Source: Phycisphaerales bacterium UBA5793 (GTDB lineage Bacteria; Planctomycetota; Phycisphaerae; Phycisphaerales; UBA5793). Taken from it: a DNA stretch of 64,000 bases. A program made the translations under genes and the position numbers. The DNA lies in the NCBI GenBank assembly GCA_002418285.1, contig DIDT01000057.1, forward strand, positions 78,958-142,957. The letters run 5' to 3'. Positions 1-64,000 of the stretch are shown here, piece by piece; within the stretch, counting starts at the first letter, position 1; every line of letters begins with the position of its first letter. The notes under the pieces were generated by a model, which was not told the DNA's origin, made no database searches, and worked only from the letters and a program-made list of their open reading frames with translations.

Positions 1-36
1 GACGCAGCACCCGAAGCGCAGCGTCGTGCAGGTCGG

Positions 37-1188
37 TCAGGGGTCTCTGGAGGGATTGCGCGGTGCACGATCGATATCAATATCCATCTTCTGTCTGATG
101 TAGAAACTGTCCGGGAGAGCCGCCCATGACCAGAGCAGCGGCCGCTCTACCGGCTTTTCACCGGCATAGCCAACTGGAGGATAGTAGTGAAATGCCAGTG
201 GAATCCGTTCGTTGAGCGTGTCATCCGTGCCCAAGCCGGGCCACGGCGTATCGATGTCGCGAATCCGGCCGGGTGAGCCGTGAAGCTGCTCAAAATCGAC
301 GGACACCCACCCCGCACCGGGAACGAAAAACTCGGCCCAGGAGATGATTTCCCGAAGCCTGGAGTGCACATTCACACCGATGACGGGACGAGCCGGAAGC
401 CCCGCCGCCCGACAGACGGCGACGAACAGGCAGACTTCGTCGTGGACCGTTCCCAGTCGCGTCTGAGCTGCCTTGACCGCACCCGTTACTCGAATCCCCG
501 TGTGCACGCCTTCCTTCTCAGCCCATACGCCAAACTCACCCGGCTGGAACGCCCGAGTAACCTGTCGGGCCAACTCCTTGGCCAGCAGAAATGGCGGCAC
601 GGTTCTGGGTTCCCCGCGCGTCCACTCGTTCATCAGTTTCACGACCTGGTCGTCTGTCGATTCGATGTACATCTGCGGTAGCAGCGCCGCTCGCGCTTCG
701 TCAGGCCAGACATCGGGCCACGGCATCCGCTTGAGCACGGCCTCGTCAACCTTGGATGAGTACGCGGTCTCAAACTGCTGCACGATGAACAGCACGCGTT
801 TGTCCAGTTCCATCGGCACCTCGATGCGCGCCGCTGAGGTATCGAGCGAACCCATCGGGATGAACTCAAACTTCTTTTCGTAGTCCTTCTCCTGCAAGTA
901 AAGGACGATGAGATACTCGCCCGGCTTTGGCGTATCGATCTTGTGATACGCGCCTTCCTTGGGATAGGGAATAATAAGGGGAGCGCCCAGACCACCCGTG
1001 ACCTCAGGTTTCAGCCGATCATGTTTGACCTCGATCTCTCCAACCAGTTGGATCCGGTATCGCATGGGATCGGTCCGCTGAATCGCCTCGCTCCGTGGCG
1101 GTGAGGCGAGGGCTGAGCTCGCGCAGATTACCAGCGAGCTGGATGAAAGCAGCACTGCAGCTCGTCTGAGTGTCGCCGCCCGTTTCAT
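37..1188 (-). CDS. secreted transglutaminase-like superfamily protein (paralogue 1)
   Basis: 383-aa ORF with a signal-like N-terminus 'AAVLLSSSSLVICASSALA'. The core 'VCLFVAVCRAAGLPARPVIGVN...ISWAEFFVPGAGWVSVDF' has the transglutaminase-core layout. Motif recall only. Confidence 0.6.
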   Translation of the reverse strand: MKRAATLRRAAVLLSSSSLVICASSALASPPRSEAIQRTDPMRYRIQLVGEIEVKHDRLKPEVTGGLGAPLIIPYPKEGAYHKIDTPKPGEYLIVLYLQEKDYEKKFEFIPMGSLDTSAARIEVPMELDKRVLFIVQQFETAYSSKVDEAVLKRMPWPDVWPDEARAALLPQMYIESTDDQVVKLMNEWTRGEPRTVPPFLLAKELARQVTRAFQPGEFGVWAEKEGVHTGIRVTGAVKAAQTRLGTVHDEVCLFVAVCRAAGLPARPVIGVNVHSRLREIISWAEFFVPGAGWVSVDFEQLHGSPGRIRDIDTPWPGLGTDDTLNERIPLAFHYYPPVGYAGEKPVERPLLWSWAALPDSFYIRQKMDIDIDRAPRNPSRDP

Positions 1189-1242
1189 ACTCGTTACCTC
1201 CTTCCGCGCAATTCGCTTCGATGCCTCGCGCCGCTCAGCCCT

Positions 1243-2361
1243 CTACGGCTCCGACCCACCCCGCTTGGGAGCATGGTCCACCTCAATCTTCAGCGTCTGC
1301 AGAGGTTCGCGTCTGCCTCCGCGGCCGACTGGAACCGCGCTCCACGCCCAGAGCAGCGGTTCGGCCGGCTTGGAATCCGCGCGATGAATCACTGGCGCAT
1401 AGAAGAAGTACGCAAGCGCGATGCGCTCGTTGAGATGATCATCCGAAGCGAAGCCAGGCCACCTTCTGTTGATGTCATCCATCGAACCCGGGCTGCGATA
1501 GAGGCGACGGAAATCCACCGAAACCCACCCCGCCGTTGGCACAAAGTACTCGGCCCACGAAATCACTTCGGCATCCCGTGAGCCCGCGCCGATCCCGATC
1601 ACTGGTCGCGCCGGAAGCCCCGCCGCGCGACACGCCGCGACATAGAGACAGACTACGTCATTCATCGGCCCGCGCTTGGTTTCGATCGCCGCCAGCGCGC
1701 CATTGACCCGAATGGACGTGATGAGGCCTTTTTCTCCTTTGACGACCTCGCCGCCGCTGGGCTGGTAGAAGCGAACCACCTGACGCGCGAGTTCCTTGCC
1801 GAGGTAGTACGGCGAAACTGATTTGGGTTTGCCGGCCGTCCATGCGTTCATCACGTCCACCACGCGCTGGTCGACCGACTCGATGTACAGTTGTGGTCGC
1901 AAGGTGTCAGCCGCTTCGAGCGGCCACGTGTCGGGCCAGTCCAGCAGCGCCAGTGCGCCCTCGTCGACTTGTGCCGAGTAAGCCGTCACGTACTCCGTCA
2001 TTCTGAATCCTGTGTCGCTGGACTCGTGTCCAACGCGGCGGATCATCGCATAGCTGCCAAACGGCGCAAAGTCGATGACTTCGTGCTCCCACGTTGACTG
2101 ATGTCGTTCGAAAGGTATGCTGCTGACCAGTTCTTTGATTCGCGTGAGGTCAACCTGGTGATAGGCGCCGTCCTTGACGAAGGGCATGTACAGGGTCTTG
2201 CGACCGAGAGTCCGGATCGACACATCCATCTGCACGCGATACTCAACCGGATCCACGCGCTGAATTGCCTCGCTCAGGGGCGGCGCCGCAACAGTCCCGC
2301 TCAGCACAGACACCAGCGCACCGATAGTCGCGGTCAACATACGCTGGCCCCTTCTGCGCAA
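1243..2361 (-). CDS. secreted transglutaminase-like superfamily protein (paralogue 2)
   Basis: 372-aa ORF, 54 nt downstream-adjacent to paralogue 1. It has the same blocks: 'SEAIQRVDP', 'VCLYVAACRAAGLPARPVIGIG', 'ISWAEYFVPTAGWVSVDF'. Confidence 0.6.
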   Translation of the reverse strand: MRRRGQRMLTATIGALVSVLSGTVAAPPLSEAIQRVDPVEYRVQMDVSIRTLGRKTLYMPFVKDGAYHQVDLTRIKELVSSIPFERHQSTWEHEVIDFAPFGSYAMIRRVGHESSDTGFRMTEYVTAYSAQVDEGALALLDWPDTWPLEAADTLRPQLYIESVDQRVVDVMNAWTAGKPKSVSPYYLGKELARQVVRFYQPSGGEVVKGEKGLITSIRVNGALAAIETKRGPMNDVVCLYVAACRAAGLPARPVIGIGAGSRDAEVISWAEYFVPTAGWVSVDFRRLYRSPGSMDDINRRWPGFASDDHLNERIALAYFFYAPVIHRADSKPAEPLLWAWSAVPVGRGGRREPLQTLKIEVDHAPKRGGSEP

Positions 2362-2386
2362 GCCCGATCCCGACCGAAACCGGCGA

Positions 2387-2821
2387 TCACGGCTTGTACA
2401 AGTACTGCTCGAGGTACTGGATGGTCTCGATGTGGATCTCGTCCTGGACGATGTTCAGATCGCCCAGTGACATGATGCCCACGAGTCGTCCATCCTCGAC
2501 CACTGGCATGTGACGAATCTTCTTGCTGCGCATCAGCGTGCGCACCTCGTCGAGCGTGGTCTTGATTGTGCAGTAGGCAACGGCGGTCGTCATGACTTCG
2601 CGCACGCGCGTGGTACTCGCATCGCGACCCTCGGCCACGACACGGCCCATCACATCGCGCTCGGTGAAGACCCCCGCAATCTCGCCCTCGTTCTTGACGA
2701 CCATCACGGCGCCGATGTGATGATCGCTCATCAACTTCGCTGCTTCCTTCACGGTCGCGTCCGGCGTGGTGGTGATGACCTTGGATCCCTTGCGTTCGAG
2801 CAATTGGCTTACGGTGCGCAT
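2387..2821 (-). CDS. CBS-pair domain protein
   Basis: Start moved to the internal ATG (cat at 2819-2821), giving 'MRTVSQLL'. Two CBS motifs are present: 'HHIGAVMVV..GEIAGVFTERDV' and 'IRHMPVVEDGRLVGIMSLGDL'. Confidence 0.75.
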   Translation of the reverse strand: MRTVSQLLERKGSKVITTTPDATVKEAAKLMSDHHIGAVMVVKNEGEIAGVFTERDVMGRVVAEGRDASTTRVREVMTTAVAYCTIKTTLDEVRTLMRSKKIRHMPVVEDGRLVGIMSLGDLNIVQDEIHIETIQYLEQYLYKP

Positions 2822-3033
2822 CGACGGGCCCCCTTTGAACCATCGGAGTGTCGTCGCTGGTAGTATGCAGCATTTTACGCCCGATCGCAAGTCCGCACAG
2901 GCCGAATGTGGATAACCGGGATCATCCCCCGCACCGTCACTGGATGCGGATTCGCCCGTTTCTGGTCTGAATTCCACAACTTTGACGCACTTGCAGGGCG
3001 ACTATTCCGGGGCGGCAGGTACCGAAAAAGAAC

Positions 3034-4587
3034 CTACTCGATGCGGTGGGCGGGCGGCGGCGTCTCTTCGTTCATCTTTTCACGATCTATCCCGTCGGTG
3101 CCGCGGCAGGTCAGTAGCGTCAGTTCCTCGTTCACCCGCAGCTGCAGGTGCACCGGCCGCTTCCACATCACCTGAATCGCGCGCATCACCTCCGTCGCTC
3201 GCGCCGCATCGACTTCCAGCCCATTCCACTGGTGGGCCAGGTACAACTCGCCGCGATTGCGGTAGTTTGCATCCACCACGTAGATGAACGGCTGACCCAT
3301 GTTGCTGATGCGATAGAGAAGTGTCTGCCGCACGACGCGAGGGTCGCGGCTGACGATCACGTTTTCACCTGTATGTGGGTCGCGGCGATACTGGTAGAGA
3401 TTCAGCCGGTCAATCAATTCGTCGGTGAGAAACTCATCAATGAAGTTGACATCGTTGTAGATGCGACGAACTTCAAAGATCTTCTCGCGCCCCTTGTTCG
3501 ACTTGTCATCGAATCGCTGTTTGTCGCCGATGCCTTCCAGCGCTTCCCACGCCGGGCCATGGCGACCCGTGTTCCAGCGCTCTTCAATGTCCTTGTAAAT
3601 CTCGACGCCGATCTTGTAGGGGTTGAATCCGCCGGGCCCCATGTAGACCACTCCGCTGTGCTGTTCGGCGTAGTCGATGATTTCCGTCGTGTCGAGCAGG
3701 TGCGAGGTCATGATCTTGCTATGCCAGTACGTGGCCCAGCCTTCGTTCATGATCTTGGTCATCGCCTGGGGGGCGAAGTAGTACGCTTCATCGCGGATCA
3801 GGCCGAGAATGTCACGCTGCCATTCCTCAAGGGGCGCATTTCGCAGCAGAAAGAGCAGGACATCGCGTGTCGGCTCGAGCGGAAACTTGCGCTTTGCGGC
3901 GGCTTCGGTCTCTCGCCGTCGCGCCTGCTCTTCTGCGATCTTCTCGGGCGGATTGATAAACCGATCCATGTAGTCCTTGGCCGGCAGCTTGACGCCATCT
4001 CCTTCGTCGCCCGCCGCTGCCGGTTCATCCATCTGCCCCGCTGCACGCCGATCGCCTTCGCGCGTCACCCACATCGACAGCGGATCGATGAGATACTCGA
4101 TGCTCAGGCACGAATCGATGAACCGCTCGACATGGTCCAGTCCATGCCGGTCGATCAGCCGTTGCACGCGCGTGGCGTGGTTGGCCATCTCATCCATCAT
4201 GTTGCGGTGCGTCTTGCCGAACCACGCATTGCACTTGAAGAAGTCGCAGTGGGCGTAGACGTGCGCCATGACCAGTTTCTGATCGGTAACAGAATTGCTC
4301 TCCTGGAGGTAGGCATAGCAGGGGTCGTTGTTGATGACCATCTCGTAGATGCGCCCCATGCCGTAGGTATCGCGCTTGCGGAGCTTTTCGTACTCCATGC
4401 CCCAGTGCCAATGCGGGTAGCGGATGGGGAATCCGCCGTAGGTCGCGAGCTGGTTCATCGTGTCGAAATCGACGACCTCGAAGACGGTCTCAAAGAAGTC
4501 CAAGCCGTATTCGGCGGCGCGGGCGCGGGCCTCAGCCTGCCAGGCGCGGAGTTCGGGCGGAAGATCGGTGGAGGTTCGAATCGGCAC
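3034..4587 (-). CDS. spoVR: SpoVR/YcgB family protein
   Basis: 517 aa. 'YGGFPIRYPHWHWGMEYEKL' and 'EGWATYWHSKIM' are hallmark SpoVR-family segments. Confidence 0.8.
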   Translation of the reverse strand: MPIRTSTDLPPELRAWQAEARARAAEYGLDFFETVFEVVDFDTMNQLATYGGFPIRYPHWHWGMEYEKLRKRDTYGMGRIYEMVINNDPCYAYLQESNSVTDQKLVMAHVYAHCDFFKCNAWFGKTHRNMMDEMANHATRVQRLIDRHGLDHVERFIDSCLSIEYLIDPLSMWVTREGDRRAAGQMDEPAAAGDEGDGVKLPAKDYMDRFINPPEKIAEEQARRRETEAAAKRKFPLEPTRDVLLFLLRNAPLEEWQRDILGLIRDEAYYFAPQAMTKIMNEGWATYWHSKIMTSHLLDTTEIIDYAEQHSGVVYMGPGGFNPYKIGVEIYKDIEERWNTGRHGPAWEALEGIGDKQRFDDKSNKGREKIFEVRRIYNDVNFIDEFLTDELIDRLNLYQYRRDPHTGENVIVSRDPRVVRQTLLYRISNMGQPFIYVVDANYRNRGELYLAHQWNGLEVDAARATEVMRAIQVMWKRPVHLQLRVNEELTLLTCRGTDGIDREKMNEETPPPAHRIE

Positions 4588-4715
4588 GCTTAACGGTATC
4601 GGACGAAAGGCCGTCGGGTTCGAACAAATCTCGCGAGCGAATCACGAACTTGAATCTCCTGTTTTGCCGCGACCCGAAGGCTCGGCGCAAGGGAGCGCGC
4701 CACGGGAACGCCGAA

Positions 4716-5084
4716 TCAATCCTCGGACTCATCACACTCAGGCGGCTCCGCCACCAGCGGGGCCAATTGGGCAACCAATCGCGGCACCTCGACCGTCGCC
4801 ACGCGCCACAATCGATTGTGCTCCAGAAAGAAGTGACCGTGTGCGATGACGTTGCGTTGCTGCACGATCTCCCGCCACGGAATCTCACCATGCTGCTGCT
4901 TGAACTCATCAGAGAGGGAACGTACCGCCTCCCCGATGACCTCGATGCATCGCTCGACGGCAATCTGTTTCACCTCATCGGCACTGTACTGTTCCCATGC
5001 GGTATCTTTGAGCAACCGACCAAGACGCTCGCCCCACTGGACGATGTCCCAGACGCGCGCCATGTCGCTCTCTTCAGGCCGCAT
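4716..5084 (-). CDS. hepT: HepT-like HEPN (DUF86) toxin
   Basis: 122 aa with DUF86 layout and Rx4H motif 'RNVIAHGH'. It overlaps the upstream nucleotidyltransferase ORF by 11 nt. An alternative ATG lies at 5063. Confidence 0.65.
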   Translation of the reverse strand: MRPEESDMARVWDIVQWGERLGRLLKDTAWEQYSADEVKQIAVERCIEVIGEAVRSLSDEFKQQHGEIPWREIVQQRNVIAHGHFFLEHNRLWRVATVEVPRLVAQLAPLVAEPPECDESED

Positions 5085-5394
5085 GCCGATGAATGACCTG
5101 CCGATTGGCGAGAATATGCTGCCGCCGGTAGGGGTTCACCACGGACCGCTTTTCGACCAGATCAACCGGCCTCCCGAAAACCGCCGCGAGTTGTTCGCTC
5201 ATCGCGCCCCAGTCCCAGTAGGTCCAGGGCGCGCCATCTTCGAAGACCACGAGCACATCGACATCGCTGTCTGCGCGGAAGTCATCCCGCAAAACCGAAC
5301 CGAAAAGTGACAGTTCCGTCACCTTCCACCTCTGGCAAAAATCAGCAATGGCTTGCTCGTCAAACTGGAGGTTTTTGCAACCGTGGTGTATCAC
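5074..5394 (-). CDS. mntA: MntA-like minimal nucleotidyltransferase antitoxin
   Basis: 106 aa. 'GSVLRDDFRADSDVDVLVVF' fits the GSx10DxD nucleotidyltransferase motif. The gene order (MNT upstream of HEPN) is typical. Confidence 0.7.
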   Translation of the reverse strand: MIHHGCKNLQFDEQAIADFCQRWKVTELSLFGSVLRDDFRADSDVDVLVVFEDGAPWTYWDWGAMSEQLAAVFGRPVDLVEKRSVVNPYRRQHILANRQVIHRHAA

Positions 5395-5494
5395 AGTTCT
5401 CGAAATCTCCTGGAGAATGATACCTCTGCAAAAGGCCGCGAGTCATACTTCGAAGTGGCACTTTCGAGCGGGTCCGTTCGGATTGCAATCCAAT

Positions 5495-6088
5495 CTACCC
5501 CTTCACCCGACCGACAATGCGAAACGGACTCAGCCACACCGCCGTACAGTATGGGCATCGGACCATCTCGGAAATCCGATCCTTGACTTCCCACGCATCG
5601 TCACAACTCGGGCACTGAACCCAATTATCCTGCAAGTGAGCGGCCAATTGCCGCGCCGGATCATCTACGAACTCAAGATCCATCAGTTCGCGATAATGCT
5701 TGAAGGCGGCAACGGCACTTGCTTCTCCGTCAATCAGATCTTCGAGATACCCCTGATCCGCCGCGCAGGGAGGAATGAGCATCGCCGCGACCCCCGCGCT
5801 GCCCGGCTTCGCCCAGACACTCGGCATCCAATACCTTGATGGTCGAGGGTCTGTCGTCTGGAACAACGCGGCCGGATACCACGTGGGAAATCGCCAGAAC
5901 TCCGAATCGGCAATGTAGTAGCCGTCCAATCCTTCCCACCGATCCAAGCCGTAAACAGCATAGTTCAACCCGCGCTCAAGGCAGGGGCAGTCGCTCATTC
6001 CCAGGTCAGCGATGCACTCAATTGCCTTCGCATCCAAGTGAGATCGCAGTTCTTCCGTCAGCCCGGGATGGGTGCATTTCACACGCAT
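5495..6088 (-). CDS. hypothetical Cys-rich protein with C-terminal zinc-ribbon-like CxxC...CxxC
   Basis: 197-aa ORF with no recognised family. The C-terminus carries 'CPSCDDAWEVKDRISEMVRCPYC'. The start is uncertain. Confidence 0.45.
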   Translation of the reverse strand: MRVKCTHPGLTEELRSHLDAKAIECIADLGMSDCPCLERGLNYAVYGLDRWEGLDGYYIADSEFWRFPTWYPAALFQTTDPRPSRYWMPSVWAKPGSAGVAAMLIPPCAADQGYLEDLIDGEASAVAAFKHYRELMDLEFVDDPARQLAAHLQDNWVQCPSCDDAWEVKDRISEMVRCPYCTAVWLSPFRIVGRVKG

Positions 6089-6138
6089 TTATGGTCATTA
6101 CCTGTCTTCCGCGACTCGCAAGCAATCATCGCGAGCGT

Positions 6139-7317
6139 TCACTTCTTCGGCAGCACAAAAATCCCGTTCACCGTGTCCTTCGTGAACCCGATGATGTTGG
6201 CGCGCCTTGAGTTCGGCAGGATCTGGACATCGAAGAGTTCCTCGCATCCGGCTTCGAACTGGATAAACGCGACGACCTTGCCGGCGTCGAGATCGACGAC
6301 CTGGATGCCGCACTGCAGTTCAGTTTTGTGCTCCTCGATGGGCAGGCCGCCGAACATGCGCTTCTCGCGAGCTTTTGACAGGCCCACGAATGCGAACCGG
6401 TCGTAGAACGCCAGGCCGCGCGCATAGCCTGGCAGTTGCACTACAGTCTGCCGCCGACCCGTCTCCGGATCAACGTACTGCAACTCGGCGCGGCCGGATT
6501 CGAGCACCCAGATGCGATCGCGATAGACCCGCGGTGAATGCGGCATGGCCATGTCGCGCGCGACGACTTCACCGCTGATCACGTCGATGATGCTTCCGCC
6601 GTCTGTCTTGTGGTCCCGCCATCCCTGGGCGGTGTCGCTGCGCGCCAGCATCGTCACGTAGCGCGGCCGGCCATCGACCATCGCCATGCCGTTGAGATGG
6701 CAGCGATCCTCGGGCGCCAGCCTGGTCACGAACTCCGGCTTCCAACGCGGCACAAATGAGAACTGCTGATCCAGCGTCGCCAGGCAGGAGAAGCGTGTGT
6801 TGACCACCCACAATGAGCGGAACAGGTCGTCTCTGCTCGCTTCCGAGTCATCGACATCCGGATTCACGCCCCACGCCGCCTCGTGGCCAGCAATATCGCC
6901 AGTCACGTGCATACGGCGAGGCACGTAGAACACGTCATACTCGGGCCGCTTGCCCTCCTGATCGATCAGATCGGCCTGATTGACGAGATGCAGCACCTGG
7001 TTGTTGCACACCAGCGCCATGCGATCGGCGTTGACGGCCATGCCCATCGGATGGTTGAACGCACGAAGCAACAACGAACACCGCCCGCCGTTACCGGAAA
7101 AAGAGAGCACGCGCCCGGCCTGGAACGTGGTCGCCATGACCGTGATGTTGAGATGTTCGAGCAGGTCGGGCAGGTTGGCGCTGTGGAGGTACCTGAATGC
7201 AGGCGCCTTGCTTTCCGCCGACGCGTTCGTCGCGCCGCCCGTCCTAGCCGGCGGTGCCGAATCACTGGTGGCGAGAGCCTCGTCATTGTCTACGTCGATC
7301 TGATCTGAATCACTCAT
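6139..7317 (-). CDS. DUF4915 / TIGR03032-family protein (tentative)
   Basis: 392 aa. The blocks 'TTFQAGRVLSF', 'VVNTRFSCLATLD', 'PEDRCHLNGMA' and 'MPHSPRVY' resemble conserved blocks of that family, from memory only. Confidence 0.55.
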   Translation of the reverse strand: MSDSDQIDVDNDEALATSDSAPPARTGGATNASAESKAPAFRYLHSANLPDLLEHLNITVMATTFQAGRVLSFSGNGGRCSLLLRAFNHPMGMAVNADRMALVCNNQVLHLVNQADLIDQEGKRPEYDVFYVPRRMHVTGDIAGHEAAWGVNPDVDDSEASRDDLFRSLWVVNTRFSCLATLDQQFSFVPRWKPEFVTRLAPEDRCHLNGMAMVDGRPRYVTMLARSDTAQGWRDHKTDGGSIIDVISGEVVARDMAMPHSPRVYRDRIWVLESGRAELQYVDPETGRRQTVVQLPGYARGLAFYDRFAFVGLSKAREKRMFGGLPIEEHKTELQCGIQVVDLDAGKVVAFIQFEAGCEELFDVQILPNSRRANIIGFTKDTVNGIFVLPKK

Positions 7318-7394
7318 GATACTCTGAGTCTATCGACCGCGCGGCCGACTGCCGAGTGGGAAGGCGAGCCTGAAAACGACGCACACGCTTGAAT

Positions 7395-8975
7395 TCACTC
7401 CGTAATCCGCGCCGTTCGGAACGGCGTCTTGACGGAGTCGGCTCCACCGGGACCGCGCCGGATGACGGCCTGTGTCGTAATGGAACGCAGTGGTGCATTG
7501 ACAGGAATCAGCATTCGAACCGCGGCACGCCCCTCCTGGTCGGCGACTGCGGCGCCGAATTGGGAGAATGGCTCGACCAGATTCAGCGTTATGCCGCCGA
7601 TGAGGCGGTAGCCGCGCGAAAACCCGGCTCGCCCAATGCCGAATAGGAAGTTCACGCGGTCGCCCGGCTGGGCTCCGGTGACAGAAAACTCGGCTTCCTG
7701 GCCGCGCATGAGTGCCGTGTGCTCATATCCTGGTCCGACGAGCACTGTCGTGTTGTTCAGGATCGCGAGTCCCTCAGTCCCACTGCGAACCAAATCCAAT
7801 TGTCCATCTCCGCTGAGGTCGGCACTCAGCACGCCGCCGCCCCCGACCGCGCTCGGCAGGGGGTCGAGTTGTGTGAACTCCCAGCGACCCTCGTTTGCGA
7901 AGACATCGATAGAGTCATCGACTGCACTCTCATCTGCAAATGCAATATCCAATCGACCGTTCGTGTTGAAGTCACCCATCACGGCTCGGCAGTGACCGCC
8001 TTCGCCGATGAGGTACGTCGCCGCGATCCGAAGCGTCTCGCCGCGACGATTCTCCAACAGGCACATCACGTTCGGACTCCGCTGCTGTTCCTGCCAACCC
8101 GTCACAAGCAAGTCCAGATCTCCATCGCCGTCGAGATCGCCGGTGACCAAATCCGAAGCGAGAATGTCGTCGTCCTGCCATGGCAGGCGCGTCACCGCCG
8201 AAAGCTGGAACTGTGTATCTCCAACGTTATTCAGCAGCACCGCAAGCGTATCCCGGACGCGGTAGTACCCCTGCATGTCGATGAAAAGATCCTGAACAAT
8301 CAGAGCAATATCGAGGTCTTCGTCGCCATCCACGTCTTCTACTTGGATCCGCCTGATGCTCCCGACATGTGGAATCGAAACGAGAGACTGGTACTCGAAC
8401 GTTCGATTGCCTTGATTGACATAGGAGTTGATGCTCTGGGCGTGAGATGTCACAACCATATCAAGCAGGCCGTCTCCGGAGATGTCCACGAGCGCAAAGT
8501 CGCCAAGGTATCCGCCGCGGCGATCCAACTGGACAATCGTGCCGTTGATTCCATCCCCGCTGTTGTACCAGGTTGTCACGACGGACCCGAGTTGCTGTTC
8601 ATAATCCAGCCAACTCAGGTCAACATGACCGTCGTGATCCAGATCAGCAGCGACGATCCGTTTTGGAGGTCCGGTGTATGGCGGCTCACCGTAGTACGGG
8701 AATTCTGCCGATTGCGTCAGCCCTCCCACTCCGTCGTTGAGGCACAGTTTGATCACGCCGTCGGCAAGCACCGCCACGTCCATCTGTCCATCACCATCGA
8801 AATCTTCCCAGTCCATCGGGAATGACAGGCCATCCGAAGGAGAAACGGCTGGCTCGCCGAATGCAATCGGCTGCGCCAGCGCGCTCGATCCGCCGAGATA
8901 CGCGATTGCGAGCAGCGTCAATAAGGCGATGCGTTGGAGTCGCTCGCTTCGACCGGACAGGTTCAAGTGCATCAT
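7395..8975 (-). CDS. secreted FG-GAP/VCBS repeat beta-propeller protein (paralogue 1)
   Basis: 526 aa with a signal peptide. Repeated Ca-loop motifs include 'DFDGDGQMDVAV', 'DLDHDGHVDL', 'DISGDGLLDMVV', 'GDLDGDGDLDLLV' and 'DLSGDGQLDLV'. The conserved C-terminal tail is 'QAVIRRGPGGADSVKTPFRTARITE'. Confidence 0.75.
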   Translation of the reverse strand: MMHLNLSGRSERLQRIALLTLLAIAYLGGSSALAQPIAFGEPAVSPSDGLSFPMDWEDFDGDGQMDVAVLADGVIKLCLNDGVGGLTQSAEFPYYGEPPYTGPPKRIVAADLDHDGHVDLSWLDYEQQLGSVVTTWYNSGDGINGTIVQLDRRGGYLGDFALVDISGDGLLDMVVTSHAQSINSYVNQGNRTFEYQSLVSIPHVGSIRRIQVEDVDGDEDLDIALIVQDLFIDMQGYYRVRDTLAVLLNNVGDTQFQLSAVTRLPWQDDDILASDLVTGDLDGDGDLDLLVTGWQEQQRSPNVMCLLENRRGETLRIAATYLIGEGGHCRAVMGDFNTNGRLDIAFADESAVDDSIDVFANEGRWEFTQLDPLPSAVGGGGVLSADLSGDGQLDLVRSGTEGLAILNNTTVLVGPGYEHTALMRGQEAEFSVTGAQPGDRVNFLFGIGRAGFSRGYRLIGGITLNLVEPFSQFGAAVADQEGRAAVRMLIPVNAPLRSITTQAVIRRGPGGADSVKTPFRTARITE

Positions 8976-9026
8976 CTTGTGTCTCCTCTCGGTTCGACAT
9001 TCGCGGATCCAGAGTCTCAGCGATCA

Positions 9027-10616
9027 TCAGGGCACAATCCGCGTGGTGCGAAACGGCGTCTTGACGGAATCTGTGCCGCCGGGGCCGCGGCGGATCACAG
9101 CCTGAAGTACGACTTCCGTCAGCGGCGCACGGGGCGGCACGGTGAAGTGGAATTGCGCCACACCGTTTGAGTCGGCTCGTGCGGTGCCCAGGGTCTGAAT
9201 CGGGTCGTTCAGGTCGAGCGTGATGCCTCCGAGTTGGCGGATGCCGAGGCTGTTGCCGGCGCCGCGAACCGTGTAGAGAAATGCCACCGTCTCGCCTGGT
9301 TGAGCGTTGCTGACTTCCATCGTCGCCGGTTGGCCGCGCCGGAAGCTTGAGTGTTCGAGCACCGGACCCGAGTAGGGAGTGATGTTGTGATAGAGCGAAA
9401 GCCCGTTGTACCGACCGATCGCGAGGTCGATCTGCCCATCACCATCTACATCCGCCAATGTTGGCGGTGACGATGTGTAATCGAGATCGAGTTCTTCCAC
9501 GACAAACTCAAAGCCGCCCTGGGAGTGGAGCAAGTGGTCGGGGTTTGAACTCGCGCGAACGACCATGTCGAGCAAGCCGTCGGTATCGAGATCCGCCATT
9601 ATGAACGATCCTGTGTGCCTAGCGAGACCGAACTGCGGACCCGATCGAATGCCGAACTCGACACCACGGTTGAGATTCTCGACAAACAAGATCTCAACGG
9701 GCTTGGATTCGTGGTAATTGACTGCGAGGATGGCGCCGTCAAGATCACCGTCACCATCCAGATCCCCCAACTGCACTTGAACCGGAAAACTGTCTCGATC
9801 GCTCCCCAATCCATAAGGCAGATCAATGATCGTGCCTGGCGATAACTCGCCAATACCGTTGTTGACAAACACCTGCATGGTGCTGCCGTAGATCTTCCAA
9901 CCTTCATAATCATCGAGTTCGCAATCTGCGGCGAGTACCACAGCATCTACGTCGCCATCGTCATCAAAGTCGCCAAGCACTACATCCGTCGCATGATTGA
10001 CGGAGAGTGGAATGGTTTGAGTTAATTCGAATTGACCATTGCCGGAGTTGGCGAACACTCGCACTTGGGACAAATTGCGAGGATAGTCGTACCCATCTAC
10101 CGCGATGAAGTCGGGCAGACCGTCGCCTGTCAAATCACCAGTGTCCAGCCCGCCGATAGCGCGATCACCCAGTTCAAGAGACTCAATGCGCGCGACCCAG
10201 CCGTCCCCCCTGTTGATCAACACCTGAAAGTCCCTCAGTTCACCCTCCGGTTGCTGAGGATTTGCATAATTCCTCATCCAGCACACGTCGGCGTGGCCAT
10301 CGCCGTCAAAGTCCCCTGGCTCTATTGCCCAAAGGCGATCGCCTGGTCGGTAGAGTGAACCCATGAGTTCAAGCTCACCATTTGCCTGATTCCGAAGAAA
10401 ATACAGTACTTCGATGCTGGAACAAGCGACGAGATCCCGCCAGCCGTCACCATCCAGATCAACGGCGGCTACTCCGCTGATAAACGTCGGCGTGGGCTGA
10501 AACAGCGTTTCTTCGAATTGGACTTGTGCGGGAGCGGATTGCCCGCCCACTCCTCCAACACCAATCGCAAAGATGGCGGGGCTCGCAACGGTCATCGATC
10601 TTGACCTAATACTCAT
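9027..10616 (-). CDS. secreted FG-GAP/VCBS repeat beta-propeller protein (paralogue 2)
   Basis: 529 aa. Motifs include 'DLDGDGWRDLV', 'DFDGDGHADV', 'GDFDDDGDVDAVV', 'GDLDGDGDLDGAI' and 'DVDGDGQIDLA'. The tail is 'QAVIRRGPGGTDSVKTPFRTTRIVP'. Confidence 0.75.
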   Translation of the reverse strand: MSIRSRSMTVASPAIFAIGVGGVGGQSAPAQVQFEETLFQPTPTFISGVAAVDLDGDGWRDLVACSSIEVLYFLRNQANGELELMGSLYRPGDRLWAIEPGDFDGDGHADVCWMRNYANPQQPEGELRDFQVLINRGDGWVARIESLELGDRAIGGLDTGDLTGDGLPDFIAVDGYDYPRNLSQVRVFANSGNGQFELTQTIPLSVNHATDVVLGDFDDDGDVDAVVLAADCELDDYEGWKIYGSTMQVFVNNGIGELSPGTIIDLPYGLGSDRDSFPVQVQLGDLDGDGDLDGAILAVNYHESKPVEILFVENLNRGVEFGIRSGPQFGLARHTGSFIMADLDTDGLLDMVVRASSNPDHLLHSQGGFEFVVEELDLDYTSSPPTLADVDGDGQIDLAIGRYNGLSLYHNITPYSGPVLEHSSFRRGQPATMEVSNAQPGETVAFLYTVRGAGNSLGIRQLGGITLDLNDPIQTLGTARADSNGVAQFHFTVPPRAPLTEVVLQAVIRRGPGGTDSVKTPFRTTRIVP

Positions 10617-10650
10617 GGTACAGGCTCCAAAGCACGGTTGCGGGTGGTGG

Positions 10651-12228
10651 CTATGGTTCGATCACGAACGACAGAAACGGCGTCTTGACCGACTCGGCGC
10701 CGCGCGCTCCCCGCCGGATGACCGCCTGAACGGTCACTGGATCCGATGGCGCATTCTGCGGAATCTGCACATGCAGCACGGCGCGACCGCTCGGACCTGC
10801 AACTGCGCTGCCCGCCACGACGACAGGATCCTGCAGATCGAGCGTCAGTCCCCCCAGCACCGGCACCCCAAGTGAGGGCCCGGCGACCTCAGTGCTGAAG
10901 AGGAAGTATGCACGCTCGCCGGGCTCGGCGTTGCCAACCGCGAATGCGGCCTCTCGTCCGCGCCTCACTTGCGTATGCGCCAGTGTGGGGCCGCGGAGTG
11001 TGGTTGTGTTCGGCAGCACGACTAATCCACCATCACTGCCAGATCCGCCCTGGATCAAGTCGATCTGCCCATCGCCACTTAAATCTGCCGTTCTAGCGGA
11101 GGAACCCCGAATGCCACTGTGGAACGGTGTCATTCCCACGAATGCAAAGTCGCCTTCATTGCGCACGACGTATACCCCAAACGTGGTGGCATTGACAAAC
11201 ACGAGATCGAGTCGCCCATCGGTGTTAACGTCCGCTGGCATCACGTCCCCGGCGCTTTCGAAAACGGCTCGGTATCGCGCGCCGATCGACAGCGAGCGGT
11301 TTCCATCATTGCGGGCGATGAGCAGTTCGTTCGGCGAGACGAAGTTCAGAGAAGACGCATGAATAACAACATCCAGGTCTCCGTCACCGTCAAAGTCCCC
11401 CAAGGCCATCGCCCTTGCAATCATGCTCTCCGGTGTCCACGGCAGTTCAAGTTGCCACGCAAGTCGGAGCGACGCCCCATCCTCGTTGTTGAGCAGAATC
11501 AACTGCGAGTCTTCCACATCGTATTCGATGTACTGCATGGTTGCGGTGACATCGACGTCACCATCGCCGTCGACATCGCCCACGGACATTGCTCGCACCT
11601 TGTGGAATGTGCGTCCGTAGGTGTACAGTTCCTGTTCCTCGAATAGCCGATTCCCGCGATTGAAGACCGCGCTGATCGTCCGGTAGTCGCTGAAGTAGAG
11701 AATGTCGGTTCGACCGTCGAGGTTGAAGTCCGAGAGCGCGATGTCCGATCGAAGCGCCCCGGGCAGTGGAATTCGAATCGTCTCACCGGATCGGCCATCC
11801 CCATCGTTGTACCAGATCGTGAGAGCCCGCGTGCGATCCAGCAGGTACTCGCCCCAAACTGCATCCGCATCGCCATCCTGGTCCATGTCCGCGACGGCGA
11901 TCGATGTGACCGAGTTCTCAAAGGGGATCGCCAGAGTTCGCGTCAATGATCCAGAGCCATCATTGAGGTAGAGATCAACAGACTCCGTGCCAATCACGAT
12001 GAGATCCTGGCTCGCGTCACGATCAAAGTCAGCCGTCGCGATGCCGCTGATGCCGCCGCTCTCGGGATAGGTGTCTGGCTCACCGAAGTGAATCAGTTGC
12101 GCGAAGGCGCTGGCGCCGAAGGCAGTGGACCCAAGTCCGAAGGTCGCCAGACGACCTGCCGTCACACTACGACGTGTGTCCAAACCATGCTTCGGATGAC
12201 GCATGCTTCGCCTCCTCCTCTGCTGCAT
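10651..12228 (-). CDS. secreted FG-GAP/VCBS repeat beta-propeller protein (paralogue 3)
   Basis: 525 aa. Motifs include 'DMDQDGDADAV', 'GDVDGDGDVDVT', 'GDFDGDGDLDVVI' and 'DLSGDGQIDLI'. The tail is 'QAVIRRGARGAESVKTPFLSFVIEP'. Confidence 0.75.
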   Translation of the reverse strand: MQQRRRRSMRHPKHGLDTRRSVTAGRLATFGLGSTAFGASAFAQLIHFGEPDTYPESGGISGIATADFDRDASQDLIVIGTESVDLYLNDGSGSLTRTLAIPFENSVTSIAVADMDQDGDADAVWGEYLLDRTRALTIWYNDGDGRSGETIRIPLPGALRSDIALSDFNLDGRTDILYFSDYRTISAVFNRGNRLFEEQELYTYGRTFHKVRAMSVGDVDGDGDVDVTATMQYIEYDVEDSQLILLNNEDGASLRLAWQLELPWTPESMIARAMALGDFDGDGDLDVVIHASSLNFVSPNELLIARNDGNRSLSIGARYRAVFESAGDVMPADVNTDGRLDLVFVNATTFGVYVVRNEGDFAFVGMTPFHSGIRGSSARTADLSGDGQIDLIQGGSGSDGGLVVLPNTTTLRGPTLAHTQVRRGREAAFAVGNAEPGERAYFLFSTEVAGPSLGVPVLGGLTLDLQDPVVVAGSAVAGPSGRAVLHVQIPQNAPSDPVTVQAVIRRGARGAESVKTPFLSFVIEP

Positions 12229-12412
12229 GGTACCAAATCACGGAATGAGGCTTCGCAGGAAAGCTACCCCCATTTCAAGAAAAGCTGACAGTATTAACGG
12301 CCGACAGGCGGCTCCCGGGTTCGTGAATAAGTTTTATCTGAACTCACCGCCAGCACCTTCCGCACACGCCCGTACCGCGTCGAATGTTTTGCCCTCTCCT
12401 CTGGACACTGCT

Positions 12413-13318
12413 CTACCCCACCCTCCGCATCATCACATCCCGCCGATGCATCGCCGGGCCTGCCTTTGCGGCCAACCGGTGCGTGTCCTGCTGCCGCTCG
12501 TTTGCGAGGAATCGAATGCGATCGAATCCTCGTCGGGCTGCGGCCTGCGCTGCTTCCTGCATGATCGCCACGTTCACCCAGCTCCGACGGTGCCGCGGAG
12601 CCACGATCTTGCTCTCCACCGATAAGCGCTGATACCGATCGACCTGCGCCAGCAGAACACCGCACACGTGATTGTCGAGCATCGCCACGCGACTCAGTTC
12701 CGGATCGAATGGGAAATAGCCCTTGCCGCGCAGCCGTGTTTCCAATCGACCTGCGTCGCCGCCGATGTGTTCGATCTGAAGCTGGATGACTTCACCAATC
12801 GGCGACTCCGCGAGAGGAATGATACGTGCCTTGATCGGTACGTGGCCGCGCACCGTCAGCGCATCGTACAGCGGCGTCAACAACTCCAAATACGCAGCGA
12901 GTTGGACCTGGTAGTGCGCGAGCTTGGGGTTCGGCTCAAAGCCCAGCGCCCGCCACTGTTGCCACGCATTACCTCCCTGCTCGGCGCTATCGCCGGCGTA
13001 GAGCGCCATTAGCCCAGCAGCGCGAGTCTCACTCTCAATCGTGCGCACCAAGGCTGACTGGATCACCACCGAATCGGCTCCATCACCCACAAATAGTCGC
13101 AGCGCCCGGCCCGTGATGCGAAATGGCACGGGATACAAGTCCAGCGCCGCCGCCCCGCGCAACGCCCCGCCGCGTGCATCGCGCACCACCCAGATGTCCT
13201 GCGGTTCGGGAAGCACCTCGATCGCTGGCCATTGCTGCACCGCCTCAGCTCGCTGTTCGGCGGTCGCTGATTCGACAAGCAGATTCGCGTCTTGCGGCGC
13301 AGTATCGCCCTGAGCCAT
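12413..13318 (-). CDS. GNAT-like acetyltransferase (tentative)
   Basis: 301-aa ORF. The C-terminal half has the acetyl-CoA-pocket-like stretch 'VAPRHRRSWVNVAIMQEAAQAAARRGFDRIRF'. This is a weak by-eye call. Confidence 0.4.
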   Translation of the reverse strand: MAQGDTAPQDANLLVESATAEQRAEAVQQWPAIEVLPEPQDIWVVRDARGGALRGAAALDLYPVPFRITGRALRLFVGDGADSVVIQSALVRTIESETRAAGLMALYAGDSAEQGGNAWQQWRALGFEPNPKLAHYQVQLAAYLELLTPLYDALTVRGHVPIKARIIPLAESPIGEVIQLQIEHIGGDAGRLETRLRGKGYFPFDPELSRVAMLDNHVCGVLLAQVDRYQRLSVESKIVAPRHRRSWVNVAIMQEAAQAAARRGFDRIRFLANERQQDTHRLAAKAGPAMHRRDVMMRRVG

Positions 13319-13362
13319 GGTTTGGAATCGTACGCGCGACCCCAGCCGCCGCGCGCGAGGTC

Positions 13363-14028
13363 TTACGGCTCGACGATACCTTCGCGGATCGCGTAACGGG
13401 TTAGTTCAACGCGGTCGTCGATGTCGAGTTTGCGCATGAGGCTGGTGCGATGGGCGTCGATCGTCTTGGGGCTGCGATGCAGGACGCCGGCGATCTCCTT
13501 CGTGCTCAGCCCTTTGGCGATGAGGCGCATCACCTCGAGCTCGCGTGGCGTGAGGGTGCTGATGGGTGTGGTGGATTCAGTCGTGCGCTTGCGGATGTTG
13601 CCCCCGCTGAATTCGAACCGCTCCATCACCTCAGCCGGGAAAGCCAGATCGCCCTGCAGCACTTTGCGCACACCTTTGAGAATCACGTCAAAGGGATCAT
13701 TCTTGGAAAGGTAGCCCCAGGCGCCGCTTTGTACGGCCGCATCCATGTAACCATCGCGAACATAGGCGGAGAGCATCACGATGCGAATCTCGGGAAACAG
13801 GCGCCGCAAATCGGCGATCATCGTAAACGGATCGGCGCCGGGCATGTCGATATCCATCAGCACCAGTTGCGGGTGATGCTTCTCGCAGACCTGAATCAGG
13901 TCGTCAGCCGAGGGCAGCTCGGCGAGCACGGTGAGATCCGGCTCGACCTCAATGCGCGAGCGAATCCCCTCCCGGGCAATCTCATGGTCATCAACGACTA
14001 CGATACCGACCTTATGCGCTGCGCTCAT
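13363..14028 (-). CDS. NarL/LuxR-family response regulator
   Basis: 221 aa. Receiver domain 'IVVVDDHEIAREG...LVLMDIDMPG' plus LuxR HTH 'LTPRELEVMRLIAKGLSTKEIAGVLHRSPKTIDAHRTSLMRKL'. There is a 4-nt overlap with the kinase gene. Confidence 0.85.
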   Translation of the reverse strand: MSAAHKVGIVVVDDHEIAREGIRSRIEVEPDLTVLAELPSADDLIQVCEKHHPQLVLMDIDMPGADPFTMIADLRRLFPEIRIVMLSAYVRDGYMDAAVQSGAWGYLSKNDPFDVILKGVRKVLQGDLAFPAEVMERFEFSGGNIRKRTTESTTPISTLTPRELEVMRLIAKGLSTKEIAGVLHRSPKTIDAHRTSLMRKLDIDDRVELTRYAIREGIVEP

Positions 14029-16409
14029 TCGTCAGGACCCCTGGAGACCAGTTGTTGGGCCGCGACAGACTCGACAATCTTGCGAAATGTCGAGGCGTCC
14101 ACCGAGCCCGCAAGCCACAGTATAGCCGCTGGCCAGCCGATTCGGTCATCCGCCGGCCCCAGTGCGGCCACCACCAGATCCGTCCGCGTTCGCAGGATCT
14201 GCTCCACCGCGGCAGGTTCGGCCAGGTCCGGATCAATGATCCATGCCACTTCGCTTGCCTCCGGCTCCCCGTGAGCATCCACCCGGGCTGTCAGACCGGC
14301 GTTGGCCAGACCCGTTCGCACAAATGCGGCTATGCGCGGATCGCGCAGGCCCACGAGCACTTGACCGATCGTCGCCGGAGTGCGGCTCGAAGCCGGACCG
14401 GACCGGCCAATCGATACCCCGCATGGCGCATCCACAGCCGGCACATCGACATTGATTGACGTCCCCTTTCCCAGACGGCTGCGAATCTGCACTTGCCCGC
14501 CTGCCGACCTCACAATGCTGCCAACCAGCGCCAGCCCCAGCCCGGTCGATTTGCCGCGCGCCTTGGTCGAGAAGAATGGATCGAACGCCCGTTGCAGGAC
14601 CGATTCATCCATCCCACAGCCTTCATCCGTTACCGTGAAGCGCACGCCCGGCAGGTTCGCGCGATCGACGCCCTCGTACTCACCGGGGCTCGATGCGGCA
14701 CTGAGCGGTTCGACGGCCACTGCCCAACCCGGCGGGCTGTGATCGACCTTGAGCGTGATCGTCCCGCCGCCGGTCATCGCATCGCGCGCGTTGAGAAAGA
14801 GGTTCAGGATGGCCTGCTTGAGCAGGTCGCCATCGATTTTGGCGCGACTCGGCGGGTCGCGCATGTCCAGCCGCACTTTGATTTCCGGTTCACCTTCGGG
14901 CGCGCGGATCGCGTCCTGGTAGAACGGGATCGCCTGTTCGACCCAACTGCGCACGTCCGTGGCCGTCGTCGACAGCGCCGAAACTTGCGAATTCTCGTGG
15001 CGTGTCCACATGAGCAGCTTCTTTGTCAGTTCGGCGATGTGATCCGTCGCACGGCGAATTGAGGCGACTCGCGCTTCGACCTTTGCCGGATCCGGATCGC
15101 GCTCGAGCACATCCAGCCCCGCGCGGATGGGTAGCAGCAGGTTGTTCAGATCGTGCGCCAAGCCGCCGGCAAACGTGCCGAGGATCGCCAAACGTTCGCG
15201 CTCGCGCAGGCGCTGCTGCATATCGCGCAGGGCGGTGATGTCGCGCGCCACGCCATGGAAACCCATAACTTCGCCGTTGGCGACGACCGGGTACTCCATG
15301 ATCTCACAGAGGACCGGCTCACCCGATTTGCGGCGCAGCACGACTTCGTACTGCGGCTGGCGACGCTTTGATTCGATCGCCGCCGCAACGCTCTCGCGCG
15401 CCCGCGCCAAGTCGGACGCAACATGATCGGGGTGAAACTCGCCGAATCGATGCCCAAGCAATTCGCTGGCGTTGTACCCGAGCATGCGTTCGACGGATGG
15501 ACTCACATAGGTCAGACGCCGATCGACATCATGCTCATAGAAGATAAAATCTGACACACCTTCGATGAGTTCGCGAAATCGCCGCTCGCTCTGGCGGAGT
15601 TCTTCCTCAGCCGTCTTCTGACGCGTGATGTCGATCACCACGCCGGCCAGTTGCGGCTCCATGCCGGCAACAGCCGGGAGCGGGCCAGCCGTGTCGCGCA
15701 CCCAGCGCACCGAGCCATCAGGCTTGAGGTAGCGGTAATCAATGTCGTAGTGATGTTGCCCGGCAATCGCTCGCGTGATCGTCTGTCGCACCAGCGCACG
15801 GTCATCAGGATGCACGTGCCGCTCCCAGTCGCTGCTGGGGCCGATGAACGACTCCGCCTCCTGGCCTGAGACGTTGCGAATGCTGCGACTCACCTGCGTG
15901 GTCATTCCTGTGGCGCAGTTAATGATGTACAGCGCGACCGGAGCGTTGACCACCAGCGAGGCAAGACGTTCACGCTCGGCCTGCAGTTGATCCAGAATCC
16001 GCCGTTCACTCGTGACGTCGCGAAAGGTGTAGAGCCGCTCACCGCCGCGCGCCGCCTGGGTGCGGCCGATGATGAACCGCCCGCTGAGCAGTTCGAGTTC
16101 CATCTCGCGCCCGCCGGGCGCCTCGTGCCGCTTGAGTACGCGATTGATGTGCTCGCCGCGATCTGGATTGCGGTTGCGCTGCCGCTCGTAGATCGCCTGG
16201 GCGACAGCCTCGACGGTCGGTTCGGAGTTCACCCAAGCCGGCTCAAAGCCGAAAATTTCGACGAAGCGGTGATTGAAGGCGATCACCCTCGATTCCCGGG
16301 CCGAAAAGAGGCAGAATCCCTCGTCAGCGGTATCGAGGATGAGCCGTTCGAGCTCAGCGCTGACCGCTTCGGGCCTCAGCGATGGATCGTGATGTGAAGC
16401 GCCCTGCAT
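14025..16409 (-). CDS. PAS-domain sensor histidine kinase with C-terminal extension
   Basis: 794 aa with several PAS-like segments. H-box 'GGLAHDLNNLLLPI', N-box 'LNLFLNARDAM', G-boxes 'DEGCGMD' and 'GLGLALV'. About 150 residues follow the ATPase domain. Confidence 0.85.
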   Translation of the reverse strand: MQGASHHDPSLRPEAVSAELERLILDTADEGFCLFSARESRVIAFNHRFVEIFGFEPAWVNSEPTVEAVAQAIYERQRNRNPDRGEHINRVLKRHEAPGGREMELELLSGRFIIGRTQAARGGERLYTFRDVTSERRILDQLQAERERLASLVVNAPVALYIINCATGMTTQVSRSIRNVSGQEAESFIGPSSDWERHVHPDDRALVRQTITRAIAGQHHYDIDYRYLKPDGSVRWVRDTAGPLPAVAGMEPQLAGVVIDITRQKTAEEELRQSERRFRELIEGVSDFIFYEHDVDRRLTYVSPSVERMLGYNASELLGHRFGEFHPDHVASDLARARESVAAAIESKRRQPQYEVVLRRKSGEPVLCEIMEYPVVANGEVMGFHGVARDITALRDMQQRLRERERLAILGTFAGGLAHDLNNLLLPIRAGLDVLERDPDPAKVEARVASIRRATDHIAELTKKLLMWTRHENSQVSALSTTATDVRSWVEQAIPFYQDAIRAPEGEPEIKVRLDMRDPPSRAKIDGDLLKQAILNLFLNARDAMTGGGTITLKVDHSPPGWAVAVEPLSAASSPGEYEGVDRANLPGVRFTVTDEGCGMDESVLQRAFDPFFSTKARGKSTGLGLALVGSIVRSAGGQVQIRSRLGKGTSINVDVPAVDAPCGVSIGRSGPASSRTPATIGQVLVGLRDPRIAAFVRTGLANAGLTARVDAHGEPEASEVAWIIDPDLAEPAAVEQILRTRTDLVVAALGPADDRIGWPAAILWLAGSVDASTFRKIVESVAAQQLVSRGPDE

Positions 16410-16553
16410 TCAACGGGGATGATAGGGCGATCAGTCCGAAATCCGTAAATCCGCCAGCGGGAACGCAATGCGGGATCACGTGCACCATCCCGACCATGAT
16501 ATCCTTATGTATCCGCCCGGATCGGCAACCGATCGAACCAGAAGCGAGAGGAC

Positions 16554-17039
16554 ATGAGCGGTGGCAGCGCTGAGATCGATCAACTCAAGCGCCAAATCGG
16601 CGCAGCGCTGAATGACATCGATCGTCGGGCGGGCAAGCTTACATTCGACGAGTTCCAAGCGGCGTATGACAGCGTCCTTGCCGAATACACTCCCAAAGCG
16701 CGCGAAATTGGAATCGAGTCCTACCTGGAAAACCTGGTTGCCAGCCGCGCTTGTGGGATGGCATTCCTGTACTGGGACCAGCCCTACAGCCTGGTCAAGC
16801 CTCTCCATAATCGGCTGGCGCTGATACCGCCGCACGCCGCCGATCGTCACGTGATCTTGAAGTGGCCACTGTGGTGCCGGTATCTCATTCACACTGGACA
16901 CTTGATCGAAGCACGAAGCGTCTTCAGTGAATTCAAAGCGTTCGCAGAAGGTCCTGATGGTCGTCACTGGCACTGGGCGCCGGACTGGGTGCAAACACTT
17001 CAACAAATGCTGGATGCGACCGGCATCGAACCAGACTAA
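16554..17039 (+). CDS. hypothetical protein
   Basis: 161-aa ORF with protein-like composition. Preferred over the overlapping minus-strand ORF 16476..17093, which would run into the purH 3' end. No family recognised. Confidence 0.4.
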   Translation: MSGGSAEIDQLKRQIGAALNDIDRRAGKLTFDEFQAAYDSVLAEYTPKAREIGIESYLENLVASRACGMAFLYWDQPYSLVKPLHNRLALIPPHAADRHVILKWPLWCRYLIHTGHLIEARSVFSEFKAFAEGPDGRHWHWAPDWVQTLQQMLDATGIEPD

Positions 17040-18601
17040 TGGCGAAAATGCCTCACTCCCGTGAGCAGACATGTCACTCCGTGCCTGCTGCATACTTCGA
17101 GGGTGTCCTGATCACGCTTGGAGCCGCCGGGGTGGACGATGCACTTGACACCGGCATCGATCAGAATCTGTGGTCCGTCCGGGAAGGGGAAGAACGCATC
17201 GGATGCCGCGATCGCGCCTTTGGCCCGCCCGCCCGCTTTCTCGACCGCCAGGCGACATGACGCCAGACGATCCATCTGTCCGGCGCCCGCGCCGTACAGA
17301 CGACGTTGGCCGCCCACCGCAATGGCGTTGCTCTTGAGGTGTTTGGCGATGATCCACACGACCGCCGCATCGGCCAGAAGCTCCGGCGTTGGAGCCGGAC
17401 CGGCGGCGTGCTGCCAGGTTTCGGGCTGCGCTTTGCGCCGATCCTGATCCTGCACCAGCAGGCCGCCGGGGATGGACCGCATCTCAATCTTGCGATCCGT
17501 CGTGGGGACATGATCGCCTACCGCGAGCAATCTGACGTTGGCCCACCGCTGTGCGATCAGTTCACGCGCCGCCGGCTCATATGAGGGCGCGATGATCACC
17601 TCGAAGAACTTGCTGCCCTCGACGATACGCCGCGCCGCGGCTTCATCGACGGACTGGTTGAATGCGACGATCCCGCCATAGGCTGCCAGCGGATCGCCTT
17701 CATACGCTGCGAGGAACGCATCGGCGACATTGCCCGCCACGGCCGCACCGCAGGGGTTGGCATGTTTGATCACGGCAGCCGCCGGTTGACTGAACTCACG
17801 CACAAGCAGCAGCGCCGCCGCCGCGTCGCCGACATTGTTGTAACTCAGCGCCTTGCCGTGAAGCAGGTCGGCATTAACAATGCTCGGCCCGTAGGACGCA
17901 GGGTCGCGATAGAGCGCTGCCTGCTGGTGTGGGTTCTCGCCGTAACGCAGATCCATCGCCTTGGTGAAACTGATACGCAACTGATCCGGGAACGTCCCGA
18001 CCTGTCGCCGGTTCATCCATGCGGCAATCATCGCGTCATACTCAGCCGTGCGACTGAACGCCGCCGCCGCGAGATCCGCTCGCATCTGTTTGGTCGTCGC
18101 GCCCTCGTGAGTTTCCAGTTCGTTCGCCACGCGGTCGTACTGATTGGGCGCGGTGATCACCGTGACAAACTCGTGATTCTTCGCGGCGGAGCGCAACATC
18201 GCCGGTCCGCCGATATCGATGTTTTCGATCGCCTCTTCAAAGGTCACGCCTTCGCGGCGGATCGTCTTGGCGAAGGGATAGAGGTTGATGCACACGAGGT
18301 CGATCGGCTCGATACCGTGTTCTTTCATCGCCTGCACATGCGATTCGTGATCGCGCCGGGCCAGCAAGGCGCCGTGAACGGCCGGATGCAGCGTCTTGAC
18401 GCGACCATCCATGATCTCGGGAAAACCCGTGATATCAGCAACCGTGGTGACATCGATCCCCGCTTCGGCGAGCACTTTCGCAGTGCCACCGGTGGAGATA
18501 ATCTGCACGCCACGCCGCGCCAGCACGCGTGCAAAAGGAACGAGATCAGTCTTGTCGCTTACGGAAATGAGGGCCCGGCGAATGGGTACCTGGTCAGTCA
18601 T
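17036..18601 (-). CDS. purH: bifunctional AICAR transformylase / IMP cyclohydrolase
   Basis: Start set at the internal ATG (cat 18599-18601), giving 'MTDQVPIRRALISVSDKTDLVPFARVL...IISTGGTAKVL'. Full-length PurH layout ending in 'LTGVRHFRH'. Confidence 0.9.
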   Translation of the reverse strand: MTDQVPIRRALISVSDKTDLVPFARVLARRGVQIISTGGTAKVLAEAGIDVTTVADITGFPEIMDGRVKTLHPAVHGALLARRDHESHVQAMKEHGIEPIDLVCINLYPFAKTIRREGVTFEEAIENIDIGGPAMLRSAAKNHEFVTVITAPNQYDRVANELETHEGATTKQMRADLAAAAFSRTAEYDAMIAAWMNRRQVGTFPDQLRISFTKAMDLRYGENPHQQAALYRDPASYGPSIVNADLLHGKALSYNNVGDAAAALLLVREFSQPAAAVIKHANPCGAAVAGNVADAFLAAYEGDPLAAYGGIVAFNQSVDEAAARRIVEGSKFFEVIIAPSYEPAARELIAQRWANVRLLAVGDHVPTTDRKIEMRSIPGGLLVQDQDRRKAQPETWQHAAGPAPTPELLADAAVVWIIAKHLKSNAIAVGGQRRLYGAGAGQMDRLASCRLAVEKAGGRAKGAIAASDAFFPFPDGPQILIDAGVKCIVHPGGSKRDQDTLEVCSRHGVTCLLTGVRHFRH

Positions 18602-18689
18602 GCCCCCATGATAGACCGCGACCTCGCCGCACCACTGCACGGAGCAGACCGTGTTTTCCCGACTTTTGCCACCTCAAGCACCCGACCGG

Positions 18690-19856
18690 CTACGGGATCA
18701 GCTTGATGATCCGCCCGCTGCGGCTCATGCCATAGATGGTGCCGTTCTCGATTCGGTCGGACTCTACGATTGAGATACTCGGGCAGTAGGCCTTTCCCAA
18801 CACCGAACCGTCGCGTTCGAGCAATCGGTAGAACGTCGATCCCGTCGCGCCGCGGCTGTCGTCTTTATCCCAGACGATCAACTGGCCATTCTTTCGAGCC
18901 ACCACGGTGCCGCCGCGCACATCCGGGGAGAGCCATTTCTCCACGCCGGTGGTCGAATCGATCGCGTGCAGTCCCCTGCCCGGCTCGGCCTGATAGATGA
19001 CGCCATCAATGAGCTTGGGATCATCGGTGAGCGGCTGCTGACAACGGAATCGCCACACGAGCTTGCCGTCCGCAATACGGAACGCCCAGAGCGACTGATC
19101 CGTACCGGCGACGTAGATGGCAAAATCATCAATTGCCGGCGTCGCCTTGACCGGATCACGAACTGCCGCCGACCAAATGCGAGAATTGTTAGCGCCATCC
19201 ATCAGGTGGATGCCGCCCGATTGTGTAATTACGGCAAACTCGTTGCCGAGCACCAGTGGTGGATGGGTAATGGACTGTGCGGTTTCGAGTCGGTACGCCG
19301 TCTTCATCAGCCCCACCCCGAGGTGGTGGTAGACGATTCGACCATCGGAAGTGCCATAAATCAGAAATGGTCCAAAGACCACGCCCGCCGTGAGCGCGGC
19401 ATCCTTCGGGGCATACCGCTGCTGCTGCCGCAGGCGACCGGTGGCAACGTCGAGGAAATAGAGATCGGATTGTGTCGACGCGAGGATCTCATTGTCCAGC
19501 CGCGTCACACCCCGCAGGTGCTCCAGGCTGGCGCCGACCGGGTATTCCCACGCAGCGCGACCATCGCGCGTGGTCAGCGCGGTCAGAATATTGCGCCCAG
19601 TCTCCGCTGCAAGCACATAGTCGTCATACGGATAGATAGTTGCCGCCTGCCCCTCGGCACTCAGAGCAATGGCCGACTCCCAGGCGATCTTGTAGTCGAT
19701 CTGATCGCTTTGCTCAAGCGAGACGAGATAGGTCGTCTCGATCGGACCGCGATTTCCGGACTCGCACCCCATCACCGCCATAGAGACCACCACCAGCGGC
19801 AGAAGCGCGAGCGGACGGCGACACCAATCAAAACAACCGGGGCTCCGTCGATTCAT
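18690..19856 (-). CDS. PQQ-like beta-propeller lipoprotein (BamB-like)
   Basis: Start set at 'MNRRSPG' (cat 19854-19856). Lipobox-like 'SMAVMGCESG'. The repeated 'd..tG...W' blade pattern appears as 'TTRDGRAAWEY', 'RIADGKLVWRF' and 'DSTTGVEKWL'. Confidence 0.55.
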   Translation of the reverse strand: MNRRSPGCFDWCRRPLALLPLVVVSMAVMGCESGNRGPIETTYLVSLEQSDQIDYKIAWESAIALSAEGQAATIYPYDDYVLAAETGRNILTALTTRDGRAAWEYPVGASLEHLRGVTRLDNEILASTQSDLYFLDVATGRLRQQQRYAPKDAALTAGVVFGPFLIYGTSDGRIVYHHLGVGLMKTAYRLETAQSITHPPLVLGNEFAVITQSGGIHLMDGANNSRIWSAAVRDPVKATPAIDDFAIYVAGTDQSLWAFRIADGKLVWRFRCQQPLTDDPKLIDGVIYQAEPGRGLHAIDSTTGVEKWLSPDVRGGTVVARKNGQLIVWDKDDSRGATGSTFYRLLERDGSVLGKAYCPSISIVESDRIENGTIYGMSRSGRIIKLIP

Positions 19857-20023
19857 GGGCCATTCCTTCCGAGGCAGGCTGTAATCGGCGCGCACCACCA
19901 GCCCTCCGGAGGAGGATTCTGCGCCGCCGAGACTGCCAGTATTGAGGCGAATCCTCCCTACGTCAAGCGGGGGCAGGTCCTTGCGTCTTGCTCGGCGGCC
20001 TTCCGGGGGCGTAAGGTTCCTTG

Positions 20024-20623
20024 ATGTTCACCGGTATCATCCAGCATCGGGGCCGAATTCTCGAGTCCCGGGCCACGTCGGCCGGCCGCTCACTCACAAT
20101 CGCCACTGAAGGATGGGAACACGACATTCAGCCCGGCGAGAGCATTGCGGTAAATGGATGTTGCCTGACGGTGGTCAAGCCCAACCCACTCTGTTTCGAC
20201 GTCATCACGCAGACCCTTAACGTCACGACCCTTGGCGACCTGAGCCAGGGTGACGCCGTCAACCTTGAACCGGCTGTGACCCCGACCACGCTGCTCAGCG
20301 GCCACATTGTCCAAGGGCATGTGGATGGCGTCGGCATCATCCGCGACATTCAGACCACGCCTGAGGATGTCCGGGTGCGCATCGTTGTTCCGGATGCACT
20401 GATGGACTACATCGTACCCAAGGGATCGGTCGCAGTGGATGGCATTTCCCTCACTCTGGCCGAAGTGGTCAACGACGGCTTCGTTGTCGCTCTGATTCCC
20501 ACTACACTCGAATTGACGACCTTGGGGGAAGCCAAAGTGGACAAGCGAGTCAACCTTGAGGCTGATCTCGTCGTCAAGACCATCATCCACCAGATGCGCC
20601 GGATTGGCACAATTCCTTCTTGA
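20024..20623 (+). CDS. ribE: riboflavin synthase alpha subunit
   Basis: 'MFTGIIQHRGRI' N-terminus and the two lumazine-binding repeats 'ESIAVNGCCLTV' / 'GSVAVDGISLT'. The track ORF opens one codon earlier (TTG 20021). Confidence 0.85.
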   Translation: MFTGIIQHRGRILESRATSAGRSLTIATEGWEHDIQPGESIAVNGCCLTVVKPNPLCFDVITQTLNVTTLGDLSQGDAVNLEPAVTPTTLLSGHIVQGHVDGVGIIRDIQTTPEDVRVRIVVPDALMDYIVPKGSVAVDGISLTLAEVVNDGFVVALIPTTLELTTLGEAKVDKRVNLEADLVVKTIIHQMRRIGTIPS

Positions 20624-20662
20624 CCCGGTCGATCGAGACGATGATGGTTCACCGGGTGCAAG

Positions 20663-21154
20663 ATGGCCATGGCCGCCGGACAGGAGGACGTGATGAATGA
20701 TCTGCGCATTGACCTTATTGACCCCAAAGACACTGCGCTGATCGCGCACCTGCACAACAGCATGTTCCGACCCGAGCGCGCGCCGGAGTCATTTGAGCGT
20801 CGTTTCCGCGGCCGCTACAAGGTGCTCTGTCTGGTCGCCTCAATCAAGAACGACGCTGTGGGTTTCTACATCGGTTTCGAACTGAAGCCCTCAGTCCACT
20901 TTGGCTGGATGGTTGGCGTCGGCGCGGACTTCCGCCGCATGGGCATCGCTGGTCGCCTCATGCACAAGGCGCAGTTCTGGGCCAAGGAAGAGGGCTATAC
21001 CTCGCTGCGCTTCGAGTGCAATAACACCCACCGCCCCATGCTCCACTTCGGCATCTCGGAAAACTACTCCATCGTCGGCATCCGCTGGGATCCCGATACC
21101 GCGCAGAACATCATCATCTTTGAACGGCTGCTCGACAACCTCACCGATGAGTAG
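20663..21154 (+). CDS. GNAT family N-acetyltransferase
   Basis: 163 aa. 'VGVGADFRRMGIAGRLMHKAQFWAKEEGYTSLRFECNNTH' fits GNAT motif A. An alternative ATG lies at 20693. Confidence 0.6.
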   Translation: MAMAAGQEDVMNDLRIDLIDPKDTALIAHLHNSMFRPERAPESFERRFRGRYKVLCLVASIKNDAVGFYIGFELKPSVHFGWMVGVGADFRRMGIAGRLMHKAQFWAKEEGYTSLRFECNNTHRPMLHFGISENYSIVGIRWDPDTAQNIIIFERLLDNLTDE

Positions 21155-21168
21155 CGGCAGTTCTGCCG

Positions 21169-21861
21169 TCAGTTTTTCGCATTTGAGCAGAACTGCTGGC
21201 AGATCGAATCCTGACTGCACAGCGCTCCGCGGGCCTTGCACACACGCCGACCGTGAAAGATGAGCAGGTGCGAGAGCAGACACCACTTGGCGCGCGGGAA
21301 CAGCGCCATCAGGTCGCGCTCGATTTTGCGGACATCGTCGTGCTTTGTCAGCCCGAAGCGCTGCGCCACGCGCGTAACATGGGTATCCACGACAACGCCT
21401 TCGTTGATTCCAAATGCATTGCCGAGCACAACGTTGGCCGTCTTTCTCGCCACGCCGCGCAGCGTCAGCAGTTCATCCATCGTGCGCGGCACCTGTCCCC
21501 CGAAGTTCTCGACCAACGTCTGGCACGCGCCGTGGACTGATTTGGCCTTGTTGCGAAACAGGCCGATCGACGCAATGTATGGCTCGATCTCCTTCGGATC
21601 GGCGTTGGCAAAGTCAGCCGCCGTCTTGAACTTCGCAAACAACTTCGGGGTGGCCTTGTTCACCCCGACGTCCGTCGCCTGCGCGCTGAGAATTGTGGCA
21701 ATCAGCAGTTGCAGCGGGTTCGTGTAGTCCAGCTCGCAGTGGGCATCGGGATAGCGCTTTTCGAGTGCTGCAAGGATCTTCCGCGCCCGCACGGTTTGAG
21801 CCGCCGTCTTGCGTGGCAAGGCACCTGACGTCTGTTGCGTTCTTTTTGATGTCTTTGTCAC
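21169..21861 (-). CDS. nth: endonuclease III
   Basis: 230 aa. HhH-GPD region 'LLTLRGVARKTANVVLGNAFG...VVDTHVTRV' and a four-Cys cluster near the C-terminus ('CKARGALCSQDSICQQFC'). Confidence 0.85.
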   Translation of the reverse strand: MTKTSKRTQQTSGALPRKTAAQTVRARKILAALEKRYPDAHCELDYTNPLQLLIATILSAQATDVGVNKATPKLFAKFKTAADFANADPKEIEPYIASIGLFRNKAKSVHGACQTLVENFGGQVPRTMDELLTLRGVARKTANVVLGNAFGINEGVVVDTHVTRVAQRFGLTKHDDVRKIERDLMALFPRAKWCLLSHLLIFHGRRVCKARGALCSQDSICQQFCSNAKN

Positions 21862-21870
21862 GGTGCTCTT

Positions 21871-22515
21871 TCAGGCGTTCATCCGCTTGAGCAGTTCAGG
21901 CTCTTCGAGTTTCGGTCCGCCTGATGCGGGACTGGCGGCCTGACGATCGATCACCACCGGCGACGACAACGCCGCCGCCGATGAGAACACCAGCACAACG
22001 AGCCCAGCCAAGGTGAACTCCATGAGCAGTCGCGCCGTCGGGTGATCGGCGTCGAAGGCGCCCTTGGCCGCATCGGCCTTGTCCATCTCGCCCGCCTTGG
22101 CGGCCACCCAGTAATCACGCAGGTTGAAGAACATTCGCGGTGAGACGATGAACGCCTTGTACGACACGATGATCATCAGCACCGCCAAGGCGGCAATGCG
22201 AATGGCATTCGCCCGCGTGCGAATCGAATGGCCGAACGCCACGAAGTGCCCAACCATGATGACCACCACACCAACGATGGCAATGAGTTCTATGAAATCC
22301 TGGATCGTGAAGACCTGCGACATGACCTGCCCGGCCAGGAGCAGGCCGTGCGAGCCGGCGTACGCGGAATACTCGGGCAGCGTCGGTTCGACCTTGATCA
22401 TCATCGGGAAGATAAACGCGGCCGTCGCCGCGGAGAGCACCAGTGAACCAATCCACAAGCCGATCAGCAACCAGTAGACGCCGTTGGCAAATCCATACCA
22501 TCCCGATTGCTTCAT
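21871..22515 (-). CDS. multi-pass membrane protein, family unknown
   Basis: 214 aa with several hydrophobic helices, e.g. 'VYWLLIGLWIGSLVLSAATAAFIFPMMI'. There is a 4-nt overlap with moaE. Confidence 0.55.
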   Translation of the reverse strand: MKQSGWYGFANGVYWLLIGLWIGSLVLSAATAAFIFPMMIKVEPTLPEYSAYAGSHGLLLAGQVMSQVFTIQDFIELIAIVGVVVIMVGHFVAFGHSIRTRANAIRIAALAVLMIIVSYKAFIVSPRMFFNLRDYWVAAKAGEMDKADAAKGAFDADHPTARLLMEFTLAGLVVLVFSSAAALSSPVVIDRQAASPASGGPKLEEPELLKRMNA

Positions 22516-22994
22516 GGAAGATCCTCTCGCTCGGAAGACTCGTCCTCATCGGCGTACACCTCAGCTGACACTTCCAATCCGCGCGACCAGGTCGTGCCAT
22601 CTGCCCAGACTTCACTCTTCCAGATCGGCGCCTCGCTCTTAAGCCGGTCGATAAGCATGCGGCACGCGGCAAACGCCTCGGCCCGATGCCCCGTCACCAC
22701 CTGAATGAGCACACTCGCCTCCCCAATGGGTACATCGCCGATGCTGTGATGGAGCCGCACGAACAGTGCACCGTGTTCCTTCACCACCGCCGCCGCCAGT
22801 GATCCGAGCACCCGTTGGCCCATGCTCTCATACGCCGTGTAGCGCAGCAACTGCAGCGGTCCATGCTTGTCGTGCACTTCTGCACGACTGCGCCCGAGAA
22901 ACACACACTCGCCACCACCCGCTGCAATAACCGGCGGAGCCACGTACTGCACGGGGCCGGGCTTGAAGAGAATGTCGATGGTGATCTCACTCAT
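22512..22994 (-). CDS. moaE: molybdopterin synthase catalytic subunit
   Basis: Start set at 'MSEITIDILF' (cat 22992-22994). 'VTGHRAEAFAACRMLIDRLKSEAPIWKSEVWADG' is MoaE-like. Confidence 0.75.
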   Translation of the reverse strand: MSEITIDILFKPGPVQYVAPPVIAAGGGECVFLGRSRAEVHDKHGPLQLLRYTAYESMGQRVLGSLAAAVVKEHGALFVRLHHSIGDVPIGEASVLIQVVTGHRAEAFAACRMLIDRLKSEAPIWKSEVWADGTTWSRGLEVSAEVYADEDESSEREDLP

Positions 22995-23104
22995 GGATGA
23001 CGCTTTCGCGGCAATCGTAGGGACCAAGTGCGTCGGACCACGCCCTGTTTCAATCCGCTATACTCTCGTCTCGCGGCAAACCGAAAGACGCCTACCATCG
23101 CTCC

Positions 23105-23845
23105 ATGCGTGCCTTCACACGCCTGCCGCCTGCCCCGACTCTGGCTCCCCTCGTGGGTGGCGGCGATCCGCGTGCGGCATTGCAGCACATTGCCGACAGC
23201 GGATTCCGACACGTGCAACTCTCGGCAGCGCTGCCCGGAATGAGGCCGCGCGACCTCGATCGCTCCGCGCGGCGCGACCTGCTGGCGCGACTCCGCCGCA
23301 TCGAACTGACCGTCTCGGGCCTCGACCTCTGGATTCCCGAGGAACACTACACGGCCACCGAGCACGCCGACCGGGCGGCAGCTGCGATCATGGACGCCAT
23401 CGAACTTGCGGCTGATCTCGGCCGCGTTGCGCTCTCTGTGCGCCTTCCCGATGGTGTGGATGATCACGTGGCACAGGACTGGCGCGGCCGCGCTGAGACT
23501 TGTGGTGTGTCGATTGCTGACCACTCGCCAGCACCGCATGCGTTGCTCTGTTCAGGCGTCGATCCTGCCTCACTGCTCGCTGCAGGACTGTCGCCCGCTT
23601 CGCACGCATCCAATGCGCCCAGTCTTGCCGCCGCGCGCTTCAGCGACTACCGCGATGAGTCCCGCGTCGCCCCCGGCGCCGGCCGCCTCGATGTCCTCGC
23701 CTACCAAGTCGCGCTCGTCTCGCGCGGCTTCGACGCACCCGTTGCGCTGGACCTGCGCCGTGTGGCGAATCCGGCCGCAGCATTGGACGCCAGCCGAAAT
23801 GCCTGGGCAGCAACCGGCATTCTCCTGGCGCCGGAAGGGGATTGA
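23105..23845 (+). CDS. sugar phosphate isomerase/epimerase (xylose-isomerase-like TIM barrel), tentative
   Basis: 246 aa. 'ALQHIADSGFRHVQLS' and 'AAAAIMDAIELAADLG' resemble that family. By-eye call. Confidence 0.5.
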   Translation: MRAFTRLPPAPTLAPLVGGGDPRAALQHIADSGFRHVQLSAALPGMRPRDLDRSARRDLLARLRRIELTVSGLDLWIPEEHYTATEHADRAAAAIMDAIELAADLGRVALSVRLPDGVDDHVAQDWRGRAETCGVSIADHSPAPHALLCSGVDPASLLAAGLSPASHASNAPSLAAARFSDYRDESRVAPGAGRLDVLAYQVALVSRGFDAPVALDLRRVANPAAALDASRNAWAATGILLAPEGD

Positions 23846-23943
23846 GATCATCGCATTTGACGATGCCGCACACCACGGCTCGGTCCACGCCTCCGCGACC
23901 CCACGCCGATGCCTGATGCAAACCTATCATTGCAATCACCGCC

Positions 23944-24912
23944 ATGACCCAGCGCGACTACTACGAAATCCTCGGCGTCGCCCGCAGCGCCTCGGCCGAC
24001 GAGATCAAGAAAGCCCACCGCCGCCTCGTGCGCCAGTGGCACCCTGACCGCAACAAGGCCGCAGATGCCGCGACCAGGTTCGCTGAGATTCAGGAAGCCT
24101 ACGACAACCTCTCCGACCCTGAGAAACGCAAAAACTACGACCGCTTCGGCCACACGCGCGGCCCCGCGGGCTTCGGCGGAAGCGCACCGGGAGGTGGCCA
24201 GACCTATTCGTGGTCCTCTTCAGGGGGGCCCGGCGGCTTCAACGTGGAAGACGTCAACTTCGGAGGTGGCGGCGACGTTGGCAGCATTTTCGAAGAACTC
24301 TTCGGCCGATCACGACGCGGCGGCGCCGGCGGAGGACGCGGGAGAGGTCGCAGCGCTGCCCCCGCCCAGCGCGGCCAGGACATCGCCCACACCATCGACA
24401 TCACCTTCGACACCGCCATCAAGGGCGGCAAGGAACCGCTCCGCCTGTCGCGCGGACACCAGAGCGAGACAATCGACGTCACGATCCCGCCAGGCATCGC
24501 CGATGGCGCCAAACTCCGCCTGCGCGGCAAGGGCCAGCCTTCACCCACCGGCAGCGACCATGGCGATCTCATTCTCACGATCCGCGTCGGCAAGCATCCG
24601 TATTACCGCCGCGAGGGCAACGACATCTACCTCGATTTGCCGATCACGATTGCCGAGGCCGTCGACGGCGCGACGGTCCAGGTACCCACGCCGCAGGGCG
24701 CGGTGTCACTCAAGGTTCCGCCCGGCGCCAACACGGGACAGAAGCTTCGCCTCACGGGTCGTGGGGTGAAACTGCCCGATGACAAATCCGGCGACTTTTA
24801 CGCCGTCATTGCCGTGCAGACGCCCAAAGGACTGTCCGCCGATGATCGCGAGTTCCTCACCAGTCTTGGCGACCGCCTGCAGAACCCGCGCCACGGGCAT
24901 CCGTGGGAGTAG
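23944..24912 (+). CDS. DnaJ-family co-chaperone, CbpA-type (no zinc-finger region)
   Basis: J domain '[34 protein letters not shown]', a G-rich linker and two C-terminal substrate-binding repeats. No CxxCxGxG repeats are present. Confidence 0.8.
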
Positions 24913-24932
24913 AACAAGGGGAATGCGTGTTC

Positions 24933-25397
24933 ATGACATTCCTCGGCAAGCAAGTTCGTGTGAGAACAGTCGCTTCGATTGTATTATTGCTTGTGTGGCC
25001 GGCTTCAGTGGTGTGGTGGGCTGGCGTCACGGCGTTCCAGGCAGAATTCGGGCTGGCGATCGGCGGAGGTGGGGTCGGTGTAACCTGGAACGATGCGCGC
25101 GACACCGGATATCCAGAGACAGATGGGATTCACTTTCAGAGCCGTCAATTCGCGTGGACGCGTCAAGAATTGGCGCTGCTCTGGCCGGACGCCGTAATTC
25201 CGACCTTTCGACGCGACATATCGACCGCATCCATTCCGCTCTGGGCACTGCAGGCTGTCGCGCTGTGGATGGTTTGGAGGGGCCCCTTTCGCCGCGCGAT
25301 GTGGCTAAGAACCGGACGTTGCCCGGCGTGTGGGTATCCCGGAACCAATTCCGCGCGCTGTTCTGAGTGCGGCGCACTCCTGCCTCCCAACAAGTAG
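24933..25397 (+). CDS. membrane protein with C-terminal zinc ribbon (CPxCGY...CxECG family)
   Basis: Start set at ATG 24933 ('MTFLGKQ'). TM segments 'VASIVLLLVWPASVVWWAGV' and 'IPLWALQAVALWMVW'. The C-terminus carries 'CPACGYPGTNSARCSECG'. Confidence 0.45.
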   Translation: MTFLGKQVRVRTVASIVLLLVWPASVVWWAGVTAFQAEFGLAIGGGGVGVTWNDARDTGYPETDGIHFQSRQFAWTRQELALLWPDAVIPTFRRDISTASIPLWALQAVALWMVWRGPFRRAMWLRTGRCPACGYPGTNSARCSECGALLPPNK

Positions 25398-25408
25398 TGG
25401 TTTAGCCG

Positions 25409-26035
25409 TCAACGTCGGATTGGGCGCCAATACCGCCAGCGAATGTACAACACGCCCAGCACCGCACCGATCAGATCCGCGCATAGATCCAGTGCCGTGT
25501 TTTCGTAGCCGCCCACACCCGACTCCGGCACGATCTCTGATGCGACAAACTCGACGATCTCGTTGAGCGCCCCCATTCCCAGACCGGCCATGATGAGCAC
25601 GAATCCGACGGCGAGCCAATGCTCGCGCCCGTTGTGCAGGGAGCGACGCAGAAGGCAGTACGCCACGAGCGTACAGGCTCCAAAGCCCCAGATGTGCACG
25701 ATCTGGTCATAGCGCAGTATCGGATACGCGTTGGTTAATCGCACGACCATGATGTCGTAGAGTCGGCCGTCGCCGATAGACACGCCACCACCAGCCAGGT
25801 GCAAAGCTGACCACACGGTCAGGCCGACGAGCGTCCCGAGCGTGTACTCGACGAACCGCGTGCTCACGGCTACCGCGACCAGTAGGCCAATGATGACCGC
25901 CACGTAAATGATGAACTCGTCGTTCCGCCGTCCGATGAACAGTGAGCCGAAGCCGATGATCAGGGCCATGTTGATGAGCAGCAGGATGAGATGGGACTTC
26001 TTCATCGCCTGACCGTTCACGAGGATTCGGGCCAT
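25409..26035 (-). CDS. multi-pass membrane protein, family unknown
   Basis: 208 aa, or 198 aa from ATG 26005 ('MKKSHLILLLINMALIIGF'). Five to six hydrophobic helices. Confidence 0.55.
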   Translation of the reverse strand: MARILVNGQAMKKSHLILLLINMALIIGFGSLFIGRRNDEFIIYVAVIIGLLVAVAVSTRFVEYTLGTLVGLTVWSALHLAGGGVSIGDGRLYDIMVVRLTNAYPILRYDQIVHIWGFGACTLVAYCLLRRSLHNGREHWLAVGFVLIMAGLGMGALNEIVEFVASEIVPESGVGGYENTALDLCADLIGAVLGVLYIRWRYWRPIRR

Positions 26036-26085
26036 GCGATGGTAGGTGATCGGCGCGCCAAGCCCCTTGAAGGCGGCTTGGATGC

Positions 26086-27546
26086 CTACGCCACTCGCGC
26101 CCTCGCTGCGATTTGATCATCGCGCCCTTCGCGCATCGCGATGTTCTGCAAGCCGTTGACTGCTGCCAGTCGAAACGTCTCGCTCAGCGTCGGGTAGTTG
26201 AAGACATTGTGCACGAAGCGGTCAATGGTGCGATCGCTTTCCGCGCTGCCAAGCACCATTTGGGCAATGTGGATGAGTTCCGTCGCTTCGTCTCCAATGA
26301 TCTGCGCGCCGAGCAGACGCCGGCTCGGATACTCGAAGACAAGTTTGACGAAGCCGACATTGGGTGCACTGTCAGCTTCGAGAATGCGGCCGCGCGCGGT
26401 GAGCGCCAGCGCCGCTTTGCCGACCATCACGTCGTAGCGCGCTTCGCGCGCCTGCTGCTCAGTCAGACCAACCGTGCCGATCGGCGGAATGGTGTAGAGC
26501 CCGATCGGGAAGATATCCGACACGGCCTTCTTGTAATCGAGCCCGAACATGCGGCACGCCGCAACGCGCCCCTGCTCCATCGATGTTGACGCCAGCGCGG
26601 GGAAACCGATCACATCACCCGCAGCATACACGCCGTTGCACGTCGTCTGATAGGTTTCGTCTACGGTAAGATAGCCGCGATTGTTGGGCTCGACGCCGAT
26701 GTTCTCCAGACCGATGCCCTCGGTATTGCCGGCGCGGCCGGCGGCGTAGAGCACATGCGACGAACGGATCTCCGTCCCATCTTTCAGGATGACGCAGACT
26801 TCATCGTCGCCGGTTGGCGACACGATCCGATCCACCCCCCGCCCCGTCTCGATCGTGATGTTCGTGTCTCCCATTGACCGCAACAGCGCGGCGCGAATCT
26901 CCCCATCCAGGAATCCAAGCACCACTTCGCGGGGCTCGATGAGTGTGACTTCCACTCCCAGTTCGCCGAATACGCAGGCATACTCGCAGCCGATCACTCC
27001 ACCGCCCACCACAGTCAACGACTTCGGCAGGCAGGGTAGTTGCAGCAGCTGATCCGAATCGACGATGCGAGGATGGTCGTAACCCATCGCTTTGAGATCC
27101 GTTGGTCGACTGCCTGTGGCGATGAGGATGTGTTGCGTCTGAAGATCGGTCGTCGAACCATCGACCGCGGTCACGCGCACGGTGTTGGCGTCGACGATGA
27201 CTCCCCGACCGCTGTAGATGTCGATGGCGTGGCGATCGACGGCCGACTCGATGCGATCATGCTCGACCTGCTGCACGGCCAGCGTGCGCGCCATGAACGA
27301 GAAAATCGACACGTCGCGATCGATCTGCAGCCGAATGCCGGGCACGGTGCGCCGCCGAAATGCGGAAAGCAGCAGCGCCGTTTCGCGCAGCGTCTTGGAA
27401 GGGATGGTGCCGGTGTTGATCATCGCACCACCTGGTCGCGGCTCGAATTCGACAATCGCCACGCGACGTTTGAAATACGCCGCCTGCGTTGCCGCCTTCT
27501 CTCCGGCTGGCCCACACCCGATGCAGACAAGGTCATAGCGCGCCAT
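26086..27546 (-). CDS. sthA: soluble pyridine-nucleotide transhydrogenase-like flavoprotein (SthA/UdhA-like)
   Basis: 486 aa. FAD fold 'DLVCIGCGPAGEKAA' and NAD fold 'VVGGGVIGCEYA'. The redox-disulfide site is replaced ('GGAMINTGTIPSK'), as in SthA rather than lipoamide dehydrogenase. Confidence 0.65.
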   Translation of the reverse strand: MARYDLVCIGCGPAGEKAATQAAYFKRRVAIVEFEPRPGGAMINTGTIPSKTLRETALLLSAFRRRTVPGIRLQIDRDVSIFSFMARTLAVQQVEHDRIESAVDRHAIDIYSGRGVIVDANTVRVTAVDGSTTDLQTQHILIATGSRPTDLKAMGYDHPRIVDSDQLLQLPCLPKSLTVVGGGVIGCEYACVFGELGVEVTLIEPREVVLGFLDGEIRAALLRSMGDTNITIETGRGVDRIVSPTGDDEVCVILKDGTEIRSSHVLYAAGRAGNTEGIGLENIGVEPNNRGYLTVDETYQTTCNGVYAAGDVIGFPALASTSMEQGRVAACRMFGLDYKKAVSDIFPIGLYTIPPIGTVGLTEQQAREARYDVMVGKAALALTARGRILEADSAPNVGFVKLVFEYPSRRLLGAQIIGDEATELIHIAQMVLGSAESDRTIDRFVHNVFNYPTLSETFRLAAVNGLQNIAMREGRDDQIAARARVA

Positions 27547-27560
27547 GTCCCCGTTATCGG

Positions 27561-27794
27561 TCAGGCAGATGCAGCAGTTGAGAGCGCTTCTCCGACAACG
27601 CGGTTACGAATTTCGGCAATCCACTTTGGCGCCATGGTGCGCGCATCGGCCAGCGCCTGCGTCGGCCAGCGCCACCAGATCCACGTCGCCGCCAGCACGC
27701 ACAACGGCGGCTGCCAGTACCACGAGTACATTTCGAAGAACAGTTCCGTGCTCCACGGCCCGACAACCGCGCACGCCAAATTCGCCATGATCAT
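27561..27794 (-). CDS. possible small membrane protein
   Basis: 77 aa from ATG 27794 ('MIMANLACAVVGPW...WYWQPPLCVLAATWIWWRW'). It ends 15 nt upstream of sthA. No homology evidence. Confidence 0.25.
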   Translation of the reverse strand: MIMANLACAVVGPWSTELFFEMYSWYWQPPLCVLAATWIWWRWPTQALADARTMAPKWIAEIRNRVVGEALSTAASA

Positions 27795-28176
27795 CCACTG
27801 GACAGGCCGACGATGCACTCTCAGATCAAAAGTAATCCGTGACGCCTTGCCGGCCGAGGGCGCCCCGATACAGCCCATCAAGTCCGTCACCGCCGGTCTT
27901 GACGGTAAGGCGATGCGAAAGCACGTCTCCGAGTCCCAGTGCACTTCAGGAAGTCGACCTCGCCGGTTGGCCTGCTTGAGCCGGATTCGGATCTCCTCGC
28001 CGGAGAGGTGCGTCTCAACTACCGGCAGCGATGTTGTAACTGGTGGGTGGGCCAGGGTGAAATCCCATCAATCATGCGCAATGCTTTGGCCCCCCGTCGC
28101 GCAAACCATAGCCCGATCGTGGGTCCCAAGGACAGGCATGTCGTGCAATACACGGCGCTCTTGCCTAGCCTTGGCC

Positions 28177-28797
28177 ATGATCGACGAACCCGACCTCGTT
28201 TTCGAGACGATTCCGGCAGACCCGTGTGCTCTACTCGGTCGCTGGCTTGAGCATGCGGCACAGCACGCCCAGCAACCCAACCCCAATGTGCTTTACCTTG
28301 CCACCGCAGATTCCCAGGGTCGGCCCAGCGTACGTCCGGTATTGCAGAAGTACTACGACGATCAGACCGGATGCCTTACGTTCTTCACGAACTACCACAG
28401 CCGCAAGGCCCGGGAGATGGAGGCCAACCCCCACGTGTGCGCCGGTATTCATTGGGATCATCTCGAACGCGCGGTGCGCATCGACGGCCGCGTGGAGAGG
28501 GCGACTGTGGAAGTATCCGACAAGTACTTCGCGAGCCGCAGCCGCGAGAGCCAGTTGGGCGCGTGGGCGAGCGAGCAGAGCGAGGAGCTGGCCGACTGGG
28601 AGACGCTGCTGGGACGCGTGTTTGATGTCTCCGCCAGGTTCGCCGGCGGCCCGGTCCCGCGACCGTCGCACTGGGGTGGCTACGTCCTCACGCCGCGATC
28701 GATCGAGTTCTGGGTGGGCCGAAAAAGCCGCATCCACGAGCGCGTGCTGTACGAAAAGAACCATGACGCCTGGGTAAACAAACGGCTATACCCCTAG
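28177..28797 (+). CDS. pdxH: pyridoxamine 5'-phosphate oxidase
   Basis: Only the last 206 aa of the 585-aa track ORF are used (ATG 28177, 'MIDEPDL'). 'SIEFWVGRKSRIHERVLY' and the C-terminal 'WVNKRLYP' are PdxH-like. Confidence 0.85.
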   Translation: MIDEPDLVFETIPADPCALLGRWLEHAAQHAQQPNPNVLYLATADSQGRPSVRPVLQKYYDDQTGCLTFFTNYHSRKAREMEANPHVCAGIHWDHLERAVRIDGRVERATVEVSDKYFASRSRESQLGAWASEQSEELADWETLLGRVFDVSARFAGGPVPRPSHWGGYVLTPRSIEFWVGRKSRIHERVLYEKNHDAWVNKRLYP

Positions 28798-28898
28798 AAG
28801 AGTGCTTGTGCCTGCAAGTTTTGGAGTGTGTAGTGCAGTGCAACACGGACCAAGGCACCGATCAACTAAAGCTCGTCTCGGCGGTGAAGACGGTCCCA

Positions 28899-29348
28899 AT
28901 GGCGACGCCGCACATCGTCCTTCACTGCCCGTCATGCGGATATTGCCTCCACGGACTCGAGCAGCGAGTCTGCCCCGAGTGTGGCCGAGGGTTTGATCCA
29001 AAGCGACCCCACGACTCGTTGGTCCGGCTCCAGCGACGCAACGATTTCATCGCAGCGATCATTGGTGTGACGTGTGCCCTCGCCTCGGCGGGCTACAGCG
29101 TGACGATTATCTCCGCCACCATGACGGCCGCCCTGCACAATGATGGCGATCGCATCCGGCCAGTTTACGCGCTCTATTCCGACCCGATGACGCCGGTGTA
29201 CTTCGCAATGATCTGCCCCGGACTTGTTCTGCTCGCTTACTACAGTCGAGCGCAGCGATGGCTCGCACAAATCGCTCGCGTGCTCTGCATCGCCGCGACT
29301 GCGTTTTACTTCATTTGTGAGATACAGATCGTAATCGCATACGGCTAG
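28899..29348 (+). CDS. membrane protein with N-terminal zinc ribbon (CPxCGY...CPECG family)
   Basis: Start set at ATG 28899 ('MATPHIVLHCPSCGYCLHGLEQRVCPECGRGFD'), followed by 3-4 TM helices. The track ORF opens at TTG 28806. Confidence 0.5.
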   Translation: MATPHIVLHCPSCGYCLHGLEQRVCPECGRGFDPKRPHDSLVRLQRRNDFIAAIIGVTCALASAGYSVTIISATMTAALHNDGDRIRPVYALYSDPMTPVYFAMICPGLVLLAYYSRAQRWLAQIARVLCIAATAFYFICEIQIVIAYG

Positions 29349-30673
29349 GAATTGCACATCAGCGTCTGCCCACGTTCCGGTCCGACGCTGACGATGCCAA
29401 CGGGCACGCCGACGAACCTCTCGATGCGATCGAGATAATCGCGTGCCTGGCGCGGCAGGTCTTCGAGCCTCCGGGCTGCGGTGATTTCGTCGCCAAAACC
29501 GCGCACCGTTTCATATATGGGCTCAGCGCCCTCAAGCCGACGCGCATCGGGCAGGAAGCGGTCCGTCGTCGAGCCATCCGGCAGGCGATACGCCGTACAG
29601 ATCTTGAGCTCATCGAATCCGGCCAGCACATCAAACAGCATCACCGAGAGTTTCGTCGTGGCGCAGAGCATCGCCGAGTACTTCACCGCCACCAGATCGA
29701 GCCAGCCGCAGCGGCGCGGCCGGCCCGTCGTGGTGCCATATTCGCGCCCACGCTCGCGGATGCGATTGCCGATCTCGTTGTTGAGTTCCGTTGGAAACGG
29801 CCCGGCGCCGACGCGCGTGCTGTAGGCCTTCATGATGCCGATGACATCCTGGATGTGCCGCCCCGGAACGCCCGTCCCCGCGGGGATGCCAAGCGCCGAA
29901 CAGTTGCTGCTTGTCACGTACGGAAACGTGCCGTGGTCTACATCGAGCAAACAGGCATTGGCGCCCTCGAAGAGCAGACGCTTCCCGGCGTTCATCGCGT
30001 CATGCAGGAGATAGGTCGTGTCGCAGATGTACGGTCCCAGTTCGCGGCCCAGCGCGGCGTACTCCTCGATCAGTGCCGCCAGATCAAAGGGTTGATGATC
30101 CGGATCAAACGCCAGGAGTTGCGCGTTTTTCACATACGTCACGATCTCGAGACGCCGGGCGAGATGGTCGCGGTCAAGCAGATCCCCCATGCGAATGGCG
30201 GTGGCGCGAGTGATCTTGTCCGCATACGCGGGACCGATACCGCGTCGTGTCGTACCGATCGATTGATCGCCCCCGCCGCCGTTTGACTGGCCGGTCGAAA
30301 GTAGATTCTCCAGCGCGGCATCGAGCGTCTTGTGCCAGGGCATGACAACCTGGGCGCGTTCGGAGATGCGCAGCCTCCGGGGCGAGACGTCGATGCCGCG
30401 GCTGATCAGCGCATCGCGCTCCTTGATGACCTGGTGCGGATCGACCACCACGCCATTGCCGATGACACAGGTTTTCTCAGGGTAAATGATGCCTGAGGGG
30501 ATCAGGTGCAGGGCATAGCGCTCGGATCCGACGACGACGGTGTGTCCCGCATTGGCACCCCCGTTATATCGGACGGTGAGATCATGGTCGCGGGCGAGAA
30601 TGTCGACGATCTTGCCCTTGCCCTCGTCGCCCCATTGCAGGCCGACAACCGCGGTATGCCTTGATTCTGTCAA
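29345..30673 (-). CDS. purA: adenylosuccinate synthase
   Basis: 442 aa. 'VVGLQWGDEGKGKIVD', 'GGANAGHTV' and 'TTGRPRRCGWLD' are canonical AdSS segments. Confidence 0.92.
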   Translation of the reverse strand: MTESRHTAVVGLQWGDEGKGKIVDILARDHDLTVRYNGGANAGHTVVVGSERYALHLIPSGIIYPEKTCVIGNGVVVDPHQVIKERDALISRGIDVSPRRLRISERAQVVMPWHKTLDAALENLLSTGQSNGGGGDQSIGTTRRGIGPAYADKITRATAIRMGDLLDRDHLARRLEIVTYVKNAQLLAFDPDHQPFDLAALIEEYAALGRELGPYICDTTYLLHDAMNAGKRLLFEGANACLLDVDHGTFPYVTSSNCSALGIPAGTGVPGRHIQDVIGIMKAYSTRVGAGPFPTELNNEIGNRIRERGREYGTTTGRPRRCGWLDLVAVKYSAMLCATTKLSVMLFDVLAGFDELKICTAYRLPDGSTTDRFLPDARRLEGAEPIYETVRGFGDEITAARRLEDLPRQARDYLDRIERFVGVPVGIVSVGPERGQTLMCNS

Positions 30674-30821
30674 CGGTCTGGCCCCGTCTGCGTGTGTGGC
30701 CCGCCCTGTTCAGGCGGGCCCGATGGAATCCGGACGAAGGTAAGGCGGCGGCGTCCCGCCGGTCAAGCCAAAGCACCACTTCCCGTTAACTCGCCGCTGA
30801 ATCCACCCCTGAAACGTGCCG

Positions 30822-31052
30822 ATGAAGACAATCGCGGACCCTGTCGTACGCGATGGATTGGAGACAGCCGTGGCCGATCATCTCATTCGCATTATGTGCC
30901 CGAATCTCGCTTGCCGGCGCGTGCTCGCGGTGCCCATCACCGCCCGCGGCAAGATCGTCAAGTGCAGCGGCTGCGGCAAGAACGTCCGCGTGCCACAGAC
31001 GACGGTGCCTCCGGCCGAGCCCAAGAAATCGGAAGACGCTGCCGCGGGATAA
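30822..31052 (+). CDS. small zinc-ribbon protein
   Basis: 76 aa from ATG 30822, with 'CPNLACRR...CSGCGKNV'. A strong intrinsic terminator follows, which supports expression. Confidence 0.45.
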   Translation: MKTIADPVVRDGLETAVADHLIRIMCPNLACRRVLAVPITARGKIVKCSGCGKNVRVPQTTVPPAEPKKSEDAAAG

Positions 31053-31080
31053 CCTGCACGCAACGACCCCGAAACAGAAC

Positions 31081-31117
31081 ACAACCCTCGGCATCCGCCG
31101 GGGGTTGTTCGTTTTTT
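31081..31117 (+). terminator. intrinsic terminator (possibly bidirectional)
   Basis: A roughly 12-bp GC-rich stem: ACAACCC(U)CGGC at 31081-31092 pairs with GCCG(G)GGGUUGU at 31097-31108. It is followed by 'UCGUUUUUU'. It lies between the convergent small zinc-ribbon ORF and the FHA gene. A second 5-bp hairpin lies at 31120-31136. Confidence 0.6.
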
Positions 31118-31137
31118 GAGCTGGCAAGGTACCAGCC

Positions 31138-31677
31138 CTACTTCTCGTCCTCGTCGATGTCGAGCGCGAAGAAGCTATCACTCTGATCAGGCATGTCGAT
31201 GTCAGCTGGAGTCGCGGGTGCCTCATCGTTGATCCGCACGTTGTCCGCTTCGGCCGCCCTGGCTGCGGGCTTGGGCTTTTTGCTCGGCACACCCACCGGA
31301 CCAGTCTTGGGGGACTCGGCGGACGCATCTTCTTCCTCGGGCTTGAGGATTGCCAGAGGCTTGAGCTTCTCCGGCTGGCCGTTGATCACAACCTGCAACG
31401 GTACGGGACCGATGAGAATGATGTCGCCCGGGCACAGTCCCATTGTTGTCACCTGTTCAGTGTTGACGAACGTGCCATTGCTTGATTCGAGGTCTTCGAC
31501 CACGAACTCCTGATCTTCGTCGTCGTAGTAAACCGCCGCGTGCTCGCGCGAAACGCTTGTCAGCGGAATGCGCAGATCGCAGGTGTCCTTTCGGCCGATG
31601 ACGTATCGCTTCCCGGCCTTGATCTCGAAATCCCGGCGGTGACCGTCGGGGGTGAACATGACGAGTGAAGCACGCAT
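31138..31677 (-). CDS. FHA domain protein
   Basis: Start set at 'MRASLVMF' (cat 31675-31677). FHA core 'YVIGRKDTCDLRIPLTSVSREHAAVYYDDEDQEFVVEDLESSNGTFVN'. Acidic C-terminal tail. Confidence 0.75.
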   Translation of the reverse strand: MRASLVMFTPDGHRRDFEIKAGKRYVIGRKDTCDLRIPLTSVSREHAAVYYDDEDQEFVVEDLESSNGTFVNTEQVTTMGLCPGDIILIGPVPLQVVINGQPEKLKPLAILKPEEEDASAESPKTGPVGVPSKKPKPAARAAEADNVRINDEAPATPADIDMPDQSDSFFALDIDEDEK

Positions 31678-31727
31678 GGCTAGCCTCTGTCGAATAAGAT
31701 CGCGTTCCAGCGGTTCGCAGCAATCGA

Positions 31728-32990
31728 GTGAGCGCAGGGAACCATCGCTTGAGCCAGACACTCCACCCTACCATACTCGGCGCCGATCGGCAAGGAATCT
31801 ATGGGCAAAGTGTTGATCTGGTTCCACTTCTGACCGGGCGGATCCCACCTGCCCGACCACAATCAGTCTACGTTCACACCCCCTTCTGCTTCCACAAGTG
31901 CCACTACTGTGACTTCTACAGCATCGTGGACACCTCTGACAAGCAGGAGGAGTTTGTCAGCCGCCTCTCGAGTGAATTATTGAACCTCCAACCCTTCCTG
32001 GCGCATCGCGCCAGGACGATTTTCATCGGAGGCGGGACGCCCACCCTGCTTTCACCCCACCTCTGGGAGCGGTTTCTGCCGATTCTTGCTGCTGTTGGCC
32101 TTCGCGCGGACACCGAATTCTCCGTCGAAGCCAACCCGGAGACCGTGACAAGGGAACTCCTCGACATTCTGGTTGCCGGGGGTGTCAATCGACTGAGCAT
32201 TGGAGCCCAGTCCTTCAATCCGCGCCTCCTCAAGACGCTTGAACGTTGGCACGATCCCGCCAATGTGACCCGGGCCGTCGAACTCGCCAGGTCAGCCGGC
32301 GTGCACAACCTCAGCCTTGATCTCATCTTTGCCATTCCGGGCCAGAGCCTCGACGATTGGCACAGAGACCTTGAGGCCGCCCTGGCCCTCCGACCTACCC
32401 ACCTCAGTTGCTATGCCCTCACCTTCGAGCCCAACACGCCACTGGCCGTCCGGCTCAGCACTGGCCAGGTGCGGCGACTGGACGAGGACCTCGAGGCTGA
32501 GATGTTCCTCGTGACGCGGGAGCGACTCCGCACAGCCGGCTACAAGGCGTACGAGATCAGCAACTTTGCCAAGCCCGGGTACGAGTGCCACCACAATCTC
32601 GCCTATTGGCGCAATGAAGACTGGCTCACGGCAGGTCCCAGCGCCTCTGGACACGTTGCTGGCTTGCGCTGGAAGAACGCGCCCCATCTCGGTCGCTATC
32701 TCGCCTCCCAGGGCCTGGCCCCCCTGAGCGAGTGCGACGTCCCAAAACCCGCCACTCGCCTCGCAGAGCGGTTGATGATGGGGCTTCGACTGTCCGAAGG
32801 CATTGATAGTGCCTCGGTCCTTGCCGACGCAGAACTCTTCGGCAAAGCGGAAGTGATTAGCGCGACAGCACTTGAGTGCGAGCGGGCCGGTCATCTGCAC
32901 ACCGAGAACGGCCGCTGGACCCTGTCAGAAGCCTCGCTGCTGATCGCCGACACGATAATCGGCGGCCTGATGCGCGCCCTTGACCCATGA
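31728..32990 (+). CDS. hemW: radical SAM haem chaperone HemW (HemN-like)
   Basis: 420 aa with 'VYVHTPFCFHKCHYCDF' (CxxxCxxC). GTG start at 31728. The N-terminal 45 aa look like an extension, so the start is uncertain. Confidence 0.8.
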   Translation: MSAGNHRLSQTLHPTILGADRQGIYGQSVDLVPLLTGRIPPARPQSVYVHTPFCFHKCHYCDFYSIVDTSDKQEEFVSRLSSELLNLQPFLAHRARTIFIGGGTPTLLSPHLWERFLPILAAVGLRADTEFSVEANPETVTRELLDILVAGGVNRLSIGAQSFNPRLLKTLERWHDPANVTRAVELARSAGVHNLSLDLIFAIPGQSLDDWHRDLEAALALRPTHLSCYALTFEPNTPLAVRLSTGQVRRLDEDLEAEMFLVTRERLRTAGYKAYEISNFAKPGYECHHNLAYWRNEDWLTAGPSASGHVAGLRWKNAPHLGRYLASQGLAPLSECDVPKPATRLAERLMMGLRLSEGIDSASVLADAELFGKAEVISATALECERAGHLHTENGRWTLSEASLLIADTIIGGLMRALDP

Positions 32991-34222
32991 CCGAGCCGCG
33001 CCGTGTGATAGCCGTCATCATGGCCAAGGAGCCGATCCCCGGCACCGTCAAGACGCGCTTGGTCGGCCCCGGACCAATGGGCGACATCACTCCAATCACG
33101 GCCGCCGAAGTCGCCCGCGCCATGGCAGACTGCGTCCACGTTCGTCTCTCGGAGATCTTCGGCCGTGGCAACGTCATCCTGGCCAGAACACCGGCCGAAA
33201 CCGAGACGTTCGGCCACTGGCCCATGACGGTGGATCAGGGCTCGGGTGATCTTGGGTTGCGACTAAGCTCAGTCTGGCGACTCGTCCATGGATTCGACCC
33301 GCACGCCGCCGTAGCGTTCTTTGGCATCGACTCTCCCGACGTACCGCTCGACGCATTGCGGCGCTTGCATCACGGGCTTGGGACCGGCGCAGCGCACCTG
33401 GCCGCGCTCGGCCGAAGCATGGACGGGGGATTCTGGACCTTTGGAGTCGCCCACCACCACTCCGCCCTTCTTAGTGGTATCGACTGGGGTAGTGCCGATG
33501 TTTACGATCAGACGGCCACTCGCATCAGCAATCGCGGATTGCAACTCCTCCGCCTCGCCGACTGGTACGATGTGGACACGTCCACCGATGTGGTGGCCCT
33601 TCTGGACCGAATCTGGCGCAGCAGTGAACCGGCACTGATTCGTCTCTCGGTTGCCATTCGCCGGATTCTGGCACAACCGGCGGCATCTGAAACGCGATCC
33701 ACGGAGACCCGCATGACCTCCGAGCCCGCCAAACCCACGGACGCCAGCAACGACCGCCAGTTTGCCGGCTGTCACCTGCTCATCGTGGATGACAATTCGC
33801 AGAACATCGAACTTCTCGAAGCATATCTCGCTTCGCTCAAATGCCGCGTCAGCAGCGCCGCCGATGGCGTCGACGCCCTCGCCGCCGTCCAGCAGAAGCA
33901 GCCTGATCTCATTTTGCTTGACGTAATGATGCCGCGCATGTCCGGATTTGAGGTCTGTCAGCGTCTCAAGACCGATCCCGCCACGCGCGACATTCCCATC
34001 CTCATGGTCACCGCTCTAAACGAAGTCGGCGACGTCGAGCGCGGCGCGGAAGCAGGCACCGACGACTTCCTCTCCAAGCCGTTCAACAAGATCGAACTGC
34101 TTACCCGTGTCCGCTCGCTGCTGAGGATTCGCCTTCTCAAGCGCGAGCTTGATCAGAAGATGGGTCGGGCAGACACGAATCGCAGCACCGATCTTGACGA
34201 GCAGACCAGCCCCGGTTTCTGA
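32987..34222 (+). CDS. DUF2064 (TIGR04282-like glycosyltransferase-fold) protein fused to a receiver domain
   Basis: Single 411-aa ORF. N-terminus 'VIAVIMAKEPIPGTVKTRL...GDLGLRL...FFGIDSPDVP...DGGFW...DVDTSTD'. The C-terminal REC domain is 'LLIVDDNSQNIELL...LILLDVMMPRMSGFEVC...KPF'. ATGA overlap with hemW. Confidence 0.7.
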   Translation: MTEPRRVIAVIMAKEPIPGTVKTRLVGPGPMGDITPITAAEVARAMADCVHVRLSEIFGRGNVILARTPAETETFGHWPMTVDQGSGDLGLRLSSVWRLVHGFDPHAAVAFFGIDSPDVPLDALRRLHHGLGTGAAHLAALGRSMDGGFWTFGVAHHHSALLSGIDWGSADVYDQTATRISNRGLQLLRLADWYDVDTSTDVVALLDRIWRSSEPALIRLSVAIRRILAQPAASETRSTETRMTSEPAKPTDASNDRQFAGCHLLIVDDNSQNIELLEAYLASLKCRVSSAADGVDALAAVQQKQPDLILLDVMMPRMSGFEVCQRLKTDPATRDIPILMVTALNEVGDVERGAEAGTDDFLSKPFNKIELLTRVRSLLRIRLLKRELDQKMGRADTNRSTDLDEQTSPGF

Positions 34223-34680
34223 TTGCCGTGATGAGGCGCACGGCTTGAACGCCTTTGTCGCCGACAACGTTCCGCCACGCACCGGAATTCACCCATTCGC
34301 ACTGGCATTTCTACGCATCCTTGCGCCCAGCGCGCCGTTGCCCCGCGTCTCCCTTGTCCTTTCGTTCACTCGTCACCGGAACAGGGCGCAAATCCCCCGC
34401 GACCCTCGCTTCGCCATTCAGGTTGTTCAATCGCTTGACAATGTGGCGAAAAGTCTGCTCAAATCGGTGCTGGTCCATATCCGCTCCTCCGCGCAGGATG
34501 CTGATGTCCAATCCCAGAGGAGCAATCTGTGGGCCGTTGGGGCGGCAATCGCGCGCGCCGATAAGCTCGCCGAAATCAGGCGATAGTGTGGAACCTTTTC
34601 AGATTTCTCTTGATCGTCCGGGAACTGTGCCGCCGGAGACACCGGATGTTGCCCACTCGCCTCAGCTGCGTTGCGCCAGG

Positions 34681-35853
34681 TCACTCAAACAGGAGCATCG
34701 GACGTTGAAGCACGATGACATCCTGAATCGGCCCGCGCGCGCCTTCATCGATCTGAATCGTCAACGTCGAGGCGTCATGGAGCGGCACATCGATCTCGCG
34801 GCGCGACCGGCCCGTGCCGTCCATTCCTGCTTCGAAAACCGTCTGGCCATCCACGATTACGGAGAGGTTCAGTTCTGCCCAGTCCGCAGCGAATCGCGGC
34901 ACAACAGCCGTGGCGACAAAACGTGTCGCACCCTCCGGAAGTGCGTATCGCGCCTCGATCGGGCCGCGCATCTGCACATCCGACAGACCGACGGGGCGCC
35001 CCGCATCCAGCATCTGCGGCGATTCGACAACGCTGATCCACTTTGATTCATGGCTCACTTGCGGCTCGAAATGGGCTAGTGGGGTGACCCGCTCCGCTGC
35101 AAAGTTGATACCTCGCAGCATCTCTGTTTCCACATTGCATTTGAGCGAATCCACACTCGTCGTGAACTGAAACGACGCCGGCGACCAGCGGCATTCCTTA
35201 ATGCTCAGCACGCTGCCATCCGCCAACCAAACCACCATCCCGCTCGGCCGCGCGGGCGGATTAACCAAGGCCAGCGACGCCACCTGCGCGAGAGGCAAGT
35301 GAGTCGCCTCCGTCGAACCTGACACCTCAAATTCGACATCATCTCCGATTGCGACCAGCAGTCCAGAAAGCGCATCGCCGTTTGCCAGCAGTAGCCGGTC
35401 CTCCGCAGTCTGGGGATCGATTCCGGGCATCGGCGCGTCGGGTCGCAACCTTGCCAGGAGCACCTGTTCGAGCGGCGCAGAAAGCACTCCGACACGATCA
35501 ATCTTCCAGTCCAGGTGCTCAGGCAACGATGCCGGAGCCGGCGCGCCAACCCAGCGCTGTCCATCCGCCAGTTCAACTACACAATCGCTTGCGACAAACC
35601 GGCTCGACTCCTCGTCATCATCAAACGCCGTCAGCACCAGCAGATCGCTCATCGGCCGACGATCGATCAATCCAGATCGCAGGCACTCGACCCAGCCATC
35701 TTCGATGCCCACCAAGTCCACAGTGTCGGCGCGCAGATCCCGATCGATGAGCAGAAACCGCTGATGCTGCTGAGCGTACACGCCTGCAGAGCAGGCCAGT
35801 AACGCCGTCACCGCGAGACCGCTATACGTTGATGTGTGCAATGCCAGTCTCAT
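34681..35853 (-). CDS. secreted protein with C-terminal NPCBM-like domain (tentative)
   Basis: Start set at 'MRLALHTSTYSGLAVTALLACSAGVYA' (cat 35851-35853, ATGA overlap with the upstream gene). The C-terminus 'ARYALPEGATRFVATAVVP...LNLSVIVDGQTVF' resembles NPCBM/NEW2 modules. Confidence 0.45.
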   Translation of the reverse strand: MRLALHTSTYSGLAVTALLACSAGVYAQQHQRFLLIDRDLRADTVDLVGIEDGWVECLRSGLIDRRPMSDLLVLTAFDDDEESSRFVASDCVVELADGQRWVGAPAPASLPEHLDWKIDRVGVLSAPLEQVLLARLRPDAPMPGIDPQTAEDRLLLANGDALSGLLVAIGDDVEFEVSGSTEATHLPLAQVASLALVNPPARPSGMVVWLADGSVLSIKECRWSPASFQFTTSVDSLKCNVETEMLRGINFAAERVTPLAHFEPQVSHESKWISVVESPQMLDAGRPVGLSDVQMRGPIEARYALPEGATRFVATAVVPRFAADWAELNLSVIVDGQTVFEAGMDGTGRSRREIDVPLHDASTLTIQIDEGARGPIQDVIVLQRPMLLFE

Positions 35854-36944
35854 TTCTGGAAGATCGGAAGGTATCGCTTGGGCATTTGCAGAACGATCAG
35901 CGCCATCGCGGTCGCATACGGCCCGCCGGCGTTCGGATCGCTCCACGAGCCACTGCCGCGATCCTGTCGCGAAATGATCTCATCACGTGCTTCGGGCCAC
36001 CAGCGCTGCCAGTGCTCACCACCACCGAGGTACATCGCTTGCGCCGTGTAGTAGATGCCATAGAAGTAGTGCGCCTGCTGGCGAGACCGTCCGGGCGGCG
36101 CATTTTCATGCAGGTATTCCAGTGCTTTCTCCAGCGCTGCATCCTCGTAGATACCTGCGTAGTTCAGACTCGCAATGCCTGCGGCGGAGCGGGGCCAGGC
36201 TGACGCGCCGGGTACTGACATGTACCGGAATCCGCCATCGGGATTCTGGCACAGCCGCACGTACTCCACCGCCTTGTCGATCGTTTCCTTGGGCACCTTG
36301 ATGCCGGCGTTGCGAGCCGAGCGCAATGCCATGATCTGGCAGATGGTCACCGACACATCCGCGTCCTCCGGCAGCGGGTTGTAGCGCCATCCACCCTCGG
36401 GGTTCTGGCAGTTGACGATCAATCTCACCGCTTTGACGAGCGCTTCGCGCAATCGCGAGTCATCTTCCAAGGCGCCCATTCCATAGATTTCACCGAGAAA
36501 TAGGGTGGCAAAGCCGTGGCCGTACATCGGCCCGTGGGATTCGCCGCCGACGATCAGGCCCGTTTCGGTGCACTGGCTCAGGACAAACTCGAGCGCCTTC
36601 TCCACCTGCTTGCCGTACCTGCCCCGTCCCGGGAGGTGTCCGTCAGACATGAAAGCGAGCGCGCACAATCCGGTGATGCCGACGTTCTTGCTGAATCGAT
36701 TGTCCGGCCCGAATGAGCCGTCCGAATTCTGTTGTGTTGCGAGAAACTCGAGCCCCTTCGCGACCGATTCGTAAAGCCGCTCGTTCATCTCGGGTTCAGT
36801 AGTCAACGGGGCATTGGACGCGCCGCTGCCGCCGGCATCTGCCGGAGGGGCTGATTGATCGACATTCAGTCCCGCGCCGCCCAGCAGCGAGGCCGTCAAC
36901 AGCACTGCTGCCAGCACGCCACCACTGCTGATCCGCGTCATCAT
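35850..36944 (-). CDS. prenyltransferase/squalene-cyclase-repeat (alpha-alpha toroid) protein
   Basis: Start set at 'MMTRISSGGVLAAVLL' (ATGA overlap at 36941-36944). Repeats present: 'QNSDGSFG', 'QNPEGGWRY', 'QNPDGGFRY', 'QDRGSGSWSD'. Confidence 0.65.
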   Translation of the reverse strand: MMTRISSGGVLAAVLLTASLLGGAGLNVDQSAPPADAGGSGASNAPLTTEPEMNERLYESVAKGLEFLATQQNSDGSFGPDNRFSKNVGITGLCALAFMSDGHLPGRGRYGKQVEKALEFVLSQCTETGLIVGGESHGPMYGHGFATLFLGEIYGMGALEDDSRLREALVKAVRLIVNCQNPEGGWRYNPLPEDADVSVTICQIMALRSARNAGIKVPKETIDKAVEYVRLCQNPDGGFRYMSVPGASAWPRSAAGIASLNYAGIYEDAALEKALEYLHENAPPGRSRQQAHYFYGIYYTAQAMYLGGGEHWQRWWPEARDEIISRQDRGSGSWSDPNAGGPYATAMALIVLQMPKRYLPIFQK

Positions 36945-37657
36945 GGCTGCGATTCCTCCGCCAGACGCTCGTAGTAGATCTCGGTAAGGCGTTCGTACAG
37001 GCGCGCCACTGCATCGCCACGCCCCTGTCGCAAGAGGTCGCGCACACGCGGAGGCAGATTGCCCCATTCGCTTCCCGTCTCGTTGATCGCGCCATCAAGA
37101 TTGGTTTGCTTCATTCCCGGTCGGTTGTCACCATCGCGGCTCACGTTCGTTCCCGGCGCTGATTGCTGCTGATCCTGCTGCTGTTGCTCGGGTGGGCTCT
37201 GCTGCTGACTCTGTTGACTGGATGGCTTGTTCTGAGGTTTGGATTGCCGCTGCGCCTGCGCTATAAGTGTGTCGAGTTTGAGCATCGCCTCCTCCTGGAA
37301 GCGTTGCGTCGCGAGACCCGCGCTGCGCTGATCAAGCAGCAGCGCTGCCGATTTGCCCATGCTGTTCACCGCTTCGAGGAAGACTGCGGCGATATCCACA
37401 CCCGCGCCGGCTTCCTCGCCGCCCGTCAATTTCTCGATGATGTCCGTCGGCTCCTCCTGCGCTGCCTCCCGGTCCTTCGTGAGGCCCAGCAATTCGTCAA
37501 GCGAAGGCGGCGCATCGGCTTTGACAGGTGTCGGCTCAGGTGCGGGCGCCGGCGGAGGCGCGGGCTGCGTACTCTGACCCCTCGTGTCGCACACACCAAC
37601 CAAGGTAAGTGAAGCAACGAGCGCGGCAAGTTGAAGCCTGGTCGTATTCTTTTTCAT
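36941..37657 (-). CDS. secreted Q-rich protein, family unknown
   Basis: 238 aa. Signal/lipobox-like 'LAALVASLTLVGVCD', a 'SSQQSQQQSPPEQQQQDQQQS' tract, and the C-terminus 'WGNLPPRVRDLLRQGRGDAVARLYERLTEIYYERLAEE'. Confidence 0.5.
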   Translation of the reverse strand: MKKNTTRLQLAALVASLTLVGVCDTRGQSTQPAPPPAPAPEPTPVKADAPPSLDELLGLTKDREAAQEEPTDIIEKLTGGEEAGAGVDIAAVFLEAVNSMGKSAALLLDQRSAGLATQRFQEEAMLKLDTLIAQAQRQSKPQNKPSSQQSQQQSPPEQQQQDQQQSAPGTNVSRDGDNRPGMKQTNLDGAINETGSEWGNLPPRVRDLLRQGRGDAVARLYERLTEIYYERLAEESQP

Positions 37658-40600
37658 GGCTGTCCTCCCGGTTCGCCGGGCTGCACGTCCGGTCCGCTCG
37701 GCGGAGTGCCGCCGCCTTGTTGCATCATTTCAATGAGCTTCTGTGCCAGATCAGTCAGCTCCTTCTGGGCCGCACCGAGTTCGTCCAGACGCATCGAGCG
37801 AGATGCCTCATCGAGCGTCGTCCCCGATTCATCAAGCAATCGTGTGGAGCGATAGACGGACTCCTGCAATCCGCGCAGCAATTTCAACTGTGCAATCGGC
37901 GGCACCAGCGGCGGGGGCTGGCCGCTTCCGCCATTGCCACCGTTTCCACCGTTGTCGCCCTCGTCGCTCGGCTGCTCGAATTCCTGATCCGATTGCGAAT
38001 CCTGCAGCGCGGTTGCCAGCGCAAGGAACCGGTCGGCAATGTCCTGCTCGCGCATCAACTGAGTCAGCCCAATCTTTGCGCCTCGCAGATCGTCCACAAC
38101 TTCGCCCGCCAGCGTATCAATCTGCCTGTGGCTCGCCTCAAAAACAAACGACTCTGCCAGTTCATCCGTCTTCTTGAGCAGATCCATCGCATCAATGCGA
38201 ATCTGCGCCTGCTGGTTGCCCAGTTGCCGCGACATCACCCGCTGCCGCCGATCAAGATTCGCCCCTGAAAGTGGCGCGGTCTCCGCCTTGAGCGCCAGTT
38301 GCCGCTCATGCAAGTCGCGATACGCCTGGATGAGTTCCTGTTTGCGGCGTTGCTGCTCTTGTTGCTGCAATTTTTCCTGCAACTTGGCCGCCAGCTCGCG
38401 AGCTTCTTTCAATCGCGCCAGGCTCTCTTCTTCACTTTGCTGTGCGCTGGTCGCATCGATGGATGCCGCTCGCAGCGCGACGATCGCCGACTCCTGAGCT
38501 TTGGCGGCCAATTCGACCAGTCGCGCGATCTCGGCCATGTCGCGACCCCCCTCAACCGCCAGATCAAGCACGGCGTAGGTATTGGTGCTCAACTGCAGCA
38601 TCGCGCGGTCAAGCCCGTCGTAGCTTCCCTCAGCGCCGAACAATCGACCCAATTGAGTCTCCTGGGCGGCGATCAAGGCGTCAAGTGACTGCAACAAGCT
38701 CTCAACCTGCCGCGCCAACCGCTCGGCCTTCGCCCGATCGGTCTTCTCCAGCTGATCGAGCATGTTCTGCAGGGCCTGTTGCGCCTCCTGCTGCTGCTGG
38801 CTGGCGCGTTGGCCCTGGTTCTGCTCCAGTTGTTGCGCCGCGTCGCTCATTTTCTGCTCAAGTTGAGCTTGCTGCGCCTGTTTCGCCGCCTCGTCCATGG
38901 CCTGCGATAGATCGGGGTCGCTCTTGCGCATCTGATCGGCCCGGTTGCGCAGTTCGTCGACGAGTTCCTGGGCTCGTCGCGCCAGTTCATCCTGCTGACG
39001 AGCCAGTTCATTCAGCGCGCGCCGTTCATCTTCGCTCAATTGCGACGGGTCTTGCCCGCGCGTGCGGTCTGTTGTCTTCCGTGCGGTTTGCTCCAGATTC
39101 TTCTGGTCGTTGAGCAACTGCTCGACCTGCCGCCGCATGACCCATGAATCCTGCCCGCGGTCGAGCATCTCGATCAGCGCTGCCAATTCGTCCGAGACCT
39201 GCTTCTGCGCTCCATCACGCTTGGCTGCCTGGGCCTGCGCCTGCTGCTCGGTTTCGGGCGGGCTCTGCTGCGCTTCGGCCAGCGCCTCGGATGCCTGATT
39301 TGATGATTGTCCCGCCTGCTCGAGCAGGTCCGTCGCCTCAGCCATCAGCTCGTCAATATCGCGATCACCCAGTCGGTTGTCGCGCACGCGCTGCTCGATC
39401 TGGCTCACCGCCTCGCGCTGCTGCTCGATCTGCTGGCCGATGCGCGACTGGTCGCGCAAATCACCCGGCCGCGTCTGCCCCTTGGCAAGCCGCTCACGCA
39501 GCTCGCGCTGCTCCTGCTCGATGCGAATCGCGCTGTCGCGCACCGCCGAAAGGTTCTGGTAGACCTGCTCGACAAACTCAGCGTCCGTGATGATGCGCAG
39601 TTTGCGCGGCGATGACTCGGCCGTCTCGTGCGTCGCACCGTCAAACGCAAACGTATCCGTCGCCGTCGCCACCAGGGTCACCATGTCGCCCGGCTTGACT
39701 TCCAGCAGCGAAAGGTCCACCTCCTGGTCTAACTGCTCAACCGTCGTCGATCCCGCCTGTGTTGCGATCACACGAGGCGCGTCATCATTAATCGTCGCCT
39801 GTACCGCCAGCGTATCCACAAGCACATCGTCGCGCGACTCAGCCTTGAGAGGCACGTAGGCCTGCGGCAAACACGTCCGGTCCGTGGCGGGGTCGATGAT
39901 CGTCACCGTCGGTGGCGCATCAATCCGGGCCTCGATACGATACGCCACATCATCTGCCCCCAGCAGGCCGTACTCATCAACCAGTATCGGCTGCAAGCGC
40001 GTTGTCGCGCCCAATGTCCATGTAATCGTCCATGCCGATGCCTGGCTGTCTTCTCCCACAGCGGCGAGCAACTCGGCATCATCAGCGGCTGGCTGACCAT
40101 CGACGTCATCTGTGCGCCAATTGAGCAGTGCCTTCCAGTCGTTGTTGCTGAGATCCGTCGGCAGGGGCTTGTTGAACTCCAGCGCCAACGACGCCTTTGA
40201 ACCAACCAGCGCCGGCGGCGTCAGCACTGCTCGCTCGTCCGTGCCCGGCCCCAAGTCGACCGTTGCCTGCTCAATGTTCTTTGCGGCATACGCTGGCGGC
40301 TCCACCAGCAGCTCCGCCCGCTCGATGCGCGGCGCCGGCACAAGCCGAATCGCTTCCATCGGCGTCTCATCATCCATCGTGGAGAACCGCACCTCAATCT
40401 GATCCGCGTCCGGCTCGATCAATCGCTCAAACACATCATCCTGTTGCCGCGTGAGAACGACCTGTTCCCACGCACCGGCTTCACCGTTGCGCACCAGGCG
40501 GTAATGCGCCATGACGCGCATGTCGTCGCTCAAGCCGCGCGTTACCCGCGCCCGCAGGGGCAGTGCCTTGCCCAGTGGATGCACACTCTTGCCCATCGCC

Positions 40601-41199
40601 GACTCGACGCCGGTGCGCTTGAGCCATCGCGCTTCGCCGAAGGGATTGAACCACCGTTGTGCTGCGATCGACGCTGAACCGGGCATCGTGATGCACAAAA
40701 CCGCGACCAGCGCTGCCGCAAGTGCGAACACGCCCAAGTCACTGAAGGTCCGCTTGGGGGCAACGAGTGCGCGCAGGTTCTCGCGCCCGACGCGCTGTTC
40801 GGCTTCGGCCACGGCTTGGGCGGCAAGGGCTGACTGCTCCGCCTCATGGCCGAGAATGAAGTCGACGCCGGATGCGAGGTGGCCACGCAGCGAGGGCACG
40901 ACCTTCTCGAAGCGCAGCGCCATATCGGTCAGTGTCGGGGCAAACCGCACAGCGGGGGTCACATACCGCCACAGCGCAGCCAGAATCGCGACCACGACGA
41001 TCACGTCCAGACCCAGTCGCGCTGGACCGGGCAGGCGGAAGATGTAGTCGATGACCACCAGGGCCAATGCCCCGCCGATGATCCACGCCGCCAATACGGC
41101 CACCCGCTGGGCCAGCAGCATCAGCCACGCTCTTCGGCGGATCGATTCAATCTCCCTGATCACATCGCGCATCGCAAGCGGCTCCCGCAGTCCGAACAA
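37654..41199 (-). CDS. large membrane-anchored coiled-coil protein (DUF4175-like, tentative)
   Basis: 1181 aa with N-terminal TM helices 'LMLLAQRVAVLAAWIIGGALALVVI' and 'LGLDVIVVVAILAALW'. A middle region is followed by about 600 aa of A/E/Q/R/L-rich predicted coiled coil. A 'GDNGGNGGNGGSG' tract lies near the C-terminus. Confidence 0.6.
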   Translation of the reverse strand: MFGLREPLAMRDVIREIESIRRRAWLMLLAQRVAVLAAWIIGGALALVVIDYIFRLPGPARLGLDVIVVVAILAALWRYVTPAVRFAPTLTDMALRFEKVVPSLRGHLASGVDFILGHEAEQSALAAQAVAEAEQRVGRENLRALVAPKRTFSDLGVFALAAALVAVLCITMPGSASIAAQRWFNPFGEARWLKRTGVESAMGKSVHPLGKALPLRARVTRGLSDDMRVMAHYRLVRNGEAGAWEQVVLTRQQDDVFERLIEPDADQIEVRFSTMDDETPMEAIRLVPAPRIERAELLVEPPAYAAKNIEQATVDLGPGTDERAVLTPPALVGSKASLALEFNKPLPTDLSNNDWKALLNWRTDDVDGQPAADDAELLAAVGEDSQASAWTITWTLGATTRLQPILVDEYGLLGADDVAYRIEARIDAPPTVTIIDPATDRTCLPQAYVPLKAESRDDVLVDTLAVQATINDDAPRVIATQAGSTTVEQLDQEVDLSLLEVKPGDMVTLVATATDTFAFDGATHETAESSPRKLRIITDAEFVEQVYQNLSAVRDSAIRIEQEQRELRERLAKGQTRPGDLRDQSRIGQQIEQQREAVSQIEQRVRDNRLGDRDIDELMAEATDLLEQAGQSSNQASEALAEAQQSPPETEQQAQAQAAKRDGAQKQVSDELAALIEMLDRGQDSWVMRRQVEQLLNDQKNLEQTARKTTDRTRGQDPSQLSEDERRALNELARQQDELARRAQELVDELRNRADQMRKSDPDLSQAMDEAAKQAQQAQLEQKMSDAAQQLEQNQGQRASQQQQEAQQALQNMLDQLEKTDRAKAERLARQVESLLQSLDALIAAQETQLGRLFGAEGSYDGLDRAMLQLSTNTYAVLDLAVEGGRDMAEIARLVELAAKAQESAIVALRAASIDATSAQQSEEESLARLKEARELAAKLQEKLQQQEQQRRKQELIQAYRDLHERQLALKAETAPLSGANLDRRQRVMSRQLGNQQAQIRIDAMDLLKKTDELAESFVFEASHRQIDTLAGEVVDDLRGAKIGLTQLMREQDIADRFLALATALQDSQSDQEFEQPSDEGDNGGNGGNGGSGQPPPLVPPIAQLKLLRGLQESVYRSTRLLDESGTTLDEASRSMRLDELGAAQKELTDLAQKLIEMMQQGGGTPPSGPDVQPGEPGGQP

Positions 41200-41397
41200 T
41201 GGTACGGCCGGGAGGGCGGGCCCGGTTCCGTCCCACTCCTATAACATCGGCCGGACGCCTCGTTGCGTTCCCAAATGTCGAGATTCCCGGGCAAGAACAC
41301 CCACAAAAGACGCTGCCAACGCTACGGCCCGCCCGAATTTCGCGGGTAGCGCACGGAAAGCGCCATCCATGTCTGATTACCCACCACGTGGGATCGC

Positions 41398-43695
41398 TCA
41401 ATTCAACCGAATCAGCTTCCGCCCCACCCACTCGAACGTGAGCAGCAGGATCACGAGGATCAGGCACAAAGGCGTGTCCCACAGCGGCTCGACGAGGTCC
41501 ATCGGGGTGATGATCGAACGGTCAGGCAGGTTTCTGAGCGCGCTGAGGTCATTGGCCGCCAGCACCTGGCCGCCGGTATCTTCCGCGAGGCGAGCGAGGA
41601 GGCCGTGGTCTGCGGCGGGGTCACGCATCTCGTCATCGGGCCGCGTCACTTCTACGACTTGTCCAAGATCAAATCGGACCAGCGCCGGATCGACCATACG
41701 CACCTGCAGCGACCCCGCGCGGTCCGGCACATACGCCGCCTCGTAGCGCGTCATCGTCTCGTCGATCGCAGTCAGCGAGAGAGAGACAACCGAGCCGTCG
41801 GACGTATCAACCAGTTCGATGGGAATCTCTGAGACGGATCGCTGCGCGAGCTGCGCATCAAGCAGGCGAAGTTGAATCACAATCGGCTGGCCGACCTCAG
41901 CGCGACGGGGGTTGACAGTCAGCACGGCCGGTTGACCCGAAAGCGTCAGACGGTCGCGGCCGAGCATGCGGATCAGCTGATTCCAGAACTGCTCGGGCAG
42001 CGTATCACCAAGGCCATAGCGCCAGCGCCACGTCTCGTCCGTTGCCACGAAGGCGCTCTGCCCGGCCCCGAAACGCATGAAAGTCACCAGCGGCAGCGGC
42101 TGACCCTCGTCCAGTGGCGCCGTCGTCTCCGCGAGCACCTCGACGGCCGGCTTGAGTGAACGGTGTTCGAGCCGCAGCGCCCACTGCAGCGCTGCCCAAG
42201 GCTGGGCGGGGTCATCGAGAATGTCCCACGCATGGCGCTCACCAAGCATGAGCTGGAGCACGCTCAGGCGGTGCGCAACGTCTGTTGGCTTCATGCGAAC
42301 CGGCTCATCAATCAGCGGCAGATTCAGGTTACCGCGCATCGGCAGCAATGCCGCCAGCGGGCTGTTCGCGTACGCCGATGGATTGGCCCGCGGCCCGGCG
42401 ATGAAGAGCAGCCCCGCTCCGCGCTCCGCCACCTGGCTGCGAATCATCTCCTGCTGCGGGGCCGAGAAAAACTCGGCGTGTACATCACCCAGCACGATCA
42501 CGTCGTACGGCTCCCACTCCTCAGGCGAATTGGGCAGCCGGGCAATCGGCGTGTTGCCCTCCTGGGCAAAATCACGATCGGCCGAAAGCAGCATGATGCT
42601 CGAGTCGATCGTGTGCTCGCGCACGATCAGATCCTTGATCCAGCGATACTCCCAGCGGGGCCGAGCCTCGACATAGAGCACTTTGAGCGGGCGATCGACG
42701 AGTTCGATGTCAAAGTCGCGCTGGTTGTTGTCGGTGATGAGATCGACGCCTTCGCTCTCGATCACGACGCGCCATGTCGAGACGCCCGGCAGGTTCGGTC
42801 GCGCCAACAGTGTGAGGTGATCGCGCTCGTCGCCGGGTTCGAGGCGCTCGCGATCGAACACTTCGCCGGTGAGTGCGTCGACGAGTTTCACTTCTGCGCC
42901 GTCTGTGTCCGCGGCCGAGCCGAGGCGATCAATGGTCACGTCGATAGGCACAATGTCATGCGCAAAGGCCCTGGTCGGCGACTCAACGCGCCCGACCGCG
43001 AGATCACCCACCGCTTCCCCCGAACCCAGCGGTACAACCATCAGCGGAACTGCGTCCGCCTCGAGTTGGCGCAGAATCGCACGCGTCGGCGGCTGGGGTG
43101 TGCGCCCGTCGGTAAAGAGCACGACAGAATTAATTGGTCGCGCTGAAAGTCGTCGCAGCGCTTGGTCGAGCGAAGCCGCCAGCAGCGTGCGCCGCCCCTC
43201 AGGCGCACTCAGGTCAGGTTCTCCCGTTGTGTCATCCACCGGCAAGTCGTACGCGCCTTCATCAAAGCCCAACCAGAGCGTCTCGTGCTTGGATGCCACA
43301 TCATCAAAGACCGGTTGTGAGTCGGCGACTGCACTGCGCAATTGCTCATCGCGCGTCTCGCGGTTGGGCAGGTCGCCGATCGTCATCGATGTCGATCGAT
43401 CGAGCAGGTAAACGACCCAGTCACGTTCCACCAGGTCGCGCGGCACGATGATTGCCGGCCCCGCAATGAGCACCACCAGCACCAGCAACAACACCGCGCG
43501 CGACACCGCCAGCACGCCGCGTCCGCGCCGATTGCCAATGAGTCCGCTGTAACTCCACACCGCGAGCAATCCAAGCACGATGATCGCCAGCGCCCACGCC
43601 CAACCCGGCAATGGCCGCTGCCAGCCGAGATGCATCGTTTCTGCATCTGCGGGCAGTCGATCGAGATTAAGCAGCCAGTGCCACAGGGCGTTCAT
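41398..43695 (-). CDS. membrane protein with VWA-like and glutamine-amidotransferase-like domains
   Basis: 765 aa with two N-terminal TM helices. MIDAS-like 'VVYLLDRSTSMTIGD'. A later block 'LKVLYVEARPRWEYRWIKDL...YDVIVLGDV...GAGLLFIAGP' is typical of Bat-type clusters. C-terminal TM helix. Confidence 0.65.
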   Translation of the reverse strand: MNALWHWLLNLDRLPADAETMHLGWQRPLPGWAWALAIIVLGLLAVWSYSGLIGNRRGRGVLAVSRAVLLLVLVVLIAGPAIIVPRDLVERDWVVYLLDRSTSMTIGDLPNRETRDEQLRSAVADSQPVFDDVASKHETLWLGFDEGAYDLPVDDTTGEPDLSAPEGRRTLLAASLDQALRRLSARPINSVVLFTDGRTPQPPTRAILRQLEADAVPLMVVPLGSGEAVGDLAVGRVESPTRAFAHDIVPIDVTIDRLGSAADTDGAEVKLVDALTGEVFDRERLEPGDERDHLTLLARPNLPGVSTWRVVIESEGVDLITDNNQRDFDIELVDRPLKVLYVEARPRWEYRWIKDLIVREHTIDSSIMLLSADRDFAQEGNTPIARLPNSPEEWEPYDVIVLGDVHAEFFSAPQQEMIRSQVAERGAGLLFIAGPRANPSAYANSPLAALLPMRGNLNLPLIDEPVRMKPTDVAHRLSVLQLMLGERHAWDILDDPAQPWAALQWALRLEHRSLKPAVEVLAETTAPLDEGQPLPLVTFMRFGAGQSAFVATDETWRWRYGLGDTLPEQFWNQLIRMLGRDRLTLSGQPAVLTVNPRRAEVGQPIVIQLRLLDAQLAQRSVSEIPIELVDTSDGSVVSLSLTAIDETMTRYEAAYVPDRAGSLQVRMVDPALVRFDLGQVVEVTRPDDEMRDPAADHGLLARLAEDTGGQVLAANDLSALRNLPDRSIITPMDLVEPLWDTPLCLILVILLLTFEWVGRKLIRLN

Positions 43696-45923
43696 GCCGG
43701 CCGCCCCTCTGTCGCAAAGGTCGAAGCGAGCGAGTAGCGATCGGTGTCGAGGCCGCCGGTCTCCAGATCACGTCGCAGGCCGTGGCTGAACCAGCGGGCC
43801 AGCAACGTTTCGAGAAGCGCCAGAGCCAACGCGGTCAGCAACAGTGCCAGGCTGATTTCGCCCCAGGTCGTTTCCCCGGCGAGCGCGGCGGCGGAGTCAT
43901 TTGTGTCAAGCCACTGCCACGAGCCGCTCGCGCCGAGCCATTCGTTCACCTGAGCAGCGCCCAGCGCCTCCGTACGACCCGCGTCGGGCTCCACGTTGAC
44001 ACCGATCCGTCCCAACGACGCGCTGCGCTCATCGAGGACCTCATACACCCCAGCCTGACTGATCGGCCGATCGAGTGTGGCGGCGCCATCTCGTGTCAAC
44101 ACCGTGAGCCGTGTTCCGCCCGGCCCAACAAGCGACGCAGCGCCGAGCGGCAACCCTCCCGCGATCGCATCACCGGGCGACAGTTCGCGTTGTTCATGCG
44201 CGTGGCCGACGCCCTGGCGCACCACTTCGTGCACCAGTGCAACCATAAATGGTTTGGCGGGCAGCGTTGTCCAGTCGAGATGCGCGGCGCTCGAAAGGTA
44301 CACGATCAGCCCGCCGCGACTCGACCCGCCCGCGGTCATCCACATCATCCACGGCGTGCCGTCTGCGAGCCGGAGAACAATCGAATCCTCTTCCACACCT
44401 TCCTCAACCGGCAATGTGCGCAGTACGCGCACGGGCTTGGTCAGGTCGGTCAGTTCACTACCCAGCAGGCTGAGCAGATCGCTTTTGGGCTGCTCATCGG
44501 CGAGCGCGACGCCAGAGTCATCCTCCCCGACGTTGGCCGCCTCGCGGGCCCAGCGCCAGTTGAGTTCGAGCGCGGTTGTAGCCCGGTCCGTCCAAGTCGC
44601 CACGCGATCCTGCTCGGCAGGCTCGATCCACAGCATTCCCCCGCCATCCACAAATTCGCGCAGCACGCGCCAACCGTCTTCCGTCACGAGGTCGGGCCGG
44701 GTCAACACGGCCGCCTGAAGACGCCGCATCGCCGCACGGTCAATCGACGCTGGGTCGATGTCCGTCACACTGATTTGCGAGCCACTTCCTGGATCGAGTG
44801 CCCGACGAAACCACGAACCGCTGGGGAACGACGCCAGGTCGCCTGGCCGACCAAACTCGCGCCGGTCAAGCACAGCAACGCGCAGCACATCGCGCACTTC
44901 GAGCACGTTGTAACGCGCGTTGTCGGCAGCGAGGGCGTCGCGGTCAATCGCCGCCGTTACGATCACTTCGCCCGGATCGACGCCGCGCAGATCGAGCCGC
45001 ATATCGACAGCCGCTTCACTCTGCCCGCGGGCCCAACGCACCGAGATCGGATCCGGACTCGGGAGCGGCTCGGCGTTGAGCCGCACCGTACTCAGCGCTT
45101 CTTCGCTCACATCACCCACGCGGCGCAGATGCACCGTAAACTGCCCGCTGAGATCCGTCGCGCCTGCCAGCGCCACGCGCCGTTTGGAGTCGATCGATAC
45201 GACCTGCACGTTTGCGACCGGCGCTGTTGCCGGCTGCGACGCAATGAGCTTTACGTTTCGCTTGTCGTCGATGAATCGCGCGGCGAGCGGCCGCGTGAGA
45301 TCCGCTGAACCCGCATAGAAATCGCTGAGCAGATAGACGAACACCGGACTCGGATCGCTCTCGCGCAAAGAAATGGATTCGCGCACGCGCGAAAGAGCTG
45401 CGTCAATGTCTGTCGGGGTGTGAGACGCCTTGAGTTCCGTCAGGTTTGCCAGCACAGCTGCGTGATCCACCGCCGGCGGATCGACCAGAGCCTCGATTGG
45501 CCGCGCCGCCGAGACGAGCGCTACGCGATCTGATGCCTTGAGCGAGCTGATGATCTGGCTCGCCTCCTGCACATGACGTTGCAGCGCACTCTGGTTCTGC
45601 CCGTCGGTCACCGTTGACGCCAGTCCGTTGTCGACAACGAGATACACGACGCGGCTGCCCGGCCCGAGCGGCAGGGCTGAATCACTCAGCAGCGGCCGCG
45701 CCAGCGCCAGACCAAGCAGCGCCAGCACAAGGCAGCGGATCGCCAGCAGCAACCATTGCTCCAGTCGCATGCGATGTCGGCTGCGTCGATACGCCTCCAG
45801 CAGGAACCGCATTGCACCCCAGTCGATCGGCTTGCGCCGCTGACGAAACAGCAGGTGAATGATGATGGGAATCGCCACGGCGGCGACACCGGCCAGCGCC
45901 AGGCCCACGTGCACGAAATTCAT
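43692..45923 (-). CDS. BatA N-terminal domain (aerotolerance-regulator-like) membrane protein
   Basis: 743 aa. N-terminus 'MNFVHVGLALAGVAAVAIPIIIHLLFRQRRKPIDWGAMRFL' fits the BatA_N double-TM motif. ATGA overlaps at both ends. Confidence 0.7.
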   Translation of the reverse strand: MNFVHVGLALAGVAAVAIPIIIHLLFRQRRKPIDWGAMRFLLEAYRRSRHRMRLEQWLLLAIRCLVLALLGLALARPLLSDSALPLGPGSRVVYLVVDNGLASTVTDGQNQSALQRHVQEASQIISSLKASDRVALVSAARPIEALVDPPAVDHAAVLANLTELKASHTPTDIDAALSRVRESISLRESDPSPVFVYLLSDFYAGSADLTRPLAARFIDDKRNVKLIASQPATAPVANVQVVSIDSKRRVALAGATDLSGQFTVHLRRVGDVSEEALSTVRLNAEPLPSPDPISVRWARGQSEAAVDMRLDLRGVDPGEVIVTAAIDRDALAADNARYNVLEVRDVLRVAVLDRREFGRPGDLASFPSGSWFRRALDPGSGSQISVTDIDPASIDRAAMRRLQAAVLTRPDLVTEDGWRVLREFVDGGGMLWIEPAEQDRVATWTDRATTALELNWRWAREAANVGEDDSGVALADEQPKSDLLSLLGSELTDLTKPVRVLRTLPVEEGVEEDSIVLRLADGTPWMMWMTAGGSSRGGLIVYLSSAAHLDWTTLPAKPFMVALVHEVVRQGVGHAHEQRELSPGDAIAGGLPLGAASLVGPGGTRLTVLTRDGAATLDRPISQAGVYEVLDERSASLGRIGVNVEPDAGRTEALGAAQVNEWLGASGSWQWLDTNDSAAALAGETTWGEISLALLLTALALALLETLLARWFSHGLRRDLETGGLDTDRYSLASTFATEGRPA

Positions 45924-46870
45924 CCGCGCCCCCTGCGACCTTGCGCCATCCTTCGGGCCAGGAAGTGACTGAGCACCGGGCCGATCGAGTCGTGTGTGTC
46001 AATGCGCTGGTAGTCAAAATGAAATCCGCGCGCCAACTTTTCCAGCGACTTGCAGTGTTCGGAGAGAATCTCGAGATAGGCCTGGCGCAGTGAGCGCGGA
46101 TCAAGGTTCAGTTTGCCCTCGAGTTCCATTCCCTCAAAAGGGGCCGGCGTGCGGAAGTCAAAGCGCATCTCCTGCCGGTCGAGCACCTGGAGCAGGATGA
46201 GATCGTGCCCGCGATGCCGCACGCGCGCCATGGCGCTGCGGATCTGGTCCAGGTCGTCGAAGAAGTCGCTAATGATCACAAAGAGCACGCGGTTGGTCAC
46301 CTTGCCCAGCGCCTGATCGACGCACCGGCCGATGCTCGTCTGCTCTTCCACCGGATGGGTGTTGAGCGCCGAGACGATCTGGCGCCAGTGTCCCTGCGCG
46401 CTGCTGCGATTGACCAGTGAGCGCACGCCGTCGGCGAACACGACCATCCCCACGCGATCCTGCTGTTGCAATGCCAGGAACGATACCGCGGCGCCGAGCG
46501 CCGTGGCATGATCGAACTTGCGCCAGATGCGCTTGCTGCCGTCTTCAATCGTCGCCTCATACGTGCCAAAGCGCATCGAGCCGGATGAATCGACGAGCAA
46601 CACAACGTCGAGATTTGTTTCCTGCTCATACTGCTTGAGGTACAGCTTGTCGCTGCGGCCGAAGACCTTCCAGTCGAGGTGGCGAATGTCGTCGCCCTGC
46701 ACATACTGCCGATGCTGCGCAAACTCGACGGAAAAGCCATAATAAGGACTTTCGTGCATGCCGCTGCGAATACCCTCGACAACCATGCGGGCGCGCAACT
46801 CGAATGCGCCCATCCGCGCAAGCGTGGCGGGAGAGAGGTAGTCGTCGGTTTGGAGAGAGGTGTCGGGCAT
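45920..46870 (-). CDS. DUF58 protein (MoxR-associated, VWA-like)
   Basis: 'FELRARMVVEGIRSGMHESPYYGFSVEFAQHRQYVQGDDIRHLDWKVFGRSDKLYLKQYEQETNLDVVLLVDSSGSM'. Start chosen at 'MPDTSL' (cat 46868-46870). The ORF stays open to 46945. Confidence 0.8.
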   Translation of the reverse strand: MPDTSLQTDDYLSPATLARMGAFELRARMVVEGIRSGMHESPYYGFSVEFAQHRQYVQGDDIRHLDWKVFGRSDKLYLKQYEQETNLDVVLLVDSSGSMRFGTYEATIEDGSKRIWRKFDHATALGAAVSFLALQQQDRVGMVVFADGVRSLVNRSSAQGHWRQIVSALNTHPVEEQTSIGRCVDQALGKVTNRVLFVIISDFFDDLDQIRSAMARVRHRGHDLILLQVLDRQEMRFDFRTPAPFEGMELEGKLNLDPRSLRQAYLEILSEHCKSLEKLARGFHFDYQRIDTHDSIGPVLSHFLARRMAQGRRGRG

Positions 46871-46956
46871 GCGGCTTAGCTGGGTGCGGAAATGCGTTGG
46901 CCGGTCCTGTTGGCCGCAGTACGATGACAAGAAGCGGACAGACACGGAAGGCGCCC

Positions 46957-47241
46957 ATGGGACAGTTGTTCGAGAGGATACGAGAGGCGGTGGACGATGA
47001 GCGATATGTCATCGGCGTCCACGCGGCTCAGCGTCTCCGGGAACGCCGAATCCCGCAATGGCAGGCAGTCGCCGGACTGGCCGATGGAGTTCTGATCACC
47101 GAACGCCCCCGGTCGAAGCCCAATGCCTCCGTCGAGGTGAAGCAGCCGCTCCCTGACGGCACCACTGCGAAGGCGATCTGGGCCTGGCTCCCCTATCATC
47201 GGGTGGCGAAACTGGTAACGGTCCATTTCATGGACAGGTGA
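46957..47241 (+). CDS. DUF4258-like putative toxin
   Basis: 94 aa from ATG 46957. 'YVIGVHAAQRLRERRIPQWQAVAGLADGVLITERP...AKLVTVHFMD' follows the DUF4258 pattern (H-A-x-x-R-x-x-x-R-x-I ... hydrophobic strand ending the protein). It is on the opposite strand to the surrounding cluster. Confidence 0.55.
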   Translation: MGQLFERIREAVDDERYVIGVHAAQRLRERRIPQWQAVAGLADGVLITERPRSKPNASVEVKQPLPDGTTAKAIWAWLPYHRVAKLVTVHFMDR

Positions 47242-47478
47242 ATGATGAACCTCGACGGCGAACACATCAAACAGACAATGTGGTTCGAGAGCGGCGCCTT
47301 CGTGGTGCGCGTTGTGGTGGACGCGGTCGTTCCACGTGACGACACGTCGGAGCCCTGCTTCGAACCGGATGCCGTCAAGTTCCTCAGCGAAGTCCAGGAA
47401 CACGCCAACGCCGGCGACATCGAATGGCTCAAGACCGTCGGCGACGTGTACGTACTCACGCATTCGCGTTCGGCTTGA
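47242..47478 (+). CDS. hypothetical partner of the DUF4258 gene (putative antitoxin)
   Basis: 78 aa. Its ATG immediately follows the upstream TGA ('tgaatgatg'). Third-position GC counted by hand is about 79%, against about 65% for the antisense frame. Confidence 0.4.
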   Translation: MMNLDGEHIKQTMWFESGAFVVRVVVDAVVPRDDTSEPCFEPDAVKFLSEVQEHANAGDIEWLKTVGDVYVLTHSRSA

Positions 47479-47501
47479 CGGCTCGCGTCGGTTCATCTCA
47501 C

Positions 47502-47948
47502 TCATCCACCCTTCCTGTCTTCGCGCCCCCAGCTGCGTTGTGCGCCGTTTGCAGATTCGTCCGGCGCGGCTAGCTCATGCCTGCGCATCTTCCAACGGAG
47601 GAAATCATCAACAAGCGGCGTGCACACGATGATCACGGGCCAAGCGATCGCACGACCCACATCATCCACATCCCAATTGTCCGCGATCGTCGTCAGGCCA
47701 CCATGCGCGATGGTCCAAATGGCCAACCCGACTCCAGCACACGCGAAGAAAAAGGCGCATGTCACGCTCGGTGGACGACAGACGCCTGATTCCCTACAGG
47801 AACACTGTGAGAAAATACCCGTCGCGCCCAACACGATGAAAACGGCTTCGTAACCGATCGCCCACATCATGGAATTGGACAGTTCTGCGGCCCACAGCCA
47901 CACGGCCCCGCCGGCAAGAAAGATCATGTACGCGATTCGAACAAGCAC
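47502..47948 (-). CDS. four-helix membrane protein, family unknown
   Basis: 148 aa, beginning 13 nt downstream of the MoxR stop. Hydrophobic helices include 'IAYMIFLAGGAVWLWAA', 'AIGYEAVFIVLGATGIF', 'CAFFFACAGVGLAIWTI' and 'AIAWPVIIVCTPL'. Confidence 0.45.
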   Translation of the reverse strand: MLVRIAYMIFLAGGAVWLWAAELSNSMMWAIGYEAVFIVLGATGIFSQCSCRESGVCRPPSVTCAFFFACAGVGLAIWTIAHGGLTTIADNWDVDDVGRAIAWPVIIVCTPLVDDFLRWKMRRHELAAPDESANGAQRSWGREDRKGG

Positions 47949-47960
47949 GGCAATCCTCGG

Positions 47961-49049
<1,089 letters not shown>

Positions 49050-49533
49050 ACTCCATCCATCCTCTTTGTCAGGCGCAACTGGGTTGATTGAGCGCATCGT
49101 GGGCCATGCGACAGCACGCGGCCGGCAAATACGCCTCGTCCGCTAAGACGAAGATCGGCCAGTACCCCATACCGCATCGAGTATAGTCGCGGGGGTATGA
49201 AGCCGTTGCACTCCAGGAGTGCTTCGGCGCATCGCGCCCAGATCGGCTTTGGCTTATCGACACCTGAATAAGCACGCTGCAAAGCGACAAACCGGTCAAC
49301 TTAAACACCATATCCACTGTTGTTCGCGCTGGGGCGGCCAAAAACGATCGCGCCGCCCCCATCTCCCTGATTGTCCGTTGTTTGCAGGAGCCAGATCAGA
49401 AGCCCTACGTCGTTTTGGCCGACCATCACTCCCAAGGGACTCGAGTCGTCGCAATGGCAACCGGGTCCGTCGCTTCGGTGGACGTGAATTGGTTCGACGC
49501 TTCAGGGCGTCAGAAGGGTGATGGAGAACTTCA

Positions 49534-50181
49534 ATGAAACAGCGTGATCTCATCCAGTTGGCGTGCCTCGTTCTTGTCGTCAGCACGACGGCAACCAGCG
49601 CGCAGATCATCGGCAGCGCCCACGACTTCTCTTCCGAAGGCTGGGCCCAGTCGCAGACCTGTCTGCCATGTCACACGCTCCACAACGCCAATGCGGTTGA
49701 GATCAACGGCTACTCGGCCGGCCGCCTGTGGAACCATGCTCTGCCCTCCGCCGGCCAGGTCTACACCACCTACGACGGCAACTTCCCGCGCGATGAGGCC
49801 CTCGACTCCTACAGCATTCTCTGCATGGGCTGCCACGACGGCACCGTCGCCCTCGACGCTTTCGGCGATGGCATCGGCAGCCAGTTCATGACCGGGGATG
49901 CACTCGTCGGCACCGACCTCACCAAGCAGCACCCCGTCGGCGCCAGCGCCGTGTGGCCCAATCCCGAACCCAGTTACCTCAATGCGCGGGCCACGTGGGA
50001 GAATCAGACGTTCGGCGGCTCACGCATGGGAAAACTGCGCCTGATGGTCGTCGATGGCGCGGAGGAGTCGGTTCTCAGTTGCGCCACCTGCCACGAACCA
50101 CACAATCGCGGCGGCTACGACGACCTGCTGCGCATCGACAACACGTCCAGCCAGATGTGCCTGGCGTGCCACAACAAGTAG
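49534..50181 (+). CDS. tetra-haem c-type cytochrome (paired-CXXCH type)
   Basis: 215 aa with a signal peptide. Four CXXCH motifs: 'CLPCH', 'CMGCH', 'CATCH', 'CLACH'. The last pair has the doubled-CXXCH spacing 'CATCHEPHN...LLRIDNTSSQMCLACHNK'. Confidence 0.8.
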   Translation: MKQRDLIQLACLVLVVSTTATSAQIIGSAHDFSSEGWAQSQTCLPCHTLHNANAVEINGYSAGRLWNHALPSAGQVYTTYDGNFPRDEALDSYSILCMGCHDGTVALDAFGDGIGSQFMTGDALVGTDLTKQHPVGASAVWPNPEPSYLNARATWENQTFGGSRMGKLRLMVVDGAEESVLSCATCHEPHNRGGYDDLLRIDNTSSQMCLACHNK

Positions 50182-50194
50182 AAGTCGGCGAGCG

Positions 50195-51781
50195 CTATTC
50201 CACCACCGCCTCGATCACATTGCTTGAATTCTCGCGCTGGATGGCCTGGAACCAGACCGTCCGCCCGCGTGATTGCGGCGGCATGGTGATGTTCCACGAG
50301 ACGTTGCCAGCCGCGTCCGCCCGAAGCGGCCCGACACCCAGTCGCGGCTGGGCCAGGTTGACTGGCACGTCGAGCAAGGCGATGTTCGTGTACCCCGGCC
50401 CATCAAGGCTGTAGACGATCCACGCCTGTTCATTGGGTCGCGCGTCGGTCACGTTGAACCGTGCCCGCTTCCCGCCGATGAGCGGCGAAGTTTCCAGAAC
50501 CATCGGATGCAACCGCTGGCAGTAGATGTCCTGCTCACCGTTGAACGTCGCAGGATGCACCACGCTCACCGAGCCGTTGTCAGACTGGCACTGGAAGTAG
50601 TCGCCGATCTTCGTTTGCTGTGGATAACCTATTGACGGATCGAACGAATCGCTCACCGCACGATTGGGAGACCACGTCAAACCCCCGTCGTATGAGTGGG
50701 AGTAGTACAACCGCGAATCAAAGTGGTTCGGGTCGGCCCGTGTATCAAACCACAATGCATCCAGCCGCCCGGCCGGGGAAATCGACATGGCCGCCATCCA
50801 TTGGTAGTCGGCACCAGGTTGATCATCGTTCACGCGCAGCGGTTCGCTGAACGTGACCCCATTGTCTGTGCTTCGCGCAAACATGACATCACAGACATCA
50901 TCCGTTCGCACGGCCGATGAGAGTACATAGACATTGCCACGCGTCGCCGATTCACTTCGATCAATCGCCAGATACACCTGGCTTGATACACCCGCTGGAT
51001 TCACAGGCAACTGCTTCGCCACTTGACCGCAGGGAATCAGCGTCGATGGATTCCACGTCCAGCGTCCTGGCCGAAACGCGTCGTCAGATCGGCGCACGAC
51101 CAGATTCGGTTCGCTCCACGATGCGACGAATACCTCGCCATTCAGGCCCACATCGACGAACGCCATCTCATGACCGGAGGAAGGATTGGTATCGCGCTCC
51201 CAAGTCTGTCCACCATCCAGACTTCGAGAAAATACCACGCCGACTGTATAGGACGCGTAGTAGTGGTTCTCACTCACTCCGCTCCGATCGACGGTGTACC
51301 GCCCCTTGTCCGCCGTCGAGCCATCTCGCACCACGTGTGGAGTCTGCCAGTCTACCCCGCCGGTATCACTCTGGTAGACCACACCAACGAATGTGGGTTC
51401 AAAAACAAGGCTGCTGTAGAAAAACGACCCACTCGAATCTACCGCCAACAACGGATCGCTTTGCTGCGCATCAGGGAAGCCTGGTGGTGGTGGCAGTGTG
51501 CCGCGGTTGATCCACGTCTGCCCGCCGTCAAACGTCACGGCGTAGCCTGCGTAGCGCGCGTCAGATTCGACGCTTGGGAACTGCCGCCAGCCAACGACCA
51601 TGTTGAGTGGATTTTGGGGACTGACTGCGAGCGTGGGTTCATTGGCGGCATCGCCGGGGATGTTCAGACCGAGCGCATCAGTGTTGATTTGCACACCTTG
51701 CTGGGCTGATGCATGGAGTCCGATACCGCCGAGGCCCAACACCGCTACAGTGACAACAACACGACGCGCGCACCCTCGCAT
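50195..51781 (-). CDS. secreted BNR/Asp-box sialidase-like beta-propeller protein (paralogue 1)
   Basis: 528 aa with a signal peptide. N-terminal block 'GVQINTDALGLNIPGDAANEPTLAVSP'. Asp-box-like 'DGGQTW', 'DGGLTW' and 'DNGVTF'. A conserved C-terminal module is present. Confidence 0.7.
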   Translation of the reverse strand: MRGCARRVVVTVAVLGLGGIGLHASAQQGVQINTDALGLNIPGDAANEPTLAVSPQNPLNMVVGWRQFPSVESDARYAGYAVTFDGGQTWINRGTLPPPPGFPDAQQSDPLLAVDSSGSFFYSSLVFEPTFVGVVYQSDTGGVDWQTPHVVRDGSTADKGRYTVDRSGVSENHYYASYTVGVVFSRSLDGGQTWERDTNPSSGHEMAFVDVGLNGEVFVASWSEPNLVVRRSDDAFRPGRWTWNPSTLIPCGQVAKQLPVNPAGVSSQVYLAIDRSESATRGNVYVLSSAVRTDDVCDVMFARSTDNGVTFSEPLRVNDDQPGADYQWMAAMSISPAGRLDALWFDTRADPNHFDSRLYYSHSYDGGLTWSPNRAVSDSFDPSIGYPQQTKIGDYFQCQSDNGSVSVVHPATFNGEQDIYCQRLHPMVLETSPLIGGKRARFNVTDARPNEQAWIVYSLDGPGYTNIALLDVPVNLAQPRLGVGPLRADAAGNVSWNITMPPQSRGRTVWFQAIQRENSSNVIEAVVE

Positions 51782-51807
51782 GCCCGTCCTCCCTCAGGTT
51801 CAGATGA

Positions 51808-53409
51808 TCACTGAATCACTGCCTCAATCACGTTGCTCGCGTTCTCCTGCTGGATCGCCTGGAACCAGACGGTTCGCCCTTGCGATTGTGGTGGCATTGT
51901 CACGGTCCACATCACGTCCCCAGACGAGTTCGCCAGGCGCGGCCCCACTCCAAGCTGTGGCTGCGCGAGATTCACTGGCACGTCGAGTGCGCCAACGTTG
52001 GTGTAGCCCCGACCGGTCGTGCTGTAAACGATCCACGTTCGCTCGCGTGGCCGCCCTTCGCTTACTTCGAATTGCGCCTGCTGACCGGCATGCAGCGGCG
52101 ACGTCTCCAACACCATCGGATGCAAGCGAGTGAAAAACAGGTCCTGTTCGCCATTGAACGTCGCCGGGTGAATGACGCTGACCGAGCCATTGTCAGATTG
52201 CGATTGGAAGTAGTCGCCGATCTTGTTCTGCTGCGGGTAACCCAGCGACGGATCAAATGCATCACCCACCGCTCGGTTCGCCGACCATGTCAGACCACCA
52301 TCCCACGAGTAGGAGTAGTACACGCGCGACATGAAGTGATTCGGATCATCGCGTGTGTCGAACCACGTCGCATCGAGTCGGCCGCTTGGCGCGATCGACA
52401 GGCTCGCCATCCACTGGTAGTCCTGTCCCACTGGATCGTCATTTACGCGAATCGGCGCGCTGAACGTTTGCCCGCCATCCGTGCTCCTGGCAAACATCAC
52501 GTCGCACACGTCATCATTGGGAACAGAAGAAGAAAACACATACACATTGCCGCGATTCGGACCATCGCTCGAGTCCACCATCACCCACACCTGGCCGGAT
52601 CCTCCGCCCGGATTGATGCGCAGGCCCGAAGGCATACGTCCAAAGGGCAGGCGGACTTCAGGCCCCCACGTCGGCGTCTGATTGGGATCGCTTGCGTTCT
52701 GCGAAACCCGAAACGCAACGCGGCCGGCGTTGTAATCCCACCACGCGAGATACAACTCGCCGTTCAATCCAGTTTCCATGTACGAACGGATTCCGGATCC
52801 AAGCGATTGCTGCGCTTGCCACGTGATCCCCTCGTCGATGCTGCGCTTGACATAGATCGTCGAGTTGCCCCAGCTTGCGTAATGGTGCCGGCTCGCGCCG
52901 CTTCGATCGATCGTGTACCAGTTCTTGTCCGCAAAGCCTGTGAAGAGATAAAGCGGCTCGTTCCATGAATACCCGCCATCCGGGGTGCCGTAGATCAGGA
53001 TGCCTAACTGTCCGTCGGCAAAGAGAAGACTGTTGTAGAAGAAGTGGCCATCAACATCAACCGCCAACACCGGATCCGACAGCTGTCCGTTGGGTGAGCC
53101 ACCTGGCCGCGGAAGTATGCCACCGTTGAACCATGTCAAACCGCCATCGGTTGTGACCGCGTATCCTGCGTAGCGCGCGCTGGAGTTAGTCGTCGGAAAC
53201 TCTCGCCACCCGACAACCATGTGCTGCGGGTCGAGCGGATCAATTGAGAAGCTCGGCTCATTGGCTGCGTCGCCAGCGATGTTCAGTCCCTGTGCATCCG
53301 TATTGATCTGCACGCCCTGCTGACCGAGCACGGTCGCGGCACCGATGACCGAACCCAGGACCGACACAACAGCGATGGCCACGCGGCCCCGAAGTTCACT
53401 CGTCGGCAT
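51808..53409 (-). CDS. secreted BNR/Asp-box sialidase-like beta-propeller protein (paralogue 2)
   Basis: 533 aa with 'GVQINTDAQGLNIAGDAANEPSFSIDP', 'DGGLTW' and 'DGGQTF'. Same C-terminal module. Confidence 0.7.
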   Translation of the reverse strand: MPTSELRGRVAIAVVSVLGSVIGAATVLGQQGVQINTDAQGLNIAGDAANEPSFSIDPLDPQHMVVGWREFPTTNSSARYAGYAVTTDGGLTWFNGGILPRPGGSPNGQLSDPVLAVDVDGHFFYNSLLFADGQLGILIYGTPDGGYSWNEPLYLFTGFADKNWYTIDRSGASRHHYASWGNSTIYVKRSIDEGITWQAQQSLGSGIRSYMETGLNGELYLAWWDYNAGRVAFRVSQNASDPNQTPTWGPEVRLPFGRMPSGLRINPGGGSGQVWVMVDSSDGPNRGNVYVFSSSVPNDDVCDVMFARSTDGGQTFSAPIRVNDDPVGQDYQWMASLSIAPSGRLDATWFDTRDDPNHFMSRVYYSYSWDGGLTWSANRAVGDAFDPSLGYPQQNKIGDYFQSQSDNGSVSVIHPATFNGEQDLFFTRLHPMVLETSPLHAGQQAQFEVSEGRPRERTWIVYSTTGRGYTNVGALDVPVNLAQPQLGVGPRLANSSGDVMWTVTMPPQSQGRTVWFQAIQQENASNVIEAVIQ

Positions 53410-53436
53410 CGCATCTCTCCCGTGATTTGCGCCGTG

Positions 53437-55092
53437 TTACTCGATCGTCGCCTCCGCCACGTTGCTCGCGCTCTCACGCTGCAACGCCTGGAACCAGAGT
53501 GTTCTGCCCGATCCCTGCCGCGGCACGGGCAGGTTCCATGCTGCTCCGCCATCCGCATCGGTTGTCTTCATCGCGCCGACCTGGAAGGGATGATCCAGGT
53601 TCAACGTGACATTCAGTTGCGGAATGTATGTGCTCCCCAGCCCCTGGAATGTTGCCGCGAGCCAGATCGGTTCACTGGGACGCGCACCCGCCACACTGAC
53701 CGATCCGCGCTGCCCGCCAACCAGCGCGCTCACATTCACCTGGAACGGTTCGACGCGCATAAACCACAGGTCCTGGCCGCCGTTGTACGTCGCCGGGTAG
53801 ATCACGTTCGCACCGGTCGCGTCCGACACACTCTCCATATAGTCGCCGATCTTGTCCTGCTGCGGCCAGCCAAGCGTCGTATCGAACGCCTCGGAGACCT
53901 GCTGGCTGGACGCCCATGTTGTCCCACCATCTGTCGAGTATGAATAAAAGAGCTCCGACCACGGTACCTGGTGACCGCTGCTGTTGCGTGTGTCAAACCA
54001 GAAGACATCGATGCGCCCGTTGGGCGCCACGCTCATCGAGGGCATCCACTGGATCGCACCCGGCCCATCGTCGTTGACGCGAATGCCCGTCTCCCACGTG
54101 AAACCACCATCAGCGCTTCGGGCAAAGTACAGATCTGCCGTGTCGCGCCGCTTGTCAGGCCAGAGCGCATAGACCCAACCATGTCGAGGGCCTCCCGACG
54201 AATCAACCCCCAGAAACATCTGGTGATACCCCGTCGGATTGATGTTCAGGAATCCCGGGTCGTTGGAGGCATCGATACGAATGTCAAGGCCGTTGCGGCC
54301 GCCGCCGCCGAATGCGTCAAATGTGGTTGGCACATTCGCGTCTTTGGCGTTGATCGACTTGGTGATAAAGATCGCATTCTGGCCGTAGTTCTTCCACGCG
54401 GCATACACCTCGCCCTCGGGGCCCACCACCATATGCAGCATCCATTGCGTGCCCCCGGCATCAGCAATGCGCACGCTTGGCGTCCATGTGCGGCCGCCGT
54501 CCGTCGACTCGACATAGCAGTAGCCGCCGAGCGTAAAGTGATTCCATCCGCCATACAAGTGCCCGTCTCCCATCCCGCCCGTGTTGTCGATGGCCAGCCA
54601 CGGCTTGTCGCCGTTGGTTGGATCCTCGATGGGATCAGGAACCGACCAGGTCTCCCCACCATCCGTCGACTGGTAGATCCATTGTGCGTAGTTGGGTCGA
54701 AAAACCTCGCTCCAGTAGTAGAACACGCCTTGCGCGTTCACCTTTACCATTGGATCCGACTGTTCCGGATTCTGATACCCCGGCGGTCCCTGCTGCACGC
54801 CGCCGTTGGTCCACGTCAGTCCGCCGTCCGACGAGTAGGCGTACCCCGCGTATCGCGAGTCGGAGTTGATCGTCGGGAACTGCCGCCAGCCTACAACGAT
54901 CTGATTCGGATCAACCGGGCTCACCGCGAACGTTGGTTCGTTCGCGGCATCACCAACGATGTCCTGGCCCTGCGCATTCGTGTTAATCTGTACGCCGCGC
55001 TGCGCCAGCGCCGCTGGTGCAAGACCGGTAAGGCAAACGACACCAGCCGACGCACAATGCCGCCGCCACGTCCCACTCATTTTCTGAACCAT
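53437..55092 (-). CDS. secreted BNR/Asp-box sialidase-like beta-propeller protein (paralogue 3, most divergent)
   Basis: 551 aa with 'GVQINTNAQGQDIVGDAANEPTFAVSP', 'DGGLTW', 'DGGETW', 'DGGRTW', 'DGGFTW' and 'DGGTTW'. Same C-terminal module. Confidence 0.7.
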   Translation of the reverse strand: MVQKMSGTWRRHCASAGVVCLTGLAPAALAQRGVQINTNAQGQDIVGDAANEPTFAVSPVDPNQIVVGWRQFPTINSDSRYAGYAYSSDGGLTWTNGGVQQGPPGYQNPEQSDPMVKVNAQGVFYYWSEVFRPNYAQWIYQSTDGGETWSVPDPIEDPTNGDKPWLAIDNTGGMGDGHLYGGWNHFTLGGYCYVESTDGGRTWTPSVRIADAGGTQWMLHMVVGPEGEVYAAWKNYGQNAIFITKSINAKDANVPTTFDAFGGGGRNGLDIRIDASNDPGFLNINPTGYHQMFLGVDSSGGPRHGWVYALWPDKRRDTADLYFARSADGGFTWETGIRVNDDGPGAIQWMPSMSVAPNGRIDVFWFDTRNSSGHQVPWSELFYSYSTDGGTTWASSQQVSEAFDTTLGWPQQDKIGDYMESVSDATGANVIYPATYNGGQDLWFMRVEPFQVNVSALVGGQRGSVSVAGARPSEPIWLAATFQGLGSTYIPQLNVTLNLDHPFQVGAMKTTDADGGAAWNLPVPRQGSGRTLWFQALQRESASNVAEATIE

Positions 55093-55120
55093 GGGTAACC
55101 CTTCTCCCCTTCACCCAAAA

Positions 55121-56707
55121 CTACTGCACATCGGCCTCAAACACGTTGCTCGCGTTCTGCCGCTGAATTGCCTGGAAGTAGATGTGCTGCCCGCGTGACT
55201 GCGGCGGCATCGTCACCGTCCACGACACGTTGCCCGCACCATCGGCAAAACGAGGACCCACACCCAGCCGCGGCTGGGCCAGGTTCACCGGAACGTCCAG
55301 TGGACCCACCTTTGTGTACCCGTTTCCAGCAAGGCTGTACACGATCCACGCGCGTTCGTTGGGTCGGCACTCGCTCACATCAAATTGACCGGGCTGGCCC
55401 GCCATCAGCACAGACACCTCCAGCAACATCGGATGCAGCCGCCGAAAGTAGAGGTCTTGTTCACCGTTGTATGTCGCGCTATGCACGAAACTCATCGAGC
55501 CGTTGTCAGATCGGGCGTGGAAGTAATCGCCCATCTTGCGCTGCTGCGGCCAGCCAACCGTTGGATCAAACTGATCCCCAACTGGCCGGCTTGGTGACCA
55601 CGTGGCGCCACCATCGTAGGAGTGTGAGTAATAGAGTCGTGACATCAGGTGGCCGGGGTCGTCGCGTGTATCGAACCATGCCGCGTCAAGTCGCCCGCCG
55701 GGCGCCATCGACATTGCCGCCATCCACTGGTAGTCCTGCCCGGGAGCATCATCGTTGACGCGAATCGGCGTGCTCCACGTCTGACCGCCGTCCATACTGC
55801 GCGAGAACATGACGTCCGCGGGATCATTACCTGTGCGCGATGAACTGAGCACATACACCCAGCCTCGCCGTGGCCCATCATTATGGTCCGTGGCAATCCA
55901 CACCTGGCTGGCCCCGCCATCGGGATTCATGGGCGGCTGCCACACCATGTCGCCAAATGGAATCGCAACCTCGGGGGTGAACGTCGGCGTCGCGTTCGGA
56001 TCCTGCGCGTTGTCTGAACGCCGGATCTTCACTCCGCCACCCTCCCACCAGCCGATGTACACCTCGGCATCCGGCCCGACATTCACGTGGGCGAAGATGC
56101 TGGCGCCAACACGCCATCGCGCCCACGTCTGTCCACCATCTGTGCTGCGCGCGAACTCGCCGGGCAACTGCCAGATGCCATAGTGGTTTCCGGTGATGTA
56201 ATCGATCTCATACCAGTTCTTGTCCGCCGACTGGTCACGACTGAACACCGGCTCATCCCAGGAGAATCCGCCAGTGTCGCTGCGATACGTCGCCACACCC
56301 AGATGCGATCCGCGGAAGATCAGGCTGTTGTAAAAGAACACGCCGTTCCAATCCACCGCCAGCACCGGGTCCGACTGCTGAGCATCCGGCGCATCGGGCG
56401 GAGGCGGAAGGGTTCCCTCGTTGAACCACGACAATCCCCCGTCGGTACTTACAGCCACCCCGGCATACCGCGCATCAGAATTGATCGTCGGAAACTGCCG
56501 CCAGCCCGCGACCATGTGCAGCGGATTCGTCGGATCGATAGCAAAGCTCGGCTCATTGGCCGCGTCGCCGGGAATGTTCTGCCCGTTGGCGTCATGGTTG
56601 ATCTGCACGCCGCGCTGGGCCAGCGCGGTCGATCCAAGCCCGCCCAGAAACACCGCCGCGCCCAATCCCGCTACCAGATTTCGCCGCGCTGTATGACTCC
56701 ACTGCAT
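55121..56707 (-). CDS. secreted BNR/Asp-box sialidase-like beta-propeller protein (paralogue 4)
   Basis: Start set at 'MQWSHTARRNLVAGLGAAVFLGG' (cat 56705-56707). Contains 'GVQINHDANGQNIPGDAANEPSFAIDP', 'DGGLSW', 'DGGQTW' and 'DGGATW'. Same C-terminal module. Confidence 0.7.
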   Translation of the reverse strand: MQWSHTARRNLVAGLGAAVFLGGLGSTALAQRGVQINHDANGQNIPGDAANEPSFAIDPTNPLHMVAGWRQFPTINSDARYAGVAVSTDGGLSWFNEGTLPPPPDAPDAQQSDPVLAVDWNGVFFYNSLIFRGSHLGVATYRSDTGGFSWDEPVFSRDQSADKNWYEIDYITGNHYGIWQLPGEFARSTDGGQTWARWRVGASIFAHVNVGPDAEVYIGWWEGGGVKIRRSDNAQDPNATPTFTPEVAIPFGDMVWQPPMNPDGGASQVWIATDHNDGPRRGWVYVLSSSRTGNDPADVMFSRSMDGGQTWSTPIRVNDDAPGQDYQWMAAMSMAPGGRLDAAWFDTRDDPGHLMSRLYYSHSYDGGATWSPSRPVGDQFDPTVGWPQQRKMGDYFHARSDNGSMSFVHSATYNGEQDLYFRRLHPMLLEVSVLMAGQPGQFDVSECRPNERAWIVYSLAGNGYTKVGPLDVPVNLAQPRLGVGPRFADGAGNVSWTVTMPPQSRGQHIYFQAIQRQNASNVFEADVQ

Positions 56708-56826
56708 GTACTGTCTCCCTCTCTTCACTCGACCCTGTTTGCCCACTTCCCGACCCTTGGCGGGCGGGAAGCTCTGCCTGCAACGATACCGCTCGGGAAG
56801 CCGCAATCGCGAATTCCCCACTCCAC

Positions 56827-57918
56827 TCAACCCGGCCCGGGCCGGCGTTCTTCCAGCCGTTTTTGTAGCACTTCGTTAAGTGCGCCCGCATCAGGGCAGT
56901 CTTCCTCGTGCCCAAGTCGACCCATCCGGATGGCCAGCTCCTTCGCCTCCTCGAAAGTCACTTGGTTGACGAAGCCCTCGATCCACGAAACTGGTTCGAG
57001 TCTGGCAACGGAAGTCAGGAAGACATACCCCTCCGCCGCCTCGTCCAGAGATGATCCTCGCCCCAGCATCTGAAAGTACAAACAGTCGTCCCGACGCAAG
57101 TCTGCCAGCGGCGAGCCCTTGATCGTGACGCCCCAGGGCTTCGGCGAACCGGCAAGGATTTCCTCCATCATGGCCGTGAACGGAGAGACCTCGCCCGGCC
57201 CCGGAAAGTTGTGATGCAACGCGACCTGAAAGACCCGATCACCGTACTTCCTTCTGAGAACGGTGGCAAAGCGCTCTCCCTGCCCCGTCACACTGTGCGC
57301 AAACCCGACATGGGCCAGGACTTTTGTACCGGGGGTGGCGATCGCCGTTTCGAGGCTGGTAACCATGCAGTGTTCACGATCAAGCGTCATCTTGAACCGC
57401 TTCGCCGCACTGCCTTCCTTGAGCATGGCCAGTTGGTTCCATTCACTGTCCAGACCGACGATCCGCATCGTTGTCGCATCTGCGGGCAGCGTGTGGTTCA
57501 CCTTCCAAACGGCCTCGAAGATATCAAGGTACTCGCGATACCCCCAGATGACATTTGCTCCGTGCCGCATGAGATCGGTCGCCGCCGACTCGTCCCACTG
57601 CTCTGCCGTCAGCAGCGCATTCATCTGCTCGGTCTGGCTTGCCCGAAGGAACTCGCTGGCAATGACGCGCACGCCCGCCGTCTTGTACACAGCATCCACA
57701 AGATCCGCCACAAAGCGGCAGTTGTCTGCCACTTCGTGAATCTCCCCGATAACCACGACATCGTGGGCATCAAAAAGACCCGAGACATACTCAACCGCCG
57801 GTCGGCCATTGGCTGCAACGTAATCCGCTTCGGCCGACCACATCTCACTCTTGTCTTGGGCAATGCCTCGCATTGTCAGTCCAAGCAGCAGCACTGGAAT
57901 CAGAATGGGGTGTCTCAT
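56827..57918 (-). CDS. secreted protein, ChaN/Tiki/erythromycin-esterase-superfamily-like (tentative)
   Basis: 363 aa with signal peptide 'MRHPILIPVLLLGLTMRGIAQ'. 'HDVVVIGEIHEVADNCRFVADLVDAVYKTAGVRVIASEF' resembles the GE-x-H N-terminal motif of that superfamily. By-eye call. Confidence 0.4.
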   Translation of the reverse strand: MRHPILIPVLLLGLTMRGIAQDKSEMWSAEADYVAANGRPAVEYVSGLFDAHDVVVIGEIHEVADNCRFVADLVDAVYKTAGVRVIASEFLRASQTEQMNALLTAEQWDESAATDLMRHGANVIWGYREYLDIFEAVWKVNHTLPADATTMRIVGLDSEWNQLAMLKEGSAAKRFKMTLDREHCMVTSLETAIATPGTKVLAHVGFAHSVTGQGERFATVLRRKYGDRVFQVALHHNFPGPGEVSPFTAMMEEILAGSPKPWGVTIKGSPLADLRRDDCLYFQMLGRGSSLDEAAEGYVFLTSVARLEPVSWIEGFVNQVTFEEAKELAIRMGRLGHEEDCPDAGALNEVLQKRLEERRPGPG

Positions 57919-58116
57919 GCCTCGCTCCCTCCCGACAGCGTCTCAGAATCTTCCGCCCCGACAGGTGGTAAGCCCAAGACGGCAGCCCGAAACCAGCACT
58001 CCACCCTGATTTCGACCCAGGACAAGGAAATCGGGTTACCGCGTCGAGTCCTACGATCATGTGTGCTCGCCCACATCATTCTCTATGTCATTGCGGCATT
58101 CCTTGTCTTGGGGGGC

Positions 58117-59571
58117 ATGATCGCGGTGCACTTGGCGGCCTTCGCCGACCGCTCCACTGGTCGACCACGATGCCCGAACTGCTGGTACGACATGACTGGC
58201 AGCCGCGGGTTTGTCTGCCCCGAGTGTGGGCATGACGCTCTCAAGCAAAAGAACCTCCACCGAACACGCCGGTATCGCATGAAGGCGCTGCTCGGCACTC
58301 TCCTGGTCCTCAGCGGGTGCTCGCTCGCCGCTATCCCTACGGTTCAGGACCAGGGCTGGACGGCTCTTATCCCAACCACGGGGCTCATGATCGTTCTCCC
58401 CTGGTCGGACAACGAATGGGTGCTCAACGAGGTCGACGCGCGCGTCAACGCGACGAATCCTGAGTGGTTCAGGCGTCACAATCGTGAGATTTCTGAATAT
58501 GGAAGGTTCTTCGCCCATCGTTGCGCCGCAATCATCACGGCGGAGCGAAGCCAACCACTGCGACTCCGCGCCGTTCAGCTTCTTTCGGATATGCGATTGC
58601 GCGACGACACCGCTGAAAGAGCGCTCCTCAAAGCGACCGGGGATCCGGATCCGACGATCCGCATCGAAGCGCTCAACGCCATTGCGCAGGTCGCTGGCGC
58701 TCAGTCCATCATCGATCCTGGTCGGTGCGCCAAGCGGGTCGCCGAGTGTCTTATGGATACCCGAGTCGCCGTCCGTACTCGGGCGGCGCGTGTTTTCGAC
58801 TTTCTTCAACCACTCCATCCGGATGCCGTACCCCCGCTTATTGAAGCTCTCGCTGACGAGCGCGCGGAGGTTCGCTCAACCGTCTGCGACGTGCTCACCC
58901 AGTTTGGTCCATTGGCCGAGTCAGCTGTGCCCGCATTGATCAACCTCATTGATGACCCCTCTCGCGGCGTGAGTGCCAATGCAATGCGCGCCTTGGGTTC
59001 ATTGGGTATCGCAGCCACCCCGGCAGTAGACAAAATCATCCTGGCCCTCGACACGCATGACCGGAGGACGGACGCCGCACTGGTCGCGCTGGGCGACATG
59101 GGCCCAATCGCCATCCCCGCCGTTCCCCGTCTGACGGCAATGCTCACTGACGAGACCTTCTCCGCCCAGCACCGATTCGCAGCCGTACTGACACTGCAGG
59201 AGATTGATCCCTACAACGCCGATGTGCTGGCCGCCATGGAAATCGCTTCAAAGATCGATGATCTTGAGATCGCACGCTTGCGCGTTGCGACCGAGCTCGG
59301 CCGCTACCGCGCCGATGAACCCCGGCAGGTTCGAATTCTCCTCGGTATGCTGCATGATTCCGCCAGGCCAGTTCGCCAGGCCGCGGCGCTCTCGCTGGGC
59401 CGACTTGCGCCGCTCCGGCTGGATGAGATTGAACAACTCCAGCAATTGAGTAATGATGCCGACTTCATTGGTTGGGAAGAAGCCCAAAGCGCCTTGAGCC
59501 GGGCGATGGAGAAGCCGGACGCGGACAACAATGCAATCCTGGACAGCCCGCCGGCAGAATCGCGCCGATAG
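58117..59571 (+). CDS. zinc-ribbon / TM / HEAT-repeat protein
   Basis: Only the C-terminal part of the 786-aa track ORF is used. Start at ATG 58117, or GTG 58063, which would add a TM helix. 'RCPNCWYDMTGSRGFVCPECGHD', then TM 'ALLGTLLVLSGCSLAAI', then HEAT-like repeats ('DPDPTIRIEALNAIAQV', 'DERAEVRSTVCDVLTQFG', 'DPSRGVSANAMRALGSLG', 'DSARPVRQAAALSLGRL'). Confidence 0.6.
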   Translation: MIAVHLAAFADRSTGRPRCPNCWYDMTGSRGFVCPECGHDALKQKNLHRTRRYRMKALLGTLLVLSGCSLAAIPTVQDQGWTALIPTTGLMIVLPWSDNEWVLNEVDARVNATNPEWFRRHNREISEYGRFFAHRCAAIITAERSQPLRLRAVQLLSDMRLRDDTAERALLKATGDPDPTIRIEALNAIAQVAGAQSIIDPGRCAKRVAECLMDTRVAVRTRAARVFDFLQPLHPDAVPPLIEALADERAEVRSTVCDVLTQFGPLAESAVPALINLIDDPSRGVSANAMRALGSLGIAATPAVDKIILALDTHDRRTDAALVALGDMGPIAIPAVPRLTAMLTDETFSAQHRFAAVLTLQEIDPYNADVLAAMEIASKIDDLEIARLRVATELGRYRADEPRQVRILLGMLHDSARPVRQAAALSLGRLAPLRLDEIEQLQQLSNDADFIGWEEAQSALSRAMEKPDADNNAILDSPPAESRR

Positions 59572-59590
59572 TTCCATTCCTTGAAGCACC

Positions 59591-60523
59591 ATGCCCGAAC
59601 TACCTGAAGTCGAACATCTGCGCCAAACTCTCGCTCCCCGATTGATCGGTCGGACCATCAGCCGCGTCCATGTGAAACGTCGAGATATCGTCCGATCCCT
59701 CCCGGCCAGTCACAGCACAAACCACGGGCGATCGACCCGCCTGCGTCGCGGGCTTCTTGAAGATTGCCGTATCACTCAACTTCGGCGGTACGGCAAACAA
59801 CTGGCGATCATCGCGGATGGCAATACGCCCGTCCTCGTTGTTCAACTCGGCATGACGGGCCAACTACTCTTTATTCCCGCCGGCGACAAGCCGCACCGCA
59901 ACGACCACATTCACATCCGTTGGTCTGTGGTTTCCGATCCGCCGGGGGACCATCTGGTCTTTCGCGATCCTCGCCGCTTTGGCGGACTCACGCTTTGCGA
60001 CTCTCTGGCCGAACTCGAGTCACGCCATTGGGCCAACCTTGGATGCGATGCGCTCACCATCCGCCACCGCGATCTCCATGGCACGTTGGGCAAGACCCGT
60101 CGCGCCGTCAAGGCAGCCCTCCTCGACCAGCAAGTTATTGCTGGTGTTGGCAACATCTATGCCGACGAATCGCTCATTCGGGCTGGAATACACCCACTGC
60201 GACCTGCTTCGGATCTTCGCTTTGAGGAGACGCGAGACCTGGCTCGTGCTATTCGGTTGACTCTCAGACGCGCCATCCGCGCCGGCGGCACAACCATGCG
60301 CGACTACGTAGACGGGAACGGTCAGAGTGGGAGGAACCGAGCTGATCTTCTGGCCTACGCTCGCGGGGGCAAGCCGTGCCGATTCTGTGGTTCGGTGCTG
60401 CAACATATTGTGGTCTCGCAGCGAACGACAACCTTCTGCCCGAACTGCCAGCCGCTGTATTCGTCCACAGTGTGTCCACAAGCCCGAAAGGGCAGTCTGA
60501 CTGAGTTGCCTTCCACTGTGTGA
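59591..60523 (+). CDS. mutM: formamidopyrimidine-DNA glycosylase
   Basis: 310 aa. N-terminus 'MPELPEVE', H2TH 'LLDQQVIAGVGNIYADESL', zinc finger 'CRFCGSVLQHIVVSQRTTTFCPNCQ'. Confidence 0.88.
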   Translation: MPELPEVEHLRQTLAPRLIGRTISRVHVKRRDIVRSLPASHSTNHGRSTRLRRGLLEDCRITQLRRYGKQLAIIADGNTPVLVVQLGMTGQLLFIPAGDKPHRNDHIHIRWSVVSDPPGDHLVFRDPRRFGGLTLCDSLAELESRHWANLGCDALTIRHRDLHGTLGKTRRAVKAALLDQQVIAGVGNIYADESLIRAGIHPLRPASDLRFEETRDLARAIRLTLRRAIRAGGTTMRDYVDGNGQSGRNRADLLAYARGGKPCRFCGSVLQHIVVSQRTTTFCPNCQPLYSSTVCPQARKGSLTELPSTV

Positions 60524-60623
60524 GCGGCTCCACTTCTTCCAACCCGCGGACGAGAGTTGGGGCACCAAGACAGAACAGGAGAAGAGAAAACACTCTTCAT
60601 CACCGTTAATGGCCCTGTCAGTA

Positions 60624-60632
60624 TGTGGACAA
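60624..60632 (-). promoter_or_regulatory. DnaA-box match (TTGTCCACA on minus strand)
   Basis: Plus strand reads TGTGGACAA. This is a perfect match to the high-GC DnaA-box variant TTGTCCACA, which has one mismatch to TTATCCACA. Confidence 0.45.
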
Positions 60633-60775
60633 AGGAGCAAACTCTGGCAGAAACACTGGCCAAGACAGGAGTTACGCGCGAGATGACAGATGGGAAAACC
60701 TGTCAACTAGGTGACGAGAGCCAGTGGTTCGTTGTCACGCTGGTTGGTGAAGCTGTGAACCCTCGGTGAGTGCTT

Positions 60776-60784
60776 TGTGGATAC
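60776..60784 (-). promoter_or_regulatory. DnaA-box match (GTATCCACA on minus strand)
   Basis: Plus strand reads TGTGGATAC, one mismatch to TTATCCACA. Confidence 0.4.
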
Positions 60785-60845
60785 CCTTGAGGTCTCGCAG
60801 CACAGCTGTCGAATCAGAGGGGCGCGACCTTCGCTTCCCAACAAG

Positions 60846-60854
60846 TTGTACACA
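60846..60854 (+). promoter_or_regulatory. DnaA-box-like (TTGTACACA)
   Basis: One mismatch to TTGTCCACA. Confidence 0.3.
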
Positions 60855-61024
60855 CAGACGGTCAGGGTTGAATAGGACTTACACGAACCCGTTTTGATGC
60901 TCCTTTCAGGACTCCGGCTCAAGAGTGGAGCCAGCGCGTGCAAGTACATGAAAAGTCAATAGATAGTGGTAGATCGCAGCGGCTTTCCAAAGCCATTACT
61001 CAGTCACGACTGATCCTTGCGGCA

Positions 61025-61438
61025 ATGGCAACCGGAGTATTGGGGTTTGCGGCCATTGCGCTCGGGATGAACGCCACCCGAGGTCCACTGCTCGGCACCA
61101 GCCACGCACTGCCACAAATCCTTGCCGGCTTGGCGATGGCCTTGCTTGTCGGCGGAGTGGGCGTTGGTGTCATTCTGGCTCGTCGGTTGGACGCGAAGTC
61201 GCGCAACCTCGAACAAGTCCAGATCGAACAGATTACCGGGGCGGTCCTCGCCTTTGCCGCTTTGGTGGAAGGACCATCACTGCTGGCTGCGGTTGCGGCG
61301 TTGCTCGGAGGTGTGCCCTACCTCCTCATCACGGTGCTTGGATCAGCGGTGCTGCTCGTGCAGTGGATTCGCCTGCCCGATCGCATGCGAGAAATGGGCG
61401 GTCTCTCGGAGACCTCCACTTGGCGCTATCGCGGATAG
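61025..61438 (+). CDS. small four-helix membrane protein, family unknown
   Basis: Start set at ATG 61025 ('MATGVLGFAAIALGM'). The track ORF opens at 60938, inside the low-GC non-coding-looking region. Convergent with dnaA. Confidence 0.5.
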   Translation: MATGVLGFAAIALGMNATRGPLLGTSHALPQILAGLAMALLVGGVGVGVILARRLDAKSRNLEQVQIEQITGAVLAFAALVEGPSLLAAVAALLGGVPYLLITVLGSAVLLVQWIRLPDRMREMGGLSETSTWRYRG

Positions 61439-61457
61439 GTTCGAAATCGCCGCGCGC

Positions 61458-62942
61458 TCACGAGGATCGAATCGCCAGATCCCGCTCGATCATGTCAAGT
61501 CGGCGGTCCATCCCGGCATCGCCGGCACGCAGCCGACCGATCTTGTCGACGGCGTGCATCACGGTGGTGTGGTCACGGCCGCCAAAGAAACCGCCAATCT
61601 CCTGCAGGCTGTGGCTCGTGTGGCAACGCGCAAGGTACATCGCTACCTGCCGGGGGAGGGTTATTGACTTCTGGCGCCGCTTGGAGAAAAGATCGGTCTG
61701 CTTCACTTCGAATTGCCGGGCAACCGTCGAGATGATCGACTGGATATTGACGATCGGGGTGAGTGGTGTTGGCGCGTCACCCAACGCCTCCCGAGCCAGC
61801 TCGAGATCGATTACTCGATTCATCGCCATCGCAGTCGCCTGCAGTTGTGTCAGTGCTCCCTCGAGTTCACGGATGTTCGAGTCCGTGTGGTGGGCGACGT
61901 AGCAGAGCACATCATCTGGTAGGACCAGCCCACGCAACCTCGACTTGATGCGCAGAATGGCCAACCGGGTTTCGTAGCATGGCTTGTCCATTCGGGCCAC
62001 CAGTCCCGACTTGAAGCGACTCAACAGCCGGTCTTCCAGCTTCGGAATCTCGTTGGGGGCCGCATCCGAACTGAGCACGATCTGTTTGTGTGATTGCGAC
62101 AGGCTGTTGAAGGTATGAAAGAACTCTTCCTGTGTCCGTTCGTGCGCCGCGAGGAAATGGATGTCATCAACCACCAGCACATCGATGTCGCGAAACTTGT
62201 GACGGAACTGGAGCATCTGGCCCGCCTGCACCGCCTCCATAAACTGGCTCACAAACCCTTCGCACGAGACGTAGTAGATGCGGCAATCCGGATTGCTCGC
62301 AAGGATCGCCTGACAAATCGCTTGCAGCAGGTGCGTCTTACCCAGACCCACGCCGCTGTGAATGAAGAACGGGTTGTACGAGTTGCCTGGTTGCTGTGAC
62401 ACCGCGACCGCGGCCGCGTGTGCAAGGCGGTTGTTGGGCCCGACGATATAGGTCTCGAACGAGTAATCCGGGTTGATCACCATCTCGTCATACAGGGTGC
62501 CCCAGACGGTGCCGCCCGGCGTGCGCCCCGTGTTGCCGTTGAGTGGCGAAACGGGCTGGCGCGCGTGACCGTTGCCGTTGGTTGTGACGACTGTCGATAG
62601 TGATGCCGGCGGAGGGGGCTCCGCCGGAGTCGGCGGACGCAGGGTGAACGGTTCGATGTGAATCTGCGGCTGCGGCGGCAATTGTTCCGCCTCTTCGATC
62701 GAAACGAACACCACACTAAGTAGACGACCAGTAACGCTTTGCGCCGCTTCGCGGAAGATCTCGACGCACTCGCGCTGCAGGTAGCGCAGCTGCACCGGCT
62801 GGCCCGCGCTCAGCGTGAGCACTCCCGCCGCGAGATTGACGATTTCGATTTCTTCAAACCACTGGCGGCAGCGATCGGGATGATGCCGCCTCAAGTGCGC
62901 AAGAATCTCGTCCCAGATCATTGGATCGGGGTAAATTGGCAT
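61458..62942 (-). CDS. dnaA: chromosomal replication initiator DnaA
   Basis: Start set at 'MPIYPDPMIWDEIL' (cat 62940-62942); the ORF stays open to 63053. Walker A 'GVGLGKTHLL', Walker B 'VVDDIHFL', 'IRELEGAL', and DNA-binding domain 'ITLPRQVAMYLARCHTSHSLQEIGGFFGGRDHTTVMHAVDKI'. Confidence 0.92.
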   Translation of the reverse strand: MPIYPDPMIWDEILAHLRRHHPDRCRQWFEEIEIVNLAAGVLTLSAGQPVQLRYLQRECVEIFREAAQSVTGRLLSVVFVSIEEAEQLPPQPQIHIEPFTLRPPTPAEPPPPASLSTVVTTNGNGHARQPVSPLNGNTGRTPGGTVWGTLYDEMVINPDYSFETYIVGPNNRLAHAAAVAVSQQPGNSYNPFFIHSGVGLGKTHLLQAICQAILASNPDCRIYYVSCEGFVSQFMEAVQAGQMLQFRHKFRDIDVLVVDDIHFLAAHERTQEEFFHTFNSLSQSHKQIVLSSDAAPNEIPKLEDRLLSRFKSGLVARMDKPCYETRLAILRIKSRLRGLVLPDDVLCYVAHHTDSNIRELEGALTQLQATAMAMNRVIDLELAREALGDAPTPLTPIVNIQSIISTVARQFEVKQTDLFSKRRQKSITLPRQVAMYLARCHTSHSLQEIGGFFGGRDHTTVMHAVDKIGRLRAGDAGMDRRLDMIERDLAIRSS

Positions 62943-63132
62943 TGGAAAACGCTTTCCTAAAACGGAAGCCCGCGGATTTGAAAACTCCACCACCGAACAA
63001 GCCAAACCACGAGACAGAGCCATCCTCTGGCCAGCTTCGGTCCAACCGGACAAAGGTAATTCTTCTTCGCGTGTTTGTCAACCCCTAATCCACCGAATCA
63101 TCATACTTCTGCGAGACACGTGAAAGTTTTTT

Positions 63133-64000
63133 TCAACGCGCCTCGCTCGCCTCAGCCTCGGCGCACTGTCGCTCGTAGCGCGCGCGATTCTCAACATGAT
63201 CCATGAGCAGAAAAACGCGACGCGCGCCATCGGTCCCAAGTCGGTCGTGCAGCATCTTTTTGGCGAGACCAAGATTCGTGCGCCGCGAAATGTGTGTGAG
63301 CACTACGGCTTCAGCCTCAATGCGCTCGAGCAACTCCGCAATGTCGTCAACATGAACATGCTTGCCGATGACGGCCCGTTCTTTGTGCTCCGGTTCGAAG
63401 AAGGTGCACTCGATTACCAGGATCTTCGCTTTGCGCACAACATCCCCTAGCAGATGTGGTCCCGGGAGCGTGTCCCCAACATACGCGACAAGCGGCACGC
63501 GCAATTCGCGAGTGATCTCCGTACCCTCCATCTTCAGGTTGCGCAGTTTGTCCTGTGGCAAGCCAATGAACTCATCGCGCAACTTCGTCCGGCGCTCAAC
63601 TACACCCCAACCCACACTTGGAACGGTGTGATCCACATCAAACGGACTGAGGAACAGGTTGTTCTTGATCTCCGTTGTTTCACCCGGCGCCAGGCCGATG
63701 ATCTCATGCGTTGTGCGCTGCTGCTCCAGGTCGATCCAACCCTGCATCATGGCGCGTACAGCCGGCTCGATGCGTTTGTCGCACACGCAGGTTCCCATGC
63801 CCATGCCCTGAAACCAGCGCTGGCTGAAGTAGTACGGCAGGCCCGCGACATGGTCCATGTGGCCGTGCGTGAGCGCAATGTACTTCGCTGAGAGCATTGG
63901 ACGGCCACAAAGGCCAATGTCAAAGCAGACATCGAACTCTGGCACCATCACCGCGGTTGCTTCACCCGCAATTGAGTAGCCTTCGATGCGAAAGGGTGGG
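63133..64000 (-). CDS. MBL-fold metallo-hydrolase (RNase Z/BN-like), 5' end beyond window
   Basis: 'IALTHGHMDHVAGLPYY' (HxHxDH). The reading frame stays open upstream of the track ATG through the window edge ('PFRIEGYSIAGEATAVMMVPEFDVCFDIG'), so the CDS is partial. Confidence 0.7.
   Translation of the reverse strand, partial: PPFRIEGYSIAGEATAVMVPEFDVCFDIGLCGRPMLSAKYIALTHGHMDHVAGLPYYFSQRWFQGMGMGTCVCDKRIEPAVRAMMQGWIDLEQQRTTHEIIGLAPGETTEIKNNLFLSPFDVDHTVPSVGWGVVERRTKLRDEFIGLPQDKLRNLKMEGTEITRELRVPLVAYVGDTLPGPHLLGDVVRKAKILVIECTFFEPEHKERAVIGKHVHVDDIAELLERIEAEAVVLTHISRRTNLGLAKKMLHDRLGTDGARRVFLLMDHVENRARYERQCAEAEASEAR

What the first reader, a model, noticed from the sequence alone, without database searches (positions are those of the whole stretch)
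50195..56707. Four tandem BNR/Asp-box propeller paralogues share a roughly 100-aa extreme C-terminal module with an unrelated FG-GAP family 40 kb away
Four co-directional genes are separated by only 26, 27 and 28 nt. Each encodes a signal peptide, the block 'GVQIN..(A/N).G.(N/D)I.GDAANEP', an Asp-box propeller and a terminal module.

The terminal module reads, for example, 'LETSPLIGGKRARFNVTDARPNEQAWIVYSLDGPGYTNIALLDVPVNLAQPRLGVGPLRADAAGNVSWNITMPPQSRGRTVWFQAIQRENSSNVIEAVVE'. The three FG-GAP proteins (7395-12228) end with 'RGQEAEFSVTGAQPGDRVNFLFGIGRAGFSRGYRLIGGITLNLVEPFSQFGAAVADQEGRAAVRMLIPVNAPLRSITTQAVIRRG...'.

Both families show the same order of conserved positions: G-x4-F-x-V-x3-P-x-E/D, hydrophobic strand, G-x-G, L-x-(L/V)-x-L-x2-P, (A)-D-x2-G, alternating strand, (V/I)P, then hydrophobic-QA(I/V). 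One module on two different propeller folds, always at the very C-terminus of secreted proteins, is what a sorting, anchoring or secretion-recognition domain looks like. The T9SS CTD and PEP-CTERM are analogies only. I do not recognise it as a named domain.
Basis: partly seen in the sequence, partly recalled or inferred. Interest (0 to 1): 0.7.

Follow-up and report, generated by a model that had tools for sequence, protein, structure and literature searches.

The report
Unnamed C-terminal tag domain of planctomycete exported proteins
Seven exported proteins of two unrelated propeller families in this Phycisphaerales genome end in the same roughly 100-residue beta-sandwich domain, which belongs to a large unnamed family that sits almost only at the very end of exported proteins and may be a shared targeting or anchoring tag.

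Summary
Four tandem BNR/Asp-box propeller genes (50195-56707, minus strand, gaps of 26/27/28 nt) and three tandem FG-GAP genes (7395-12228, minus strand) all end in one homologous module of about 100 aa. Profile-profile comparison gives E 1.2e-11 with the window copies alone and about 1e-31 with broader subfamily profiles.

The module matches no Pfam-A or NCBIfam model and no PDB sequence. AlphaFold2 models it confidently (pLDDT 93.9) as a nine-strand Ig-like beta-sandwich. Foldseek finds only generic Ig-like matches.

An exhaustive profile search finds 2329 representative clusters. In 217 of 218 proteins examined the module ends within 15 residues of the C-terminus. It is fused to at least 47 Pfam families, including beta-helices, M14, S8 and trypsin-like peptidases, a lipase and various propellers. 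About 90% of carriers have an N-terminal hydrophobic leader. Named carriers are mostly Phycisphaerae/Planctomycetota MAGs.

Homologous BNR propellers elsewhere carry a T9SS C-terminal domain or a dockerin at the same junction. The module shows no profile similarity to those T9SS domains.

The best reading is a shared targeting or retention tag. This is inferred from anatomy and comparison only. No cleavage, partner or machinery was found.

The parts
50195..51781 (-). BNR1: signal peptide, GVQIN...GDAANEP block, sialidase-like six-bladed Asp-box propeller, C-terminal module (528 aa)
   Evidence: ORF. Pfam BNR/BNR_2. AF2 full-length model pLDDT 91.8, pTM 0.90. Foldseek best matches are bacterial sialidases, E 2e-12, TM about 0.4.
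50198..50512 (-). C-terminal module of BNR1 (last 105 aa, type 1 tail ...WFQAIQRENSSNVIEAVVE*)
   Evidence: HMM hit E 3e-48. AF2 pLDDT 93.9, nine beta strands.
51808..53409 (-). BNR2 paralogue (533 aa), 26 nt upstream of BNR1
51811..52125 (-). C-terminal module of BNR2
53437..55092 (-). BNR3 paralogue (551 aa), the most divergent of the four; 27 nt gap
53440..53754 (-). C-terminal module of BNR3
55121..56707 (-). BNR4 paralogue (528 aa from the ATG at 56707); 28 nt gap
   Evidence: public gene call of 528 aa
55124..55438 (-). C-terminal module of BNR4
7395..8975 (-). FG1: signal peptide, FG-GAP/VCBS propeller, C-terminal module (526 aa)
7398..7733 (-). C-terminal module of FG1 (type 2 tail ...QAVIRRGPGGADSVKTPFRTARITE*)
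9027..10616 (-). FG2 (529 aa). The public gene call P0122 starts at an internal Met and gives 445 aa.
9030..9365 (-). C-terminal module of FG2
10651..12228 (-). FG3 (525 aa)
10654..10989 (-). C-terminal module of FG3

Best explanation
The seven tails are copies of an undescribed, independently folding Ig-like beta-sandwich domain of about 100 aa. This domain is obligately the last domain of Sec-exported proteins in Phycisphaerales and related Planctomycetota.

The polypeptide nearly always stops right after the final strand. There are two tail subtypes. Type 1 ends W-x-Q-A-x-Q-(5)-S-N-V-V-...-[VI]-[QNE] and is carried by the BNR proteins. Type 2 ends Q-A-V-I-R-R-G-x-G-G-x-D-S-V-K-... and is carried by the FG-GAP proteins.

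I propose it is a shared C-terminal address or anchor tag. After Sec export, the folded module would be recognised by a common partner. That partner could be an outer-membrane export or attachment machinery, or an envelope component. Many unrelated enzymes and propellers would thereby be delivered to, or held at, the cell surface. This would be the role that the T9SS C-terminal domain or a dockerin plays on homologous passengers in other lineages.

Shown: homology, fold class, strict terminal position, passenger diversity, leader peptides, positional equivalence with T9SS CTD and dockerin.

Inferred: recognition by a partner, surface targeting or retention.
For: - Homology of the two tails.
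- Independent, confident fold: pLDDT 93.9, pTM 0.84, nine strands.
- Family size: 2329 representative clusters at E<=1e-3 and 663 at E<=1e-10.
- In 217 of 218 carriers the module ends within 15 aa of the C-terminus.
- The chain ends exactly 17 residues (type 1) or 25 residues (type 2) after the 99%-conserved Gln.
- Of the 150 best representatives, 101 have neither the BNR nor the FG-GAP_3 passenger.
- 85 of those match 47 Pfam families: FG-GAP_2, Beta_helix, Chlam_PMP, NosD, Peptidase_M14, S8, reprolysin, GDSL lipase, PQQ_2, SBBP, CHRD and others.
- 163 of 181 full-length carriers have an N-terminal hydrophobic leader, by a crude hydropathy test.
- BNR homologues covering only about 75% of the query carry PF18962 (T9SS CTD), PF00404 (dockerin), PF13860 or cohesin instead. 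In P0088 and P0120 the T9SS CTD starts at the very junction where the module starts.
- FG-GAP homologues likewise carry PF18962 or dockerin.
- In all full-length independent genomic and metagenomic loci the module is followed by a stop codon. Module genes cluster with each other and include M14 and trypsin-like proteases.
Against: - No experimental or proteomic data are available.
- No conserved neighbouring gene that could be a receptor, sortase or translocon was found in 12 loci.
- Most invariant positions are Gly, Pro or Leu, which fits a purely structural constraint.
- The module follows the propeller without a flexible linker. The two-domain model has pTM 0.90, so the module may be packed on its passenger rather than freely presented.
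- Two divergent subtypes (about 25-30% identical) coexist in one genome.
- Across orthologues the module is less conserved than the propeller: 43% against 54%.
- Rare internal or tandem copies exist: P0357, P0243, P0259, P0314.
Confidence: 0.5

Rival explanations
1. The module is a substrate- or surface-binding module, like a CBM or an adhesion domain. It would tether exported enzymes and propellers to a polysaccharide or particle, and no dedicated machinery would be involved.
For: - Beta-sandwich of CBM-like size.
- Partners include hydrolases, peptidases, beta-helix proteins and lectin-like propellers.
- Conserved aromatic and polar positions W73, W87 and Q89 lie on strands.
- The best full-length structural match, the Micromonospora sialidase, also has Ig-like and CBM domains after its propeller.
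Against: - CBMs and adhesion Ig domains occur at N-terminal, internal and tandem positions. This module is terminal in 217 of 218 proteins, and the chain stops right after the last strand.
- No Pfam CBM or Ig family matches.
- Foldseek gives no CBM among the significant hits; all have E > 1e-3.
- Partners such as M14 carboxypeptidases, trypsin-like proteases and lipases share no common substrate.
Confidence: 0.25
2. The module is a structural C-terminal cap or folding-helper domain. It would be comparable to pre-peptidase C-terminal (PPC) or P-domains, stabilising or chaperoning the passenger and possibly being trimmed afterwards. It would carry no addressing information.
For: - The invariant residues are mostly Gly, Pro and Leu.
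- The module abuts the propeller without a linker, and the two-domain model is confident, pTM 0.90.
- It co-occurs with peptidases.
Against: - A single helper domain is unlikely to fit 47 or more unrelated folds, from beta-helices to Rossmann-like lipases.
- There is no match to PF04151 or other such families.
- The same passengers work elsewhere with a T9SS CTD or dockerin in its place.
Confidence: 0.15
3. The module is a highly divergent T9SS C-terminal domain, recognised by a T9SS-like system.
For: It shares position, size and overall beta-sandwich nature with the T9SS CTD, and it swaps with PF18962 on homologous propellers. One carrier contig is labelled Gemmatimonadota.
Against: - hhalign of the module profile against 16 T9SS type A CTDs taken from the BNR homologues: probability 0.1%.
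- No PF18962 or TIGR04183 hit.
- The model has nine strands, whereas solved CTDs have a 3+4 seven-strand sandwich (abstract of PMC11285876, listed).
- No CTD structure appears among the 50 best Foldseek hits.
- Carriers are mostly Planctomycetota, whereas T9SS is described as a Bacteroidota system (abstracts).
Confidence: 0.03

Closest known systems
T9SS type A C-terminal domain (PF18962 / TIGR04183, Por_Secre_tail)
   Same: It is an obligately C-terminal Ig-like beta-sandwich of about 80-100 aa. It sits on Sec-exported proteins with very diverse passengers: proteases, propellers, beta-helices. On homologues of these very BNR propellers it occupies exactly the same junction.
   Different: There is no sequence-profile similarity. 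The module has nine predicted strands rather than seven. It lacks the CTD's conserved motifs. Carriers are Planctomycetota, which are not known to have a T9SS. No evidence exists of cleavage or lipid or LPS attachment.
Dockerin modules on planctomycete and other exported proteins (PF00404)
   Same: It is a C-terminal add-on that replaces the module on homologous BNR and FG-GAP passengers, including in Phycisphaerae (P0108). It is presumed to anchor the protein through a partner.
   Different: A dockerin is a small Ca-binding helical fold, whereas the module is all-beta.
Bacterial Ig-like domains (e.g. Big_3_5 PF16640) and FlgD Ig-like domain (PF13860)
   Same: They share the Ig-like sandwich and the A-D-x-x-G turn. 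There are weak sub-threshold hits: Big_3_5 at E 0.004-0.04 and FlgD at E 0.32.
   Different: All hits are far below the family cut-offs. Big domains are typically internal and tandem, whereas this module is single and terminal.
Pre-peptidase C-terminal (PPC, PF04151) domains
   Same: It is a C-terminal beta-sandwich on secreted peptidases and other enzymes.
   Different: There is no profile match. PPC domains are often tandem and are followed or preceded by other domains.
Micromonospora viridifaciens sialidase, 68-kDa form (PDB 1EUT)
   Same: It has a six-bladed Asp-box propeller followed by an Ig-like domain. It is the best Foldseek match of the full-length BNR1 model.
   Different: TM is only about 0.4 and identity 13-14%. 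No F/YRIP motif is present in any of the four BNR proteins. In 1EUT the Ig domain is a linker to a CBM32, not the terminus.

Membership tests
T9SS type A CTD (PF18962/TIGR04183) | Match to the family profile | tested here: not met
   No hit in Pfam or NCBIfam even at E<=1-10. hhalign against 16 CTDs gives probability 0.1%.
T9SS type A CTD (PF18962/TIGR04183) | Extreme C-terminal position on Sec-exported cargo of many kinds | tested here: met
T9SS type A CTD (PF18962/TIGR04183) | Seven-strand 3+4 Ig-like sandwich (abstract of PMC11285876, listed) | tested here: not met
   The AF2 model has nine strands. No CTD structure is among the 50 best Foldseek PDB hits.
T9SS type A CTD (PF18962/TIGR04183) | Host encodes the T9SS machinery (SprA, PorV, PorU and others), and the CTD is removed by PorU | not testable with these tools
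   Whole genomes could not be fetched. Named carriers are Phycisphaerae/Planctomycetota MAGs.
Exosortase/rhombosortase-type tags (PEP-CTERM, GlyGly-CTERM etc.) | Short motif followed by a C-terminal transmembrane helix and a basic tail | tested here: not met
   The tails end in a polar beta strand (...NVIEAVVE...RTARITE) with no hydrophobic helix. No NCBIfam sorting-signal hit.
Dockerin (PF00404) | Paired Ca-binding helical repeats and a profile match | tested here: not met
   All-beta model. No Pfam hit in the module.
Bacterial Ig-like group 3 (Big_3_5, PF16640) | Profile score above the gathering cut-off (35.5 bits) | tested here: not met
   The best score is 14.9 bits, E 0.042, on FG2 only. 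One of seven isolated modules scores E 0.0039.
GH33 exo-alpha-sialidase (for the BNR passenger) | Six-bladed Asp-box propeller | tested here: met
   4-5 Asp-boxes per protein. Foldseek to sialidases at E 2e-12.
GH33 exo-alpha-sialidase (for the BNR passenger) | F/YRIP motif with the Arg triad, and the Tyr/Glu nucleophile pair | tested here: inconclusive
   There is no [FY]R[IVL]P in any of the four proteins. PDB sequence hits reach only Asp-box level, E >= 7e-5. The catalytic residues were not mapped structurally.

The most novel reading that the evidence does not exclude
The module is the cargo signal of a not yet recognised outer-membrane export or cell-surface attachment pathway of Phycisphaerae (Planctomycetota). 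It would be the functional counterpart of the T9SS CTD, but with an unrelated sequence, a different strand count and, presumably, an unrelated machinery.
Probability: 0.25. Interest if true: 0.85.

Novelty: new variant of a known kind. Interest (0 to 1): 0.58.

Why it matters
How Planctomycetota move their very large exported proteomes across or onto the outer membrane is poorly understood. A widespread, strictly C-terminal domain shared by dozens of unrelated exported enzymes offers several practical uses.
- It is a ready-made handle for defining a surface or secreted proteome in silico.
- It can be used to search for the partner by phyletic profiling.
- It allows the pathway to be tested with reporter fusions.

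Even if it proves to be only a binding or structural module, it deserves a family entry. At present about 100 residues of more than 2000 protein clusters are unannotated. The carriers seen here are labelled "sialidase", "VCBS repeat protein" or "M14 peptidase" with no mention of the module.

Tried and rejected
- The word-indexed homologue search with the 7-module alignment found only one fragment, P0001. This was a sensitivity limit, because the exhaustive search found 2329 clusters.
- PDB sequence search: only PixA at E 0.29 and FlgD at E 0.32, which is noise.
- Foldseek of the module against the PDB: nothing at E<=1e-3, only generic Ig-like sandwiches.
I used an artificial family consensus as a probe instead. 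It returned 9 genome loci and 6 metagenome loci. This is too few, and biased towards exact 8-mers, so it does not measure taxonomic range or copies per genome.
- The listing of cluster members on 10 diverse carriers gave only one organism name.
- All-against-all comparison of ORFs in 12 loci found no conserved neighbour other than further module-bearing genes.
- Three literature searches found no description of this domain.
- Divergent T9SS CTD hypothesis: rejected.
- Concerted evolution of the module within the genome: only weak support. BNR1, 2 and 4 modules are 68-70% identical against 58-60% for their propellers, but across the family the module is less conserved, 43% against 54%.
- P0247 (4598 aa, 21 partial stretches) is a CarboxypepD_reg/Big_13 repeat protein that matches only the D-x-x-G hairpin. 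It is not a true carrier.
Full report
**1. What is in the window**

All seven genes lie on the minus strand.

| Gene | Coordinates | Length |
|---|---|---|
| BNR1 | 50195-51781 | 528 aa |
| BNR2 | 51808-53409 | 533 aa |
| BNR3 | 53437-55092 | 551 aa |
| BNR4 | 55121-56707 | 528 aa |
| FG1 | 7395-8975 | 526 aa |
| FG2 | 9027-10616 | 529 aa |
| FG3 | 10651-12228 | 525 aa |

- The four BNR genes are separated by exactly 26, 27 and 28 nt. The three FG-GAP genes are separated by 51 and 34 nt.
- Each BNR protein starts with a Sec-type leader ending in A-x-A, followed directly by GVQIN..x.G.xI.GDAANEP. Each has 4-5 Asp-boxes.
- Pfam assigns BNR/BNR_2 to the four and FG-GAP_3/FG-GAP to the three. Neither Pfam nor NCBIfam gives a match near its cut-off for the last ~105 aa; the only hit there is Big_3_5 on FG2, E 0.042, 14.9 bits against a cut-off of 35.5.
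- The window is an ordinary chromosomal stretch, 61% G+C, with dnaA, purA, hemN and a dnaJ-like gene.
- It comes from a 166-kb contig of JGI metagenome 3300029304.
- The closest named relatives of both families are Phycisphaerales/Planctomycetota MAG proteins.

**2. Is the shared tail real?**

Yes.
- Pairwise BLASTP of BNR tails against FG tails gives 23-32% identity over about 90 aa, 20-40 bits.
- hhalign of the four BNR tails against the three FG tails gives probability 97.4%, E 1.2e-11 over 92 columns.
- A profile built only from 66 BNR-type modules finds the three FG tails among the window's 738 six-frame ORFs at E 2e-15 to 2e-9.
- A profile built only from 51 FG-type modules finds the four BNR tails at E 6e-26 to 3e-21.
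- A profile built only from 99 modules on other passengers finds all seven. The next-best ORFs have E > 0.1.
- Broad subfamily profiles align with probability 99.9-100%, E 1e-31 to 5e-52.
- The window contains exactly these seven copies.

**3. What the module is**

*Fold.* AlphaFold2 with a 49-sequence alignment gives a confident model: pLDDT 93.9, pTM 0.84. It is all-beta with nine strands.

*Structural matches.* Foldseek against the PDB finds nothing at E <= 1e-3.
- The best matches are generic Ig-like sandwiches at TM 0.45-0.64: macromomycin and C-1027 apoproteins, FnIII, complement MG domains and transglutaminase barrels.
- No T9SS CTD is among the 50 best.
- The PDB sequence search gives only noise.
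- Seven modules scanned alone against Pfam at E <= 10 give one weak Big_3_5 hit.

The module is therefore an unnamed Ig-like domain family, at least with respect to Pfam-A (2025 copy), NCBIfam r20 and the PDB.

*Family size and position.*
- An exhaustive HMMER search of 1.84 billion representative proteins finds 2329 clusters at E <= 1e-3 and 663 at E <= 1e-10.
- Among the 218 carriers whose sequences I held, the last copy ends within 15 residues of the protein's C-terminus in 217.
- The exceptions are P0357 (VWA, module, then 178 aa) and three tandem or fused cases. One of these, P0259, looks like two carrier genes fused.
- The chain ends a fixed distance after the 99%-conserved Gln. The distance is 17 residues in type 1 tails (W.QA.Q.....SNVV...[VI][QNE]) and 25 residues in type 2 tails (QAVIRRG.GG.DSVK[TS]...). 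In both, the chain ends right after the last strand.
- The BNR proteins carry type 1 and the FG-GAP proteins carry type 2.

*Passengers.*
- Of the 150 best representatives, 44 are FG-GAP_3-type, 5 are BNR-type and 101 have other passengers.
- 85 of the 101 match 47 Pfam families. These include FG-GAP_2, Beta_helix, Chlam_PMP, NosD, Peptidase_M14, S8, reprolysin, GDSL lipase, PQQ_2, SBBP and CHRD.
- By a crude hydropathy test, 163 of 181 full-length carriers have an N-terminal hydrophobic leader. Most of the rest look like truncated gene calls.

*Genomic loci.* In all full-length independent genomic and metagenomic loci the module is followed at once by a stop codon.
- Carriers often sit next to each other.
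- The BNR array recurs as three paralogues in other planctomycete genomes.
- There it is flanked by an M14 carboxypeptidase (L013) or has a trypsin-like protease nearby (L015), each ending in the same module.

*Taxonomy.* Named carriers are Phycisphaerae, Phycisphaerales or Planctomycetota MAGs. There is also one contig labelled Gemmatimonadota and three contigs of a MAG labelled Vicinamibacteraceae "PLA1". The taxonomic sample is small and was obtained with an exact-8-mer probe, so the true range is not established.

**4. Comparative clue to function**

The BNR propeller family is widespread.
- Hits covering at least 95% of BNR1, module included, are planctomycete.
- Hits covering about 75%, propeller only, carry something else after the propeller: PF18962 (T9SS type A CTD), PF13860, PF00404 (dockerin), cohesin or FG-GAP.
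- In P0088 and P0120 the canonical T9SS CTD begins at exactly the residue where the module begins in BNR1, after ...GEQD[IV]Y..R[IL].P.
- FG-GAP homologues likewise carry PF18962 or dockerin.

The module is thus the positional equivalent of known sorting and anchoring modules. It is not a divergent T9SS CTD. hhalign of the 216-sequence module profile against 16 CTDs taken from these homologues gives probability 0.1%. The strand count also differs from the 3+4 seven-strand CTD fold (abstract of PMC11285876, listed).

**5. The passengers**

The full-length BNR1 model is confident: pLDDT 91.8, pTM 0.90.
- It resembles bacterial sialidases only loosely. The best match is the Micromonospora sialidase at E 2e-12, TM about 0.4 and 13-14% identity. 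Propeller lectins reach TMt about 0.7.
- No F/YRIP motif is present.
- PDB sequence hits reach only Asp-box level.

Calling these proteins "exo-alpha-sialidases", as some MAG annotations do, is not justified by what I tested. Their activity is unknown.

**6. Mechanism**

*Best supported (confidence about 0.5).* The module is a shared C-terminal address or anchor tag on Sec-exported proteins. A common partner would recognise it, and many unrelated passengers would be delivered to or retained at the cell surface.
- Shown: homology, autonomous fold, terminal restriction, passenger diversity, leaders, and positional swap with T9SS CTD and dockerin.
- Inferred: the existence of a partner and the localisation outcome.

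*Evidence against.*
- No conserved neighbour was found in 12 loci.
- The invariant residues are mostly Gly, Pro and Leu.
- There is no linker to the propeller.
- Two divergent subtypes occur in one genome.
- The module is less conserved than the propeller across orthologues, 43% against 54%.

*Rivals.*

| Rival | Confidence |
|---|---|
| CBM/adhesion-type binding module | 0.25 |
| Structural or folding-helper C-terminal cap | 0.15 |
| Divergent T9SS CTD | 0.03 |

**7. Novelty and verdict**

The module is a big family absent from every domain and structure library searched here, with an extreme C-terminal bias. As a kind of thing, a C-terminal beta-sandwich tag on exported proteins, it has known counterparts. 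As a family, and possibly as a pathway in Planctomycetota, it appears undescribed in the libraries and literature I could search. I rate it a new variant of a known kind, with interest 0.58. The most novel reading not excluded is a cargo signal for an unrecognised planctomycete export or attachment pathway, with probability about 0.25 and interest about 0.85 if true.

Noticed in passing
window 49534-50181 (+): A 215-aa protein with a signal peptide and four CxxCH haem-binding motifs (faint Cytochrome_C7 and Paired_CXXCH_1 hits). It is convergent with BNR1, and the two stop codons are 13 nt apart. The same neighbour is present in the Logan contig copy.
   Followed up: partly
window 37654-49097 (-): A Bat/MoxR-like operon: MoxR AAA (47961-49097), DUF58 (45920-46945) and BatA+VWA (43692-45923). 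These are followed by a 765-aa protein (41398-43695) and a 1181-aa protein (37654-41199) that have no Pfam match at all.
   Followed up: partly
window 61458-63053 (-): dnaA (Bac_DnaA plus Bac_DnaA_C) lies 5 kb from the BNR array, so the locus is probably close to the chromosomal replication origin.
   Followed up: no
window 37-2361 (-) and beyond the window start: Tandem transglutaminase-core (PF01841) paralogues. The source contig has three in a row.
   Followed up: no
window 9027-10616 (-): The public gene call for FG2 (P0122, 445 aa) starts at an internal Met and loses the signal peptide and the first FG-GAP blade. The 529-aa ORF from 10616 is the better model. FG3 is also called shorter (517 aa, P0242).
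   Followed up: partly
L013 6491-13250; L015 3163-11602: In other planctomycete genomes the BNR array has three paralogues with a BNR3-like gene first. It is accompanied by an M14 carboxypeptidase or a Trypsin_2 protease that end in the same module. The outer flanking genes (FKBP, LigT) differ from those in the window.
   Followed up: partly
window 50198-50512, 51811-52125, 55124-55438 (-): The modules of BNR1, BNR2 and BNR4 are more alike (68-70% identity) than their propellers (58-60%). This is the opposite of the family-wide trend of 43% against 54%. It may reflect local gene conversion or a shared constraint.
   Followed up: partly
window 6139-7317 (-): A DUF4915 protein (392 aa) lies immediately downstream of the FG-GAP trio. 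An MNT/HepT toxin-antitoxin pair lies a little further on, at about 4.6-5.3 kb.
   Followed up: no
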